64,000 bases of DNA from a virus (IMGVR_UViG_3300008954_002609:32001-96000), one strand, 5' to 3'. Positions 1 to 64,000 are shown, numbered from the stretch's first letter. Notes: generated from the sequence alone by a model not told the origin. Program-made: numbers and translations.

Positions 1-3000
1 TTCAATCTTGACTTCCTTATATATCGGCTTATTTAATATTGGCTTCCCTTTTATATCTTTCTCGAACCCCTTCAGTTTCTCTATTTTTTTCATTGTTCCA
101 TATATAACTTTCGATGCTACCTGACCTTTTTTTCCTACGGCTGGTCCTGGCTTTATCAGCTTTTCAATTTGTGGTGCAATGCTAATTTTTTCTTTTTCTT
201 TTTGCTTTTTTTGAGTGGTTGTTTTCTTCTCTTCTGTCCTCTTGTTTATGCTTTTTCTGGCTTTTGGTATTATGATCTTCTCTTTCTCTACGTCCACGAC
301 TCTATTCGACTTTGCTGCGGCTGCCTTCACTAGGCTGTTGGCTTTCGTGAACGTGTTCCTCCTTTGCTGACTTGGCTGTTCTTTCACTAGATCGAGCTTA
401 GTTACAGATTCTATTACCGGCTTCGGCTCGCGAGGTATAACTTCACAAAAAGAAGTGCTCTCGTCTTGGATGAACACCTCATCCACCTTGTCGGTCACGT
501 CTGCAGAATAAAATGCCATATTTTGATCTTCAGTCTTTGCTGAGTTTACTATCTCTACCATCATTTCTGTTTGCTTTTGGAGACTCGGGGCTTTCAGAAT
601 TTCCGAAAAATCAATATCTCCCAAGTTATCAAGAATAGATTTGGGTGATTTCTTAGCCAAAATATTAACGGTAGTGTCCAGCATGTCTATGACGGAGTTT
701 GATTTCTGTCCTATAGGTAGATCAAAAATAGACTCAGGTTCCGTAGTATAAGAAAACGTTGGCTTGCCCAATCCCAAAGAAACAGAATTCGCAGATATCA
801 CAGCAGGAAACCCATCATAAGACTTGTCTTTTAGATCAAATTTTTCCTCCTCCACTTGCAACAGTTGCTGGACCTGTTCCGAGGTTATCCTATGACTTCC
901 CAGTCCCCTCTCGATTAGCTGAATTTTTGCTTTTTCATTTGTTTTCTTGGGGCTGTTACGTTTTGCTATCTCGTTCATTCGGGCTCTGGCAGATATACGA
1001 CGCCTTCCGCGTCTTCTAACTCGCTGGTTTTTACCTTTCACAATCATGGACAGTTTACTATTTGATTCTTGGTGCGCTGTTGTAACCAATTCATTGCCTA
1101 TTTTGCGCGGATCTGTATTGACCTTGGGCTTTTTCGTGGTCAACTTTGCAAGTTCATTGAATTTTGATGCAAAATCGGACACCAGCGCGGACCTGGCATA
1201 TTGTTCTGTGTCACTTTGTGCACTGTCTGTAGATTCTTGAGCATTGTAGGACAGTACAGTCTCTGTAAGATCAAATAAAGAATTTACCGAAAATGGGCGG
1301 CGGCGGTCGCTTGCGTCTACAAAATCATCCCAATCTCCAAAAAACTTCTTAACCTTCATGGTCTTGGGGCTTCTTCCAGAGCTAGCAGCCCCGCCTCTTG
1401 TGAGGTCTACGTTGGATGAGTCTTTAATGAGGTCAACATCCAAAATGTCCTCCAAAAGAGATTGGACTTCATTAAATGACTTAAGAACATTTGATACTTG
1501 TTCTGGTCTGGAATTCTCTGGCCTCAGTAAGGATATTACATTATCGATAGTAAACTTAGAAAGCTGTGCGTTGTCATGCTCTGCCAAATTACCCATTCGA
1601 AAAATCGCATCTGCATACACTATGTTAATCGCCACGAAATAAGACCTACAAATCTTCAAAAAATCATATTCTTTGTTCGCGTGCTGCCTAAAATTTGGGG
1701 TGAATCTTCTTGTCAAGTGGTTATAGTTTCCTGATCCTTCGGTCCTCTGTAGTGCCTTCTCTCTATAGTCTGGAAAGTCTGACCCGTCGGGACCTGTTCG
1801 TCCCGTCCTGCTATAGTATTTGGCGCTCATGAACGGGATTATACATTCGTTGTGATACCTCTCTAGTTCATTTGTAGATCTTCTCAATTCAGAAAGTATT
1901 TTCTTGAGATATTTTTCAAACCCATCCTCGTAAGTCAATTCGATTCCATACTGATATGTTCCATCGTATACATTTGTTAGAGAATCGTCTCTTCCTATAA
2001 AGTTCCTGAAAAAAGGAAAAGGAGCGTAGCCGTCCGTTTGTATCGGCAAAGGAGCAGAAGAGTCCTGCTGGAACCACGCCAGCATATTAGTGAGAGAAGT
2101 TTCCCTGGTTAATTCCTCAACTGGTTCGTCGGTAACTATTCCTGCTCCACTGTCCATCACAATCAAAAGATCTGACTCGTCAAATCTGTTTACCAAATTA
2201 TCGGCGGGTGAACGCTCGCCGGTTTGGGCTACAGTAATGGCTGAACTCCCTTTGGTAAACACATCTGGGGCTGGACAACCTAAAGAATTTGCACCTAGGG
2301 GTCTGTCCGTCACTCTCCTTCTCAATATCCGAATGTCAACAAGCCTAAAATAGTCTCTGGGGCGGAGGAGAGAGTACTTTGTCACGTTTGGCAGGTTATC
2401 ATACATGTATCCATATTTTGAATTTGTTTTAAAAATCTGTTCTTGGTCGACCATAAATTCAAAAGTTACCCCACCAGTCGAAGGATCATGATCTATTTCA
2501 GCTCTTGCGTTAAAATGATTTGACCTTGCATCCTTCAAGAACCTTAATTCTTTCCTCTCTTGCAAGAAGCTAGGCATGTGTGTTGGTAAATATAAGTCTA
2601 CTTCAGATCTCTGAAAGCCCCTGAAGTCTTGCACTATCATGTTTGGGACCACTATATCTGTTAAATATTGTGCACCGTCAGAATGGAACCTCCCTGCCAT
2701 GTATCTTCCGTCTTCCATTATATGATATGGACCCGTATAGGGGACACCTCGTTGGTCTAATAATATCATCTTGTGAGGATCCACGATGCCGTTCTGAAGC
2801 ACTGTTGTTTGAGCCGGAGTACCATAAATGGAATTTAAGAATTGTGCATCTGTTAGTCCTATATTTAAATCAAATATGCTAAAGTCCATATATGTAAACG
2901 AGTGAACCTTCATGTTCCTGACTCTGGCGGGGATTGTCGGTATAGAAATCTCTTTATGGTATTTGTATACCGGCTCATTGTTTGCGTCGTACTGCTTAAA

Positions 3001-3489
3001 ATGATCGGAAGTTTCAAAGATCATTTGGTCTCCATTATTACCTCTCACCGTATCCGTATAAAAGGTAATATCATTTCGAATGGCGGCGAGTGTCTGAAGG
3101 GCTTGCGGGATGGTAGGCGCGTTTTGACCTAATATTGCTGCAACCCTGTCTCTGAAGTTTCCACGCTCAATTGCTGATGAGACGAATATAGCTTTTATTA
3201 TTCTTGAGGCAGCCGCAGATGTGGTTACTACGACTACCACCTTGCACGCTTGAGCCAAAAGCGATTCCGATACCGATTGTGGATCCTGTCCTGGAGGTGT
3301 CCTAATTCGAGATCTTGTCGCAGCAAGTACGTCTTCGTCCATAACATCACTTATCGCTATATCTACTGTTGCGGTAACATTTTCATCAGTAGGAGAGGAT
3401 TCCAGGGTAACCCTGTTTATCTCGACATTTGGCAGAAAGTTGCCTATAAGGTCTCTCTCGGGAGAGGTTACTCTACTTCTAGTCGTCAT
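1..3489 (-). CDS. Large putative virion structural protein, 3' end outside the window (more than 1163 aa); absent from the ORF track
   Basis: ATG at 3489 overlaps the end of the upstream gene and reads MTTRSRVTSPERDLIGNFLPNVE. Spot checks of this frame at about 2641-2760 (YTGPYHIMEDGRYMAGRFH), 1921-1980 (DGTYQYGIELTYEDG), 1801-1860 and 1-60 (KDIKGKPILNKPIYKEVKIE) showed no stop codon. It lies at the end of the baseplate operon. Confidence 0.8.
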   Translation of the reverse strand, partial: MTTRSRVTSPERDLIGNFLPNVEINRVTLESSPTDENVTATVDIAISDVMDEDVLAATRSRIRTPPGQDPQSVSESLLAQACKVVVVVTTSAAASRIIKAIFVSSAIERGNFRDRVAAILGQNAPTIPQALQTLAAIRNDITFYTDTVRGNNGDQMIFETSDHFKQYDANNEPVYKYHKEISIPTIPARVRNMKVHSFTYMDFSIFDLNIGLTDAQFLNSIYGTPAQTTVLQNGIVDPHKMILLDQRGVPYTGPYHIMEDGRYMAGRFHSDGAQYLTDIVVPNMIVQDFRGFQRSEVDLYLPTHMPSFLQERKELRFLKDARSNHFNARAEIDHDPSTGGVTFEFMVDQEQIFKTNSKYGYMYDNLPNVTKYSLLRPRDYFRLVDIRILRRRVTDRPLGANSLGCPAPDVFTKGSSAITVAQTGERSPADNLVNRFDESDLLIVMDSGAGIVTDEPVEELTRETSLTNMLAWFQQDSSAPLPIQTDGYAPFPFFRNFIGRDDSLTNVYDGTYQYGIELTYEDGFEKYLKKILSELRRSTNELERYHNECIIPFMSAKYYSRTGRTGPDGSDFPDYREKALQRTEGSGNYNHLTRRFTPNFRQHANKEYDFLKICRSYFVAINIVYADAIFRMGNLAEHDNAQLSKFTIDNVISLLRPENSRPEQVSNVLKSFNEVQSLLEDILDVDLIKDSSNVDLTRGGAASSGRSPKTMKVKKFFGDWDDFVDASDRRRPFSVNSLFDLTETVLSYNAQESTDSAQSDTEQYARSALVSDFASKFNELAKLTTKKPKVNTDPRKIGNELVTTAHQESNSKLSMIVKGKNQRVRRRGRRRISARARMNEIAKRNSPKKTNEKAKIQLIERGLGSHRITSEQVQQLLQVEEEKFDLKDKSYDGFPAVISANSVSLGLGKPTFSYTTEPESIFDLPIGQKSNSVIDMLDTTVNILAKKSPKSILDNLGDIDFSEILKAPSLQKQTEMMVEIVNSAKTEDQNMAFYSADVTDKVDEVFIQDESTSFCEVIPREPKPVIESVTKLDLVKEQPSQQRRNTFTKANSLVKAAAAKSNRVVDVEKEKIIIPKARKSINKRTEEKKTTTQKKQKEKEKISIAPQIEKLIKPGPAVGKKGQVASKVIYGTMKKIEKLKGFEKDIKGKPILNKPIYKEVKIE

Positions 3490-4459
3490 CACATAAATCC
3501 CCCGTAGGAATTGCCGTATCAGTTATTCTAAACCCTAGGTCCCTATCCCTATATGTCTTTGTCATTGGGTCATATACGTCGCTGTCAAAATCTATCTCCA
3601 CATATGTCGCCAATTCGTTCTTCTGGGGAACGTCCGATTCCTTCAACAACAATGCTAGCAACTTTTCCTCCACCACTTTCAGTCCATTTTCTATAAATTC
3701 CTCCTCGCCATCAACAAGAAAAAACTCAACTTCAAAATTATCATCAGAGACTGGAACGTTATCTTCTACTATATCCAATATAATATAACTCTTGTCCTTT
3801 GATACATTTAGCACATACCCGTCGACAAATTCTATCTCGTTCTCGTCGCCGTATTGCGTCTGATATTCTTCGATGTCTATCGTTTCTTCTGGCGGGGTGG
3901 TGGTTGCCTCCAACTCATAATCCACTATCATATTTATCTGAGGACGTCTGTATCCAATATTTGGACCCGAAGCACTGACCTCTATCGGTGTTTCGAATCT
4001 CTGACTATTTTTACTTGCAATGTTCCACGACGGAACATACCTGTTTCCAGTCTGTGAGTTTCCCAGCAGATTTCTCATTAACTTTCTATCGTCGGGAGTA
4101 ATAGATATGTCATCCACATAATCTTTTCCATAAAGATCATCACCCAGGACCTTTGCAAGCATGTCAGGATCGTCATCCCCCTCTGGTGCGTTTGTTATTT
4201 GATTGTTTAATCTTGTCACTCTTGATTCCGCACCTTCGTGTTCGTAGAGCGGTCTCATTCTTATCGTGTTGTTTTGTATTCTTTTGTGAGAAGATTTGCC
4301 CGTCTCAAAAGCATTTTCTCCGTAAGACACATCATAAAGAACCTCGTCGTCAGAGAAGGCATAATACACAGGCTCAAATTTGCCCTTTGATAAAAGGTAT
4401 TTGCCGTATTGAGTGAGTTGAACCTCCATTACTTCTTCTTTTTTATTAAAAAACGACAT
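3479..4459 (-). CDS. Putative baseplate/tail-associated structural protein
   Basis: N-terminus QLTQYGKYLLSKGKFEPVYYAFSDDEVLYD resembles the LT-x2-G-x3-L...F-x-DDE pattern of phage tail-fibre/baseplate attachment domains. Follows the gp7-like gene. Confidence 0.6.
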   Translation of the reverse strand: MSFFNKKEEVMEVQLTQYGKYLLSKGKFEPVYYAFSDDEVLYDVSYGENAFETGKSSHKRIQNNTIRMRPLYEHEGAESRVTRLNNQITNAPEGDDDPDMLAKVLGDDLYGKDYVDDISITPDDRKLMRNLLGNSQTGNRYVPSWNIASKNSQRFETPIEVSASGPNIGYRRPQINMIVDYELEATTTPPEETIDIEEYQTQYGDENEIEFVDGYVLNVSKDKSYIILDIVEDNVPVSDDNFEVEFFLVDGEEEFIENGLKVVEEKLLALLLKESDVPQKNELATYVEIDFDSDVYDPMTKTYRDRDLGFRITDTAIPTGDLCDDD

Positions 4460-7400
4460 TATTTCTTAGGAACCCCCTTGATAATCATGGAGAAATGATT
4501 TGCAGTATCAAATTGCCTAGGTGAGTCTTCCTCCTCCTTGTTAATTGAGATACCTGCTGTTCTAGCCACCACGCTTGCAATCTCCTCTCTTGTGAGTGGT
4601 TGTGATATATCTTCCTGTCTCGCAAAGCCAACTTCTGCCTCCACTTTAACTAGTTCGACGAGAGAGAAATAATCATATGGCCAATTATATCCATAATCAA
4701 AAATATCATTCTCAACTGATACCTCTCCGTCTGGGTGTCCGTTTGGTAATCTATCCCTCTTCATTTTCTTGAAGTAGTTTGTTTCTGCCTTCTTCTTAGC
4801 CTTGAACACCAGCCATTTTACTCCTTCATTCAATTTTTCATCGGACAGTAACCCACCATTTTGTGTCAATTCATGAGAAACTACTGCTTCTGCTTGGAGG
4901 CTGTCGCCAGAGTCCTTATGGAAGTTATTCAAGGCTACATCCGGTGGTAGATTTTGCCACATAAGAGCAATATCATTCTTTGATAAAGTGTGCTCAAACT
5001 CAAAAATATACATAGCGAAAGGAGATATAAAATTCTCCTCTGGATCGTTGTACTTCAAGAAATTCATCTTTGGAGGGATAACATATCTCAGCATCTTATC
5101 TACCATGTCCTGGATGCTCTTTCTTGGAACGATTGGCTCTGAGTGTCCGCTTCGTCCGCTCGCGTTTTGTGACGTGGTGGTTGAGCCCATTTCCACTGCT
5201 TCGATTTCCGACTTTTTGTATTTGGAAAAGCCTGCTGCCTGAACAGCCTTGTAGACCTCGCTTTTTGGCAAAACAAAGAATTGTCTTTTTCCGTTCGCTC
5301 CCTCAATGAACGGAACAGCAACAACTGCCTCTGAGATCTTTCTCTCTTCTGGCATTTGCCCGATCGAAACCCTCTTCACTTCATTGCCCAATTCCTTACC
5401 TTGTGATACGAAGTGCATTCCCAGCAACTCATCCAATGGTGCGCTGGTAGAATTTCTCTTGGTAGGTCTAATCTCCATAAAACTAATCGGAGTCTTATAG
5501 GATCCAGTTTGGTGCCACATCCCCAGCGTCTTTGTGAGCCCATATGGCTTTGGTTGTACTGCACTTGCCCTTCTAAAGTCCATATTGGGGGTCTCCCATT
5601 TGGACTGTATTATCCAAGACTTTCTTAGTATGTCCGCGTCTTCTCTGGTGTTCTCCTTAGTTGGCAATAGGCTAGCTTCACTAATATCGATTCCGTTAAA
5701 GCTCGACGAAATTTGCATTGCGTGCGACTTATTCAAAGATTCTATAATAGGCTGGATACTGTTTCTTGAACCCGGCTTACCGATGGCAAAATCACTATTC
5801 GTAAGTCCACTAAATATATAATCTGTTGAACCTGCAGAGCCTGTGCCCTTTACAAACCTATTATATTTAATAGTATTTGTTCCCAATTTGTTTTGCGTAG
5901 TTATCGTCTCTAGGACGTCTTCCACTGACTCATACTTGACACCCACTTCCGGGGTGAAAGTGTATTCCACTTCTGCATAACTATCGTAATGAGGCGGAGT
6001 AAATGGAGAAAATCCATGACCGGGATATTCTGTTTTGTCTCTCCCCACCTCTTTCCAGGATCCGGACGAGTTTGCATCTACCGGGGGACCGAATGCTTCA
6101 GGTCTATTGTATATAGGAAAGTCTTCAGTCGGTGGACGATACAGCCTCAGAGTCATCTTATACGTCTTGTTGGGGTCTACAGCCTGCTTTAGCACATCTG
6201 CGGACTTTAGAATCGTAGAGTGCCCGCCCTTTAAGAAGAAATTCATAGTTTCTGCAAAGAAGTTGTTTGAGGCTTTCGTATAATTTGTTTGACCCAATGC
6301 TCGCATTTCCGTTAAGCTAAAGCTGGATGTCATTGCCGAAGACGTGGTTGGAGTGCCTCTTACAAAAGTCTGGGCGTATGTATCCTCACCGTAGGCGAAC
6401 AAGCCCCGAGAGTGTGGGTCCATGGCATTGATATCGTTAGTATTGTGAATACCCGCGTTAGCCGTTCTGTTGCCGCCTCCTATGTTTCTCATAAACGAAC
6501 ATGGTTGAAGACTGGCACTTGGGTGTGGCTCCGTCTCGTAAAATACGACCCTTTCGTCCACGAGTGCTGTATTCACATTCGCACCAACTCTAGTAACAGT
6601 ATTACTCTGCAGTCTTCTGGGGTCTATTACTGCTTCGAAAGGGATTCTCTCCACTCTCTGTATGCCGCCGTATGGGCTTGACGATCCCGTTGACCAATAG
6701 CTCATGTAGGATGTGGGACCGTAAACGCCGTAATTTGAGCCACTCAACACACCCATACTGTAACTAGCAGATCCTATTCTAGGTATTCCGCCATCCATGG
6801 TCTCATTATATGGTGAGCCAGTTATATAAGTCGGATACTTGTAGGCACCCGTGAGCATGTGCACAGCTCCAGTGAGCCACGCATCGCCAAACCTGGTTAT
6901 GCCGCCGCTGCCGTCGTCCTTAAATACCTTGGAGTCGATTTCTTGCCAAACGTCACTGAATCCTGTAAATTGTGCATAAGAAAGAGTCTCTACTCGACCG
7001 CCAGAGCCACTGAGTCCAAACTTGCCAGCATCTGCATATAGGTCCAGTGCATGATTTCTCATATTCTGTTGGTTTGTCATATACGCAGATCCAGAATCTC
7101 CGGCAGTCATATACCCGTAGTCATTACCCATTCTATACCATCCAACTAAATTCTTGGCTTCGTTCTTGCCAACACACACATCGGGGCGGAATGGTGTGCC
7201 CAGCTGTGGTGCGTCAGTCGCATATGATCCATATGACTCACCGCCGTGAAGACCCAGGATAGATGCTGTTGACATTTGCTTATTCCATATGGTCACTTCT
7301 GCAACTGCCATTTCCATTGAGCCGCGCATAATATCTTCTGGGTTTGACCCTGTTGCTGCGCGGGTGTTACCTATCGAACAGTTGTGGTCTCCGGTTACGG

Positions 7401-10400
7401 GTGGCTCAAATACCAGAGCTGTTTCATTCAAAGTTCCTGCAGACCTTGTCAATTCGTGTTGGTAAGATTTACCATTTAGATAAAACGCAGGAGCGGAACC
7501 ATCAAACTTTTTCGTAACCGCCATATGGTGCCACAAGTTACTACTGCTAAGGATCCTTTTCTTTGTTTGCCACTCTTTATAACTGCTGCTTCCGTGCCAC
7601 ATCCCGAAAACCAGCCTGCCTCCTCGCTTCAAAAACTGGATACCTTCTGTGCAATTGTTATCATCGCCAATATGTATCAAGCTTCCAGAGTTTTCCGGGT
7701 TGTTCGTAGCATCGTCTGGATCTTCTTTGAAGTTGGCCCACATAGAAAAGCTTATTCCTGAAGTTGCTGCAGTGGAAGCTTTTCTGATACTTCCTGTCAC
7801 CATCTTCATCCAATCTTGTGCCTGACCTATATCACACCTATTTGTAGATCCAGATCCATTGAAAAGGGTGACAAACTCCAAATATGGTCTATCTTTCTTG
7901 GGAACGAAGACTGGATAGTCGACCGCGATACCAGACTTTATAGAATTATATGTTATCCCTGGGGAGTAAAAGGGAGCCAGAGCTGTTCTCCAGTGAGCAT
8001 AGTTACTACCAGTGGTAGTATAGTCTTCCGGAGTTATCGAGGTTCCTGGTCCATATGTACTCTTGAAAGTCTCCGCTAACTGAAGGGTTCTCTGGGCTGG
8101 ATAGAATCCCTTGTATGGCAGAAGCTTCTTTAGTGCCTTGCACTTGAGTGTCAAGTTAGCAGGGTGCATTTCTAATGATCGGTGCCCACTCTTCACTATT
8201 TCAAAATGCTTTATAAAATCACTATGACCATATACCTTAAAGAAATCTCCTTGGCTGCTATTGTTATAATTGTCTGAGGCTCCTGTCAAAGACAAGAAAT
8301 CCGATTGGAAACAATCAAAGAACGGGTCTTGCGATGGGCTGTCCATATAATCCGACATATGATCGCTGATCCTATACTCTGGTATTACAGAATACTCTTT
8401 CCCAATTATTCTCATGTCCTGGGCGTAATCATCATAATTTTCGTAATTAAATGGATATCTTCCTGCTTGATCTCCCGCTTCCCACTTGGCTGCTCCAGCT
8501 AAATATGTATTGGTTGAAGCACTCACCTTAAGGAAGTTTGCCAACAGAGACACATGCCTTATCCCTGTACGCACAGTCTCGACCCTGGCACCGTCCATGC
8601 TGGTGTTGAGAGTATAGTCGGTGCCCGAAAATCCGCCTCGGTACCCTGATGTTGGCCAACGGGACTTTTCATGAACCCCCCTAAATTCTAGAGTCACCTT
8701 GGCTCCACTAGAACTAGCCTTTATCCTAGGCTTTATACCACTGTGTGTATTTATTGTTTCCTTTATTGCATCGGCAATACCTGCTTTGGTGTAACTAGAC
8801 TGCGACAGGCAAACTGCTATAGTGGGTCTACCCGTGCCCCAAATCTGTGTCTCTCTTGTTACCTTCAATGCTTCCGTCTTAACGAAGACCAGAGAAAACT
8901 CGTGTTCCGTACCTGGACCGTTAAAGACAATTTCCATGTAGCTGTTTTCTACGCCACCTGTTGAATACGTGTTCCAGCTGTCGCCGTAAGTGGATTTATT
9001 CCAATAATTTTCTCTGTTAGCCTCTTCCACAGTTAAGCAATAGGTCCATGGAGTTTCTGGGAATTTTCTAGCATACAAGGCTGAAGCACTTGGGTTGCCC
9101 CACCAAGTATTACTCCCAGACCTGAATAAACTATAAGAAGACATCAATTCGCCCTCTCCAAAGGTTCCCGGAACATCAGTGCCTAGGCTTATCTCTTTCG
9201 AAGTCCCAAAATTCTCTTGTGCATCGAGGGGCCACATGCTGCTTGTGATTCCGATGTGTTCGCCCTGTGAGTTTGGCTCTGAGACGCCTCTATCCGACCT
9301 CTTTGTCTTCCACCAATCTATAACAAAATTTTCTCTCTTTCTTGACTTGTTTGAATAAGAGTTAACATCTCTTGGGTATATCGTGACAGGATACACTGAT
9401 TGCACTATATTTTTCGGCATCTTGGTGCTTAGTGCCTCTGACATATCGAATATTTGATCAATTTGTAAGAACCTTACCAATTCAGGGTTCGAGAATGTCA
9501 CCAAATCATTCAAGTATGTGATCTTTCCTCCCGAAGCAATAGATCTACCTCCTGGTGTTCTAAGTAGGGCTGCTCTCATGGTGGTGAGTGCTACGGGAAC
9601 GTTAGACGATTCATCGATAGAAGCAATTGCAGTGGTTGTAAGCGGCTTGGAGTAGGTGACCACTGATTCGGTAAATCTGTACCTTTGTGAAGAGATTGTT
9701 CTGCTTGTTCTTGTTTTCGTGTGTTCGATATTTTCCGGCCAAGAATAATCTCCATCCGTAAAATAGGATGGAGAGAAGGACATCATTTCGGGATCATCTC
9801 TCCTAACTGCAAGTGAAAATATATTTTCTTTTCTTAATTTTCTTGCAACAGGGTGGTCGCCTGCCCTTAATTGCTTCCATGTCGGGTACCCATGTATAGA
9901 TCCTCTGTTTAGTAACATGTGATTGAGGGTGTGTGCCCTCAATCGAGCCTCGATTGAACTAGTGAGTAGACCACCACGGGAATCAATTGGTGCCAAGCCA
10001 CCTAGCGTGTTGTTGCTTTGTGAGACATGCTCGTATATAATAGAATTCAGTCCGAGAAAGTCAGTTGGTATACCAGGGTCCGGGCGGTTAGTTAGTGCAT
10101 GATCAACCCCGTAAGAGAGGAGCCTATTTGCATCGCTTGTTCTCAGACCCCTATCGCTCGCGGAAAGAAAAGTGGGGGACTCAAAGTCGACCGCATTTGC
10201 TTCATTCGTCTCAAATATTTTTTCGTTGGTCTGGGACTTTGGATAGGTAAAGTTCGATTCAAGTCTGTTATAACTACATGTTGTCTCTAAGGTCGAATTT
10301 CTAATCCATGCGTACCCGAGATCACTCTGTGGTATTTGATGTTGTACAAAATTGTTGTCATACTTTGGTCTGCATTCATGCCCAGACTCATCACTCGATG

Positions 10401-13400
10401 TTGCAACGTATCTGGGGTTTCCTTGCACCTTATGATAGGATGCTGTAGTTGTTGATGAAGTTATCGAACTGTTATGCGTGGCACCAAATTGTCCCATCCT
10501 GTCAGTAGACCACTCATTTAGCGCCAGTCTTGCCATAAGGTTTCTATAATTTAGGGTATTATAAACCGAATATTGATTTGTTGCGACATCGAGACCAGGA
10601 CCACCTAAACTATCGCCCGCTGTCTCGACTCCGCCAGGGGCAGAGAATCTGTTAACAAAGACATTCTTTCTTTTCGGTCTTTCATACTTCCTTCTTTCGT
10701 TAATCTCTACGAAGTATGGAGAATTAGTTGTTGTGCCAATAGGCTCATTCGACGCAGTGCGTATCAAGAACACTGGACTCATCTCCACTGATGTTCCCTG
10801 AACTATTTCATATTCGTGCTTGTAGTTGCCGATATTTAATACTGTGTCCTTTGCGTACTCACTTGCTGTAGTCTTTATATTTCTTATATTGACTGGCCTC
10901 TTTGCCAATGGCTCCCTAAGCACTCTGGACCTATTATGGGTACTAGAGGTCAAAGACACATGAAAAGTTCCCGGTGGCTCGTGATTCAATGCATACAAAT
11001 TCGGGGAAGTAACGTACAACTGACCTTGAGACATTGTTAATGCAAACGCCTCGAATCGTCGACCCTTGTGGTCCAGGCTCATTGTTGTGTTTTGCAAGGC
11101 TGGGTCGGCTTGTGGTATCTTTGGTCTCATCATGTTCAGGTGCTGATGTCTGTGAGAGTGTCCACCCACCCAATGTTCCGTAAATGGAGACTGAATAGGG
11201 ATCTCCCTGTCGTCACCATAAGCATCTGAGTGGAGATTTGTTATGTCTATGCCCTTCTTAAAGTTATCATAAATTTCAGCCTTGTAGTCAGTTGGCACAT
11301 CTGTTGAGCTACTATACATACTAAAAGGGGCTATTGTATTAAGGTCAAAGTCAGCATTTGTGTTTGATATGTCTGCTTTGCCTCCAAGCCTCTTCTTTTC
11401 AAAAACCTCTGATCCAATGCCGTTTCCATATCTTGGATGATAAACGTCTGTGCATTCTTTTCCAAAATCAACATCGGACCCACTTATTCTAATAAAATCT
11501 TTCGCGCCAGGATTACTTGTCCCAAGAAAGAAATCCTTTTTCTTGTTTAGGTGAAAGTTGTCTCCAGCGTGCACAACAGGCTGAATTTCTGCCTTTAGTC
11601 TATATGGCTTTGTTAAGCTACGAAGAGTATAACTGGTACCTGAAACCTCAGTGTAAATTGTCCTTCTTAGCGTTTCTCTCTCGGCGTCTGTTGCAGATAT
11701 ACCAGATGATAAAGAAGTTTCTTTTCTCCCTGCTCTCTCTGACCACCACAAACAATTCTCAGTCTGCAAGGCACTGCCAGAAGGCTTGTATATGCCGGTA
11801 TGCTTGAGTAGTGGAGCGTGACCAAACTTCCAGTTATACACTAGTTCATTTATTGATTTAATTTGACCAGGTTCTGGCTCTGCTTGCTTCCCCTCCAAAG
11901 TAGGGAACTTAGCCCAGTACTTGTTTCTTTCGAGAACATGACTCTCTATCATATTCCTTATATCTTCGGAAAAATCTGCAGATGCTGGCTTCAACTGGTC
12001 TAGCATTGAAGACAGTGCCGAGTCTATCCACTTATAAAACTCAACGTACTTCTCTATGTCTGGAGTATTCTCTATTCTGTCAAAAAAGAGTTGCCTTAGC
12101 TTCTCCATTGACTTATAGTTTGGTCTGTATCTATTTACGGGCTCTCCGATTAAATTACTAAAGTCCTTTATTGTTGCAAACATATCTAACATCTCTTGAG
12201 ATATTGCCTGATACATGCTCTTTTCTATTGAAAAGTTATAATTTATCGGTTTAGAGTCTCTGGTAAATGTCTGTTCATCTCTAGACAGGACCCTAACCAT
12301 ATTCGAGCTTTGCACGTTTTCTGGTATGTTTTGTCGGGACATCTCCAGGAAAGCAACCGTCACACTGGAAGTGGAGTTTGATTGAAAGAAATCTCCGCGA
12401 CCAGGGTGGTTTGTTGCCACCACGTCACCTGCCCAGCCATAATCCCTCTTGTTTTTGAAAGAGCCAGATGTTATGTCGTCTATTATAAATTGACCACCTG
12501 TCGAAGAGCCTGTAACCGTAGTAAAATCCCAATTCAACGCAAGAGTGTCGATTGATGGGACGGGATTGTCCAATCCTGGCATAAAAGTGTACGCATTCCT
12601 CATTGGGTGAGGCACACCGTAAGCCTTTGGATCTATCGAGTGAGCTTTAATAGTCTCGTTATCTAGATAAGATAACCAATGACGCAAAGAAGAAACATGA
12701 ACGTCCGACAAAGTCTTTGTGGAGCCTGCAAAGTCTGTTCTGTGGGCTCCGGCGTACAATCTTTTAGAATATTGGTGGAACCTTTGACCTTGGGCGTTAG
12801 TTAAGGAGGATGTTAGATAAAATTTATCCTTTACCTCTCCTGCGTCTGTTCTAATTCCGTAGTACTCTATTTGATAAGAATTCGTAGATCCAGAAATCGT
12901 GTTACCAAACGTTCCCTTCGGTGCAACTCTAACTGCGAAATTCCACTTTGTTCCGTCATACACGTCATAGAATACCGGGGATTCCATTGCGGATACTATC
13001 CCAGAGGTAGACCTTATGACAAATTTTGCATTTCTAGAGTGTCGTTCGTCCTTTACAGCATAGGTCTCGAAATTCGCAAAGTCTTTTGCGCTGGCTGGCC
13101 AAGCCAAATCAGTCCCTGCTCCTTTGACAGTGTGTGCACCAAACAAGGAGCTTGATACGTTGGTGGAGATGAACCCAGGCTCGCCAGGGCGGTGTACCTT
13201 CGGAAAAACAACCTCTGCTTCCGTCGTGAAAGATAAGCCAACAGAGGAATCATTTCCGTGAGCACCAGTAATATATCCAGAAACAGGAAATTCTGAAGAT
13301 TTGTTGCCCCTCCCAAGACTGGAACTATACTGATATATGGTTGCAGAATGATTATGAGGGTGATAGAAATTTATACACCTTGTCTTAAGGCTTGATACAC

Positions 13401-15231
13401 GATAATTTTGCTCTACAGGATAATCTACTCCGTCGGCATACATGTTTATCTTTACAATCTCTTCATCTATTCCGTAACACCTTAACAGATTTCTGAATGC
13501 CTTCTCCGTGCCTTTGGATTTATAAATGTGGACAAGATTGTTATAAATGTTTTGATATATTACATTTTTTACATCTTCTAATCTCTGTTCATAATTTCTC
13601 TTTTCATCTCGTGAGGCGAATGCGGATAGCACATCTGCTTCTATGAAGATCTCCGGCGTTTCAAAACCAGCAGATCTTAGCATGGTATCCATGAAAGGGA
13701 GTGGCTTGTTACCATAATCTTGGTTTCTAAGGTGCTTTAAACTTGCTAAGTGCTGTATTTGCAGGAACAATTCATCAAAGTACGAGCCCATTATTTGGGT
13801 AAGCTTTCTTAATTCTCCATTGTCATCCTCTTCCAGAATCCACCCAGGTACAGAGTGATATATTGCAGCGTTGTTTGAGACGTCATACGTTTTTCCCAAT
13901 TCCCTCACATCATCCAAGTACTTGTTGAGCTTGGGGTTCTCCACATGTATTATTGGTTCCGCGAACTCCGTTGCCGAAGCCGAAGATTGGATTATTGCTG
14001 ACTTGATACTTCTTGCTCCGGAGGCATAGCCAACCCAGTTTCCGTTAGATACTCGACCCGAATAATCCAGAACAACCTTGTCTATACTGCTTGTTAGGGT
14101 TATCCCCTCATTAAACTTATAATAGATGCCCAAATCAACATTTGGATCTTCAACGTTCGACCCACCATCAACCTGAGCGAACCAATTGCGCCCAATGTCC
14201 TTGGATGACCTTTTCGTCTTCCAAAACCTAAACTCGTCCAATGAGCCAGATAGCTTACCAAATCCCAAACCAGGATTCAAAGAAGAATCCGAATCGTTCA
14301 AATCTGTCCCACTTGCGTCTTTTGCTGCAACAAGTGATCCGATGTTTGCCACCAGCGTGGTGTTCAAGCCACCTACGGATGAACCAGTGAGGAGCTGATG
14401 ATTCAGGTCTCCGTCCACATACATTCTGTAGTTGACCTGGCTTCCAGTATTCTGGAAGGCAAATGCGTAGTGGTGCCATTCTCCGTCTGATGCACTAGCG
14501 TAAAGACCAGCTGCACCTGAGACTATTAGATTCTTGAAGCCTGTTGATCCTGACCTGTAAGTGACTACCCACGGAGAGTTCTCCGTGGAAAGAGAACTGT
14601 CAAGCTCTATTGTTAGACGACCATATTTATGATCACCAGGTGTAGAACCCGATGTCCAAGCATCAAAGAGAACTTCTCTCTTTGTCAGAGACTGGTATGC
14701 GTCCTTCTTTAACCAAAATTCTACCGTGTTGCCGCGGCCGCCGTTAATGGTTAAATTCGATGTTCTATTGCTTGCCGTGCTCCACACGTTGTCAATATTA
14801 GGTCCGCCCTTTATGTAGACATATTCTTTTGTAGCGGGATTTCCATAGCTTCCTGATGTTGATACTCTAGATCCCCAGCCTGAAGGTGAAAACTTTATAT
14901 AACCGTGAGTTCTCGGGTATTCGTTCTCAAGTAAATAAAGATCAAGACCAGGAGAGTCGTTCACCCATTTTATTTTTTCAAACGAAGAGCCATCATACGG
15001 ATATTGTTCGTAAATTCTCTTTACGGCTGATTCATAGTATTCTTCCGCTAAACCAAACTTCGCAAAGTTGGAAGCGGTGGAATAGTTCACATGAGGTTTG
15101 AATTTTATCTTTCTCTTTACATACTCATCAATGTATTGACCGGATTCGATATCCTCAGTCAGATTATTGATCGTCGTTCCTGGCAGCATTTGCAAGGATT
15201 TTGTTTTGCTAAAAAGATTTTTTAAACTCAT
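4459..15231 (-). CDS. Giant baseplate wedge protein (T4 gp7 / P2 gpI-like) with LamG (concanavalin A-like) domains, 3590 aa
   Basis: IYKSKGTEKAFRNLLRCYG matches the gpI/gp7 KGT motif (about 13480-13530). LamG signatures TVEFW...DGEWHHYAF...MYVDG...LDEFRFW (about 14730-14200) and SFSMW...WHHMAVT...FYLNG...AEVTIWN...LVGWYRM (about 7760-7130). Downstream of gp25 and gp6. Confidence 0.75.
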   Translation of the reverse strand: MSLKNLFSKTKSLQMLPGTTINNLTEDIESGQYIDEYVKRKIKFKPHVNYSTASNFAKFGLAEEYYESAVKRIYEQYPYDGSSFEKIKWVNDSPGLDLYLLENEYPRTHGYIKFSPSGWGSRVSTSGSYGNPATKEYVYIKGGPNIDNVWSTASNRTSNLTINGGRGNTVEFWLKKDAYQSLTKREVLFDAWTSGSTPGDHKYGRLTIELDSSLSTENSPWVVTYRSGSTGFKNLIVSGAAGLYASASDGEWHHYAFAFQNTGSQVNYRMYVDGDLNHQLLTGSSVGGLNTTLVANIGSLVAAKDASGTDLNDSDSSLNPGLGFGKLSGSLDEFRFWKTKRSSKDIGRNWFAQVDGGSNVEDPNVDLGIYYKFNEGITLTSSIDKVVLDYSGRVSNGNWVGYASGARSIKSAIIQSSASATEFAEPIIHVENPKLNKYLDDVRELGKTYDVSNNAAIYHSVPGWILEEDDNGELRKLTQIMGSYFDELFLQIQHLASLKHLRNQDYGNKPLPFMDTMLRSAGFETPEIFIEADVLSAFASRDEKRNYEQRLEDVKNVIYQNIYNNLVHIYKSKGTEKAFRNLLRCYGIDEEIVKINMYADGVDYPVEQNYRVSSLKTRCINFYHPHNHSATIYQYSSSLGRGNKSSEFPVSGYITGAHGNDSSVGLSFTTEAEVVFPKVHRPGEPGFISTNVSSSLFGAHTVKGAGTDLAWPASAKDFANFETYAVKDERHSRNAKFVIRSTSGIVSAMESPVFYDVYDGTKWNFAVRVAPKGTFGNTISGSTNSYQIEYYGIRTDAGEVKDKFYLTSSLTNAQGQRFHQYSKRLYAGAHRTDFAGSTKTLSDVHVSSLRHWLSYLDNETIKAHSIDPKAYGVPHPMRNAYTFMPGLDNPVPSIDTLALNWDFTTVTGSSTGGQFIIDDITSGSFKNKRDYGWAGDVVATNHPGRGDFFQSNSTSSVTVAFLEMSRQNIPENVQSSNMVRVLSRDEQTFTRDSKPINYNFSIEKSMYQAISQEMLDMFATIKDFSNLIGEPVNRYRPNYKSMEKLRQLFFDRIENTPDIEKYVEFYKWIDSALSSMLDQLKPASADFSEDIRNMIESHVLERNKYWAKFPTLEGKQAEPEPGQIKSINELVYNWKFGHAPLLKHTGIYKPSGSALQTENCLWWSERAGRKETSLSSGISATDAERETLRRTIYTEVSGTSYTLRSLTKPYRLKAEIQPVVHAGDNFHLNKKKDFFLGTSNPGAKDFIRISGSDVDFGKECTDVYHPRYGNGIGSEVFEKKRLGGKADISNTNADFDLNTIAPFSMYSSSTDVPTDYKAEIYDNFKKGIDITNLHSDAYGDDREIPIQSPFTEHWVGGHSHRHQHLNMMRPKIPQADPALQNTTMSLDHKGRRFEAFALTMSQGQLYVTSPNLYALNHEPPGTFHVSLTSSTHNRSRVLREPLAKRPVNIRNIKTTASEYAKDTVLNIGNYKHEYEIVQGTSVEMSPVFLIRTASNEPIGTTTNSPYFVEINERRKYERPKRKNVFVNRFSAPGGVETAGDSLGGPGLDVATNQYSVYNTLNYRNLMARLALNEWSTDRMGQFGATHNSSITSSTTTASYHKVQGNPRYVATSSDESGHECRPKYDNNFVQHQIPQSDLGYAWIRNSTLETTCSYNRLESNFTYPKSQTNEKIFETNEANAVDFESPTFLSASDRGLRTSDANRLLSYGVDHALTNRPDPGIPTDFLGLNSIIYEHVSQSNNTLGGLAPIDSRGGLLTSSIEARLRAHTLNHMLLNRGSIHGYPTWKQLRAGDHPVARKLRKENIFSLAVRRDDPEMMSFSPSYFTDGDYSWPENIEHTKTRTSRTISSQRYRFTESVVTYSKPLTTTAIASIDESSNVPVALTTMRAALLRTPGGRSIASGGKITYLNDLVTFSNPELVRFLQIDQIFDMSEALSTKMPKNIVQSVYPVTIYPRDVNSYSNKSRKRENFVIDWWKTKRSDRGVSEPNSQGEHIGITSSMWPLDAQENFGTSKEISLGTDVPGTFGEGELMSSYSLFRSGSNTWWGNPSASALYARKFPETPWTYCLTVEEANRENYWNKSTYGDSWNTYSTGGVENSYMEIVFNGPGTEHEFSLVFVKTEALKVTRETQIWGTGRPTIAVCLSQSSYTKAGIADAIKETINTHSGIKPRIKASSSGAKVTLEFRGVHEKSRWPTSGYRGGFSGTDYTLNTSMDGARVETVRTGIRHVSLLANFLKVSASTNTYLAGAAKWEAGDQAGRYPFNYENYDDYAQDMRIIGKEYSVIPEYRISDHMSDYMDSPSQDPFFDCFQSDFLSLTGASDNYNNSSQGDFFKVYGHSDFIKHFEIVKSGHRSLEMHPANLTLKCKALKKLLPYKGFYPAQRTLQLAETFKSTYGPGTSITPEDYTTTGSNYAHWRTALAPFYSPGITYNSIKSGIAVDYPVFVPKKDRPYLEFVTLFNGSGSTNRCDIGQAQDWMKMVTGSIRKASTAATSGISFSMWANFKEDPDDATNNPENSGSLIHIGDDNNCTEGIQFLKRGGRLVFGMWHGSSSYKEWQTKKRILSSSNLWHHMAVTKKFDGSAPAFYLNGKSYQHELTRSAGTLNETALVFEPPVTGDHNCSIGNTRAATGSNPEDIMRGSMEMAVAEVTIWNKQMSTASILGLHGGESYGSYATDAPQLGTPFRPDVCVGKNEAKNLVGWYRMGNDYGYMTAGDSGSAYMTNQQNMRNHALDLYADAGKFGLSGSGGRVETLSYAQFTGFSDVWQEIDSKVFKDDGSGGITRFGDAWLTGAVHMLTGAYKYPTYITGSPYNETMDGGIPRIGSASYSMGVLSGSNYGVYGPTSYMSYWSTGSSSPYGGIQRVERIPFEAVIDPRRLQSNTVTRVGANVNTALVDERVVFYETEPHPSASLQPCSFMRNIGGGNRTANAGIHNTNDINAMDPHSRGLFAYGEDTYAQTFVRGTPTTSSAMTSSFSLTEMRALGQTNYTKASNNFFAETMNFFLKGGHSTILKSADVLKQAVDPNKTYKMTLRLYRPPTEDFPIYNRPEAFGPPVDANSSGSWKEVGRDKTEYPGHGFSPFTPPHYDSYAEVEYTFTPEVGVKYESVEDVLETITTQNKLGTNTIKYNRFVKGTGSAGSTDYIFSGLTNSDFAIGKPGSRNSIQPIIESLNKSHAMQISSSFNGIDISEASLLPTKENTREDADILRKSWIIQSKWETPNMDFRRASAVQPKPYGLTKTLGMWHQTGSYKTPISFMEIRPTKRNSTSAPLDELLGMHFVSQGKELGNEVKRVSIGQMPEERKISEAVVAVPFIEGANGKRQFFVLPKSEVYKAVQAAGFSKYKKSEIEAVEMGSTTTSQNASGRSGHSEPIVPRKSIQDMVDKMLRYVIPPKMNFLKYNDPEENFISPFAMYIFEFEHTLSKNDIALMWQNLPPDVALNNFHKDSGDSLQAEAVVSHELTQNGGLLSDEKLNEGVKWLVFKAKKKAETNYFKKMKRDRLPNGHPDGEVSVENDIFDYGYNWPYDYFSLVELVKVEAEVGFARQEDISQPLTREEIASVVARTAGISINKEEEDSPRQFDTANHFSMIIKGVPKK

Positions 15232-17172
15232 TTACTTTTCTACTCTAAACTTAAAAACCTTATCTTGCACAACGTGTCTACCCTCCAGATCATAAGCAAA
15301 CTGAATACCATATGAGTAGCCAGATTCGAACAGAGACATGTTAAGGTCAAAGTAATTCCCCTTCTTATCATACGATAACTTCGTATATTTTGTCTGCTGA
15401 CCGGCAGAACCCGTCCCAAATGGTACCACGTCTAGCCGATCAATTATCCTATAAATTCGATAATATCCTTCTTTTACTATTGAAGGAGAAGTCTCGGCTG
15501 TCGCAACATTGTAAATATTTGGTTGCCAATTCCTCTCTCTAATAAAAACCCTGAATCTAACTTTGTCACTTTGTGAGTATGATTCTTTAAAATTGCTTAT
15601 ACTAGTGACATAACCTTGGATACCTGGGTTATAATCATACGCATTGTGTTTCTTTACCTTAAATACTGAACCAGTCACCAACTGTATCCCTTGAGATACT
15701 CCTGTCGGCTTACTCCAGACGTCGAATATTTCGCTTTCAGATCCTGTAAATGCAAAAGAAGCAGAATAAATGCCAGTACTGACCCAGCCTCCGGTTACAA
15801 CTGTGGCACCATCGACGGTTACGCCACCTCCTATTGGCAACGTTTTCGCCTTTATAGCTGTATTTTTTACGTTACCTGATGGAAATAACTGTAGGTTTAT
15901 TTGTGTATACGCGCTGTTGCTGCCAGAATTTCCGCCTAAGACTGGAATGTTCTTTAATTTTCCATTTACGATATTGTATAAATATAGAGTATTTAAATTG
16001 TCTTCACCTGTTAGAAGCGAGCTACTAAGATGAAAGTCTCCCCTGTCGTCACCTATTGAGTCATCCCAGCGGGCTTCAATGAGCGGTCTCTTATAGAAAT
16101 ACTCAGACCCTCTTGCGAAAAATTTCTTAGTATAATAGGACCTGTTGTATCCTCCATTCTCATACGACCCAGACATCTTAAGCATGATACCATAGTTCTC
16201 TCTATCGGGGTCCACCGTTGATTCAGCTTCTATCCATTCTTCCACCAAGGCGGTTACATTTAATTCTAAGTCTTCTGTACCTTTTTCAAAATACTTGGAA
16301 TAGTTTGGCAAATTACGGCCGGCAGTGTATCCAACTTCATGATAATCACCGCCCTCGGTGGACCATCGGATTTTACCACCGTGCTGAACCGTAGTAACAG
16401 TCAGGTGGCTAGTAGATATGTTTCCCTGGAATGATCCAGAAACTCCTGCTGATCCCGTTGTTGTGATCCTAACTGTTGCCCCTGCTGAATCATCCGTATC
16501 GTCATAAGACACAGATGCAGATAGTCCCGTTTCGTATGTTCTGATGGATCCGCTCAATATATTAGCCATCTGTTTGACTGTGCTTATACTGCCAGTGAAC
16601 GGAACCGTAATCTCTACTCCAGGCAAAGCTGCTGTGATTGCGTCGGAATCTGTTTGAAAAACAAAATTAAACCTTTTGTTATCCGCGTTATAAATAGTAA
16701 AATATTCGTTCTTGAGGTTTCCTTTTGTGGTTGTTATAAACTTTACGTCTGTTATGTTCTGCTGTAGCGTGTTTGAAGCCATAATCCAACTAGCTTCGTC
16801 ATTGTCCGTGTACTCTTCCATATCAAGACCCTGTCCCTCGTCCCAGGACCTAGAAACAGGAAGAACATGCAAATTGAATTTCTTAGGTAGGCTGTCACCG
16901 TGAGGACAATTAAACATTCTTAAGAAAAACCTTACAGACCCAGACTCAGGTATATCTCCGTTTGTTCGATCCGTGGTGATAGTATCTACAGGAAACTTAA
17001 CCAACGCTCTTGCTTTTTCTAGAGACGAAGTTGTCGATTGTCCATATATGGAAAAGACTTCTAAAATATCTGACTCACCCATATTTGACCCAGTAGCCCT
17101 CGTGGATAAGTCGTTCTTAAATGCGTTTGTAATGGTTGTGTCTGCGTTTGCAGTATATCTCTTTATAGCCAT
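15232..17172 (-). CDS. Virion protein with DNRLRE/CBM96-like domain
   Basis: Motifs ADTTI...NMG...RALVKF...SRSWDEG...W-x3-GGD...LNVTALVEEW...NYGIMLK...F-x3-S...RPLIEARW are typical of DNRLRE domains. Located between gp6 and the gp7-like gene. Confidence 0.65.
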   Translation of the reverse strand: MAIKRYTANADTTITNAFKNDLSTRATGSNMGESDILEVFSIYGQSTTSSLEKARALVKFPVDTITTDRTNGDIPESGSVRFFLRMFNCPHGDSLPKKFNLHVLPVSRSWDEGQGLDMEEYTDNDEASWIMASNTLQQNITDVKFITTTKGNLKNEYFTIYNADNKRFNFVFQTDSDAITAALPGVEITVPFTGSISTVKQMANILSGSIRTYETGLSASVSYDDTDDSAGATVRITTTGSAGVSGSFQGNISTSHLTVTTVQHGGKIRWSTEGGDYHEVGYTAGRNLPNYSKYFEKGTEDLELNVTALVEEWIEAESTVDPDRENYGIMLKMSGSYENGGYNRSYYTKKFFARGSEYFYKRPLIEARWDDSIGDDRGDFHLSSSLLTGEDNLNTLYLYNIVNGKLKNIPVLGGNSGSNSAYTQINLQLFPSGNVKNTAIKAKTLPIGGGVTVDGATVVTGGWVSTGIYSASFAFTGSESEIFDVWSKPTGVSQGIQLVTGSVFKVKKHNAYDYNPGIQGYVTSISNFKESYSQSDKVRFRVFIRERNWQPNIYNVATAETSPSIVKEGYYRIYRIIDRLDVVPFGTGSAGQQTKYTKLSYDKKGNYFDLNMSLFESGYSYGIQFAYDLEGRHVVQDKVFKFRVEK

Positions 17173-18962
17173 TAGACAATTCTACCTTCTATATCAATTT
17201 GTGGATATTTCATTTCCAAGATAGCAGTGCTTGGAGGAGTTATGACGCGACCACCTTCAGATGAATTACTCTTTATACTGAAAAGGATCTCAGAATATGG
17301 TGCGCCTGCTTTATTGAATATTTCAACATTTGCAACGTCAACCACTGCTGGAACATCTTTAAGAGCCTTGAATATGTCTGATACAGTGATCGGTTCGCCT
17401 ATTTCTCTTACCTCTGTAGTAATTTCCTCTACCACCAACTGAGACTCTCTCAGTGCTTGGTGTCGGTTCGCGTTTTCGTCTATCACTATGTCGTATCTTA
17501 CCCCGTAGTTTATAATTCTTGCATCTAGAATGTCAATAGTGTCGTTTATCATTCTAGCACTATTGAGCCAAGTTCTTAAATTTCTCTTTATTGTTGAGTT
17601 AGCCCTGGTTAGAGTTCCGTCGGGAGCCTCAGACAAGACATACAAGTTAAGATTCCTTTTGAAAGAATCTCTATCTTTTTGAATGGTGCATCTCTTTATG
17701 GCTCCAAAATTAGCCGGCATGGCATAAGTCATGCTCACGTAGTCCTGTTTTGTTACTGCTCTGTTTTGTGCCGCGAAATTAGCCATGGCGCGGAGCTTGA
17801 CCTCCTCTACGTTGGGTAGAGAAACATCTCCAATAATGGGCTCCGAGTTTGAAACTTCCAGGCTGCTTGCTATGAATCTTCTGGTTGATCTATCCAAATT
17901 TAATACGTCAACAAAGTCCATAATCGGAGAGGTAACTCTCACTATCCTGTTGGCTCCAGCGTTGACGCTCTCTGCTGTATTCGCCCTGTATACTATTCTT
18001 AACATAGTATTCGCTGGGGCGACTCCAAACTTATCTGTAGATGTTAACTTAACTGGATCGAAGTTTGTATCTGATATAAAGTTTTTACCGTGCCTCTTAA
18101 GTGTGATGTTCGCAGGATCAGCCACCGAACCTGAAACTAATTCTGTTTCTGATCCGTATCCAAATTGCAGGGAAGTCATTGTGTCAATGTGAGTGACGCT
18201 GAACCTCCTAGGGACAGACATTGCTTTTAATAAATTTGGCACAGAATCATTCTTAGCATTACTGTTGGTCACAGGCTTGAACACCGTATCTTGTGATAAA
18301 TGCTCCACTTCATGATAAATATGACCTTCTGAGTCAGATACCGATATCACTTCTGTTATATTTGTATCTGGAATATCGATCGAGAGGAACCTCTGGAAAT
18401 CTCCAACTTCGACTGTGTGGACCCTATTTTCTCCGGACATTACTCGCCCTTCGGACTTCACAGCATAATAAGTAGGTGCGCCGGTTTCCTCGTTGACCCT
18501 TGCAACAACAACCTCGTTTGATGATTCTGCGAAAGATATATCGTCCATCAGTGAATACGGCATACCACGCTCTGTCTCAACCCGCGTGCCCGTTCTAAGA
18601 ATCGGGGCGTATCTCAGGTCTGGTCCCCCATCTGAAGCCGCTGGGACTAGCGCGTAAAATTGACACATCCCATACGAAGCAGGGGATTTGTTTAATTTAT
18701 ATCCCAAGAACTGGGACAGCTTTAGAACATTTGTATACTCCCCGGCTGTTGCAAAAAAAGACTCATTTGCCTGATAGTCTAAATAAAACGATAGCATATC
18801 TCCAACATACGCCACCGTGTCTATCATCAGAGAACCAAAAGAAGCTTCACTGAAATCCTTAAATGTATCCGGATAATACCTCTTTGTGTGTTGTAGTAGG
18901 GACCTTCTTATACTCGTAAAGTCTCTACTTGTGTAATCAATGGGTATATTCTTCTTTGGCAT
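17172..18962 (-). CDS. Baseplate wedge subunit (T4 gp6 / Baseplate J-like)
   Basis: IDYTSRDFTSIRRSL, DTVAYVGDMLSFYLD, LQFGYG and AQNRAVTKQDY motifs. Directly after gp25. SD AAGGAGAGG upstream. Confidence 0.9.
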   Translation of the reverse strand: MPKKNIPIDYTSRDFTSIRRSLLQHTKRYYPDTFKDFSEASFGSLMIDTVAYVGDMLSFYLDYQANESFFATAGEYTNVLKLSQFLGYKLNKSPASYGMCQFYALVPAASDGGPDLRYAPILRTGTRVETERGMPYSLMDDISFAESSNEVVVARVNEETGAPTYYAVKSEGRVMSGENRVHTVEVGDFQRFLSIDIPDTNITEVISVSDSEGHIYHEVEHLSQDTVFKPVTNSNAKNDSVPNLLKAMSVPRRFSVTHIDTMTSLQFGYGSETELVSGSVADPANITLKRHGKNFISDTNFDPVKLTSTDKFGVAPANTMLRIVYRANTAESVNAGANRIVRVTSPIMDFVDVLNLDRSTRRFIASSLEVSNSEPIIGDVSLPNVEEVKLRAMANFAAQNRAVTKQDYVSMTYAMPANFGAIKRCTIQKDRDSFKRNLNLYVLSEAPDGTLTRANSTIKRNLRTWLNSARMINDTIDILDARIINYGVRYDIVIDENANRHQALRESQLVVEEITTEVREIGEPITVSDIFKALKDVPAVVDVANVEIFNKAGAPYSEILFSIKSNSSEGGRVITPPSTAILEMKYPQIDIEGRIV

Positions 18963-18980
18963 GTATACTCCCTCTCCTTA

Positions 18981-19376
18981 TTAAATAGTCTGCGATGTAC
19001 TTATTTCAAGAATATCATCTGTCTGGAGACCGTCAATCGTATACAACAATTGTATTGATATTGGGACCCCCGATGACATGTAAAGCCCTTGTTCTGGTGC
19101 CTTTATTGCTATGTTCTTTATTTTCACGAATGGCATATATCTCTTTATCTGTTGGGTGATCTTACCTCTTATATCATCGTAGGTGAACTCGTTAGCTAAT
19201 TCGAAAAGATACCTTCTCAAACCAACGCCGAAAAGAGGATCCATGACTCTCTCTCCAGGGGAAGTCAATATAAGCATTTTTAAATTTTGTTTCACGGCGG
19301 CATACACCGTTTTATTCATGACGTAGCCGTCTTGGGCATCTATCTGTAACGGCAATTTTACTGAAACTGAAGGCAT
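18981..19376 (-). CDS. Baseplate wedge / sheath initiator (T4 gp25 / P2 gpW-like)
   Basis: KQNLKMLILTSPGERVMDPLFGVGLRRYLFE is the gp25 signature; 131 aa. Confidence 0.93.
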   Translation of the reverse strand: MPSVSVKLPLQIDAQDGYVMNKTVYAAVKQNLKMLILTSPGERVMDPLFGVGLRRYLFELANEFTYDDIRGKITQQIKRYMPFVKIKNIAIKAPEQGLYMSSGVPISIQLLYTIDGLQTDDILEISTSQTI

Positions 19377-19380
19377 TATT

Positions 19381-22300
19381 TTAGTCTCCTAATAAATTAT
19401 TTATACTATCGCGCAAATCTTGTGCCTGCTCTTCTTCCGGGTCGGATTTGCCAGCTGGCTTATTGTCATCGCATACCTTAAATACTTGTTCAGGATCTTT
19501 TTTAAGCCTATCTCTGTATCTTTCTCCTGACATTTCTGATAATCCCATAGCCAGTAGCCCAAAAGGTGTCAAAAATGACCCGTATCTGTCGCTGGTCCTC
19601 TTTGTTATCGAGTTCTCTATTCTTGTTGTGATGGTTAGCAAATCCCCTGCCCCATCTATTAACAGTGGTATGCCCGCGCCCGGTGGTATCATACTCATCC
19701 CAGCTGCTATTTTTCCTGCCGCTACTGCAGTATCTATTGGTCCTTGTATGTTCATTGGGACAAAAGTCTTTTTCGGGGTAAAACCGTTTTTGACTGAGAG
19801 GTCGGCGGTGGACAACTCTCCAGATTCAATGGACAAGGACTGTATGTTTAGACCTGCCTTTGTGTTTCGTGGGTTCTTATCAAATGTCTTTTTAAGATCC
19901 TTGTATGCAGGATCTAATCCGCCGGCAACAGTCCTCACCAACCTAGGGATGAATGTCTTAAACATTTTTTCAACAATTTTACTTATATCTGGGATACTCT
20001 GCATCGCTGCATCTCCAAGACCAGTGGATGTCTGGTCAGAAGTTAGTAGATTGTAACTTGAGGCTCCACCTAAAGGTAATTGATTAGAAGCAGTGTTAAT
20101 GTCCGTGTCACCTAATGCTTGAACCATCTTCTGAGTTAGCTTTCTTGTTGGCATAAAAATTTGTACCAGATCCGGAGATAGGTCGAACATGCTTTGGATA
20201 TAAATCGTATACATCTCCTGATACCTGTCTAGAGGAAATACGAAGTCGAAAAAGTACCTCATATTAAACCCTGGCTCCTCGACCAGTGACCTTTTGCCGT
20301 TGTCTTCTATATATTCTCCGAGTCCCAGGGCGTTCCTTATCGCATTATCATCCACCTTGTTTAAGAGTTTCCGCAACCTATCCAGGTGGACCCCTTCCGT
20401 GGCTTCTATTTGGTCTTGGCTGGGATTACCTAAATCTAAAAATGCACGAGGCTCAAACATGGCTTCTACTTCTTTAAATATTTCGCGGTGGCATGATGGC
20501 CACTGTTCGGAAGCTATAGGGGTTGGAAACATAAGACCAATTGGTTGCGCTGTAACCTGGTTGATCCCCAGAGCACCACCCAATTCAGGCATGATCACTC
20601 TAAATCCACCATCGCCGCCTGCTTCTGCGGCTACACCCAAGCCGGTTGTCCAATATGCAACATTAACGAACGGGACCCCATATACGAATTCTGCTCTAAA
20701 CTTACCGTAGTCGTTTGTGGATGTATCAGGGTGTATCTCAAGTGCCGGTGATGGTGTAAACGTCTCATGAAGCCAATTTTTTGCCAACCTCCTCACTTTC
20801 TGTTCTTCCTCCGCATTGCCGGCATTAAAGTCAGTGAAAAATTTCAACTGTGCTTCTCGTCTGCCTGACCTGTGTGGAGTCGTAGTCCCTATATAAGCCC
20901 TGTTCTTGGCAACCAACTCTGATTTAGGAACAAATTTATGTTCCAGGCGAAGACCGGGATTGATCATACTATTTACGTTTACCCCGGCCCAATAAGACCA
21001 ATCAGTCATGATATTAGAGCCTAGCAGGGAAAACTCATCGATAGTGTTTGGAGTTTCAATGTCAGCGTTATCATGGAGGTTTAATGTGCGTCGTTGGGCA
21101 CCAATGAAGTCTCTATACATGTCTGGATCAAGTGCCTCGATTGGGTCTGGGTCGCCCATTGAACTGAGTATCTTTTTTGCCATTTGTTCTGCTAATTCGC
21201 TCGGGGTGGCATCGACCACCTCAAATGTACCGTCCTCATTCTGAACTGATTTAAAGGGTCTAAAATCTATTCCTGTCATTTTACCTGGACAAAATACCAA
21301 CCTAATTCCCCTGAATGTATTAAATGCGTTTTCTACGATTTCCCGCTTTATCTGTTTTGCCAGAGCAACCAAATTTGCCTTGCCCTCATTCATTCCCTGA
21401 TTTCCAACAGGAATGCCATCTTCTGCCCGTATTATGCTTTGGATAAATAATAACAAATCAAGGTGTTCGTCTCGGTTGAATACCCCCTCATAACACCTCC
21501 AGGTCCTCCTCTTTTCAAGAAATGGGAAATATAACTCAGGTAATGACGGGGAATTTGCGTTTGGACCCAAAGTGGCGACGGCTTCTTGTATAAGATTATG
21601 TTCCAATATTTGACTCAGGGATCCCTTGATCCTGTTCTGAATAAATTCTTCTGAGAATTTATAGTACTTTTCTAAGTAAAATTTGCCTTGCTCATATTCT
21701 CTCAGGTCTGATAAAGTGGTCCCTCCGAAGATCCTCGGTCCTGAATCGTGAGATTTATGCAACGGCAACAGACCTCTGTACTGGTCAATGCCGTTTAACC
21801 GCATTGCCTCTCTGTTTTCAGGGTTTGGTCTGATGCTCTCGCGAGACACTACTTCTGTGGCTGTTTCTGAAAGTTCGTTGAAAAACTCTTCTTTGAGAGA
21901 CTTAAAAGAAGGAGAGAATATTCTATCTATGGTATCGCTCATGTCTTCGCTATCCAACACTACGTCTAATATATTCTTTACAGCTGCTCGTATATTACTG
22001 TCATTTCCCACCTTCCTCACCTCTTCAAGGAAGGGATTTCCATCAATTCCGGCGGAGCTTGCTGCCTCGTGACCCCAATTGCCGGCAATGGTGGCTACGA
22101 AATAGTCATGTATATAGTCTGAGATTATTTCAGATTTTAATATTTCACTTGCCGAATATGCAGAAAATACATACATTCCCTTTAAAACAAATTCCAAAAC
22201 ATAGGTCTTGACATAGAAGATAACCAACTGAGAAATCATGCCCTCTTCAAGTGGACCAGGCTTTGAAAAGTCTCTATTTTCTGGTTTGTTGTTTTTATTT

Positions 22301-25300
22301 CCTAGTGACTTCTTATATTTTGACAACATATCCTTTCTCATTTGATCAAAATTTATAACACCTTCATTTGACACATAACATGACTTTTCTTCGTTTCGCA
22401 AAAACTCAGATGATATGAAATCTCCAAAATCTTCTACTATGTTTTTATCAAAGAAAATTGATTCACTAATGGATTCCGATATTTTTTCTAAAAAGTATTG
22501 GGACATCATGCCATAAGCACCGATTTCTGTGGCGGATGCCGTGGATGAATCAGACTTGCCAGTGCCCACAAGCTTGGTCCAAATGCTGTTTCTGAATCCG
22601 TCCACTTCTTCGGATGATATATCTGTCTCGTCTTGCTCCAACACGGATTGCCAAGAAGCACAAAATATTTCCGCAAAAGCGTTTGGTCTCAATAGCTTTT
22701 CCTCATTTGGTGCAAGCCTGATATCTCTCGCGGATCGTCGTAATCCTAGGAACTCTTCCGGTATTTCGCTTCTATATGTCTTACCCTTCCAATCATTAAA
22801 CAACAGTCTACTTGGGCGATGGAAATTATAACAATCTTTTATATTGTCAGAGGAAACAAAAGGGATTTCCTGATATAAAATGCTTTGATTAGAAATAGGC
22901 GCATCTGTACTCTCTAAAATATCAAAAATATTAGTTGGCAAAGCTATCTTTATTTCAAAATTCTTTGTTTCCCCCACTCTCAAGGGAGCCTCTGGATTTA
23001 TTTGAACTGGAGTTTCGTCGTCGTTGTCGTCGTCCTCCATCGCTGGTGGAATAGTGGCGGCATGATAGCCCAGTCCGAGGTCGTATGCTGGATATTGAGC
23101 TGGCGAAGCGAGAATTGTATCGTCCGAGTTAACAAGCAAGCGTTTGAGCCAAGGGACGGGAACTGCATCGTCTAGCATGTTTCTCATAGGAAATTGCATT
23201 ATATGAGACAATTCCATTTGGTCCTGTCTTTCAGCTAGATTGTAGAACTTTGGCTTTCCACCGCGAGAAGCCCTTATTTGAAGGAGTCTATTTCTACTCT
23301 CCTCCATCTTTAAGCGATAATATGCGTGAGTATCTGGCTGTAAATCGGCTCTGTCTCCGCCAGTGGCAAGTCTCATTCTATCGTTGCCTCGTATTTCCGT
23401 TACTCGCTCTAGGGCTGCCATCTCCCGAACATGTTGTGCTTCTGCTTCCTCCAGGAGGGCTTCTATATCGTCAGCTGTCTCCATCGCACCGTAGCACTGG
23501 TACCCTATTGGATTAGCGTCTTTGTCCACCTCTAGGGCAGCGCCGGGCTTTTGAATTCTCCCTCCACCTTCTTGCATGGCTCTTAGTTTGTTTTTCAAAA
23601 ATGCAATTGCATTCCTCGCGGGCTGGTGAAATAAATAATATGTTTCAAAAATTCGTATTATCCAGAAGACTTTGTTTCCGTTGTTGCGGTTGAGGACGGC
23701 TTTTGTTATCTGTATATCATCCGCCTCTGAACTATCGGTTTGGAGCCAATTTTCCGCATCCATATCATCATCCAAGGCAAGCATTCCACGACTTAAGGAA
23801 TATCTCACTGGGGCGGTGGCGTTGCCTGCCTGGGCGCGTTGCTCGTGAACCCTATCGAAGATTGATTCTATGTGAAAGTCAGGATTGATACCGCCGTCGT
23901 CATTGAGATAACCATTATTGTTCATTCGCAAGCCGCCCTGCTCTTCTGGGAAGAAGCCATTTTTGTCTCGTTCAATTTGCTGTGCGTAGCTAGCCAACAC
24001 ATCCGATTCACGGTTTCTAGAAGTATCCTTAAGTTCTTGTAATTGTTTTTTTAGAAATTCATATTCTGCTGCTTCTATAGGGTTAAAACCTGCTTCGCCG
24101 GGTTCTTTCTGTTTCGACACCATGTCGAATAATGATGGCACAAAACTAGAAATGTCCATTTTAAAGGCTATTGCGACATTATCCATAAGAGCTTTCGAGG
24201 CTAAATCAGCCATCTTGTTAGTCTCTGGAGCATCGTAGGGTCCTGGTAAGTTGCCATCGAAAAAGCCCGCAAGAGGATCCCTATCGAATAGGTCCTTCAA
24301 GGAAGCCCTCCTCTTCTCAGCAGATACAAGCGCCTCTGCTATTTCTTCTGGTGTAGCATTTTGACCCTCAAGTCGTTGTCTCAGTGAGGGATTTCCATCG
24401 GGACATAGGTCTCCCAGTATTATTTCTGATGAATTAGCAAGCTTTGCGCAAAGGGCTGGGTCTACAAAATTTCCTAAGATTTCAAAAAATTCTTGTATCT
24501 CCGCTTCGCTTGTTAGGAAATTCTTTATATTAGAGTAATGATTATCTATTAGATTCTTTGTTATCGTCAACGTTTCAAAGCCGGCTGCGCCTTCGAGCAA
24601 AGCACACATTTCGGGCGGGGTTAATGCTAACGCCAAAGCGTCGAACAGATCTGCTAAGTCGGAAAAGGACCCTACCGGGATGTTCATTCTTTCCAAGGAC
24701 TGTGCTGCCTTTTTCATCAGTTCTAGTTTTTTATCTGTCCCCTCTTTAGATCCAAAGGCATCTTCCCACACAGCGGCACCATAATCCAGCAAATCTTGAC
24801 AACTTGGTAGACCTACACTTCCTATTAGATCAAGTATTCCCCTGACTATCCCACACAAAAAAGCAATCAACAGATCCAATAAAGCAGCCTCAATCATGGG
24901 TATCATTATAGCCAAAGGGTCCCACCTAGGAATATCTGGCAGAGTCGGAAGACTAAAATCAAAATCCCACTTAAAACTTATTGGCCAAGGGATGTCGGGA
25001 ATACAGGAAGCGTAACTACAGAACAACATTTCAAAATCAAATTTGTCCAAAAATTCCTGGTATAGCTCCTCTAGAGTACATAAGTCTTCTTTAGGGACCG
25101 GATCAATAATAGAATAAGTTTTGCCCCTCTCGAACCTTATTAGCTTTCCCCGCAAGGCGTTGGAGGTGGGGTTCTTGCCATCTAAATTATAATCCTCATT
25201 CAGCCTGTCCTCATATGTCTTTATTTGGCTTTCCAACTTTATGATTTCTTTGCTTACGCTCGATGTATCTATTTCAAAAATTCCGCCGGTTGACTTCAGT

Positions 25301-28300
25301 ACAACAACAAAAGGACTCGTATACTTCTGTATGTTTGTGAACATTGCCTCATCTGGAGTTTCTACCAAATCTAGAGCTTCAACAAAACAATTCTCTTCTG
25401 ACTCAAGGGCTGCCTCGTACAAGTCATGCAAATTGGCTAGAAAATTCATTGTCTTCGGAAAATTCCAGGGAGGCTTTTCTAATATTGCTGGATATCCCTG
25501 CATTAGATCTTGCTTGGGTTTTCTGCCGGTACGCTCATAAGATATTCTAAGAGGCACTGCTCCGGACCTGTCCACAATCATTTCTCTCTTACTTATTTTT
25601 CTTGCACTAACTGTTTCATCAAAGTGAATGGATAACCAATCTTTTGGCTTTGATTTTGCAATTCCATTTTTTTGCAGGTACCTCTTTACGGCGGCTTTTA
25701 CTGATCTAAGATTTTCTGACTCTTTCTTGAAGTTTATATAAGGATCAAGTCTTCCGCCTTCCAGTTGAAATATCGCGATGTCCCTGGCGTATTTTAGAAA
25801 CATATCCGAGACCTTGTCTATCATCTTCTCGAACTCGTCCATAGGATAACTGACGTCAACAGGGAAGCTTTCCATATCGCGTTCGCGTGCCCTCAGCTGT
25901 GTTCTTCTTGCTAGCTCTTGTGCATTAGATAATGGCAGACCCTTACTAGCGCCCGTCAAGCCTTGAATTTCCGCCTCCCTGGAGTATTTCTTTGTCGCTC
26001 TAAGTGCGGATTTTGCGCCGGATTTAGCAGCCTCTTTCTTGTTTTGTGAAGCCCATTTCAAGCCAGCGCGGGCTGACTTCTCTGCATTATCAATTGCTTC
26101 TTCAGCGCGGTTCAACTCACTGTTCATTCGTTCACGAGCTTCCCTAGCTGCCTCAGACATTCTCTCTGGGGCGTTCTCTACAAAATCCGCAACCCTCTTT
26201 GCAGTTTGTCTAGCCTTCTCTATTGTCTCTCCTATCGTCATCGCACGATACGACCCAGGAGGATAGGTAATTTCCTTGAACATTTTCTTTCTTAGTCGTA
26301 TTATAAACTTAAACGTAGAGCCTGGTCTCGGAGTTGGGCTTTGAATTTTATGTATCGATGCGAATATTGGTCTAGCGCCAGGCTTCAGAGATTGACCAAA
26401 CAAAACGTCTACAGGTTTTGGCGACTCTCTCATAGCAGCCTCCAGATCAACATCAGAAGTCTCGTCAGGATCAGGAGGAGGAATTGGTGGAATCTGCAAA
26501 TTGTCTGACAGACTTTGACTTTCTATTGTCATCGTGAATCTCTTACTAGAATCGAATTCAGACAAAGAGTCTATTCTGGTCTGATAAGATAACAAATCCG
26601 CATAAGCTTCCTTGTGTTCCTCAACACTTCCCTTTATTTCCCACGAAGTATCTTTTCTATAAAAATCAAAGATCTGGGCTACACCGTTTCTCAATGCAGA
26701 TTCGCTGTTGTTCTTTAGGAAAAGAGAATAAGATTCGGGATTCATCGAATTTACTTCTTTCCTGGTCGTATTCGTGAAGTATGCATGATAAATATAGTCC
26801 CCATCTTCCCACGGTTCCGTGGGGGTGTCACCCACTTGCCTGTCAGTTAGGGACTCTACGGTACTGCTTGAGGTTCCAGTGATTCCTCCGCTTATACCTT
26901 CAAGGAAGTCCATTGCCTCCGTTGCGGCGGCTCTCAACCCTCCCCTATACATAAACAAATATGTTGGGGTATCAACAATTCCAATTTGCTGATTGAAATC
27001 TTGGCTCGGTGTATTCGAGTACCTACTGGTTTTTTCCTTATCTTCGGATGGAGAAATTCCCTGCATTATATTTATGAGTTGTAGCTGATTTTCTTTCTGA
27101 AGTCTCGATAAAGCTTTTTTTGTATCCTCGTCAAAATAATCATCAATGCCAAGTTTTGTATCGAGAAGGTCTTTCAGATAATACTTGATTATCAAAGTCT
27201 GAATACTTTTTGTGCCCTTCTTTATTGGTAGGTTGAATTCTATACTTCTATTTTTGTTGTCGACAAGAATAAATCTCTTATTATTTAGTGCACTCTGAAC
27301 CTCTGGATTAGCTCTTATCCTTCTAGTTGTTTCTGGACCTGTAGCTACTTCTGGGTCGCCAACTATGCTCTGAACACCTTGATCTGCTTCTGCCGCCATT
27401 GATTCATATTCTTCCCTCATCGGGTCAAGAAGTTCTCGATGGGCGTTAACTCGCTGAATGAGGAGGTTTCTCATCTGCTCGTCTGTAAATCTGTTGATCC
27501 TTCTCTCTATGATATCTAATCTATTCGTGGTTTCCAGTATTCCACTTAAAACCTCACGTATTGTTGAATCAGGAGACGAAGCAAGCTCTTGGAGTTCTTG
27601 TATCGTCTCTTCAAAATCCAACAACCTAGACTCCACTTCTGCCTTCTGGACTTCTTGTTCAGCGGATTCCAGAATAGCCCTTGAGTGCATCTTTAATTGC
27701 CGCTGTGGAGTGAACGTTGCTGTGGGGTGTGGTTTACCTTCTGTGTAAAAATTGTGATCCGTATATACAACGTTGATAGAAATTATCTTGTCCCAGTCGT
27801 CGTTCAAAGGTTCTGTTCTTACATTTATGTGGTTTATTCCATAAGCTGCGATCTCGGGATCTAATCTAATAAGGTTTCTCCTTACTGGATCAGTGCTCCT
27901 GGGGTCTGATGAAAATAATTTCCAATAGTTTATCAGCCTGTCTATCTCCCTCTCTACTGGCTGGAGTGGTGTAGACGTAGCCGTACCGTCATAAGAAGAC
28001 TCATTATAGCCATCTTGTGCCCTCAACACAAAGCCTTCTTCCCATGCATCCGAAACTCTGTTCCACTCTTCTACAATATCGGCTGATACTGTGCCACGGT
28101 GGGCTCTCCTGGTTTGGTTCCCCAGTTCACCTTGCCAATTGTATCTTATTATTGTCTCGTCATTTGTGGCTGTGACCGCCTCAATTACAATATTATACCT
28201 TTCCCTTATTGCCTGATCTTCCTCCTCAAGCCTCGCATCCAAAGCTGGGTTTGACATTAGGGATTTTCTTATCTCTGTTAAAGAAGTCAATAATTCAGAA

Positions 28301-28854
28301 ACTGTCCCTAATCTTGCCACGATCATATTGTTTAGAGATGGGTCTGTAGATCTACTAGAAGCCTCTCTCCTTCTTGCATCCTGCAAATAAGGCGGAGGAG
28401 GATCTAAGAGTATCTTGTTTTCCATATCAAACAAGACAGAACGAAAAGCCTCGTCTTCAGAAATATTAGACGGATCTCCATATCCCCTGTAACGCTCAGA
28501 ATATGTTTTAACTGATATAGGGTCATACCTCTGTCTACGACCAGTTACCGGATCTGGAGGTCCTGGCAAGGCAAGGGCAGTAAACTCTGTTTCGAGAATC
28601 ATCATCAGCCCGCCGTCATTCATCGGATCATCTATTGGAACAATATTCAAATAATCACTTCTTGTTAATGCTTGGTTCCATTCTAGGTCTCTACGGGTAC
28701 CCGGTTCTATATCGAACTGCTGATGGGATACGTGAGTTAATCTCTGCTCCTCTGTAGGCGCACCTGTATCCAACATCCTGGCTGTTGGCTCCCTAAGTAG
28801 CCTGCCTATAAGTTGGGTGAATATTCCCCTCTGTTCTTCTCTAGTATAACTCAT
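19381..28854 (-). CDS. Giant hypothetical virion protein (3157 aa) with a degenerate peptidoglycan-binding-like domain and hydrophobic helices
   Basis: Long ORF between the spike and gp25 genes. IKKGTKSIQTLIIKYYL...DDYFDEDTKKALSRLQKENQL...GIVDTPT resembles PG_binding_1. Mostly helical/acidic, with a hydrophobic stretch LAIMIPMIEAALLDLLIAFLCGIV. Confidence 0.6.
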   Translation of the reverse strand: MSYTREEQRGIFTQLIGRLLREPTARMLDTGAPTEEQRLTHVSHQQFDIEPGTRRDLEWNQALTRSDYLNIVPIDDPMNDGGLMMILETEFTALALPGPPDPVTGRRQRYDPISVKTYSERYRGYGDPSNISEDEAFRSVLFDMENKILLDPPPPYLQDARRREASSRSTDPSLNNMIVARLGTVSELLTSLTEIRKSLMSNPALDARLEEEDQAIRERYNIVIEAVTATNDETIIRYNWQGELGNQTRRAHRGTVSADIVEEWNRVSDAWEEGFVLRAQDGYNESSYDGTATSTPLQPVEREIDRLINYWKLFSSDPRSTDPVRRNLIRLDPEIAAYGINHINVRTEPLNDDWDKIISINVVYTDHNFYTEGKPHPTATFTPQRQLKMHSRAILESAEQEVQKAEVESRLLDFEETIQELQELASSPDSTIREVLSGILETTNRLDIIERRINRFTDEQMRNLLIQRVNAHRELLDPMREEYESMAAEADQGVQSIVGDPEVATGPETTRRIRANPEVQSALNNKRFILVDNKNRSIEFNLPIKKGTKSIQTLIIKYYLKDLLDTKLGIDDYFDEDTKKALSRLQKENQLQLINIMQGISPSEDKEKTSRYSNTPSQDFNQQIGIVDTPTYLFMYRGGLRAAATEAMDFLEGISGGITGTSSSTVESLTDRQVGDTPTEPWEDGDYIYHAYFTNTTRKEVNSMNPESYSLFLKNNSESALRNGVAQIFDFYRKDTSWEIKGSVEEHKEAYADLLSYQTRIDSLSEFDSSKRFTMTIESQSLSDNLQIPPIPPPDPDETSDVDLEAAMRESPKPVDVLFGQSLKPGARPIFASIHKIQSPTPRPGSTFKFIIRLRKKMFKEITYPPGSYRAMTIGETIEKARQTAKRVADFVENAPERMSEAAREARERMNSELNRAEEAIDNAEKSARAGLKWASQNKKEAAKSGAKSALRATKKYSREAEIQGLTGASKGLPLSNAQELARRTQLRARERDMESFPVDVSYPMDEFEKMIDKVSDMFLKYARDIAIFQLEGGRLDPYINFKKESENLRSVKAAVKRYLQKNGIAKSKPKDWLSIHFDETVSARKISKREMIVDRSGAVPLRISYERTGRKPKQDLMQGYPAILEKPPWNFPKTMNFLANLHDLYEAALESEENCFVEALDLVETPDEAMFTNIQKYTSPFVVVLKSTGGIFEIDTSSVSKEIIKLESQIKTYEDRLNEDYNLDGKNPTSNALRGKLIRFERGKTYSIIDPVPKEDLCTLEELYQEFLDKFDFEMLFCSYASCIPDIPWPISFKWDFDFSLPTLPDIPRWDPLAIMIPMIEAALLDLLIAFLCGIVRGILDLIGSVGLPSCQDLLDYGAAVWEDAFGSKEGTDKKLELMKKAAQSLERMNIPVGSFSDLADLFDALALALTPPEMCALLEGAAGFETLTITKNLIDNHYSNIKNFLTSEAEIQEFFEILGNFVDPALCAKLANSSEIILGDLCPDGNPSLRQRLEGQNATPEEIAEALVSAEKRRASLKDLFDRDPLAGFFDGNLPGPYDAPETNKMADLASKALMDNVAIAFKMDISSFVPSLFDMVSKQKEPGEAGFNPIEAAEYEFLKKQLQELKDTSRNRESDVLASYAQQIERDKNGFFPEEQGGLRMNNNGYLNDDGGINPDFHIESIFDRVHEQRAQAGNATAPVRYSLSRGMLALDDDMDAENWLQTDSSEADDIQITKAVLNRNNGNKVFWIIRIFETYYLFHQPARNAIAFLKNKLRAMQEGGGRIQKPGAALEVDKDANPIGYQCYGAMETADDIEALLEEAEAQHVREMAALERVTEIRGNDRMRLATGGDRADLQPDTHAYYRLKMEESRNRLLQIRASRGGKPKFYNLAERQDQMELSHIMQFPMRNMLDDAVPVPWLKRLLVNSDDTILASPAQYPAYDLGLGYHAATIPPAMEDDDNDDETPVQINPEAPLRVGETKNFEIKIALPTNIFDILESTDAPISNQSILYQEIPFVSSDNIKDCYNFHRPSRLLFNDWKGKTYRSEIPEEFLGLRRSARDIRLAPNEEKLLRPNAFAEIFCASWQSVLEQDETDISSEEVDGFRNSIWTKLVGTGKSDSSTASATEIGAYGMMSQYFLEKISESISESIFFDKNIVEDFGDFISSEFLRNEEKSCYVSNEGVINFDQMRKDMLSKYKKSLGNKNNKPENRDFSKPGPLEEGMISQLVIFYVKTYVLEFVLKGMYVFSAYSASEILKSEIISDYIHDYFVATIAGNWGHEAASSAGIDGNPFLEEVRKVGNDSNIRAAVKNILDVVLDSEDMSDTIDRIFSPSFKSLKEEFFNELSETATEVVSRESIRPNPENREAMRLNGIDQYRGLLPLHKSHDSGPRIFGGTTLSDLREYEQGKFYLEKYYKFSEEFIQNRIKGSLSQILEHNLIQEAVATLGPNANSPSLPELYFPFLEKRRTWRCYEGVFNRDEHLDLLLFIQSIIRAEDGIPVGNQGMNEGKANLVALAKQIKREIVENAFNTFRGIRLVFCPGKMTGIDFRPFKSVQNEDGTFEVVDATPSELAEQMAKKILSSMGDPDPIEALDPDMYRDFIGAQRRTLNLHDNADIETPNTIDEFSLLGSNIMTDWSYWAGVNVNSMINPGLRLEHKFVPKSELVAKNRAYIGTTTPHRSGRREAQLKFFTDFNAGNAEEEQKVRRLAKNWLHETFTPSPALEIHPDTSTNDYGKFRAEFVYGVPFVNVAYWTTGLGVAAEAGGDGGFRVIMPELGGALGINQVTAQPIGLMFPTPIASEQWPSCHREIFKEVEAMFEPRAFLDLGNPSQDQIEATEGVHLDRLRKLLNKVDDNAIRNALGLGEYIEDNGKRSLVEEPGFNMRYFFDFVFPLDRYQEMYTIYIQSMFDLSPDLVQIFMPTRKLTQKMVQALGDTDINTASNQLPLGGASSYNLLTSDQTSTGLGDAAMQSIPDISKIVEKMFKTFIPRLVRTVAGGLDPAYKDLKKTFDKNPRNTKAGLNIQSLSIESGELSTADLSVKNGFTPKKTFVPMNIQGPIDTAVAAGKIAAGMSMIPPGAGIPLLIDGAGDLLTITTRIENSITKRTSDRYGSFLTPFGLLAMGLSEMSGERYRDRLKKDPEQVFKVCDDNKPAGKSDPEEEQAQDLRDSINNLLGD

Positions 28855-28859
28855 TTAAC

Positions 28860-28865
28860 TAATTA
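28860..28865 (-). promoter_or_regulatory. Candidate late-promoter element TAATTA upstream of the 3157-aa gene
   Basis: Minus strand reads AAGTAATTAGTTAA-ATG; no clear SD. Confidence 0.35.
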
Positions 28866-28876
28866 CTTACTTCCCG

Positions 28877-30709
28877 TTAATTAACATTATTGTATTTACT
28901 TCTTATTGACTTTTTTGCACCTGCTCTAGTATACTGGTATCTCCACTTATTTATATTCCATTTTCCTGCTGCACTAGAAAAAGTGTCTATACTTGCAAGT
29001 TTCGCAACATCCGTAGCGCAAAGAACCGCAAGCGAAGGAGATGGGGACGTGGGTCCAGGTCCAGCTGTAATATGGATGTGCGTGCCCAAAGCAGCCTCCA
29101 AGATAGCTATGTGCTTTATTATCGATTGAACTGCGCCGACCGTTTCGCTTAGTATTTCTGACAGGTCATTTACACATTCCACCATATTATTTCCTAAAAT
29201 CATCGGCTGAAGTTCCGAACCCTTATACTGTCCGTTTCCTGCTATGATATCTACGCCCTTCCTAGCTGTCATCAAACCACCCTGAGAATTGTATCCATCT
29301 ACTCCGGTTATCAATTTAATCCCCTCTCTGGCTATTACACGAACGCCGTCCGCTTTGAGGGCGATGGCAGAGCGAGGATTAGAATCCTTCTGGATAGGTT
29401 TTTCTTCGTTGTTTCCGATGCGACCAGGGGCAAGCCTAAAATTTTGATCTACATAAGTTTTTTGACTCAAATAAATTCTAGCAGCATCCATCGCTGGCGA
29501 TCCCGCACGACCTGTGGTTCCTGGATCTCTAGCTGTATTGAAAATGGGGTCCACAGTCATTGGTTTGTTTTTTCTATCTACTGCTCTCGGATTAGGACTC
29601 ATTCTTCCTACGACAATATCTATTGCTCCGCATTGTGTATTTCCCTTGCCACCGAAGCCGCTGCCAAGATTGTCAGTCCTGTCCCTACCTAAGACAATCC
29701 AAGAATTATATCTATTTGATATAACCTTCTCTGTCTTTGCTTGTCTAAAATCTGGCACCGGGTCCAACATGTGATCTCCGTAAGTACCTGAGCTTTTTAT
29801 CTTTTCGTCTTCCGATAGACCCTCTAAGCTCTCCATCTGCTCCTTAGACGCCCCCTCTTGCTGGACTGACTTCTTCACCTTTGGTACTACCGGCTTCTTT
29901 ATTTGGGGGGGACTATCTGGACTCGTAGCGGGGGCATCGTCGTCGCAAGGCTTTAGGTTTTTATTTTTTTTAGCTTTCTTCTTACTCTCATCGATAACCA
30001 TTTCATAAACGTTTCCGCGAAGGTTTATCGTATTAATATCTATGTTTTCCCTAATCTCCCTGTCTGTGTCGGCGGCGCACAATGGGCGAGTGGGTCGCTG
30101 TGCTGGTGGTGGTGGTTCTACTGAAAAGTCGGATCCGGCGACCATAAACTTGTTTTTAAGATCCTCTCCGTATATCCTCAATAATTCCGCTCGCTCTTCT
30201 CCTGAGCCGTCGACAAAATCATCCAGTTCAAAATAATCTAATTGGTCAACAATATCTGGTGGCGTGCCGGCAGAGGGCACAACCGATAGTGTAGTAGGTT
30301 GATCTTCATCTTCGAAATTTCGTATTTCTCTATCTATTGCTGCGTCGGTTTGAGCGCCCGCTGTGGCCGCGTCCCTCATGGTCGTGGTGCGCCCCTCTAT
30401 CGCAAGGCTTCCGTCTGCTTTTGTCACGACTATTGGTCTTGTTATGTCATCTCTTCTGTCTACTATCTCTTCCACACTCCTCGCTTCTTCGAGGTCTGAC
30501 ATGGGTGCCTCTGGAAATCCCTCTGATGTGTATGAGAAATCTTGATATTGCCCTTTTATTCTTTCTCTTGCCTCTACGAGTCCTTGATAGTTGGGAGCAA
30601 TGGACATAGTCTCTTCTTTTAAAATGGCTCCAGTAGCAGGATCATAGATTACTATCCTGATATCTTGATTTGAATTATTTTTTATATGGGCTTTTACAAT
30701 GTCAACCAT
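28877..30709 (-). CDS. Putative baseplate spike / gp5 C-terminal-like protein with HxH motif
   Basis: Beta-rich C-terminal half (SWIVLGRDR, AIDIVVGR, ARIYLSQKT, AIALKADGVRVIAREGIKLITG) followed by GTHIHITAGPGPTSP, like the metal-binding HxH tip of gpV-type spikes. Confidence 0.65.
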   Translation of the reverse strand: MVDIVKAHIKNNSNQDIRIVIYDPATGAILKEETMSIAPNYQGLVEARERIKGQYQDFSYTSEGFPEAPMSDLEEARSVEEIVDRRDDITRPIVVTKADGSLAIEGRTTTMRDAATAGAQTDAAIDREIRNFEDEDQPTTLSVVPSAGTPPDIVDQLDYFELDDFVDGSGEERAELLRIYGEDLKNKFMVAGSDFSVEPPPPAQRPTRPLCAADTDREIRENIDINTINLRGNVYEMVIDESKKKAKKNKNLKPCDDDAPATSPDSPPQIKKPVVPKVKKSVQQEGASKEQMESLEGLSEDEKIKSSGTYGDHMLDPVPDFRQAKTEKVISNRYNSWIVLGRDRTDNLGSGFGGKGNTQCGAIDIVVGRMSPNPRAVDRKNKPMTVDPIFNTARDPGTTGRAGSPAMDAARIYLSQKTYVDQNFRLAPGRIGNNEEKPIQKDSNPRSAIALKADGVRVIAREGIKLITGVDGYNSQGGLMTARKGVDIIAGNGQYKGSELQPMILGNNMVECVNDLSEILSETVGAVQSIIKHIAILEAALGTHIHITAGPGPTSPSPSLAVLCATDVAKLASIDTFSSAAGKWNINKWRYQYTRAGAKKSIRSKYNNVN

Positions 30710-30720
30710 TCTCTATATTC

Positions 30721-32274
30721 CTATGACGGCAACTGCGCGTATTTTCTGAAATCTGGCATGGTGTTGTAGGAAGATGTGAGAAACTCCGGTGGAACATACT
30801 TAAGCAGCACATTTATTGTATTGTTCTTTTTTGCAAAGGCTCTGCACTTCGAAATAGCATTGAAACTTCCCTTCTTTTGTCCCAAGGCTGCTAAATCAGA
30901 TTTGTGAAGATAGAGCCACGCAAGACCCCTTCCTGCAAAGCCTCTTCCTCCGTTTGCCTTATTCCATGCATCCATGTGTGTATTGTTCTTTCTTGTATCA
31001 ACATGTCGGACTCCCCACCGATCAAACCCGAAGTCGGTCCAGCCTGCTGCCTGGAAATAGCCTATCTGCCTTCTGACGAAGTTGTGGTGCCCATCGTTGT
31101 TTCCTGGTGGTGGAAAGTCAGTCCTATTATCCATCCTTTTGCCGCGAGCGCCCACGCTAGTTCGATAAATATCTATACCTAGTCCGTACCCGTGGGCTGA
31201 CCACTTTGCCCCACTCTGCCGCAAACTGTTGGACAATCCGTATATTCCTGGACCTGGCCATGTATTCAAAAACTCTATCCATCTCCTCATTGTATCTTCT
31301 GTCAGAATAACGGGGAATGTTCGTGTCAAATTCGGGTGAGACAAAAGAATTCCAGAAAACGGGAGACATGGTTCTGGAAATTGCTGTGTGAAGCCGTCTT
31401 TATCTTCGACAAGTCCACGGGTCAGTAACTTTTGCAATTCGTCCCCCTTAAGCCATCTTTGCTTTTTTGGGGATTTATTATACCTTAAATGGAATCTTTT
31501 TAATGGTTTTATTGTTTCTCTTCCCGTGACTGCAATTGGCGGAGGAAGGACGCCGGAAGCACCAACGCCACGGTTAGCTCCGGCTCCAACTCCCTGCTGA
31601 CGGGCGGGGGTTCCATCTGGACCGAGGATGGCTGATGCTGATGCACCAGGCGTAGTAGTGGCGACCGTTTGAACCTGAGCACCTGGAGCGAATGCGTTAG
31701 TGGCTCCGCCGCCTTGGTTCCAATATTTAGATTTGTATCCCTCAATCGTTGTAGAATCAGCCTCCAACATACTGTGAAATATTCCGTACTGTCCTGTTTC
31801 CTGATCAGTGATCTCGATTAAGCACTCTCTTAAAGAAAAATCCGCTATATCTTGAAAGTCATTATTCAATGTATAAAACCTGGGGAGTTGATATATTCTT
31901 TCTAAATCGTCCTTGCTCCTAGGTGGCAGCAACATTGAGCATATACCCCCAGCTGGAACACAGTAGTAAATGTGTACCATGGACTGATTAAATGCTTCAG
32001 TAGCATTTTGGTTGGAATTAAATATATGGACCGGGTCAAAGCACTGGTGAATTGGTCGGGTTTCATAGTGAAATATTATTCCCGTTCTCACGCCGGAAAA
32101 GCCAGCATCGAGCCTCTTGGCTGTCGATTCTTTTTGGACAAATCTTATTGCTGACCCAATAAGGTCGAGGTCCTTTCCGATTCCATGCTTTGTGTTTACA
32201 CTTATGGTCTTATCGGAAAAGAGGTTACTTTGCTTGGTCTTTATTCCCCAATCTGGATCGAAAACGTCAGTCAT
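30721..32274 (-). CDS. Virion-associated protein with a C-terminal peptidase M15 (LAS-family) peptidoglycan hydrolase domain
   Basis: SNSLR...WSAHGYGLGIDI...RHVDTR match the SxH-x6-D and HxD zinc ligands of M15 peptidases. Directly upstream of the spike gene. Confidence 0.7.
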   Translation of the reverse strand: MTDVFDPDWGIKTKQSNLFSDKTISVNTKHGIGKDLDLIGSAIRFVQKESTAKRLDAGFSGVRTGIIFHYETRPIHQCFDPVHIFNSNQNATEAFNQSMVHIYYCVPAGGICSMLLPPRSKDDLERIYQLPRFYTLNNDFQDIADFSLRECLIEITDQETGQYGIFHSMLEADSTTIEGYKSKYWNQGGGATNAFAPGAQVQTVATTTPGASASAILGPDGTPARQQGVGAGANRGVGASGVLPPPIAVTGRETIKPLKRFHLRYNKSPKKQRWLKGDELQKLLTRGLVEDKDGFTQQFPEPCLPFSGILLSHPNLTRTFPVILTEDTMRRWIEFLNTWPGPGIYGLSNSLRQSGAKWSAHGYGLGIDIYRTSVGARGKRMDNRTDFPPPGNNDGHHNFVRRQIGYFQAAGWTDFGFDRWGVRHVDTRKNNTHMDAWNKANGGRGFAGRGLAWLYLHKSDLAALGQKKGSFNAISKCRAFAKKNNTINVLLKYVPPEFLTSSYNTMPDFRKYAQLPS

Positions 32275-32572
32275 TCTTTTCAGACTCCTGATCTTGTATC
32301 AAATCAAAAAGCTCGTCTTTTTCTTCTTCTGTTATTTTTTCATTTGTATTTGATTGTTTGTGGAGGAGTGCGGTCAACTTAACCATTTGCTCATTGGATC
32401 TTTGTAGAGTTTCCACGTACTTAGCAGCTATCATGCCAACCTCCTTGTGTCGGTCATCTGATACTACCATGTATTTCATCAATGTTGTCAGTAGGGTTTT
32501 GGTAACAGCCCTATCTTCGTTTATATTGTTTACTGATTTTTCTATAAAATCTTGTAGTTTAAATTTACTCAT
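32267..32572 (-). CDS. Hypothetical helical protein, first gene of the baseplate operon
   Basis: 101-aa ORF, overlaps the next gene by 8 nt, preceded by a TAATTA motif. Confidence 0.7.
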   Translation of the reverse strand: MSKFKLQDFIEKSVNNINEDRAVTKTLLTTLMKYMVVSDDRHKEVGMIAAKYVETLQRSNEQMVKLTALLHKQSNTNEKITEEEKDELFDLIQDQESEKND

Positions 32573-32580
32573 AACGTCAG

Positions 32581-32586
32581 TAATTA
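32581..32586 (-). promoter_or_regulatory. Candidate late-promoter element (C)TAATTA(C)
   Basis: Minus strand reads GACTAATTACTGACGTT-ATG in the 29-nt gap after the sigma gene. The same hexamer occurs in other intergenic gaps at 28860, 63425 and 63449. Confidence 0.45.
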
Positions 32587-32601
32587 GTCGACTACGGCAT
32601 T

Positions 32602-33315
32602 TTATCGCTTCTCATAATCGCCTCGATCCCACTTAAGCTTAAAGATCCGATACTTCGCCCTTAATTTATTTAAATTGTTGACAATTTGTTTTGTATTTAA
32701 TCCCGTCAATTCTCGCAAATAGAGATATACCGCCTTTTTGTTAAAAATCTCTATTTGCTCTGCGCTGTTCAAAAGTATCTTTACAGCCTCTATTACTCTT
32801 CTTTCGTTAACTTTCAAGTCTGCTCGTTCCCACCTATCGACTTCAAAGAGCAAAGATTGCCAAAATTCCTTCTGTTCTCTAGTGTTAGCATAGATGTCCT
32901 CATCTGTAACCAAATCTTCATGCACGGTTTCCCTAACGAGTTCTTCGTAGCTAACTTCTTTTTTTGTTTTTGCTGAATTTTTCTTTAATTTGTGTATAAA
33001 CCAATGCTTTGTTATAACACTGAAATAGGAGAATGCTTTAGATCCCTTTGACGGATCATATTTATCCAATATGGTTGTGAGCCATATTTTACATTCCTCT
33101 TTCAAGGGATCTATATTTGGAAGGGTTGTGAATTTGTATGTATATGTTATTTTCTCAACCATCTCGTGAAATGCTGGTTGTATATAATCCACATACAAAT
33201 GTGTTCTGATTTTGTTATCTTCAGTTTTCGTATACTCAATGATTGCGTTCTCATGAACTTTTGTAAAATAAAGATTTTTAGTTCGTGGACGCCGCTTCTT
33301 CATCATCTTCGCCAA
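32602..33315 (-). CDS. Phage RNA polymerase sigma factor (sigma70 region 2; gp55-like late sigma)
   Basis: LDKYDPSKGSKAFSYFSVITKHWFI matches the region 2.2-2.4 pattern (KFDPxKGxxFxxY). N-terminal YFTKVHENAIIEY. Adjacent to structural genes. Confidence 0.8.
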   Translation of the reverse strand: MAKMMKKRRPRTKNLYFTKVHENAIIEYTKTEDNKIRTHLYVDYIQPAFHEMVEKITYTYKFTTLPNIDPLKEECKIWLTTILDKYDPSKGSKAFSYFSVITKHWFIHKLKKNSAKTKKEVSYEELVRETVHEDLVTDEDIYANTREQKEFWQSLLFEVDRWERADLKVNERRVIEAVKILLNSAEQIEIFNKKAVYLYLRELTGLNTKQIVNNLNKLRAKYRIFKLKWDRGDYEKR

Positions 33316-33613
33316 GTTCCGTTACCTCTCCTGTTTCTTCGTTTTCTTCCTCATCAATGAGGGTATATATGTCTTCATATTGATCGATATCCTCTAAAAT
33401 ATCCTTACTGTGGTTCATTAGTGCTTCCAAGGATTTATCTCCGTAAAACATTTCAGACTCATGCAGTACGTCAACATGTGCCCTAAATATAGTAAACTTC
33501 TCTTGCAAAGAATTTAAATTACTAGCAACTGTTAATAACCTTCTTGCACACTTTATGGAATATGGCAACAATATTACATTCGCCAGTAGTGATACTATTA
33601 ATATTACCTCCAT
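33278..33613 (-). CDS. Hypothetical protein with an N-terminal transmembrane segment and acidic tail
   Basis: MEVILIVSLLANVILLPYSI is hydrophobic; C-terminus DEEENEETGEVTELGEDDEE. Confidence 0.65.
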   Translation of the reverse strand: MEVILIVSLLANVILLPYSIKCARRLLTVASNLNSLQEKFTIFRAHVDVLHESEMFYGDKSLEALMNHSKDILEDIDQYEDIYTLIDEEENEETGEVTELGEDDEEAASTN

Positions 33614-33616
33614 ACT

Positions 33617-33862
33617 CTACCGCTTTTCCTCTCTGGATGTTTTCTTGTCACCTTGTAAATCTCTCTTTGCATCCTTTATAAATTTCTCTACTATTTCGCC
33701 TGGCTTCTTTTCCATACTTATTCTTGGAGCCAGGGAGGAAGGGACCTTGACGGTGAAGCCCTCCTCTCCACACAATATACACTCTTCCTGCTCGTGAGAC
33801 ATTGAATGTGCTATGTCAAAAAAATCTTCACATTTTTCACATTTATAGGTGTATCTTGGCAA
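33617..33862 (-). CDS. FmdB-family zinc ribbon protein
   Basis: MPRYTYKCEKC...CILCG is the FmdB (MPxYxYxCxxC...CxxCG) signature. Confidence 0.88.
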   Translation of the reverse strand: MPRYTYKCEKCEDFFDIAHSMSHEQEECILCGEEGFTVKVPSSLAPRISMEKKPGEIVEKFIKDAKRDLQGDKKTSREEKR

Positions 33863-33864
33863 GA

Positions 33865-34134
33865 CTAATCGCTTCCCACAGTCTTTGTGTTTTCTTCAAT
33901 TTCTTCCAGTGAGTCATCGTCTTCAGCAGCGCAATCAAGATCATCTTCTCCCTCTGTGTCAAAAAGGACCTCTTGATCAAATTGAAAAACGGGTGGATTT
34001 ACAACAATCAACTCCTCACTCTGGTTGGTTTGAAAATCCATTCCTCTCAAGATTGGGACGATGTCCGCCTGCTCTGCTAGAGACTTCTGTAGAGCCATCA
34101 TAATGGCTCCTAGTGCTTGATCTGAAATTTTCAT
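33865..34134 (-). CDS. Hypothetical protein with acidic C-terminus
   Basis: 89-aa ORF with SD AAGGAG upstream; in line with the operon. Confidence 0.7.
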   Translation of the reverse strand: MKISDQALGAIMMALQKSLAEQADIVPILRGMDFQTNQSEELIVVNPPVFQFDQEVLFDTEGEDDLDCAAEDDDSLEEIEENTKTVGSD

Positions 34135-34159
34135 AGTTTCTCCTTATTTCGTAATTTCA

Positions 34160-34996
34160 TTATACAACCGCACGACCCTTGAGGTTTTCCCAATCTTTTT
34201 CTGGTCGTACTTCTAAATTTGTCTGCCATGCTGCCTTGATAACATTCGCATTGACTCCGCATTGGCCGGCGAAGGCAATAAATGCGTTAATGTCCTTTGG
34301 AAAGCAGCTGCCTCCGAATCCCCATTTCCCGTCTGGTCCTGGAACGTTCAAGTGCGAATCCCCAACTCTTCCATCTGCTGCAAATCCAGCAAGTGCCAAG
34401 TCCCAATCCACGTTTGCTTTTTCACAAACTAGCTTCATTTCATTCGCAAAAGCAACCTTGACTGAGAAGAACACATTGTTAAAATATTTTATAAATTCAG
34501 CAGTATTGAAATCTGTCTTCATTATATTACAGTGCTTGAACCTCGTCCTATAAAGTTCCGCGACCTTGCTTGTGTTCTCCGGAGAGCCCCCCAGGACTAT
34601 CCTAGCCTGATTTAAGAAATCATATTTCGCATGTCTCTCTGTTAAGAATTCAGGATTAAAAACAAGATTTAAATTTGGAAACTCATCCGAGAAAGACTGA
34701 GTGGTTCCGGGGACTATTGTGGACTTAATTACCACTACATTATCGTTTCTATCACTAACATTGCTTATATCCCCCAACACCTCTCTCACTATACCAAGAT
34801 TTATGGACCCATCTTTGTTCATCGGGGTTGGCACAGAAACGAAAATTATATCAGACTCATTAACCGTTTCCTCTAGTGAATTCATGCTCCTAAGAGGGTC
34901 CTTATCGTGAACCAATACCGGGATTACGGGAACAAAACCAAAGCCTATTGCTTGCCCCACGAATCCATTTCCAATAATACCTACTGCCTTAATCAT
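34160..34996 (-). CDS. ugd: UDP-glucose/GDP-mannose dehydrogenase family protein (short form)
   Basis: GIIGNGFVG, SVPTP, IKSTIVPGT, FNPEFLTE and catalytic GFGGSCFPKD. Start moved to the ATG at 34996 (GGAG upstream). Confidence 0.9.
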   Translation of the reverse strand: MIKAVGIIGNGFVGQAIGFGFVPVIPVLVHDKDPLRSMNSLEETVNESDIIFVSVPTPMNKDGSINLGIVREVLGDISNVSDRNDNVVVIKSTIVPGTTQSFSDEFPNLNLVFNPEFLTERHAKYDFLNQARIVLGGSPENTSKVAELYRTRFKHCNIMKTDFNTAEFIKYFNNVFFSVKVAFANEMKLVCEKANVDWDLALAGFAADGRVGDSHLNVPGPDGKWGFGGSCFPKDINAFIAFAGQCGVNANVIKAAWQTNLEVRPEKDWENLKGRAVV

Positions 34997-35831
34997 TCGC
35001 AAACTCCAAAAAACACTCTCTTATTCCCTCAGATATCTCCACTTGAGGTCTCCACCCCAAATCAAGCAAAGGCTTCACATTTGCCTTAGTCAACCTGACA
35101 TCTCCTGGGCGCTCTTCAACATAATCAAACTTTAAATCTGGCAGTGTCTCTTTTACCAGCTTCTTCATTTCGTTTAGGGAAATATTGTTTCCAGTTCCGA
35201 CATCGTAAACATTGCCAGAAACAGAATCCATATTGTTCATACAGAAGATGTTCGCAGATACGACATCACTGACATGTGCCATGTCCCTCCTCTGATCTCC
35301 GTCTCCCGTTATATACGGGATCTTCCCATCTTTTATAAACCTTCTCCAATTAGCAACACATGTGGCGTATGGCCCATCAGCGACCTGGTCCACCGAATAT
35401 ACATTAAAGTACCTTAATGCGACGGTATCTACATCATAAAGCCTTTTATATAGCAAGGTTTCGACTTCTCCAACATGTTTGGACAGCGCATACGGGCTTT
35501 CTGGTCCAGATCCGTTACCTACCACGGACGACGAGCTAGAATATACCACTTTAGCTCCTACTTTTTTTGCAAATTCCAAAACAAGAGACGTAGAGTGAAC
35601 GTTGTTGTGCATAACTTCCACTGGGTTCTCAATGCTATAAACTACTCTTGGGATCGCTGCCAAATGGAAGATGACTTCTGGTTTAAAAGCCAGGTGCTTT
35701 TCCTGGAACCCGTCCAAGATGTCTTCTCCCATCTTGAGATCTATTCCCATAACATTGTGACCCAAAGAGTTAAGTTTCCAAAACAAATTCTGACCAATGT
35801 ATCCCATGTGACCAGTCACCATCACGTTCAT
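34989..35831 (-). CDS. NAD-dependent epimerase/dehydratase
   Basis: TGHMGYIG, HLAA, YSSSSSV, YALSK, LRYFNVY and GDGDQRRD motifs. Confidence 0.92.
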   Translation of the reverse strand: MNVMVTGHMGYIGQNLFWKLNSLGHNVMGIDLKMGEDILDGFQEKHLAFKPEVIFHLAAIPRVVYSIENPVEVMHNNVHSTSLVLEFAKKVGAKVVYSSSSSVVGNGSGPESPYALSKHVGEVETLLYKRLYDVDTVALRYFNVYSVDQVADGPYATCVANWRRFIKDGKIPYITGDGDQRRDMAHVSDVVSANIFCMNNMDSVSGNVYDVGTGNNISLNEMKKLVKETLPDLKFDYVEERPGDVRLTKANVKPLLDLGWRPQVEISEGIRECFLEFAND

Positions 35832-36511
35832 TAAATGTACCCCGAAATCTTTAACTGGTTCTCAAAATCTCCCAGTTCTTCATCAGTACAAATATTTTTA
35901 TATGCGTTGACATCCTTGCCAATGCCCTTGTCACTCAACTTTCTTTTTCCATAATCTGAATCATTTCCTTTTCCAGCCCTGGCAAGAACAGAGACATTCC
36001 AATCATAAACCCAGTCTTTTACAAACTCAGGATAATCAGAAAAGTGATTTGCCTTTTGGATACCAAAAACATTGCAAATGTTGTCTTGTACGCAATTTGG
36101 ATTCCTTATAAGGTCCTCGTATTTGACCTCAAGGTCTATAATATCCGAGTATTCGTTCCTTTGTTTCATGGAATCTATCCATCTCTTAGGCTTAACATAA
36201 TTTCCATCTGACAAGATCACGTCTCTTCCGTCCCTTGTCACGTTGATAATTCCGATGTCCTGCTTTCTTATCCAAGACAATTGGTCTTCGAATTCTGGTG
36301 TTTCAGAATTACTCAACACAAAGGGAGGTAGCCTCTTTCCTATCAAAAACCTCTTGTCCGTCTTGATGTTCAAGAACTCACTCAGTGTCATTTCATGACC
36401 GTTAAATCCTTTTCTATAGAGAACGTCAGTGCTTTGAAACGCATAACACATTCTCAACAAAAGAGTCGTCCCACTCTTGGCGCATCCTGTAATAAATATT
36501 CTCTTTGTCAT
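35831..36511 (-). CDS. Sulfotransferase-like P-loop protein
   Basis: IFITGCAKSGTTLL (5'-PSB loop), TRDGRDVILS (3'-PB) and VKYEDLIRNP. Confidence 0.8.
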   Translation of the reverse strand: MTKRIFITGCAKSGTTLLLRMCYAFQSTDVLYRKGFNGHEMTLSEFLNIKTDKRFLIGKRLPPFVLSNSETPEFEDQLSWIRKQDIGIINVTRDGRDVILSDGNYVKPKRWIDSMKQRNEYSDIIDLEVKYEDLIRNPNCVQDNICNVFGIQKANHFSDYPEFVKDWVYDWNVSVLARAGKGNDSDYGKRKLSDKGIGKDVNAYKNICTDEELGDFENQLKISGYI

Positions 36512-36514
36512 CTA

Positions 36515-37132
36515 CTATACTTCCCACGTCTTATATTCTGGTTGCTTGGTTTTATTGGTGTCATGCATTCTGTATCTGTAAAATGGAACTCTCAAATGGT
36601 GAATTCGATATTTGTCGCCCAAGCGTTTTCTTAGTTCCTCTTCCTCCCTATGTCTCATCTTTGGATTATATCCACCTAGCGATAAGAACAGGTCTCTTCG
36701 ATACATTATACCACAGGATATGTTTTCATTTTCAGCATATTTTCTTTCAATGGTGTTCTCATAATCATCCACCATCAAGTAGTCCGAAGATACACAAAAT
36801 GCGTCATGGTTAGACTCTAGATATTTCTTCATAACAAACGACATATCTTTGTTAATATAATCATCGGCGTCGACTCTAAAGAAGAACTGACCTCTGGCAT
36901 TTTCAATTCCTAAGTTAGACGCTACTGCTACTCCGGAATTCTTGTCCGTCTTGAGGAATCTTATGCGATCAGCGAAGGGTCTCAGCATATCTTGCGAGTT
37001 GTCTGTACTACAGTCATCCACCACTATCACCTCAAATCTGACCCTCTCCTGATTAAGACAACTCCTCAAACACCTAGAGACATATTTGCCATAGTTGTAG
37101 TTTGTTATAATTATCGATACGTCAGGTACCAT
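36515..37132 (-). CDS. Glycosyltransferase family 2
   Basis: VSIIITNYNYG, EVIVVDDCSTD, NSGVAVASNLGI and RVDADD motifs. Confidence 0.92.
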   Translation of the reverse strand: MVPDVSIIITNYNYGKYVSRCLRSCLNQERVRFEVIVVDDCSTDNSQDMLRPFADRIRFLKTDKNSGVAVASNLGIENARGQFFFRVDADDYINKDMSFVMKKYLESNHDAFCVSSDYLMVDDYENTIERKYAENENISCGIMYRRDLFLSLGGYNPKMRHREEEELRKRLGDKYRIHHLRVPFYRYRMHDTNKTKQPEYKTWEV

Positions 37133-37845
37133 TATTCTTTCCTCCGATTTAATATTTCGATTTCCTTGATTAGGTTTTTAAACTGTTTAAGAGATCCGTG
37201 ATCAAAAGACCCCAAGTGCCCTCCCTCAAACCTTGATTGTGCAAAAATGTTCTCACTATAATGCTTCTCTAATATGGTAGCACCGCTGAAATATGCTTTC
37301 AATGGGGCGGCGATGCCGACGGAGTGGTCACTATATCCGCGATACCCATATCTCTTAAATTCTTTTGGCATATTTTTCAAGTTATCATCGTGCAAAAAAG
37401 TTGGATACCTGGATACACAAAATAAGTAAGATATCTTCTCACTGTGTCCGAATGGAAATTCACCAATAGCACATTGTCCGGTGGATATGATTGTCGGTTT
37501 ATTCTCTTTTAAGATAGCTTCGCATAAATCTGGATCTTCTTTTACGGTTCTACTTGCTATCTTGTGCCTATCAAATCCGAGGTTCCGCAGCCAATCCAAT
37601 CTCTCTTTATCAAAGGGTGTAGCCATCAGTGGTATACCAAGATTATCACAAAAGTCCTTGAGGGATGCAAGTGTTTGGTAGTCGATGTCCCTGTATTCTC
37701 TTTCAGTGTTTCCAAAAAATGCCACAGAATCCATTAACTGAACTTTCACAACATCTGCTCCTGCGGACCATGCATTTAGTGACATTCTTTTTAGTTCTTC
37801 CAGCGAGCCATGGTGCTGGTTACAAAGATCAACTATTATTTCCAT
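37132..37845 (-). CDS. neuB: NeuB/SpsE-family nonulosonic acid (sialic acid-like) synthase, lacking the C-terminal SAF domain
   Basis: NQHHGS, GADVVKVQ, ATPFD, KIASR, IISTG, CVSRYPT, GYSDHS and ILEKH motifs; 237 aa. Confidence 0.88.
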   Translation of the reverse strand: MEIIVDLCNQHHGSLEELKRMSLNAWSAGADVVKVQLMDSVAFFGNTEREYRDIDYQTLASLKDFCDNLGIPLMATPFDKERLDWLRNLGFDRHKIASRTVKEDPDLCEAILKENKPTIISTGQCAIGEFPFGHSEKISYLFCVSRYPTFLHDDNLKNMPKEFKRYGYRGYSDHSVGIAAPLKAYFSGATILEKHYSENIFAQSRFEGGHLGSFDHGSLKQFKNLIKEIEILNRRKE

Positions 37846-38536
37846 TTAAATACTCCTTCAATAAAATTGGAGTCTTGTATGATATCTCCAACATTCTTCC
37901 ATAATTCATGTCTTTTAATTGATATAGTTTCCCGCCTGGTTCTACGTGATAAGGCTCTACTGAATTATTGATTATATTATACACGTTTTTCTCCAAAATG
38001 TCAAACCCTGTAATGCAAGTTCTCATGAAAATATCTTCTGGTGTGTCAGAGATATCCATCCCTTCTGTTTTAGATTGAGCTATTACCCTACCCTTGTCAA
38101 TTGACGAGTTTATATAGTGAATAGTTGCCCCTATCTCTTCCGGTTTTCCCTCGTAGAGAGCCCAATACGGGCTGTCTACCCCTCTGTGGTGCTGTACTAA
38201 GCCCGTATGTATGTTTATACAGCCTCCGGAAGGTACACTAAAGATGTGCTTTTTGAGTAGAGGGGCACCGAAGACAAAACAAAGGTCAGGAGAAACCTCT
38301 GATATCATATCCTTCATCCTTCTAGAATTTACTTGTTCTGGAGTGCACATAACTAAATTTCCTAGTATCTCGCTACCTCTTGCGTGTCCAAAAAATCTTC
38401 GCTCTGATAGGCAGAATTTCGCATTTCCGGGCTTTTTATCCACTACAATGACCATAGAAAGATCGACATACTTCTGCAATCTAGATATGAACTCCCTGTG
38501 CCTCAGTTGGTTTGATGTTATTGCGATGTGGCTCAT
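37829..38536 (-). CDS. Formyltransferase (N10-formyl-THF dependent)
   Basis: INIHTGLVQHHRG, GATIHYINSSIDKG. Confidence 0.85.
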   Translation of the reverse strand: MSHIAITSNQLRHREFISRLQKYVDLSMVIVVDKKPGNAKFCLSERRFFGHARGSEILGNLVMCTPEQVNSRRMKDMISEVSPDLCFVFGAPLLKKHIFSVPSGGCINIHTGLVQHHRGVDSPYWALYEGKPEEIGATIHYINSSIDKGRVIAQSKTEGMDISDTPEDIFMRTCITGFDILEKNVYNIINNSVEPYHVEPGGKLYQLKDMNYGRMLEISYKTPILLKEYLNGNNS

Positions 38537-39216
38537 AACTTTATTGGGCTTCTCCCCAGGCTCTTAAACGCCTCTCCTCGGGCTTCACCTATTGAATACC
38601 CCCTCACTTTCGTAATTCCATCCAGGTACCTCTCTATTTCATTTAAAATATCGAGCTGAGACATATATACCTTCAACGCTTCCATCTTCAATCCGTATTG
38701 CTCAGTAATATCGACAACGTAATCAGGATCATCAAAAGGATCCAAAATTTCAAAAGACCATATGGCCCCAACAGTGTGTACTCCACCTAACTCCTCCATT
38801 ATGTTTTCCGAAGCTTTCCAGCAGGCTTCTTCTACAATCGCAGAAGTCCTCTTATGATCTCTGTGTTTGCACACTTGATTGTGTGTTATGACCAGGTCTG
38901 GCTTCACCTCTCTTATGATTTTTATAACTTTGTGAAAATTTTGCTTCCTATTAGAGACCTTCTGACAAGGTAGACCGAGGTTGTGAATCTTTTGAATGCC
39001 CAAGATCTTTGCTGCAATAATTGCTTCTTTGTTTCTTGTTTCTACGATTTCAGAACCATCAGTACCTTGTTTAATACCAGTGGAGCCGTCGGTCATAAAA
39101 CAAACTTCTACCCGGCAGCCCCTGTCTGCCCACTTCCTTATGGTGCCGCCGCAGCCAATTGTCTCATCGTCCTGATGTGCTGCGAAAACTAGAACTTTTT
39201 TAGGTATTTTGATCAC
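38533..39216 (-). CDS. PIG-L/LmbE family N-deacetylase
   Basis: AHQDDETIGCGGT, TDG, HRDH and YMSQ motifs. Confidence 0.92.
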   Translation of the reverse strand: MIKIPKKVLVFAAHQDDETIGCGGTIRKWADRGCRVEVCFMTDGSTGIKQGTDGSEIVETRNKEAIIAAKILGIQKIHNLGLPCQKVSNRKQNFHKVIKIIREVKPDLVITHNQVCKHRDHKRTSAIVEEACWKASENIMEELGGVHTVGAIWSFEILDPFDDPDYVVDITEQYGLKMEALKVYMSQLDILNEIERYLDGITKVRGYSIGEARGEAFKSLGRSPIKL

Positions 39217-39829
39217 TTCTTTTCTCTATAAACTTTACATCTTCAATAGTGTGAACGTCATGCACATCGCAAATAAAGGCTCCCGTTTTCACACTCAAAT
39301 CTCTCTGGTGAACGTACCATAGTTTCATTATTCTAAATGCTGCATTCATCATTAAATCTCTGTCTACGCTCATCAACTCATTTCTATCATTAATAATGAA
39401 CGACTCGATTGCATTATCCAATGTTCTTCCTGTAATTTCAGGAGAATTTGCTTGCAGGGAGACGACAGTCTCTGGCTTAAAATGATTTCTCTCTATATAA
39501 GAACAAGCCTCTCTAATTGCCTCCATCTTGTAGACGTGGTCTGCCGCTGTTCTTGGATCCCTGTCGTGGACATTTGCACCATACTTAATTGCTATTTTTT
39601 TTATCTCTTCATCTTCTGTGGTTACCCACACGTCGGTTATATATTCACTGTCCTTTGCTGCCTTTATCGCCCAAGATAACATAGGCTTGCCCCAAATGGG
39701 ATAAATGTTCTTGCGCTTGAGCCTTTTAGACCCTCCCCGTGCAGGTATGATGGCTACTATTCTTTCTTTTTTAGTCTTATTGCTTGCGCCAATCAGGTCA
39801 GATAAGCCCGTCATTAATGACTCTATCAT
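39200..39829 (-). CDS. neuA: Acylneuraminate cytidylyltransferase (NeuA/PseF-like)
   Basis: IVAIIPARGGSKRLKRKN...GKPML, LQANSP, DVHTIED. Start set at the ATGA overlap at 39829. Confidence 0.88.
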   Translation of the reverse strand: MIESLMTGLSDLIGASNKTKKERIVAIIPARGGSKRLKRKNIYPIWGKPMLSWAIKAAKDSEYITDVWVTTEDEEIKKIAIKYGANVHDRDPRTAADHVYKMEAIREACSYIERNHFKPETVVSLQANSPEITGRTLDNAIESFIINDRNELMSVDRDLMMNAAFRIMKLWYVHQRDLSVKTGAFICDVHDVHTIEDVKFIEKRSDQNT

Positions 39830-40416
39830 GGCGGGAACCCTTTCGTGTGATGGGGTTTTCCGTATTTCTTGAGATTTGCCATCCATTTGGCTTTAGGTCT
39901 CAGCACTGCTATACCACCAACCTCTTCAACTAGATCATACCACTCTAAAGCAGCCTTATATCTAGGTCTGTAGTATTCACACAGAAAAACAATTGTGTCT
40001 TTGTGGGAGTACCTTGTAGCCATCTCGCAACATTGCACTCTCGCTCGACCATCGATAATGAAAAAATCATACTTTTTTTTACCAAAATGATCAATAGCCT
40101 TTATATAACTTTTAAACTCTTCGTTCCTATTGTCTAAAAGAATAGAGTGTCCTCTTTCCCAAATATTCCACGGAATATCTGCAGGAGCATAGTAGAGTTT
40201 CACATTCTTTATCTCCTGCTCCTGAATCATGTCTGCAACCTTATCTGCCCACTTGTCGTCGTGTTCTACCGAGTTGTAACTCTTTACAAATTTAGAAAAA
40301 TGAATAGTGCTGCCGCCTGGTCCCCATTCGAACAGTGTTTTGCCTTTTGACAAACGACTTTCAATATAGTCAATCTCTTCCTGATTCATTAGTGGCTTAT
40401 TTTTTATATTTTTCAT
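39826..40416 (-). CDS. Class I SAM-dependent methyltransferase-like protein
   Basis: LFEWGPGGSTIHF, SVEHD, YDFFIIDGRARVQC. Confidence 0.75.
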   Translation of the reverse strand: MKNIKNKPLMNQEEIDYIESRLSKGKTLFEWGPGGSTIHFSKFVKSYNSVEHDDKWADKVADMIQEQEIKNVKLYYAPADIPWNIWERGHSILLDNRNEEFKSYIKAIDHFGKKKYDFFIIDGRARVQCCEMATRYSHKDTIVFLCEYYRPRYKAALEWYDLVEEVGGIAVLRPKAKWMANLKKYGKPHHTKGFPP

Positions 40417-40421
40417 ACTTG

Positions 40422-41432
40422 CTATACTAACACATCAAGTAAATTTTTGCAAGTATCTTTACTGTCGAACAAATAATCTTTTCTTGCTTTTCGGAATTCA
40501 GGATCCAAATCCGTTAAATTTAGGTAGGTAATCGCTGCTGCAAATTCAGCATGAGTGAACTTTTTGTTCATATCAACACAATAACCATACCTATATAGAT
40601 AATCATGAGTCACCCTATAAGGTCTCTTGCTTCCGTTTCTAAATTCTGGCTTTATGTCAAAATTAATTAATGGCACATTGTGCATCACACACTCTTCTAC
40701 AGTTGTTGATCCAAAATTTATTGCTATGTCGCTTATCGATAACAATTCCTGGGTTGTATGAGGGTACCAAGAATCGTCTAAGAAACAATAGTGACCGTTT
40801 GATTTAAGTGCTTGTTTCCAGGTAGAACTAACTGGGTCTTTTCCTCGACTTTTAAACAAAACTGTATAGCCCATCATATCCAAACAGGCCATCAGGTTCG
40901 GAAAGTCTACATGTGCTTGGTCTCTTCCTTTAGGAGATATGAGTGTCGCAAACTTACCGTCTTTCGGCAAAGAGTATTTATTAAGAACACTTGATTTGTC
41001 GATTTCAATATCATATTTTGGTATCCCCAAATAAAGATTTTTATCCGTATGGAGATTATAATAATCTGCTATCGACCGACTAGGCATAAGCACATGATCT
41101 GCAACATCTATATAGTGTTTGTAACTTTCAATGAAGTCTGTTTGATAAGTGCAGACAACCTTCTTTGTATCCTTTGCTTTAGCAACAAAATTTACACCTG
41201 TTTTTTCATTTGAAAACAAGAGACCCTTTGCAGATTTTACATCTGCTATATCCTTAAATAATACGTTGTGATGAATGACAAGTTGCGCCAATACTGATTC
41301 ATACTTGTGAGGACAATTATATTTGTGGGATGGTGCAATGTAAAAAACAGATTGAATACCCCTCTTGTTCCCCTCTATCACTAGTGGCATCCAGTACCTA
41401 AGATGCGTCATTTCCATTAACAAAAAATTCAT
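40422..41432 (-). CDS. GT-B fold protein (CDP-glycerol transferase / sialyltransferase-like)
   Basis: YLGIPKYD and ELLSISDIAINFGSTTVEECVMHNVPLINF resemble the C-terminal GT-B domain of TagF/capsule polymerase/sialyltransferase-like families. Confidence 0.55.
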   Translation of the reverse strand: MNFLLMEMTHLRYWMPLVIEGNKRGIQSVFYIAPSHKYNCPHKYESVLAQLVIHHNVLFKDIADVKSAKGLLFSNEKTGVNFVAKAKDTKKVVCTYQTDFIESYKHYIDVADHVLMPSRSIADYYNLHTDKNLYLGIPKYDIEIDKSSVLNKYSLPKDGKFATLISPKGRDQAHVDFPNLMACLDMMGYTVLFKSRGKDPVSSTWKQALKSNGHYCFLDDSWYPHTTQELLSISDIAINFGSTTVEECVMHNVPLINFDIKPEFRNGSKRPYRVTHDYLYRYGYCVDMNKKFTHAEFAAAITYLNLTDLDPEFRKARKDYLFDSKDTCKNLLDVLV

Positions 41433-42058
41433 TTTTCTATAATCTCCGCCAATACATAAATTCTACCTTTTATCGGATCTTTTAAAACAGAATAGTCACC
41501 AAATTCCAAGCCCGCCTGATTCAACATATCGGTAGTAAATAAATTGTCAGAATGACTCACACTATGTTGCATGTCCATTCCTTCAGGTATCGCTTCCTTA
41601 AAGTGTGGAATTAAATTAGTGCTACCCGCCGGCCAGGACTGCAATAATGTATCTGGACCCAAAGCCACTATATTTCCGGTATTAAAGTCGAACATAACCC
41701 TCTTATTGTTTTGAACAGCATATTTTAGATTCCTTATCAAGCCTGACGATGATTGCACAAGATAGGCGAGCCTTAAACCTAAAACAAGATCATATCCCTT
41801 TATAGCGTTTTCCCATTTGTCGTGGACATCCCACTTGTTATTTATGGGGGGTTCGTCCTCATTCAATATATCATAGAAGTGGTGCTCAAGACCTTCAACT
41901 TGTATTTTTAGATTAATACATGAAAACATATCAGAATATTTCCCAATCTGTTGTTGTCCAAGCCAGGCGACCTTATTTCCTGGTTTTAGATTTTCATTTA
42001 TATAGTCCCCAACCAAATGTGCATATTTGGGTATTATAAAGTGATCCGTCATTCCCAC
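41429..42058 (-). CDS. Hypothetical protein, possibly a degenerate methyltransferase fold
   Basis: KVAWLGQ...FYDI...WDV...YDLVLGLRLAYL has a Rossmann-like strand order. Confidence 0.4.
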   Translation of the reverse strand: MGMTDHFIIPKYAHLVGDYINENLKPGNKVAWLGQQQIGKYSDMFSCINLKIQVEGLEHHFYDILNEDEPPINNKWDVHDKWENAIKGYDLVLGLRLAYLVQSSSGLIRNLKYAVQNNKRVMFDFNTGNIVALGPDTLLQSWPAGSTNLIPHFKEAIPEGMDMQHSVSHSDNLFTTDMLNQAGLEFGDYSVLKDPIKGRIYVLAEIIEK

Positions 42059-42765
42059 TATAAATCCTCCATAAATACAAACTCTATATCGTCTCTGTGC
42101 TGCAACAAAAAATCTATCAGCTCTTTTGTATGATTTTCGTGTAAATAATTTCTATCCCACTCGCAAGCATGATAAACTATGCCGCAGCTCTCTTTAATTT
42201 CCAGTGGGCGGTAAGGGGGAAACACGGTTGAATAATTAGACTTATACTCCTTGTCTTTCCCCTGGTAAGATTCGAGTGCATAGTCAATATCTGACACAGC
42301 AAACAGCTTGAACCCCTCTTCATTTAAAGCGTCCCAAGCTTGCGGTCCCATTCTCCACGCTGGTGGTCTAAATATTGGTTTGAACACTTCAGACAATCCT
42401 GCCTTCTCAACCCTATCCTTCATACTCTGAGCCCTCTTGATGGCATCTTCATAGGAGATGTCCAGAAACTCGTTATTGTCGTTTTCCCACGGAATTCCGT
42501 GATAATATCCATGATAACATATTTCAAAATTAAAAGGGTTCAAGGATTTTAGAGTTTCACAGAAATCCGGGTGCTTCCAAATAACTAGCGGGTCCTTTGT
42601 TTGGACCCCTAATCTCATGGTCCTCCAATAGGCAATCGGCACAAAAAGACTAATCTTGATGTCCGGAAAGGCGGATATCAGCTCCATACACCTGTCCAAA
42701 ACCTTTACAGACGCCATCGGGTGAGGAGAGACATCATCAATACTTATATTAACCCTATACTTCAA
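42058..42765 (-). CDS. Polysaccharide deacetylase (CE4/NodB-like, DUF2334-type)
   Basis: ISIDDVSP, EICYHGYYHG, FRPPAWR and YHACEW motifs. Confidence 0.82.
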   Translation of the reverse strand: MKYRVNISIDDVSPHPMASVKVLDRCMELISAFPDIKISLFVPIAYWRTMRLGVQTKDPLVIWKHPDFCETLKSLNPFNFEICYHGYYHGIPWENDNNEFLDISYEDAIKRAQSMKDRVEKAGLSEVFKPIFRPPAWRMGPQAWDALNEEGFKLFAVSDIDYALESYQGKDKEYKSNYSTVFPPYRPLEIKESCGIVYHACEWDRNYLHENHTKELIDFLLQHRDDIEFVFMEDL

Positions 42766-43663
42766 TTTTTAATTCGTCCATAAAGTCACCTAATAACACG
42801 TCAAACACCTTACGATCTTTGTCGCGCAAATACTCCTCATTGCGATAATAGTCTACCATGTCTTTTCCAAAAAGCTTTTCAAATTTTGTAGAGATCTCTT
42901 TTACATCTGCTTTGCTTTTCCACGAATTCAGGAACGAAGAGTCTTCTTTTCTAATGTAATTGTATTCTCCAGGGCCGAGAACCTCGCCGTGGCGAGGACA
43001 ATGAAGAACACTTTCCTGCCCCCTTCTAATCTTAAGCTCCTTGACCTCCACCTTCTCCGTTCCGCAAACATTACACTTTTCCATAACAGCTAGATCTTCA
43101 TTTTTGATAGTTTTAACACCCAAACAATCATAAATTCTCTGTAACTCAAAATCGGTGCTGTTAAAAAAATGTTCAAAACTCACTATATTATCTCTTTTGC
43201 TGTCAAAATTCTGAGCCAATTCATACAACGATGACATGAAGGTCACCTTAAACCACTCAAAAACCTGATCTTTCGAAATGTTTCTTCCATATCTGCTGTC
43301 TCCGTATTCTTTCCATTTCCTGATCCAAGTGTAATAGAAAGAAACAGGATTTCGAAAAATGTAAAGCACGGGAATTTCCGGATGGAATGCTCTGTGATAG
43401 TTTACCCTCTTGAGTGGCGGTTTGTTTAAAATGACCCATTCACTATTCTTTACATCCTTTTTCGGATGCAATTGCTCAGGGTTCAGATTTGGCAATACCT
43501 TCTTAGATAGGAAATTCTTTAATTCTCTTTTTGAGGTGCCGCCTTGGCTTCGAAATGCGCTCTCCTTGAGTGTCACTATATTTTCGTGCCCTTGAAGCTT
43601 ATGCAAAACATAGTGCGATCCGATTCCGCCGCTGGCAGTTATAAGGGCTGCTATTTTTGGCAA
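42755..43663 (-). CDS. Degenerate sulfotransferase-fold protein with a CxxC...CxxH insertion
   Basis: LITASGGIGSHY...LQGHENI, IFRNPVSFYYTW and VSFEHFF match the sulfotransferase topology; insert CNVCG...CPRHG. Confidence 0.6.
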   Translation of the reverse strand: MPKIAALITASGGIGSHYVLHKLQGHENIVTLKESAFRSQGGTSKRELKNFLSKKVLPNLNPEQLHPKKDVKNSEWVILNKPPLKRVNYHRAFHPEIPVLYIFRNPVSFYYTWIRKWKEYGDSRYGRNISKDQVFEWFKVTFMSSLYELAQNFDSKRDNIVSFEHFFNSTDFELQRIYDCLGVKTIKNEDLAVMEKCNVCGTEKVEVKELKIRRGQESVLHCPRHGEVLGPGEYNYIRKEDSSFLNSWKSKADVKEISTKFEKLFGKDMVDYYRNEEYLRDKDRKVFDVLLGDFMDELKIEV

Positions 43664-44574
43664 GATAAAGCCTCCTCTATTATGTTAATATATTTATTAA
43701 CCACGCCTGAATTATCCTCAGTATATTCCATAACCCTGCTCTTATATTTATCATACTCGGAAAGCACACTTCTAATAGATGACATCATCTGTTCAAAAGA
43801 AGAAAATCCTATTCCATAATCAGAGCAGTAGTTGTCTATGCTTCCACCATCTAAATGATAGACTACTGGGAGACCAGCCGCCATAGCCTCCAGTACATGA
43901 TTGGCTCCAGCCTCCTCAATCGAAGCAGTTATGTATATATCGTGTTTTGGGAGTTCTTTGGAAAGCTCATCTGCTCCAATGGGAGTTATATGATTCCTTA
44001 TTTTGGTTCCCTCTGGCATTCTTCCTATGTAGGTAAATTCAAAGTCACCGAAGGCATCTATATGCTCCTGTAATTCCTCATATATATGAAATCCCTTTTT
44101 TGGATTCATGGACCAGTGATGAGTAACTATTCTAGGGGTGCGGGATGAGTCGAATTCCGACCTCTTATGATTGTGAAAGATCGGCATTGGAGCGTTGTGC
44201 ACCACAGAATGATTGTCTCCTGTGAAGCCTATCCAGTCCCTAGCCCATTCACTAGGAAAGATAAAGTAATCCGAAAACTGCAAAGTCTGTTTCACCAGAC
44301 TCGTCAACTCCGGTTTACTGTGTGTTCCGAGATCTCCTACTCTTTGCACTATCTTTGTTTTTGGGTTACTTTGTTTGTAGTTTACAAAGTCTTGGTACCA
44401 CTCTCTAGCCTGATTGGGTCGTGGGTCTATACAGAATATAACATCTATGCCTTTTTCAAGGCGGAATACAACGTCGTGGCCGGCATCCTTCAGGGAGTCG
44501 ACTAACTTGTTTACAGTTTTTATTCCGCCGCCCCAGGGACCAAGTTTCGGCTCTCGATTGATGTAGACCTTCAT
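43651..44574 (-). CDS. Glycosyltransferase family 4
   Basis: GPWGGG, PKKGF, DIYITASIEEAGANHVLEAMAAGLPVV. Start at the ATGA overlap at 44574. Confidence 0.9.
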   Translation of the reverse strand: MKVYINREPKLGPWGGGIKTVNKLVDSLKDAGHDVVFRLEKGIDVIFCIDPRPNQAREWYQDFVNYKQSNPKTKIVQRVGDLGTHSKPELTSLVKQTLQFSDYFIFPSEWARDWIGFTGDNHSVVHNAPMPIFHNHKRSEFDSSRTPRIVTHHWSMNPKKGFHIYEELQEHIDAFGDFEFTYIGRMPEGTKIRNHITPIGADELSKELPKHDIYITASIEEAGANHVLEAMAAGLPVVYHLDGGSIDNYCSDYGIGFSSFEQMMSSIRSVLSEYDKYKSRVMEYTEDNSGVVNKYINIIEEALSCQK

Positions 44575-45497
44575 ACAGGAATGCCTATCATATTCGGAGG
44601 ATTCTTTAGTTTTATCCATGCCCCATTGTCGTCAATAGGGAGATTCCAGCCAATTGATTCCGAGATATCTTCTATCGAAACAGGAGTATCACCCCCTCCA
44701 AGACTCTCTACAACATCAGCATAATCATGTATCTTGTAGTATTTTACTCCGGACTCATCCTTTGGCGGTGCCCAGTAATCTCCATACCTCATGATGCCAC
44801 GGACGCGGGCGTTACCCCCCTTTTCGTTAAAGATGCCAACTGATACAGGTACCACAGGTGCACAATAAAAGACGGTCATACCCTTGGCTTTTAAAACTTC
44901 TTCTATCTTTTTAAGCATCTTAGTCTCTGAGTCTTCGCCTCCTTCATGAGCCGAATTGTCGGTATCCCAAGGATATATTAGATCTAGCATTTCCTTAGAA
45001 ACCATGCAGTTCATCGCGCCCATAACCGGATTGCGATTATAGTGATACAAGAATTTAAACTCGTCGTTCCCGAGAGTATTTGAGTATGTTCCTGCCTGAT
45101 TCCTCACTCTCCTCTGAGCATCAAAAGAGATACAACCAGTAGTGTCTTCATATTTTTCGAAGAAATCAACATACTCCTTTAGCCAACCACCCTTCACAAC
45201 AAATTGAACATCTGCTGGAATAAGAGATACATATTTCCCTGTTGCATTCTCGGTTGCAATATTTAGAGCCTTCGCATATTCGTTTGATGGATCTCTCTCT
45301 TGTTGCCTAAATACCTTGAATCCCCTTTCTTTCAGCTCCTCTAAGTACTCGTCTGTACCTTCCTCTGTCGAAGCGTTATCAACAACTATGATTTCTTTTT
45401 CAGAATAATCCTCGGTGCACTCTAAAAAAGACTCCAAACAACTTCTCAAATAATGAAGTCTATTACAATTTATAAATCCAAAAGTTACTTTTATCAT
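44571..45497 (-). CDS. Glycosyltransferase family 2
   Basis: NCNRLHYLRSCLES, IIVVDNAST, AKALN, HEGGED. Confidence 0.85.
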   Translation of the reverse strand: MIKVTFGFINCNRLHYLRSCLESFLECTEDYSEKEIIVVDNASTEEGTDEYLEELKERGFKVFRQQERDPSNEYAKALNIATENATGKYVSLIPADVQFVVKGGWLKEYVDFFEKYEDTTGCISFDAQRRVRNQAGTYSNTLGNDEFKFLYHYNRNPVMGAMNCMVSKEMLDLIYPWDTDNSAHEGGEDSETKMLKKIEEVLKAKGMTVFYCAPVVPVSVGIFNEKGGNARVRGIMRYGDYWAPPKDESGVKYYKIHDYADVVESLGGGDTPVSIEDISESIGWNLPIDDNGAWIKLKNPPNMIGIPV

Positions 45498-46273
45498 TCT
45501 TTTTCCTTTTTCTCTTTTTCTGATTCTAGTGGCTCATCTAATTTCTGTTCTTCTTTTCTTCCCTTTTCCGATCTCTCTTTTAACTGTTCTTCTGTCAAAG
45601 GGACCCCTTCTGGGTCGGTGCTAGGCACCAACTCAACCTCTGATCTCCTATATATCAGAACTGGCTCATGACCGGGGTGGACTGCGTCCGTAGCAACCCA
45701 CTCTGGGTTTGCTTCCAGGAATTCATCAATGGCGGGCTTAACTCCCTTCTTTTCTGGATGCTCCGTGCCCTCCCTCTTTGTTGCCAGCTCATTATCTTCA
45801 TAACCTGGTAATTCCGAGAAGTACTCGTCTTTATTCGCCCACCTGTCGGAATAATCATCAAATATTATGACTCCGCCAGGTTTAAGGAGCTTTGGAATAT
45901 ATTTAAATTCTTCTGTAACGGTATAATAATTGTGATCCCCGTCCACCAGAATTACGTCAAACATCCCTGGATACGAGTTTGACTCCATCCACGATGCGAA
46001 TTCCGGTAAAATATTGAGACTTGAATTTTCGTAAAAAAGAATGACTTGATTCTCCTCATCAACTTCCTTCTTCATCAATTCAAGATTCACATGCAAATTG
46101 TCCTGAAACTTTATATCCACACCTACGATCATGAAGTCTTCATGGTTGTTTATTAAATAACTTGTCAAGGGGACAAACATTTGACCCTTATCAACGCCCA
46201 CCTCCATTACGGTTGGTTGTTCCAGGGCGGCTAACTTGCTTTTTATAAAATCATAATATCCCCAATAAGCCAT
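45494..46273 (-). CDS. Class I methyltransferase (Methyltransf_24-like)
   Basis: VMEVGVDKG, DVILVDGDHNY, LLKPGGVIIFDDY, GVKPAIDEF. Strong SD AAGGAGAGG. Confidence 0.85.
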   Translation of the reverse strand: MAYWGYYDFIKSKLAALEQPTVMEVGVDKGQMFVPLTSYLINNHEDFMIVGVDIKFQDNLHVNLELMKKEVDEENQVILFYENSSLNILPEFASWMESNSYPGMFDVILVDGDHNYYTVTEEFKYIPKLLKPGGVIIFDDYSDRWANKDEYFSELPGYEDNELATKREGTEHPEKKGVKPAIDEFLEANPEWVATDAVHPGHEPVLIYRRSEVELVPSTDPEGVPLTEEQLKERSEKGRKEEQKLDEPLESEKEKKEKE

Positions 46274-46335
46274 ACTAATACCTCTCCTTTTCTAAAATTT
46301 CTTGTATATTTGCGCCCACAGCATGAACTATCTTT

Positions 46336-47298
46336 TTATCTTTCAATTAAGCTTTCTCCCACTTTCAAACTCACCCCTGGTGTGCTTGCCCACTCGTCTG
46401 CCCACATCTCGATGCCATCTAGGGAGACTCTTTCCAGCCAAACACACTTAAAGCCTGCAACTTTGACCAACACCCCTTTTCCCTTGACCACTGCACATAT
46501 CAAGCCTGGTGACCCGTGAACCTTACAAATATCTGTAGACGTTTGCCACAGGCTCAGTTTACCAAACCTTGTTTCCACAAATGCTCCTGGGTAGGGGTGA
46601 GTTAGTGCTCTGACATAGTCGTTTATTTTTGTGGCGGACCATGACAAATCTATTTTACCATCTTCTGGAGATCTTTTATAGTATCTTGTTGCCAGCGCCT
46701 TGTCTTGCGGTAGTTTAATCTCAAGTCTATTGGCTATTTTTGGGATCGCCATCCGGACCATATCTACTGCGGTTTGATCTACTTTATGATAAATCGTCCT
46801 AATATTGTCTCTTGGTTCGATAACAAAAGATCGGAACTCTAACACTGCGCCAGTATCAGTCTTCTCTTCCATAATGAATAGACTATTTCCCCAGGGTACC
46901 GGGTTACCGTCACTTTCTAATATTTTCCAGTTAAGCACAGCGGCTCCGCGGCCCACTGGAAGAGGGGATGGGTGAATACCCAAGCAATATCTTTTTGGTA
47001 TTTTCAATATATTGGATTTAAATATTTGAGACCAGCCGCACTGTATTATTACATCCGGATTCTGTTGTCTTATCCACTCTTCTGTCTCTTTATTGTTTAT
47101 ATCTTTTGTGAAAAATGGATCACATATATCTCCCAGACTATCATAGTTTGATTTTGACAACCCCAAGTCAGGATGAAGGTTGACTGCTCCGACAAAATTT
47201 GATTCTTCTTTTGCGCATTGAATAACTTTTCTTGCGAGTGGGGTGCACCCAATGATTAGGGTTCTTAGGTCTGGGATGTTAGGATTTTTGTTGCCCAT
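46336..47298 (-). CDS. Formyltransferase (Fmt/ArnA-like, with C-terminal domain)
   Basis: GIHPSPLPVGRGAA, TDTG, DGKIDL, VRALTHPYPGAF. Confidence 0.88.
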   Translation of the reverse strand: MGNKNPNIPDLRTLIIGCTPLARKVIQCAKEESNFVGAVNLHPDLGLSKSNYDSLGDICDPFFTKDINNKETEEWIRQQNPDVIIQCGWSQIFKSNILKIPKRYCLGIHPSPLPVGRGAAVLNWKILESDGNPVPWGNSLFIMEEKTDTGAVLEFRSFVIEPRDNIRTIYHKVDQTAVDMVRMAIPKIANRLEIKLPQDKALATRYYKRSPEDGKIDLSWSATKINDYVRALTHPYPGAFVETRFGKLSLWQTSTDICKVHGSPGLICAVVKGKGVLVKVAGFKCVWLERVSLDGIEMWADEWASTPGVSLKVGESLIER

Positions 47299-47822
47299 CG
47301 ATTTGCTATCTCCTTATGACCAGCGTTCGTAAAATGAACGCCATCGATATAATGCTCTTCGACTCCGGACATATCACACATGTCCAGCCCGAGGTCAGCA
47401 GATAGCCTCACTATAACATCATTGTATGAATTAATCAAGTGAGAATTTTTATAATATAAGGGAGTCATGCCCAACTTCGGAAGAGTCGAGATAATGATGT
47501 GCATACCGTGAATCTTGCATATGTCAATTATTTGACGCAAATTGTCTTCATAGATCTCTGGTGGGATTGCCTTTTGTGTATCATTTGTGCCAATCATAAT
47601 AAAAGCAATGTTGGCAACCTTGTGGGCAGAAGCCGCTCTCCAAGTTCTTTTGAGAAGATCAACACTTGTTTCTCCACTTATTCCGTAATTGTGACAAATG
47701 TAGACTTCTCCAGTCTTCTCCTTCATTATCTTTGATAATTCAATAGTGGGAGATCTAGCATATTCGTCTCTTGCTCCGTATGTGATGGAGTCTCCCAAGC
47801 AAACTATTTCATTCCAAATCAT
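47265..47822 (-). CDS. SGNH/GDSL esterase or O-acyltransferase
   Basis: GDSITYG, GISGET, GTND and DGVH blocks. SD AGGAGG. Confidence 0.92.
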   Translation of the reverse strand: MIWNEIVCLGDSITYGARDEYARSPTIELSKIMKEKTGEVYICHNYGISGETSVDLLKRTWRAASAHKVANIAFIMIGTNDTQKAIPPEIYEDNLRQIIDICKIHGMHIIISTLPKLGMTPLYYKNSHLINSYNDVIVRLSADLGLDMCDMSGVEEHYIDGVHFTNAGHKEIANRWATKILTSQT

Positions 47823-47841
47823 TCAAAAAACCTCCTATAAC

Positions 47842-48702
47842 CTATTTCAAACTACTGATATATTCTAAAAGCGGAGCAGCCGCTTCTTCTGGGTGTTGCC
47901 AATCCCAAGAAAACTTAAATTGCTCATGTGTCTTCCTTATTAAATCTTCGAATTCTTCTTCCTTGTCTTCAAACTCTTCAACGTAAGCCAGCTTAGTCAG
48001 CGGGGTCCACTCCACCAATAATGCATCTATCTTCTTGTAAAACCCCGTCTCAAATAGCTTCGAAATAATATCATATTCGGTGCCCTCTATGTCTAGCTTT
48101 AAAATCACAAATTCTTTTTTAAGGTCTAGGCTTTCCTTCATCCAGGAAACTAAATCAACCGATTCAACGTCAACCGAATCGTACAAGAGATGTTCATTTT
48201 TAAAAAATCCGGTGCGTATGAGTTTTCTAAATATCTCTCCGTTGATTGGAGTGAATGCAGAAAGCCTCTCATCTTCCTTTTCGAGTTCTTCTTGTTCCTC
48301 CAGATTCTCATTCATTCTATATTTTAAATCTACATACATCTTCTTTCCTGGATTGTTGGGGTCGGGTAGACATACTGCGATTTGGCCAAAGAACCCTATT
48401 TGCTTTATAATCGATTCTTTAAATCTATGAAGAGAGGACCCAGTTCTTGACCCCCAGTTTTGCAGATAAAACTTCTTTTTAGATTTTTCTATATCAACTG
48501 CGTTGTTGTGAACCGTTAGCGTTCCTTTTTCAATTAATTCAGAATTTGCTTCTTCTATGGCTTTTGAAAGTTTCGGATTTGCCTCAAAACAGTCAATCTT
48601 CAATTCACATCCTGGTATAGGAGAGAGGTACCTCCAAGCCCATTGGGCTGACTGTCCAATATTTGCGCCGCAGTCAATAAATCTAATTATTTTCTTTTTC
48701 AT
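47842..48702 (-). CDS. FkbM-family methyltransferase with an insertion of about 80 aa
   Basis: FIDCGANIGQS, FEANP, GSSL, LKLDIEGTEY, VEW. Start at the ATGA overlap at 48702. Confidence 0.85.
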   Translation of the reverse strand: MKKKIIRFIDCGANIGQSAQWAWRYLSPIPGCELKIDCFEANPKLSKAIEEANSELIEKGTLTVHNNAVDIEKSKKKFYLQNWGSRTGSSLHRFKESIIKQIGFFGQIAVCLPDPNNPGKKMYVDLKYRMNENLEEQEELEKEDERLSAFTPINGEIFRKLIRTGFFKNEHLLYDSVDVESVDLVSWMKESLDLKKEFVILKLDIEGTEYDIISKLFETGFYKKIDALLVEWTPLTKLAYVEEFEDKEEEFEDLIRKTHEQFKFSWDWQHPEEAAAPLLEYISSLK

Positions 48703-49646
48703 AATCTGTAATGTTCTTTCATCCACTGGACCGTTTCCCACACACCCTCTTCCAAGGTGACAGTGTTCTTGTGGTCCAGATCCATCACAGATTTTGATGC
48801 ATCTACATGCTTATGTTTTGTTGTTAATATTTCCGAATGTTCTCGGTAATCAACTAGCGAGGGGTCTGCTTTTGTGTACTTTACTAACGTCTCAGCCAAA
48901 AGCTCAATAGTGTGCTCTTGATCTGAAGCTATATTATATGTTTTTCCGTCAATGAAGTTGTCTGCAATATTAGCCAATGTTCTTACACTGTCATAGATAT
49001 ATGTGCTAGTCCTAGTATGCCCTTTAAAGACGGTTATGGGCTTTCCGTGCAGAAGATTGTAGGTGAACAAGCAGTTTACACTTCGAAAGGGGTGAAACCA
49101 TTCGCCGGGACCATATGTGTTGAAGAACCTTACCAACACAGTTTCTGTCCCAAAGTGCTCCCTGGAATTGTGAACCTGCATCTCGTTAACCCTCTTACTC
49201 ATCGCATAATCATTCATTTGAATAATAGGGGTCTGACTTAAGACGTCTTCGTACATAACACCCTCATAATCACCGTAAACCTCTGATGAAGAACAATGGA
49301 CAAGCTTAAATTTATGTTTTTCCTGAAGCCTAATAATGTGCTTCATTCCTATAACGTTTGATTTCCAAACCTTTTCATAGAAGTTTTCGCCATTCCAGCG
49401 ACCGAATTCCGCTGCACAGTTGTAGACCAGGTCTGGTTTAACGTACTCTATGATCTGTTCTATTTGCCTAAACTCTCCAATATCACATCGAAAGTAGTTG
49501 TCGTCAGCAACTTTACCTAGACCGTGACCATAATTCCTATTAGTATGATAGAGGTCAACACCAAAAACTTCATGTCCTCTAATTTTTAATATCTCTTCGA
49601 GCTTGCTGCCGATTACTCCCAAGACACCTGTAACTAAAATCTTCAC
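48699..49646 (-). CDS. NAD-dependent epimerase/dehydratase
   Basis: VTGVLGVIG, SSSEVYG, YAMSK, RFFNTYGPGE. Confidence 0.92.
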   Translation of the reverse strand: MKILVTGVLGVIGSKLEEILKIRGHEVFGVDLYHTNRNYGHGLGKVADDNYFRCDIGEFRQIEQIIEYVKPDLVYNCAAEFGRWNGENFYEKVWKSNVIGMKHIIRLQEKHKFKLVHCSSSEVYGDYEGVMYEDVLSQTPIIQMNDYAMSKRVNEMQVHNSREHFGTETVLVRFFNTYGPGEWFHPFRSVNCLFTYNLLHGKPITVFKGHTRTSTYIYDSVRTLANIADNFIDGKTYNIASDQEHTIELLAETLVKYTKADPSLVDYREHSEILTTKHKHVDASKSVMDLDHKNTVTLEEGVWETVQWMKEHYRL

Positions 49647-51272
49647 TTATTTTCTCCTCTTGACCAAGAGACCTTGCTCATAAAAATATAAATAATCTAT
49701 TTCTGTGCCCAAGTAGCAGTTTATAGCGTGCTCTGGGGTTTCGCAAATAGGCTCCCTGTCATTAAAACTTGTATTAAGTAGGATTGGAACCCCACTCTTA
49801 TCATACCATTTTTTGATAAAATTGTAATACCATTTATTATCATTTTCTGTAACGGTCTGAAGTCTTGCTGATCCGTCGAAATGAACTACAGCTGGGACCT
49901 TGTCCCTCTTTTCTTTTTTAAATTTTAATACGAAACTCATGTATGGGCTGTCTTTCTCCTTTTCAAACCAGTTAACGGCTTCCTCTCTTAGGATAGATGG
50001 TGCAAAAGGGCGGAACCATTGCCTATGCTTGACCTTATCATTGATAATTCCCTTCATGTCTTCGCTTCTAGGGTCTGCGAGAATACTTCTGTTTCCCAGA
50101 GCACGTCGGCCGGATTCGGAGCCTCCCCCAAAGACGGCTACTATTTTTTGATCATCGAGAAGATCCACTACGTCCTCATCAGTAACTTTGCTGTACTCTA
50201 TCTCCTTATTTCTATCCTCTAGTGTCTTCTCGACTAGGTCAGAGTGGTCACAGCCAAGATATGGGGTGTAATTGTCTTCCCATATTATTCTCGGATTATC
50301 AAGTATCTGGTGCCATAAAAACTGTGCAGAACCCAAGGTAAGACCACCATCATGAGGGGTCGGTGTTACATAAACGTTTTTATCAGGGAACCAATCCAAA
50401 ATCTTCCCCATTGCTACAGAGTTCAAAGAGACGCCGCCAGCAAAGCAGATATTCTTATGTTGGGGGTGCTTCTCCAAGAACATAGTTAACAACTCCCTAA
50501 GATATGTTTCAGTTGCCATTTGTAGACCTGCTGCTAGGTCGAATTGTTCCTGCTCTCCCTTTTTCGCTATATCCGCCCATCGCCATAAGTATGGGTGCCT
50601 AGGGTCGGTTCCGACATTAGCACCGCGTGGCTGACCTGGTGGCTTGAATGAAACCGCAGCTGAGTCCTTCCTGAACATCTTCAAAAAATCTGAAAAATAT
50701 TTCTTTCCATCTCCCATGCAAGCCATAGCCATAACAGACCCAGCCTGGTGACCTCTTGGCCACCCAGACTGCAATCCAAAGACGTACCTTGTTACTCTAG
50801 TCCATACACCTCCGATGTTTACGTCAGTAATTGGAAAAGCATGTACTGGTGATATTTTATTATCTTTTCCCTCCCAGACTGTGAACGCTGTTATGTTACC
50901 GCCCTCTGACTCAAAGCCTCCTCCGTCCATTGTAAAAATTAATGCGTCTTCATGATTGCTGGAAAAGAATGCATTCGCGGCATGTGCCTGGTGGTGACCA
51001 ATCGCATACATCTGTCCCCCATTTCTCTCAATGATATCCCTTAATTTATTAAGTGAGTCGGGATGATCACTTAACTTAGAAAAAGAATAATTGGTCGCAA
51101 AGTATTTAATATCTTGATGAGCAAGATATTCATCGAACATAAATTGAACTCCATCTCCTGCTGGCTCCTTTTCTCTTATATATCTCTCGTATTCTGCATG
51201 TACTATCGGTATTCCGTTGTCCAATATACAAAATGAACAATCATGACCTGACCATGCGCTAGCTACTTTCAT
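49647..51272 (-). CDS. Carbamoyltransferase (NodU/CmcH/TobZ family)
   Basis: GHD, ERYIREK, HHQAHAANAF, DGGG, AGGVSLN, DGG, RALGNRSILADP, KHRQWFRPFAP, HFDGSARLQTV, LLNTSFN. Confidence 0.95.
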   Translation of the reverse strand: MKVASAWSGHDCSFCILDNGIPIVHAEYERYIREKEPAGDGVQFMFDEYLAHQDIKYFATNYSFSKLSDHPDSLNKLRDIIERNGGQMYAIGHHQAHAANAFFSSNHEDALIFTMDGGGFESEGGNITAFTVWEGKDNKISPVHAFPITDVNIGGVWTRVTRYVFGLQSGWPRGHQAGSVMAMACMGDGKKYFSDFLKMFRKDSAAVSFKPPGQPRGANVGTDPRHPYLWRWADIAKKGEQEQFDLAAGLQMATETYLRELLTMFLEKHPQHKNICFAGGVSLNSVAMGKILDWFPDKNVYVTPTPHDGGLTLGSAQFLWHQILDNPRIIWEDNYTPYLGCDHSDLVEKTLEDRNKEIEYSKVTDEDVVDLLDDQKIVAVFGGGSESGRRALGNRSILADPRSEDMKGIINDKVKHRQWFRPFAPSILREEAVNWFEKEKDSPYMSFVLKFKKEKRDKVPAVVHFDGSARLQTVTENDNKWYYNFIKKWYDKSGVPILLNTSFNDREPICETPEHAINCYLGTEIDYLYFYEQGLLVKRRK

Positions 51273-51991
51273 TTAAATACTCCTGCAATTAATATGTCTA
51301 AATCCGTACAGTATCTAAAACTGTATTTTTGATTTATAGATTTTAGAGACTCTAATGTCTTTTCAATTGTTGGCCAACCTGGGGTGCCCATCATCCTAAT
51401 ATCATCTATTAAGATCATATGATTTTTCTCTTTGTGTTTTCCTATTTCTTCAATTTCCTGAATTAGCGGGCAATGCCCGTATATTTCAGAGGTGTGCGTG
51501 TTCGCTTGTGATTCTGCCGCATCATTAATGCGACCTGAAAAGTGAGCATCCAGAAAGAACACGCACCTCTTATCAGACTCTGGTCTCTTGTCTATCTCTG
51601 AAAGAATTTCCGGCAATATTTCTGGAGATTCTCCGTGAAATAGTTTTACATTTTTTCTTACCGGATGTTGGGTCCTGATTAAAGAATGTTGAAAGCAACT
51701 CTCTTGAGCCTCTATAGACCAATTGTATAAAAAGTTAGGAGACACGGACATTAGGGTCTCTGCCAAATAAGTTCCCGTTTCTACAAAAAAACCTATATTT
51801 GATATCTCTGGTAAACTAGAAATTAAAAACGCCTTACCATAAACGCAATGCGTGCCACTTCTAGACACGTCACTTTCAAAGCCCTTCTTTGTGTCTAAGC
51901 GACCATCCTTCATGAAATGATGTTTCATTCTTTCCTGGAAGCCCTCATCGGGGTCATTGTCGATACTGAAGAATGTTATCTCTTCTTTCAA
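51269..51991 (-). CDS. Methyltransferase-fold protein
   Basis: FVETGTYLAET, SIE, GESPEILP, FFLDAHFSG, ILIDDIR. Confidence 0.7.
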   Translation of the reverse strand: MKEEITFFSIDNDPDEGFQERMKHHFMKDGRLDTKKGFESDVSRSGTHCVYGKAFLISSLPEISNIGFFVETGTYLAETLMSVSPNFLYNWSIEAQESCFQHSLIRTQHPVRKNVKLFHGESPEILPEILSEIDKRPESDKRCVFFLDAHFSGRINDAAESQANTHTSEIYGHCPLIQEIEEIGKHKEKNHMILIDDIRMMGTPGWPTIEKTLESLKSINQKYSFRYCTDLDILIAGVFK

Positions 51992-51992
51992 C

Positions 51993-52502
51993 CTAATCTC
52001 CTTTTATGATTCGGTAAGAATCTGAATCAAAATGCTGAGTCGAAAATTCATACAACTCTGAGTCTTCTAGGGCTTCCATTTGGTGTCTCAATCCCCTATA
52101 AATGTGAAGTGCATCGCCGGGGTTCATGATTGATTCTTCCGCTTTTTCTATATCATCTTCATCCGAAAGTCTTACTAGTAATTTCCCGGAATGAAGAAAG
52201 AAGACCTCATCCTTTAATTTGTGATAATGCCAAGAGCACTTCTTTCCCTTATTGAAGAAGAGCAGCTTCCCGCAGTACTCTTCTTTGTTCACAATCCACA
52301 TTTCGTGGCCCCAGCCTTTCCTTATATATTGTGGAAACTGCCAAGTTTTCATAAAGAGCGGCTCCTTATGCTCATTCTTTTTAACGTACTTTATCTCATA
52401 AAATGTGGGAGCGGGTGCCTCACTCTCCTTGTCTAATGTCCAATGGCGGTCCTTTTTCTTGTCTTCGCCTTTGTCTTTTTCGCTATTTGAAGAATCTGAC
52501 AT
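51993..52502 (-). CDS. Cupin protein (sugar or sugar-phosphate isomerase-like)
   Basis: KGWGHEMWI...YCGK...SWHYHKLKDE...GLRHQM...EFST gives H-x-H-x4-E and H cupin metal ligands. Confidence 0.8.
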   Translation of the reverse strand: MSDSSNSEKDKGEDKKKDRHWTLDKESEAPAPTFYEIKYVKKNEHKEPLFMKTWQFPQYIRKGWGHEMWIVNKEEYCGKLLFFNKGKKCSWHYHKLKDEVFFLHSGKLLVRLSDEDDIEKAEESIMNPGDALHIYRGLRHQMEALEDSELYEFSTQHFDSDSYRIIKGD

Positions 52503-52800
52503 CTCTTATTCCTTTATCATCCACATAGACATCTCCTGCTGGCTTGCCCAAGAATAAATCATTATATTTGACACCCCACTTGTTTAACTGATTCCTTGTT
52601 AGGTCATAAAACATTTTATACGATAACATGACGTCATTCTTTGTTCGACCCATACCTCGTGCAGTGTGAAATATTATTGTATTTCCCGAATCATAAAGCT
52701 CATTGATTTTATCTATTCGATCTTGTATCGGGACACTGTTGTTGTAATCGCTGTTCTCGGTATGGCAAATGGTCTCGTCTATATCAAAAACATAAATCAC
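52483..52800 (-). CDS. Minimal HAD-family phosphatase
   Basis: VFDIDETIC, HTARG, GKP, YVDDK are HAD motifs I-IV; 105 aa. Confidence 0.88.
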   Translation of the reverse strand: MIYVFDIDETICHTENSDYNNSVPIQDRIDKINELYDSGNTIIFHTARGMGRTKNDVMLSYKMFYDLTRNQLNKWGVKYNDLFLGKPAGDVYVDDKGIRDVRFFK

Positions 52801-53582
52801 TTAACGTCCTCCAATGATACCACGTAATTGCCAAACTTTTTAACCGAAATTGCAGCACACTTGTTTGCAAATTCTATTGCGATGGGAAAGGAAAAGAAGG
52901 ACATGTATGCTGTAACAAATGCTGCCAGGAATGTGTCTCCTGCCCCACAAACATCAAAAACCTTGGCAGGTTCTGTTTCAAATTCTCGTCCGCGCCAAGA
53001 TGCGCCGCGAGAACCCAAAGTTACAATCATTTCAGAATTGATAGGTTGCTTTTCTATTTTTGAAAATTCTAGTTCGTTTAACTTGATTATACAATCTTCA
53101 TAACATGATAAATCTGTCTTTTTTGAATCAACAAAGATTACACAATTTTCCCCCCTCAGAGAGTCAATGATCTTGTTACAATTCTTATTACAGATGAACC
53201 CCTTATCATAATCTGATATTACTACACAATCATACTCAAATCCTGATTTTTTTACCGTTTCTATGAGGCTCTCGCTCATCGGGGGAAGCCTATTTGCCTC
53301 ACCTGCATCTACCCTAAGAAGGTGCTGCATTGTCTTTTCATCGACAAACCTCTCCTTTATTATTTCTTTTGTATTGGTCAGGACTCTCGTATCGTGCCCA
53401 AAAGACTCCAGATTCCTCTGAACATTCAATACCATGCCAGGCTTATCCTCAATGCGTGAGGTTTTAAGCACTGGAACAGGCGCTTCTGGGCTTATCCTGT
53501 CGCAAGTTCCATAGTTATACCTGTCTATGCAGGAGTCACCTATTATCAATATCTTGAATGATTTGAGTTGTTGAATATCCAT
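52797..53582 (-). CDS. hldA: D-glycero-beta-D-manno-heptose-7-phosphate kinase (HldE/RfaE kinase domain, PfkB family)
   Basis: ILIIGD, RISPEAPVPV, LLRVD, VISDYDKG, TLGSRGA, DVCGAGDTF. Confidence 0.9.
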   Translation of the reverse strand: MDIQQLKSFKILIIGDSCIDRYNYGTCDRISPEAPVPVLKTSRIEDKPGMVLNVQRNLESFGHDTRVLTNTKEIIKERFVDEKTMQHLLRVDAGEANRLPPMSESLIETVKKSGFEYDCVVISDYDKGFICNKNCNKIIDSLRGENCVIFVDSKKTDLSCYEDCIIKLNELEFSKIEKQPINSEMIVTLGSRGASWRGREFETEPAKVFDVCGAGDTFLAAFVTAYMSFFSFPIAIEFANKCAAISVKKFGNYVVSLEDVK

Positions 53583-53934
53583 CTAAATAATTAAAGATTA
53601 TCACCGAATTACACAAGTCTTTTCCAATTACTTGATCTTCGGTATAGTCTCCACCCTTTACAATAATGTCAGGCTTTATTTTTTTTACTAACTCTAGCGG
53701 AGTATCTTCGTCAAAAATAATTACTTTATCAACATATCTACATGACTCCAGTAAAAATTTTCTATCTTTTTGTGAAAAGATTGGTCTTGACGATCCCTTG
53801 AGCCTTCTAACGCTAACATCACTGTTCAGTCCGACAATCACCCTTCCATATGCCTTACAAAATTTTAATAATTCTATATGACCTCGGTGGACAATATCGA
53901 AGCATCCGTTAGTAAAGATTTTCTTTTTAGCCAT
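53536..53934 (-). CDS. hldC: Heptose-1-phosphate adenylyltransferase (HldE/RfaE nucleotidyltransferase domain)
   Basis: FTNGCFDIVHRGH, VGLNSD-x-SVRRLKG-x2-RP, FDEDTP, VKGGDY, GYSTT. Confidence 0.92.
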   Translation of the reverse strand: MAKKKIFTNGCFDIVHRGHIELLKFCKAYGRVIVGLNSDVSVRRLKGSSRPIFSQKDRKFLLESCRYVDKVIIFDEDTPLELVKKIKPDIIVKGGDYTEDQVIGKDLCNSVIIFNYLDGYSTTQIIQDIDNR

Positions 53935-53941
53935 GAATGCA

Positions 53942-54775
53942 TTATAACAGAGTATCTAGTACTTTGTCAACTATTTCTTTTTCATTGTGATTGTTTACTT
54001 CAGATGCGCACTCTTCGCATTTTATCTTAAGTCCGCATGGTTCGTGATTTCCAATATTTATATTAATATTCTGAGGATATGCAACCATGTCCTCAGACTG
54101 GTACCCTGTTATTATCACTAGCGACTTCGTATCTACAGTCGTGGCCGCGTGAACAAGACCACCTTCGGTACTGAGGAACATTTCAGATTCTCCTATAAGA
54201 ATCGCCGCTTCTCTGAAAGATGTTTTACCCCTGTAATCGATTACGTTTTCTAAGAGTGGGCTCGACGTGCTTCCTATTTGCACAATCTGTATATGGTCCT
54301 TCAACACATTCACTATACTTTGCCACTTACTTAGTGGGTATGCTCTGTTTGGTGTGTAGTTTGTTTTTGAATAAGGTTCTATAGTTACAAATCTATCCCC
54401 TAGTTTATCTGTGAGGTCTTTTACTTTCTCTCTTTCTCGATCAGTAAAGAACATTTCACATCTAAGTTCTGGATCTTCTATTCCGTAGACTTCGCACATT
54501 TGTTCGATTATATGCTTGTCTTTCCTGTGGTAGGCTTTTATTGGTGTGTCTGTTTTGCAATAATTCGCTTCCGGGTTATTCATAAACATCGGAAACGCCT
54601 CATCTCCATCTCCAGTTTTGTATATATTTGGATTATTTTCAAACACTGGGCTTCTGATAAGTTTTGTTACGTTTTTGCCGTCTCCTTCGCATGGAAGGAC
54701 TTTGACTTTCTCTGGTAGCTTCTTCTTTAACTCTCTTGCTACTGCTGTCCAGGCAAGATAACCTCCTAAGCCCAT
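53942..54775 (-). CDS. Glycosyltransferase family 9 (heptosyltransferase-like)
   Basis: C-terminal RGKTSFREAAILI...STEGGLVHAA matches GT9. N-terminal MGLGGY lacks the Asp of the usual GxGD motif. Adjacent to hldC/hldA. Confidence 0.7.
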   Translation of the reverse strand: MGLGGYLAWTAVARELKKKLPEKVKVLPCEGDGKNVTKLIRSPVFENNPNIYKTGDGDEAFPMFMNNPEANYCKTDTPIKAYHRKDKHIIEQMCEVYGIEDPELRCEMFFTDREREKVKDLTDKLGDRFVTIEPYSKTNYTPNRAYPLSKWQSIVNVLKDHIQIVQIGSTSSPLLENVIDYRGKTSFREAAILIGESEMFLSTEGGLVHAATTVDTKSLVIITGYQSEDMVAYPQNININIGNHEPCGLKIKCEECASEVNNHNEKEIVDKVLDTLL

Positions 54776-54779
54776 AATC

Positions 54780-55751
54780 CTACTCGCAATACTTTATCAT
54801 TAAATCATACGCATCATTTGCATATCTCTCGTATCCGGCGTGTTGCAGTATATATTCTCTAGGCGACAATGGCATAGGAATCTCTCCACCTAGAAACTGC
54901 TTTATCTTCTCGATATAAGGCTGGGCAGAGTCATCATTTCTTTTTAGATACTTTTCTGTCATTCTATCAGTTCCGTGAACCCAAAAATTCTGATCAAATA
55001 TGCTGGGCGTATTATGAGGAGATCCGATTACTGGCACATCTAAAAACATGGCTTCATAAGTCGCTATTCCTGGACACTCATCTAAGCTAAGGTTGATGCA
55101 ACATTTTGACTTCAATAAGGCATCAAAATATTCTTCTCTTTTATAGTCTCCGTAAGTTAGTTCAATATAGGATATCTCGTTGTTTTCAAGACCTTCGATT
55201 ATACCATCATGAAAATTAAAATAATTATCATCATATCTTCGCCTCTTCGAGTAGACAAGGCAATCATATTCTATATTCTTATTGTTTATCAAATCTGGGT
55301 CAATATCGAAGGTTACACATTTATCTAGAAAATCAGCTCTGTGTACCTGGTCTTTTGGTAAGAATTTCTTTACATGATCGTTATAATACTTAACTTGGTC
55401 AATGTATAGATCGAACTCAACATTCTCAACAAACCACTTGTCCCACGAGTCAGCAGGACCAATGTCTGGATAATCTAATAAAACATTCGGTCCAAAAACA
55501 AACTTCTTTTTTGGAAATGCTTTTTTCAAATTAGCATAAAGATTGGGATCAAAACCCTTCGCATAAAACCAGAAAACGTCAGTCCGATTAATGTCATAGT
55601 TTTCTTTAAGCTTCCAAAGCTCTTTCACATCAAATCTATCATGTTTATCTTGATTGAGTGCGTCCACATGATGGCTAAAAGTCAGCCCAGGGCCGCGGTC
55701 GCCCCCAGGTCGAGAGCACATTAGAATATTAAACTTCTTATAGGTAGTCAC
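54780..55751 (-). CDS. GT-B fold glycosyltransferase
   Basis: RGPG, FGPN, and LSLDECPGIATYEAMFLDVPVI (E-x7-E). Confidence 0.75.
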   Translation of the reverse strand: MTTYKKFNILMCSRPGGDRGPGLTFSHHVDALNQDKHDRFDVKELWKLKENYDINRTDVFWFYAKGFDPNLYANLKKAFPKKKFVFGPNVLLDYPDIGPADSWDKWFVENVEFDLYIDQVKYYNDHVKKFLPKDQVHRADFLDKCVTFDIDPDLINNKNIEYDCLVYSKRRRYDDNYFNFHDGIIEGLENNEISYIELTYGDYKREEYFDALLKSKCCINLSLDECPGIATYEAMFLDVPVIGSPHNTPSIFDQNFWVHGTDRMTEKYLKRNDDSAQPYIEKIKQFLGGEIPMPLSPREYILQHAGYERYANDAYDLMIKYCE

Positions 55752-56508
55752 TTATTGGAAGCTCCTTTAGCCTCGCATGTGGCTTCTTTTGTTTCAACTC
55801 CGCCTCTATGCGTAACTGGTCTGCCCTATGCACTCTGTCCACTGCTAGAGGATTCTCCCTATTGTATACATAAGTGATTCTCTTAACTGGGTGAAAGTGA
55901 TTTGGTCCTGCCATCTCTACCATGGGATACATTATCACCCGGTCCCACGTAAATTTATAAAAGTCACCATCACTATCCAGCATGTCTTCTTTGTTGATGC
56001 TCATAAACAATTCTTTTCTGAATGTCCTTAGATGAGAGAGCGTCCACTCCTTGTGTCTTATGTTCCCTTCCCAATAATCGTCCGTAACTTTGGGTCTTAC
56101 AATTTTGCCACCTACCGACTCGATATAGGATCCTGCAGTTATCCAAACTTTTGGATTTTGATATATTTCATTTAAGTGTTGGAGAACATACCTGTTTGCT
56201 AGCCAGTCATCGCCATCTAGAGCCAGTATTATAGATCCAGGCTTTGCACAGTCCACCGCTTGATATAAGTTGGTCAAAGCCCTTACATTTTGTCGGTTAT
56301 GTTGTATTGTCAACTGACCGGGTCTCGACTCCCTGAATTCTTGAAATAGAGCGTCTGCACGCTGACCAGTCATATCAGAAGATGCATCGTTTATGAACCG
56401 AATATCATAATTCCCATAATCCTGCTTTATAGCTGAGTTTATATTCTTCTCTACCCACGACTCATTGTTATAGGACAAGATAACTATTGTGAAGTGATTT
56501 TCTATCAA
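55738..56508 (-). CDS. Glycosyltransferase family 2
   Basis: SYNNESWVEKNINS, INDASSD, LDGDDWL, SHLRTF, YVYN. Start probably the TTG at 56508 (TTGA overlap); the track uses 56523. Confidence 0.9.
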   Translation of the reverse strand: MIENHFTIVILSYNNESWVEKNINSAIKQDYGNYDIRFINDASSDMTGQRADALFQEFRESRPGQLTIQHNRQNVRALTNLYQAVDCAKPGSIILALDGDDWLANRYVLQHLNEIYQNPKVWITAGSYIESVGGKIVRPKVTDDYWEGNIRHKEWTLSHLRTFRKELFMSINKEDMLDSDGDFYKFTWDRVIMYPMVEMAGPNHFHPVKRITYVYNRENPLAVDRVHRADQLRIEAELKQKKPHARLKELPISDYL

Positions 56509-58595
56509 AATGCATTCTCCCAAAAATACGAAGGTCTAGATTTTAGATATTCAACAACTTCTTTATAGTCCTTATTGAACCATTCCTCGTCGCGGTGTTG
56601 CACATTATCGTTAATCTCCAATTGACAACCAAGAAGCTTTGCCTCAATTACCAACCTTGGACAAGTATCTAAGCCGCCGGGCTTGAAACACAATCCACGG
56701 GATAAGGAAAGTTTCTTTAGAAATTCCATAGGTTCTACTCCCCACAAAACTTCGTATTCATAACTCTTCTCTTTGCACCAGTCCTCTGATTCTTGTGCGC
56801 CCTTGACCCAACTATCTGACCCTAAGACGACCCATTTGCTGCTTCTCTTCTTCTTTGATTCTTCTCTAAGGTTGTCAATCAATTCAAAGAAATTCTCAGA
56901 AAAAAGAGAAGACAGTACATGCAAGTTTTCAGTATTAGACAAATCTAGAGATTCTATGTGTATCTTCTTCTGATTCTCTGACATAAAGAACACAGATTTT
57001 GCGTTCTCTGCAAAATCTTTTAATCTCTTTCCCTGTTCTGTGCTGGAGTATTCGCACTTTTCTCCCTCGACCATCTCGTAAAGAGTTGGATTCCTGTGTT
57101 TGCAAAACTTATAATCAAACTCAATAAATGAATATTCTATATTTAGTTTTTTTATTGCCTCAAAGGCTTCTGGTTTCATATTCGCGATATTACCAAAAAC
57201 CCATTTTGCATCTTTGTGATCTGTCAACAACTCTTCAGTAAGCATTTGAGAATTGACTGCTCCTAATTTGTCAGAAGGAGCAGACTCAATTATGGTTTGA
57301 AGACTCATTTCCGCGCCTCCAGCATACTGACTAGCGAACATATCGCTGACATAGATGTATTCTGGGGGGTGTAAAATATTTTCCGGAAGAACAGCTTCTA
57401 GCATTCTACTTTGGATCTTTTCTTCTGAAAAGTTTTCTAGTACATGCTTTTGTAGCTTCTTAGCCCAAGACAAGTACATCCCATGATTGGTATACATCGC
57501 TCTTATTTTCTTTTTAAAGTCAACCTTGTTTGGGTAGCACCACATAGTACCTTCATGTATGATGTTTTTCCAAACAGCTTCCTTTGGAATAGGAGCTAGA
57601 ACATAATCAACACGAGCAAATAATGGCTTCCTCTTTGTCTTTCCCTTCTTATTTCTAACAGGTGCATACAAGAAATCCAAATGGCCGCTCCAACCTGGCG
57701 CAACTACTGGGAGCCCGTTACAGGCTGCTTCGAATAGAGGAAGTCCATATCCTTCACCGTGTGTTGCGCTAATTATCGCTTTAATCTTCGGATGAGTATA
57801 TAGTGAATTTAATTCTTCTCGGGTCATATCGCCGTGAAGGAAGTATATTTTGCACTTTCTATCTTGAAACTCTTTCTGACTCAATAGCATTTCAAGATTG
57901 CGTTGTGTCATTCGTCGGTCCATTATAGAATTCTTTGAGGTATTTGTTTTCACGACCAAACCAACTTCTTGATTCTTAAATTCGTCAACAAACCACCTTA
58001 TCGTGTTTTCGAGGTTCTTTCTCACAGACCATTGAGCTATTACCAAAAAGTTGAATTCTGTATCAACTTCTAAATTAAAATCTTCATCTTTGTCCAGACT
58101 GCCCACTGGGTAATGAACCACGTCGATTGGCGCTCCGCAACCCAATATTTTCTTTTCACCTTCTTCGTTCTGGAATTCATACTTGGAGTTTTCAAACCCC
58201 CACTTTGCGAATTCCGATGGGACAACAATCTTATTCATGGTATAGCTCTTCTCTATCCATGCTGGAGCTACCTTTGTTGTTTCTATTCCTGCGGTGACGG
58301 TGACTGCATAGGGAGCCAGTCTGTTAAACTCGTTAGGTATTCCCACTCTGATATGGAAATCAAAATTCCTCTGATCTTCAGGTAGAGATGTGAGTTTATG
58401 CATCAATTGATCCATCCACTCTCTTTCTTCTGTGTCGCCTAATAACCAAGAGGTTGTTCCCCAATTTAAGGGAGACAGATAAATGTCTAGAAGATCGTCC
58501 CTCTTTCTGAGTGACCTCAACACCAATCTCGTATGTTCCCCGTATCCCGACTGAGTGAGAGCGGGTCCCTCTACTATAACTTTATATTTCTTCAT
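56505..58595 (-). CDS. Two-domain glycosyltransferase (GT4 plus a second GT-B domain)
   Basis: TQSGYG, RKN, THGEGYGLPLFEAA in the N-terminal part; GGAE and DTCPRLVIEAKLLGC in the C-terminal part. Start at the ATGA overlap at 58595. Confidence 0.88.
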   Translation of the reverse strand: MKKYKVIVEGPALTQSGYGEHTRLVLRSLRKRDDLLDIYLSPLNWGTTSWLLGDTEEREWMDQLMHKLTSLPEDQRNFDFHIRVGIPNEFNRLAPYAVTVTAGIETTKVAPAWIEKSYTMNKIVVPSEFAKWGFENSKYEFQNEEGEKKILGCGAPIDVVHYPVGSLDKDEDFNLEVDTEFNFLVIAQWSVRKNLENTIRWFVDEFKNQEVGLVVKTNTSKNSIMDRRMTQRNLEMLLSQKEFQDRKCKIYFLHGDMTREELNSLYTHPKIKAIISATHGEGYGLPLFEAACNGLPVVAPGWSGHLDFLYAPVRNKKGKTKRKPLFARVDYVLAPIPKEAVWKNIIHEGTMWCYPNKVDFKKKIRAMYTNHGMYLSWAKKLQKHVLENFSEEKIQSRMLEAVLPENILHPPEYIYVSDMFASQYAGGAEMSLQTIIESAPSDKLGAVNSQMLTEELLTDHKDAKWVFGNIANMKPEAFEAIKKLNIEYSFIEFDYKFCKHRNPTLYEMVEGEKCEYSSTEQGKRLKDFAENAKSVFFMSENQKKIHIESLDLSNTENLHVLSSLFSENFFELIDNLREESKKKRSSKWVVLGSDSWVKGAQESEDWCKEKSYEYEVLWGVEPMEFLKKLSLSRGLCFKPGGLDTCPRLVIEAKLLGCQLEINDNVQHRDEEWFNKDYKEVVEYLKSRPSYFWENAF

Positions 58596-59857
58596 TTTAT
58601 CTCCACCATCTTCCACCCTTTGTGCTTTCTATTCGACCAAGAGCCGCCCTCTTCGTGAATCTTGGTGAGGGTTTCATCCCACAAATTTACATAACTTTCA
58701 AAGCCGTAATTATCGAGGACATGCTTTCTTGCCTTTTTGCCCATCTCTGCTCTCTCTTCTTTTGTCATGTTATACATCTTCTCTAGTGCATTGATGAAAT
58801 CATCCTTGGAGATCCTATCCTCATAAATATATGGAACCTGCTGAGAACCTATTATTGACTTGGAAACAGGTTCAATGCCGGTGCCGAACCATTCTTTCCC
58901 ATCTGTCACCTGTTCTTGCAAACCACCAGTCATATTTACAATGATTGGAACCTCACAAGCTAAAGATTCGAGAGTCGCTAGACCAAAACCCTCTGCATCT
59001 GAAATATTTATCGTGCAATCGCAAACATTGTATATCATAGACAAATCGCGGGCTGGCATCTTGTTTACTGATAAGAGCACTTCTCCGTTGTTTAGACCTC
59101 TTTCCGCCATGATTGCTTCTAGGTCTTGCCCATTCGGATCTTTTGGTTCCGTGTGCATAATGAGACAAGCATTTTCTCTACCAATACGATCCAAAAACTC
59201 GGAAAACCACCAAATAAGTGTACCTGATTGTTTTCTTCTTGCATTTCTATTGTTCCAAAAGAATAAAAATTTCTTTTCGCCATTTTTCTTGTAGGCTAGC
59301 TTGTTCTTTTTCCTAAAATCATCGGCTAATTCGTCTGGAACCTTTTTATATATTTCTGTATTTGCTGTGTGTGGGATTCTAACCCTAGGTACGCTCGGTG
59401 CCACCTTTGAAACGATATCGTCGGTCACCTTGCTTATCGTTGCTATAAAGTCGTTTGATTCATAGAAAGGTCGATTGAACATCGGAGGGGGATAATTGTC
59501 CCAAACATGATAATATACCAAAGGAACAACCGATCTTACTTCGTTCTCTATCTCCCATAGCCAGGGCCAGAAGCGCGGGTCTGTCATTATCCACATAATG
59601 TCTGGCTTTTCTGTTTGAAGTAGCGTTCTTACCTTATCTTGTGTTCCGTATCCATCTACTGGATAGATAACCCAGTCGTCTTCGTATCCCTGTATCTTAA
59701 TCGGGTCGTAACTGGGGTGTTTTATTGCTCCACCAAAACAAACAAACTGAAACCTACCAGTCCTAAGCAACCCTTCAATCATGTATCTTGTCTGTCCTGC
59801 TACACCGGAGGGTGCCAGTGGGTTGTCCGCCAAGACAAAGACCTTAATCTTTTTCAT
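58592..59857 (-). CDS. Glycosyltransferase family 4
   Basis: SGVA, NRNARRK, SDAEGFGLATLESLAC, TGGLQEQ. Confidence 0.92.
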   Translation of the reverse strand: MKKIKVFVLADNPLAPSGVAGQTRYMIEGLLRTGRFQFVCFGGAIKHPSYDPIKIQGYEDDWVIYPVDGYGTQDKVRTLLQTEKPDIMWIMTDPRFWPWLWEIENEVRSVVPLVYYHVWDNYPPPMFNRPFYESNDFIATISKVTDDIVSKVAPSVPRVRIPHTANTEIYKKVPDELADDFRKKNKLAYKKNGEKKFLFFWNNRNARRKQSGTLIWWFSEFLDRIGRENACLIMHTEPKDPNGQDLEAIMAERGLNNGEVLLSVNKMPARDLSMIYNVCDCTINISDAEGFGLATLESLACEVPIIVNMTGGLQEQVTDGKEWFGTGIEPVSKSIIGSQQVPYIYEDRISKDDFINALEKMYNMTKEERAEMGKKARKHVLDNYGFESYVNLWDETLTKIHEEGGSWSNRKHKGWKMVEIK

Positions 59858-59870
59858 CTATCATCTTCCT

Positions 59871-60824
59871 TTATGGGCAATAAGGTGTTTTGTGAAATTC
59901 ACACTTACTGCATGATAACTTATTTTTCATATAATTTTTACCTTTAATGTGAGTTAAGGCTTTATGAAGCAAATCAACTGCATTTGCCACACGTTTCGGT
60001 CCATTCGTTACTTTGAAAATTTCAACATTTTCTTTCTTTGCTGTTCTCTTCAGAAGAGCAAAGTATGTTTCAGCATTTTCTGGATCGATGTTGTGTTTTT
60101 TACAAAAATAATTTTTATAGAGACTCAATTGATAAACAGTCATTGGTTCCGATTTTCGCTGCATATTCCAGCCCCAAGAACAAGTCTTCCAATCAATTAT
60201 GTGGTATTTCCCATCTTCAGTCTTGATAACAAGATCAATAAATCCTTTAAAGCTAACATCAGTATCGAACTCGGTAATACCCTCGAACAAAGATTCCTCC
60301 ACGGAGACAAGATCGTACTTTCCAAACTGATCACTCAAAGCAGGTAGTATAAATTTGACCAGATGAACTCCTTGATCTACCATCTCCAAAGACATTTTCT
60401 TGTTAATACACTCTTCCTTGAGTGCTTTTAATTCTTCTACAAATTTTTCCTTAAACATCTTTTCCCCATTGCAGGTGGGGTCCTGAACTTTCATTTCGCA
60501 AACATAGTGAAGCGCCGTTCCGAAGGCTGTGTAATGGTTCCCCTCGAATCCTTTGAGTCCGTCAATATAGGTTAGTTTATGTTTGAAGGGGCAGGAGTCC
60601 CAAATCTTAAGCTCCGAAAAGCTTATCTTTTTCTTCGGTGCTGAGTTCGCGCTTTTGTTTTGGAGCCCTTCTTCTTTTTGAGGTGGTTCGACTTGGTGTG
60701 GGCTTTTTTGGTTTTGGTTCTTCAATTGTTTCACTTTCTGCTTCTTGTTTATCAGGAATTTCTTTAGTTTCCTTGGTAACGAAACCAGCTTCCTTAACTT
60801 GTGCTTTTTCAAATTCCCATTCAC
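59871..60824 (-). CDS. PD-(D/E)XK nuclease, Cas4/AddB-like (start uncertain)
   Basis: ISFSEL...CP, FGTALH, E, GFIDLV, IIDWKT, QLSLY and CSKCEFHKTPYC. The first about 65 aa overlap the upstream gene. Confidence 0.88.
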   Translation of the reverse strand: MNGNLKKHKLRKLVSLPRKLKKFLINKKQKVKQLKNQNQKSPHQVEPPQKEEGLQNKSANSAPKKKISFSELKIWDSCPFKHKLTYIDGLKGFEGNHYTAFGTALHYVCEMKVQDPTCNGEKMFKEKFVEELKALKEECINKKMSLEMVDQGVHLVKFILPALSDQFGKYDLVSVEESLFEGITEFDTDVSFKGFIDLVIKTEDGKYHIIDWKTCSWGWNMQRKSEPMTVYQLSLYKNYFCKKHNIDPENAETYFALLKRTAKKENVEIFKVTNGPKRVANAVDLLHKALTHIKGKNYMKNKLSCSKCEFHKTPYCP

Positions 60825-61026
60825 CTTCTAGCACTATATTTGAACTATAGTTGTTCAAGACAGTGTTGCTTTTACAATTGGTGACTTTTATTCCTTGTTG
60901 GCTCAAGTAAACTTCCGCATCAACAGGGTCTACATGAGTCCTCTTGTCTTTCGCTTTCTTTCTAAAAGGGATGGAGCATTTGACCACTACATATGTTTCT
61001 TCATTTTTTTTAATTTTAAATTCCAT
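60607..61026 (-). CDS. Hypothetical protein with a low-complexity charged C-terminus
   Basis: 139-aa ORF; SD AAGGAG within the end of the upstream gene. Confidence 0.7.
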   Translation of the reverse strand: MEFKIKKNEETYVVVKCSIPFRKKAKDKRTHVDPVDAEVYLSQQGIKVTNCKSNTVLNNYSSNIVLEGEWEFEKAQVKEAGFVTKETKEIPDKQEAESETIEEPKPKKPTPSRTTSKRRRAPKQKRELSTEEKDKLFGA

Positions 61027-61027
61027 G

Positions 61028-61717
61028 TTATTTCTCCTTATTATAATCTAGTTTTTCAAGTTTGTCAAACAAAATAGGACTTATTGTTGCTAATCTTCCA
61101 TGATCTCTCTTGTTGAAATAAGTTTCAAACCCACAGGCAAAATACTCGTGCAGCGAAGTTATCGCATATGGAGAGTAAAAAAGGTTAACACTCACAGCCG
61201 CAAGTAGTGGGTACCCCAAATGATAATATAAAAAATTATCAAACTCTCTAGAGTATTCTGGCTCTAGAAAATTCTGATACTCTAGATCTATTTCTTCGTG
61301 GGCAGAAAGAAGATGGAAAAGCCTTTCCCTCTTTGATATAAATTCCGATTCGATCTTCCCATCTGAGAATATTTCCATTGGGTATTTATCGTGAACCGCG
61401 TGTGCGATTTCGTGAATTATATCATCTATAAGATCATCTTCGTCATCTTGCTCATTCGTAACATATATCGCGCCGTCCATGTAGGCAGCGTTTACGCTTC
61501 TAGAATTAAGTTCGGAAAACTGGCCCACAATCACATAATCGATCTCATCCAAAAAATGATCTGGAACCTTTCTGGAAACCTCTCTCAGTACTGAATCTAA
61601 GTCTATGTTGTTATTGGTAAAGTTATCCTTTATCATAACATAGATCGATCCTATTCTAACCTTCCCTACAGACATAGATGATTTTTTACTTGTATTTTTT
61701 ATATATTCTTCACTCAA
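61028..61717 (-). CDS. Zincin-like metallopeptidase (HEXXH)
   Basis: IIHEIAHAV plus YAITSLHEYFACGFE (third-ligand E), as in MtfA/lethal-factor-like zincins. Start likely the TTG at 61717 (track: 61798). Confidence 0.7.
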   Translation of the reverse strand: MSEEYIKNTSKKSSMSVGKVRIGSIYVMIKDNFTNNNIDLDSVLREVSRKVPDHFLDEIDYVIVGQFSELNSRSVNAAYMDGAIYVTNEQDDEDDLIDDIIHEIAHAVHDKYPMEIFSDGKIESEFISKRERLFHLLSAHEEIDLEYQNFLEPEYSREFDNFLYYHLGYPLLAAVSVNLFYSPYAITSLHEYFACGFETYFNKRDHGRLATISPILFDKLEKLDYNKEK

Positions 61718-61721
61718 ATCA

Positions 61722-62066
61722 TTACTCGGAAGATTTTTCTTCTTCGTCAGAGTCGTTTGAAATTTCCTGATGTATTTTTTGCCCCTCTTCGACATCATTC
61801 AGTGCTTGGTGGTATCCTCTAATCCAATTTTCTTCAGCAACAGCCATCAAAAATTCCGGAAATTCTTCTGCCATTGTTTCAACGATCAAGCCTACAGTTA
61901 CCTGATCTTCGTCTGGTGTCTTCTTTTCTCCCACATAGTTGACCAGCCACCTTTTTAATTCTGTGTCCGGGTTTGTTGCTTCCTTTAGCGCAGGGGTCAC
62001 CTCATTCTCACCATTATCTGTAAATTCCACTTTCATGTTGTTTTCTTTATCTTCAACTAAACTCAT
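61722..62066 (-). CDS. Hypothetical protein
   Basis: 114-aa ORF with SD AGGAAAGGG; EEFPEFLMAVAEENWIRGY helical core. Confidence 0.75.
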   Translation of the reverse strand: MSLVEDKENNMKVEFTDNGENEVTPALKEATNPDTELKRWLVNYVGEKKTPDEDQVTVGLIVETMAEEFPEFLMAVAEENWIRGYHQALNDVEEGQKIHQEISNDSDEEEKSSE

Positions 62067-62081
62067 TTTAATCCCTTTCCT

Positions 62082-63422
62082 TTATAAAATTTTTGCTGCC
62101 ACGGAAGCCACCTTAGACCTCTCTCCCTTTAACAAGGTTATGTGACCTGCTATATCTTGATCTTTAAACTTTTCTACGACATAAGAGAGACCGTTGTTTG
62201 TTCCATCTATATAAACGTTATCTATTTGCTCTATATCTCCAGTAAGAACTATTTTTGTCCCTTCTCCGACTCTTGTCAGTACCGTCTTTATTTCATGTCT
62301 GTTCATGTTTTGAGCCTCATCAATAATTATAAACGCATTTGAAATCGATCGACCTCTTATATATGTCATTGCCTCGACCTCTATTCGCCCCTCTTCAATG
62401 TGCATCTCTAGAGTCATCTTATCATTTCCGAAGAGAAATTGTAAATTATCTTGTATAGGTGCAAGCCAAGGCATCATTTTTTCTTCCATTGACCCAGGTA
62501 AGAAGCCTATATCTTTTCCGACGGGCTCGACTGGTTTTGTAACCACTATCTTGTTGTAAACCCTATCGTTGGCAGTTTCTCCAAAAGTTTGTTGAAGTGC
62601 AGATGCTAATGCCAACAGAGTCTTGCCTGAGCCGGCTTTACCAATTAAAGACACTACCGGAACCGATGGGTCCATTAAGAGATCAGCTGCGAATGTTTGC
62701 TCCTTATTTCTAGGCTTCAATCCCCAGATAAACTTCTTACTTTGTCTGACTTTCTTGAGTGGTTCCCTGTAATTTAAAAACCTTACAAGTGACGCTTTTT
62801 TATCATTCGTATTAGACACAAGCATTATAAATTGGTTTTGATTTACCCTTACGTCTTCCTCTTCGAGATAGAATGGAATATCGTTGTAAACATCATCAAT
62901 GACTTGATCATCTACCAAGTGAGTCATGAATCCGGTATATAAACCGCTAACGTCCTCAACCACTTGTTCTAGATTATAGTCTTCACATTCTAATCCAAGA
63001 GAGTCACACTTGACTCTCATGTTTATATCACGAGAAACTACTATAACCTCTGAATCTTCATTATTATTCTTTTCAGTCAACGCTGTAGCAATAATCTGGT
63101 TGTCTGGGTTGTCTAAATCCAAATCGTCAGGTAGTACGAAGGGGTCATAACTCTTAGCATAGACCATGCCCTTAGCTTCTGAAATCTGAACGCCGTGATG
63201 CAGATTCCCATGTTCTCTTAGTTTGTCTAGTTTTCTTATTATGCTACGGGCGTGTGCGCCTACGGGATCTTGTCTCTTCTTATGCTTATCAATCTCATCA
63301 AGAACCTTTAGTGGAATGACTATGTCTGATTCCCCGAAAGATTCTAAAGAATTTGCATCTGTTAAATAAACATTGGTGTCGAGAACATAGATTTTTTTTG
63401 TTTTTGACAATTCGTCAGACAA
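62082..63422 (-). CDS. phoH: PhoH-family ATPase with N-terminal PIN domain
   Basis: PIN: YVLDTNV, DEID, DNQI, SRDINMRVK. PhoH: GKAGSGKT, IGFLPG, YIRGRS, IIDEAQN, LTGDIEQID. Confidence 0.95.
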   Translation of the reverse strand: MSDELSKTKKIYVLDTNVYLTDANSLESFGESDIVIPLKVLDEIDKHKKRQDPVGAHARSIIRKLDKLREHGNLHHGVQISEAKGMVYAKSYDPFVLPDDLDLDNPDNQIIATALTEKNNNEDSEVIVVSRDINMRVKCDSLGLECEDYNLEQVVEDVSGLYTGFMTHLVDDQVIDDVYNDIPFYLEEEDVRVNQNQFIMLVSNTNDKKASLVRFLNYREPLKKVRQSKKFIWGLKPRNKEQTFAADLLMDPSVPVVSLIGKAGSGKTLLALASALQQTFGETANDRVYNKIVVTKPVEPVGKDIGFLPGSMEEKMMPWLAPIQDNLQFLFGNDKMTLEMHIEEGRIEVEAMTYIRGRSISNAFIIIDEAQNMNRHEIKTVLTRVGEGTKIVLTGDIEQIDNVYIDGTNNGLSYVVEKFKDQDIAGHITLLKGERSKVASVAAKIL

Positions 63423-63424
63423 TG

Positions 63425-63454
63425 TAATTACTCTCTTTCCTTATATAGTAATTA
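63425..63454 (-). promoter_or_regulatory. Two TAATTA elements flanking an SD upstream of phoH
   Basis: Minus strand reads TCTAATTACTATATAAGGAAAGAGAGTAATTACA-TTG. Confidence 0.4.
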
Positions 63455-63459
63455 GATCT

Positions 63460-63705
63460 TTACTTTGATTTTACCCAATCAGTTGGAGTAACTATATATA
63501 TTTCCTTGATTGTTGCTCTTGTTTCGCCCTTTTTTGTCTTAAAATGAAATATTGGCTTCACATAACCTCTTTCCTCTAGGGTTCTTTTTTTTGTTTCTGC
63601 GAAAGTAAACTCATTGTTTGGACTCATTGGTGGAGCTGCAAGTGTGGCTATGGATGCCAATATTGTGGTTAATGCGTAAGCGTATAAATTCATGTTTTCT
63701 ATCAA
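63460..63705 (-). CDS. Small hypothetical protein with a possible signal peptide
   Basis: MNLYAYALTTILASIATLAAP is a hydrophobic N-terminus; AAGGA upstream. Confidence 0.5.
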   Translation of the reverse strand: MIENMNLYAYALTTILASIATLAAPPMSPNNEFTFAETKKRTLEERGYVKPIFHFKTKKGETRATIKEIYIVTPTDWVKSK

Positions 63706-63765
63706 ATCCTTTTTGTTTAAAAAAAATATCTTTGCTAATATACTTATAATATATAGGGGGTTGAG

Positions 63766-64000
63766 ATGTTAAAGGTAATATTGTTAACAATAACGATGCT
63801 TATTTTATCGTGCCATTCCAGCGTAGGAGAAATCATAAAAACATCCAGAGCAGGGACAACGAAAACAAGCACCAAAAAGGAAATCCCCGTAAAGTCTTTC
63901 GCTAAAATAATAAAAACACTGCACGTAAAAAAGTGTAAAAAGATGAACATAACTCCATGCAAGGATGGAGACAAATTTACGTCTGTTGGGTCTGGGGTTT
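63766..64000 (+). CDS. Partial putative lipoprotein, possibly a trypsin-like serine protease (continues beyond the window)
   Basis: ATG at 63766 after AGGGGG and TATAAT. Reads MLKVILLTITMLILSC (lipobox-like)...FTSVGSGV with no stop to the window edge; GSG is the typical first strand of S1 proteases. Confidence 0.6.
   Translation, partial: MLKVILLTITMLILSCHSSVGEIIKTSRAGTTKTSTKKEIPVKSFAKIIKTLHVKKCKKMNITPCKDGDKFTSVGSGV

Follow-up and report, generated by a model that had tools for sequence, protein, structure and literature searches.

Sequence comparisons support reading a five-gene block in the window, by which we mean the whole 64,000-nucleotide stretch of DNA from a large uncultured marine phage analysed here, as a heptose-type pathway that has HldC and HldA as separate proteins and neither GmhA nor GmhB. 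The block consists of five minus-strand open reading frames at positions 51993-54775, all of whose coordinates were confirmed, in the order GT9, hldC, hldA, HAD and cupin. In the pathway that we propose, the cupin would act first as a metal-dependent isomerase, converting host sedoheptulose-7-phosphate to D-glycero-D-manno-heptose-7-phosphate. HldA, a short PfkB kinase, would then phosphorylate O1, as its family suggests, and the 105-aa capless HAD would take off the distal 7-phosphate, a role to which synteny and a fusion protein point. HldC would add AMP, again judging from its family, and the GT9-fold enzyme would pass the sugar to an acceptor using a catalytic arrangement without the usual Asp base. 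Decoration or epimerisation of the sugar is probably the task of three neighbours, a methyltransferase-like protein, a carbamoyltransferase and an SDR. Taken as a whole, this five-step scheme has, in our estimation, just short of an even chance of being right.

Gene content and layout of the module

The reading frames confirmed the gene run described in the first-pass annotation, in which the last four genes overlap. The GT9 gene (53942..54775, minus strand) ends 7 nt before hldC (53536..53934, minus strand), which overlaps hldA (52797..53582, minus strand) by 47 nt as calculated from the coordinates. The overlap of hldA with the HAD gene (52483..52800, minus strand) is 4 nt (GTGA), and that of the HAD gene with the cupin gene (51993..52502, minus strand) is 20 nt. 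RfaE domains are the best family matches of both the kinase and the nucleotidyltransferase. The 132-aa HldC-type heptose-1-phosphate adenylyltransferase matches TIGR02199 over nearly its full length with 156.8 bits (E 3e-46), against a cut-off of 181.5, while the short 261-aa HldA-type PfkB sugar-phosphate kinase scores 168 bits (E 2e-49) against the equivalog cut-off of 345 for TIGR02198, a model of 315 positions. In the PHROG search, HldC matched phrog_7878 and HldA matched phrog_8133 (1e-83), and the matches of the four module proteins ranged from 1e-27 to 1e-83.

Because HldA and HldC both fall under their NCBIfam equivalog cut-offs, the activated sugar could be mannose, and thus a hexose instead of a heptose. 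This would be the case if the cupin were a plain phosphomannose isomerase (PMI) that converts fructose-6-phosphate to mannose-6-phosphate, from which the HldA-like kinase would make mannose-1,6-bisphosphate, the HAD would remove the 6-phosphate, and HldC would form NDP-beta-mannose. We regard this as improbable, as the heptose-specific RfaE domains remain the best matches of both enzymes and the gene just upstream codes for an enzyme with the GT9 heptosyltransferase fold. In addition, activation through a kinase and a phosphatase is characteristic of heptose, while mannose is normally activated via a mutase.

The phosphatase step has a well-supported candidate in the HAD protein, which from its sequence and gene contexts appears to be a GmhB substitute. 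It is a minimal capless protein of the EcbF/BcbF type (TIGR01689), a group of proteins of ~105-130 aa with motifs I-IV, and all four HAD motifs (DIDET, HTAR, GKP, and DD) are readable in its translation, although its score of 53.6 bits lies below the TIGR01689 subfamily cut-off of 162. It also aligns over its full length to PDB entries 9iqw (1e-12) and 1xpj (4e-9). A HAD in the role of GmhB had been suggested from the sequence alone, and two observations now support this: the HAD gene directly adjoins the cupin gene in 51 of 80 viral loci, and a kinase-SIS module of a Synechococcus phage has a HAD and an HldC-like nucleotidyltransferase joined in one polypeptide. This fusion protein, SynMITS9220M01_206, is 42% identical to the HAD over its N-terminal half and sits in a unit composed of a GHMP kinase, a SIS protein, the HAD::HldC fusion and an SDR. 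The unit is conserved in 80 viral loci, 69 of which are free of a cupin over 10 kb, and the cupin and the SIS protein therefore fill one slot in two parallel four-step units.

The genes that flank the module lie on the same strand. Directly beyond the cupin lies a 240-aa protein (51269..51991) whose language-model neighbours are SAM methyltransferase clusters (0.96); it had no Pfam match in our profile scan, and we treat its probable assignment as a class I SAM methyltransferase as a lead only. A homolog is found at the same position in locus L017. Next to it are a NodU/Nol-type carbamoyltransferase (49647..51272; Carbam_trans_C 208 bits, Carbam_trans_N 64 bits), which also adjoins the module in P-SSM2 and S-CAM3, and a 315-aa SDR of the nucleotide-sugar dehydratase/epimerase type (48699..49646; Epimerase 130 bits, TIGR01181 111 bits, and 72 bits to the heptose 6-epimerase model TIGR02197). 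On the other side, a 323-aa protein without an assigned function (u323, 54780-55751) and a GT2 glycosyltransferase (55738-56523; Glycos_transf_2 59.6 bits) also precede the GT9 gene in the closest relatives, two of which (L004 and L005) retain the complete order from GT2 and u323 through the module to the carbamoyltransferase and SDR at 70-94% identity. Elsewhere, the window contains a short NeuB-like gene (37132-37845).

Distribution in marine viruses and absence of GmhA and GmhB

Many marine phages carry this gene set, of which the module is an unexceptional example. The same four genes occur in the same order as gp309-312 of the Prochlorococcus phage P-SSM2, with BLASTP identities of 35% for HldC (gp309), 42% for HldA (gp310), 48% for the HAD (gp311), and 61% for the cupin (gp312), and hundreds of marine viral contigs carry HldC, HldA, HAD, and cupin in identical order. 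Of 80 viral cupin loci, a HAD gene was present within 10 kb in 67, hldC in 55, and hldA in 50. The module is not peculiar to this virus: it corresponds to the P-SSM2 gp309-312 set, has its own PHROG families, and was outlined in a 2021 review, in which such clusters were noted to hold cupin sugar isomerases, PfkB kinases, HIGH nucleotidyltransferases, and HAD phosphatases (PMC7824862). Cyanophage clusters have been described as LPS genes (PMC1079782). Our analysis gave no support to a framing of the module around LPS and ALPK1. In databases, the HAD is labelled "phosphoheptose isomerase", as is P-SSM2 gp311, and the cupin is labelled "cysteine dioxygenase"; we found no published assay of any enzyme of the module in the literature.

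The proposed lack of GmhA and GmhB held in the contig from which the window derives, a fragment of 104,467 bp with a CheckV completeness of 37%, and in complete relatives. Profile searches for SIS, SIS_2, GmhA, and GmhB, including PF13580, PF01380, and TIGR00441, gave no match anywhere in this contig, and TIGR00213 (GmhB) matched neither this contig nor any of five complete viral genomes, of which TerL confirms four as relatives. SIS_2 was likewise not found in five complete genomes of the lineage (185-203 kb) or in P-SSM2, S-CAM3, and Sf-CH5, and no SIS_2 match above the cut-off came from 50 viral records with a cupin, among them six complete ones. The TerL of the phage is 65-87% identical to that of uncultured 185-203 kb genomes, 42% identical to that of Microcystis phage Mel-JY01 and Flavobacterium phage immuto, and 31% identical to cyanomyovirus TerL, and by sequence we place the phage outside Kyanoviridae. 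A GmhA-like gene is present in only ~17 of 81 picocyanobacterial genomes, and the hosts would therefore often be unable to supply the isomerase.

The cupin as a candidate isomerase

The 169-aa cupin is a metal-type monocupin (Cupin_2 32 bits) with a folded core at residues 58-169 (core pLDDT >90), preceded by a disordered K/E/D-rich extension at residues 1-50 (pLDDT <50). This extension is common to close relatives, while most members of the family, which comprises 5359 clusters, are 113-125 aa long and lack it. An HxH...E...H metal site with a conserved Lys is present: H92, H94, K97, E99, and H140 do not vary across 36 cupin sequences, and the invariant motif, H-x-H-x-x-K-x-E...H, is spaced exactly as in L-ribose isomerase. 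The match to the D-lyxose isomerase family Lyx_isomer (PF07385), at 19.4 bits, is below the gathering cut-off of 20.8, while a bacterial ortholog reaches 21.2 bits and 29 of 36 family members match this profile weakly. For the nearest bacterial paralogs, scores against PF01050 (type II PMI) exceed the gathering cut-off. HldA::cupin and PfkB::cupin fusion proteins exist, as do many fusions of cupins to FkbM methyltransferases. We think it probable from these comparisons that the cupin belongs to the PMI-like class of sugar-phosphate isomerases, and that it acts on sedoheptulose-7-phosphate in this module is, at best, an even call. The isomerase role is favored by the nearest paralogs, the motif, the HldA::cupin fusion, the occurrence of the cupin with NeuB, and bacteria that have HldE and lack GmhA.

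The most substantial competing reading is that the cupin is a CapF-like epimerase (C3 or C3/C5) acting on an NDP-4-keto-6-deoxy sugar made by the neighboring 4,6-dehydratase-type SDR; HldA, the HAD, and HldC would still make an NDP-heptose, with the first step performed by host GmhA or another enzyme. The cupin domain of CapF, a C3-epimerase of a UDP-4-keto sugar, is the top fold match of the cupin (Z 16.5; Foldseek E 6e-8; rmsd 3.2 over 121 residues), ahead of the Thermococcus kodakarensis PMI (14.8) and D-lyxose isomerase (14.0), and an SDR gene adjoins the cupin gene in P-SSM2 and S-CAM3. However, the usual phage neighbor is the HAD (51/80) and not an SDR (14/80), the scan gave no Pfam match to the RmlC or FdtA families, with the specific matches being to the D-lyxose isomerase and PMI families, and the HldA::cupin fusions would join enzymes that are not consecutive in a pathway. 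The scarcity of GmhA in picocyanobacterial hosts also counts against this reading. In the window, the cupin and SDR genes are separated by two genes, and no cupin::SDR fusion was present among 19 longer homologs. Overall, we consider an epimerase unlikely, if still a serious contender.

Gene neighborhoods in other phages and in bacteria bear on all of these readings. Cupins 63-76% identical to that of the window serve in ADP-type, GDP-type, and NeuB contexts, which fits better with a substrate free of nucleotide and argues against a CapF-like function. In one phage locus, L051, a cupin 73% identical to that of the window comes directly after NeuA and a short NeuB, and no kinase is close by; an isomerase forming mannose-6-phosphate would make sense of this arrangement, and a 4-keto-sugar epimerase would not. 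A complete genome of the window phage's own lineage, G024, has the order cupin-SDR-GMD-SDR, where GMD is GDP-mannose 4,6-dehydratase, with no heptose kinase at all. This arrangement suits the CapF-like epimerase, yet mannose-6-phosphate is the expected product both here and in L051, so that these near-identical cupins also favor a plain PMI, as does the window's own short NeuB-like gene; the same isomerase may also feed the NeuB-like synthase elsewhere in the island. SynMITS9220M01 has an HddA-cupin-HddC-reductase-dehydratase set, which resembles the Campylobacter gene logic for GDP-6-deoxy-heptose, and its retention of a cupin despite a separate SIS gene again favors the epimerase. A cupin and a SIS protein lie side by side in this phage and in 11 of the 80 SIS loci.

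In bacteria, GMD is the constant neighbor of the cupin and is adjacent to it in most Binatia loci, which is what a CapF-like enzyme would lead one to expect; in five of 16 Binatia cupin genomes the cupin, there adjoining GMD, is the only PMI-like gene found, which is in line with a PMI. Within a Binatia-type class, all 16 genomes with a cupin ortholog have HldE and none has GmhA at >=100 bits, while GmhA is present in 73 of 80 other HldE-positive genomes. A single clade probably accounts for this anticorrelation, and the same clade encodes a PfkB::SIS fusion, which could supply the isomerase instead of the cupin. The heptose-type reading is thus weakened by the CapF fold match, bacterial GMD adjacency, G024, the co-occurrence of cupin and SIS proteins, and the FkbM fusions, as well as by the probable single-clade origin of the anticorrelation, the PfkB::SIS fusion, the HldA and HldC scores under their cut-offs, and the incomplete (37%) contig.

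Extended to whole families, our proposal is that the cupin family (5,000+ clusters) replaces GmhA and the mini-HAD replaces GmhB, both being non-homologous to the enzymes they replace, and that the GT9 family works without the Asp; the cupin would isomerise sedoheptulose-7-phosphate and perhaps fructose-6-phosphate. We rate this proposal somewhat below an even chance. If it is correct, phages and a clade of HldE-bearing bacteria without GmhA have a second, independent route to nucleotide-heptose, and if the cupin is an isomerase, the ADP-heptose pathway acquires a second, analogous enzyme for its first step along with another phosphatase, and ocean viruses carry both very commonly. The module would then tie phage glycan synthesis to the sedoheptulose-7-phosphate pool of the host pentose-phosphate pathway and Calvin cycle, and most of these hosts are unable to produce heptose on their own. 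Thousands of database entries could also be corrected in which a HAD phosphatase is named "phosphoheptose isomerase" or a sugar-pathway cupin "cysteine dioxygenase". The window alone adds one more member, from a non-cyanophage lineage, in which an Asp-less GT9 variant travels with the module.

The GT9-fold protein and comparison with known systems

The 277-aa GT9-fold protein is a short form that begins with MGLGGY, lacks strand beta-1, and has no catalytic Asp. Its AF2 model (pLDDT 92.9) has a GT-B fold, and together with a PF01075 match of 29.2 bits (cut-off 22) this places it in the GT9 family: it reaches Z scores of 16.6-21.5 to all five solved GT9 enzymes (3tov 21.5, WaaF 19.0, TibC 17.7, and WaaC 16.7 in the VIA comparison), with the next fold at 11.5. 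Residue 1 of the model is aligned with residue 9 of WaaC and residue 106 of TibC, and G5 therefore falls, according to these alignment ranges, at the position of the Asp (WaaC D13, TibC D110), the catalytic role of which has been described for TibC D110 (PMC4358343). The loss of the WaaC-type Asp, which had been noticed from the sequence, is thus family-wide, with a Gly in its place. This substitution and the missing strand could mean that the protein is catalytically dead, or that the module is a decaying remnant without a product. We consider this very improbable, because G5 is >=90% conserved and MGLGG nearly invariant at the N-terminus across at least 368 clusters of ~275-285 aa, with 65% mean column identity, many invariant polar residues, and invariant Cys and His, and because the overlapping genes of the module are all intact and are retained in complete genomes. 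The invariant residues include a cluster formed by H244, C247, C253, and C256. Kdo2-lipid A is an unlikely acceptor.

Among known enzymes, the autotransporter heptosyltransferases TibC and AAH (BAHT family) share with this protein a GT9-fold catalytic domain and a reduced N-lobe, and its conserved C-lobe Cys/His cluster lies in the region of the Cys4 iron finger of TibC. It differs from them in having no N-terminal beta-barrel, in the replacement of Asp-110 by Gly, and in an H/C/C/C cluster instead of Cys4. The cupin can be compared with type II PMI, D-lyxose/D-mannose isomerase, L-ribose isomerase, and the T. kodakarensis PMI (7zvy), all monocupins with an HxH...E...H metal site and a Lys that precedes the Glu by two positions. 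These aldose-ketose isomerases act on manno- or lyxo-configured substrates and resemble the cupin through weak profile matches and fold Z scores of 14-15, but the window cupin is only ~20% identical to them, scores below the Pfam cut-offs, and belongs to a large family of its own. The C-terminal cupin of CapF (Cap5F) from Staphylococcus aureus, the best fold match, likewise binds a metal and cooperates with an SDR in a sugar pathway; however, it is fused to that SDR and uses a UDP-4-keto sugar, while the window cupin is stand-alone, coupled to a HAD and a kinase, and 19-20% identical.

At the level of the whole module, the bacterial pathway to ADP-L-glycero-beta-D-manno-heptose (GmhA, HldE or HldA and HldC, GmhB, and HldD, followed by WaaC/WaaF) has the same four-step logic, with a homologous kinase and adenylyltransferase (RfaE domains I and II) and a GT9-fold transferase. 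The viral version differs in having a cupin for the SIS-fold GmhA, a 105-aa TIGR01689-type HAD for the HAD-IIIA GmhB, a split HldE, and a GT9 protein without the Asp base. The SynMITS9220M01_204-207 module has the same small HAD family, an HldC-like nucleotidyltransferase, and four activities per operon, but it uses a GHMP kinase instead of PfkB, has a SIS protein instead of a cupin in the isomerase slot, and has its HAD fused to the nucleotidyltransferase. The closest counterpart is the cyanomyovirus set (P-SSM2 gp308-313, T4-GC 303-308; also in S-CAM3 and Sf-CH5; PHROGs 7878, 8133, 1238, and 7851), which has the same four proteins in the same order, encoded by overlapping genes next to those for a Nol-like carbamoyltransferase and an SDR. 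Unlike that set, the window phage has a GT9-fold transferase joined directly to the module and a cupin with a 50-aa disordered N-terminal extension.

Gene content and lineage of the module

All genes of the window lie on the minus strand, among them the five of the module at 51993–54775 (-). These encode a GT9-like protein (277 aa; PF01075, 29.2 bits against a cut-off of 22), HldC (132 aa; TIGR02199, 156.8 bits), a short HldA (261 aa; TIGR02198, 168 bits), a HAD protein (105 aa; TIGR01689, 53.6 bits) and a cupin (169 aa; Cupin_2, 32 bits; Lyx_isomer, 19.4 bits). The GT9 and hldC genes are separated by 7 nt, and the successive overlaps among hldC, hldA, HAD and cupin are 47, 4, and 20 nt, in agreement with the first-pass annotation, which had described this row with its last four genes overlapping. 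Upstream are a GT2 and a 323-aa unknown protein, and downstream are a probable SAM methyltransferase, a NodU/Nol-type carbamoyltransferase, and an SDR; together with the module, these form part of a ~27-kb glycan island. Also encoded in this island is a NeuB-like synthase of only 237 aa (37132–37845 (-)), for which the PDB gave pseudaminic acid synthase (3e-19) and sialic acid synthase (4e-16) as matches; the cupin could serve this NeuB-like branch as well.

The search for gmhA proposed in the first-pass annotation returned nothing, and no match to any SIS, SIS_2, GmhA, or GmhB model was found across the source contig (IMG/VR, linear, 104,467 bp). As this contig is only a fragment, we examined its relatives for these genes. 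The TerL protein, encoded on the contig outside the window (L087:15119–16705), is 65–87% identical to those of five complete IMG/VR genomes of 185–203 kb. Identity drops to only 42% for the closest phages in culture, Microcystis phage Mel-JY01 and Flavobacterium phage immuto, and to 31% for cyanomyoviruses, which points to an uncultured lineage. CheckV estimated the contig to be 37% complete, but the size of the relatives suggests that this is too low and that true completeness is probably ~55%. SIS_2 had no match in any of the five complete relatives, and GmhB had none in the four that were searched (G001, G017, G020, and G021), all of which carry the module. In G001, the closest relative, the row is the same (GT2, 323-aa unknown, GT9, hldC, hldA, HAD, cupin, carbamoyltransferase, SDR; locus L005), with identities of 70–94%.

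Candidate substitutes for GmhB and GmhA

The small HAD protein has recognizable motifs I–IV (DIDET, HTAR, GKP, and DD) and aligns over its whole length with the HAD structures 9iqw and 1xpj. Across 80 viral loci that were collected via the cupin, a HAD homolog lies within 10 kb of the cupin in 67 and directly adjoins it in 51. In Synechococcus phage SynMITS9220M01, gene 206 encodes a fusion of a HAD domain, 42% identical to that of the window, with an HldC-like nucleotidyltransferase. The surrounding row of GHMP kinase, GmhA-like SIS protein, HAD::HldC, and SDR (L178:12923–16002, genes 204–207) is kept in 80 viral loci (L205–L284) and is a second compact phage module, which from its gene content appears to hold exactly the four activities of the nucleotide-heptose pathway. 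The case for the mini-HAD at the GmhB step draws most strongly on this fusion row. The earlier proposal that the small HAD replaces GmhB is strengthened by the fusion and by synteny, from which we infer this role. The same proposal had left the cupin as either an isomerase or an epimerase, and here the evidence leans toward the former.

The cupin family comprises 5359 clusters at 90% identity, mostly of 113–125 aa. The window protein has an N-terminal extension, possibly an artifact of the start-codon call: it is kept in close relatives yet is disordered, and an internal start at Met51 would give 119 aa, the usual family length. Five residues (H92, H94, K97, E99, and H140) do not vary in the family, and L-ribose isomerase shows the same H-x-H-x-x-K-x-E spacing. 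The D-lyxose isomerase family is matched weakly by 29 of 36 family members, and some of the nearest bacterial paralogs (54–80 bits against the family profile) pass the Pfam type II PMI model. No RmlC/FdtA-type epimerase or ketoisomerase was present among the Pfam hits (E ≤0.01) or the top 50 fold matches, a result that counts as absence only rather than as proof. The best structural match is nonetheless the cupin domain of CapF (Z 16.5, rmsd 3.2 over 121 residues), exceeding both the Thermococcus kodakarensis PMI (Z 14.8) and D-lyxose isomerase (Z 14.0), and this favors an alternative in which the cupin is a nucleotide-sugar epimerase. Our literature search returned nothing relevant on a cupin sedoheptulose-7-phosphate isomerase, on cupins together with heptose and phage, or on PDB 9IQW.

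Gene neighborhoods bear on both readings. The cupin and the SIS protein fill the same slot in two parallel four-gene phage units, no cupin is nearby in 69 of 80 SIS-type loci, and SIS_2 did not exceed its cut-off in any of 50 cupin-bearing records, all of which count toward an isomerase. The two proteins do adjoin in 11 of the 80 SIS loci, and SynMITS9220M01 has an HddA-cupin-HddC-reductase-dehydratase row plus a separate SIS gene, both of which count toward an epimerase. The same is true of G024, a complete genome of the window's lineage, where the row is cupin-SDR-GMD-SDR (L186:3910–7072) without a heptose kinase; upstream of it are a UDP-GlcNAc 2-epimerase, a UDP-glucose dehydrogenase-like gene, and an ortholog of the window SDR. 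The cupin fusion proteins (P0241, P0252, P0254–P0259, P0248, and P0253) include two natural kinase fusions, HldA::cupin (P0248) and PfkB::cupin (P0253), which speak for the isomerase, and many cupin::FkbM-type methyltransferases, the frequency of which again speaks for the epimerase.

True bacterial orthologs, 50–61% identical, were found in Binatia-type MAGs and one finished chromosome. Among 121 genomes of this class, all 16 with a cupin ortholog encode bifunctional HldE, and none of them has GmhA at ≥100 bits (0 of 15 if the unpublished genome G215 is excluded), compared to 73 among the remaining 80 HldE-positive genomes. This anticorrelation probably reflects a single clade, which weakens it as an argument for the isomerase. 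The clade also has a 584-aa PfkB kinase::SIS fusion (L171:1246–3000 (-) in G052, with similar frames in G053 and G054), a possible alternative isomerase-kinase. The constant neighbor of the bacterial cupin, GDP-mannose 4,6-dehydratase, directly downstream of it at L168:9995–11516, also suits a nucleotide-sugar epimerase. For the isomerase, five of the 16 genomes (G052, G207, G231, G175, and G199) yielded no type I PMI, and their sole PF01050-like match is the cupin adjoining this dehydratase.

Taking these observations together, we favor a sugar-phosphate isomerase as the probable function of the cupin, and an epimerase seems unlikely. Within the isomerase reading, sedoheptulose-7-phosphate as the substrate in the window module has, overall, slightly less than an even chance, and an ordinary PMI that supplies a hexose route is quite improbable. 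Mannose-6-phosphate would be the expected precursor at the kinase-less locus L051, with no 4-keto nucleotide sugar involved; here, a cupin 70–73% identical to that of the window directly follows NeuA and a short NeuB, a setting that favors a sugar-phosphate isomerase. At L051:8439–10333, these NeuA-like, SAF-less NeuB-like, and cupin genes directly adjoin, with a mini-HAD 2.2 kb downstream. The arrangement resembles a nonulosonate route of the KDN type; mannose-6-phosphate would then come from the cupin, and the HAD protein would remove the distal phosphate. As for the hosts, a GmhA-like gene occurs in only ~17 of 81 picocyanobacterial genomes, so many hosts could not supply the first (isomerase) step; the one example examined lies within an HddA-GmhA-HddC-GmhB operon.

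The GT9-like protein

The AF2 model of the GT9-like protein (pLDDT 92.9) resembles the solved GT9 enzymes much more closely than any other GT-B fold, matching 3tov (Z 21.5), WaaF (19.0), TibC (17.7), and WaaC (16.7), compared to 11.5 for the next fold; two chains of a plant NDH-PSI supercomplex reach 15.8–16.3. Going by alignment ranges only, the start of the model corresponds to residue 9 of WaaC and residue 106 of TibC, implying that strand beta-1 is absent, and G5 falls at the place of WaaC D13 and TibC D110 (for the role of D110, see PMC4358343). The model therefore bears out the first-pass annotation of a GT9 without the catalytic Asp. The family numbers at least 368 clusters, in which the MGLGG motif is nearly invariant, and the lack of the Asp is a family trait rather than decay. 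A truncated gene can be dismissed, as the whole family is 275–285 aa long. The donor-site motif is kept with Glu for Asp (STEGGLVHAA, compared to NDSGLMHVAA in WaaF). Near the C-terminus (residues 244–263), H244, C247, C253, and C256 are invariant and H263 nearly so; by analogy with the Cys4 iron finger of TibC, this cluster may be a metal finger, which we offer as a lead only. The window also encodes a 3590-aa ORF (4459–15231 (-); 10.3% Ser, 15 SGS motifs) and a 646-aa ORF (15232–17172; five SGS motifs), and we found nothing tying the SGS motifs of the former to the GT9 protein as an acceptor.

Relation to described phage gene sets

HldC, HldA, HAD, and cupin are each assigned to an existing PHROG, and the cupin gene matches cyanomyoviruses at the DNA level. 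Prochlorococcus phage P-SSM2 encodes the same row as gp309–gp312, annotated as HldC, kinase, “phosphoheptose isomerase”, and “cysteine dioxygenase”, with a Nol-like carbamoyltransferase and an SDR alongside; the window proteins are 35, 42, 48, and 61% identical to these, respectively. No SIS_2 domain was found in the complete genomes of P-SSM2, S-CAM3, and Sf-CH5.

Public labels for these proteins are systematically misleading. HAD phosphatases of 105–115 aa are called “phosphoheptose isomerase” (gp311, L003:7337–7681; phrog_1238), which the four HAD motifs, the 9iqw and 1xpj alignments, and a hit to the T4 PNK phosphatase PHROG rule out for the mini-HAD. As the 114-aa P-SSM2 protein is a HAD, its label is wrong at the level of fold. 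The sugar-pathway cupin is mislabeled “cysteine dioxygenase” and “putative nucleotidyltransferase” (gp312, L003:7000–7356; phrog_7851). We rejected the dioxygenase function, as this is one of many cupins at Z ~14 and all gene contexts are in sugar metabolism. The phage module also occurs at 60–75% identity on marine MAG contigs labeled Pelagibacter, Thaumarchaeota, Halobacteriovorax, Planctomycetaceae, and others (L090, in a MAG labeled Candidatus Pelagibacter sp. TMED166, and L091–L101); these contigs are probably of phage origin and ended up in cellular bins.

Cyanophage clusters of these genes were called LPS genes by Sullivan et al. 2005 (PMC1079782), and Iyer et al. 2021 (PMC7824862) described clusters holding cupin-fold sugar isomerases, PfkB kinases, HIGH nucleotidyltransferases, and HAD phosphatases. 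Within this phage gene set, which is widespread and has been described in part, the window module is an ordinary member, here in a lineage outside the cyanophages.
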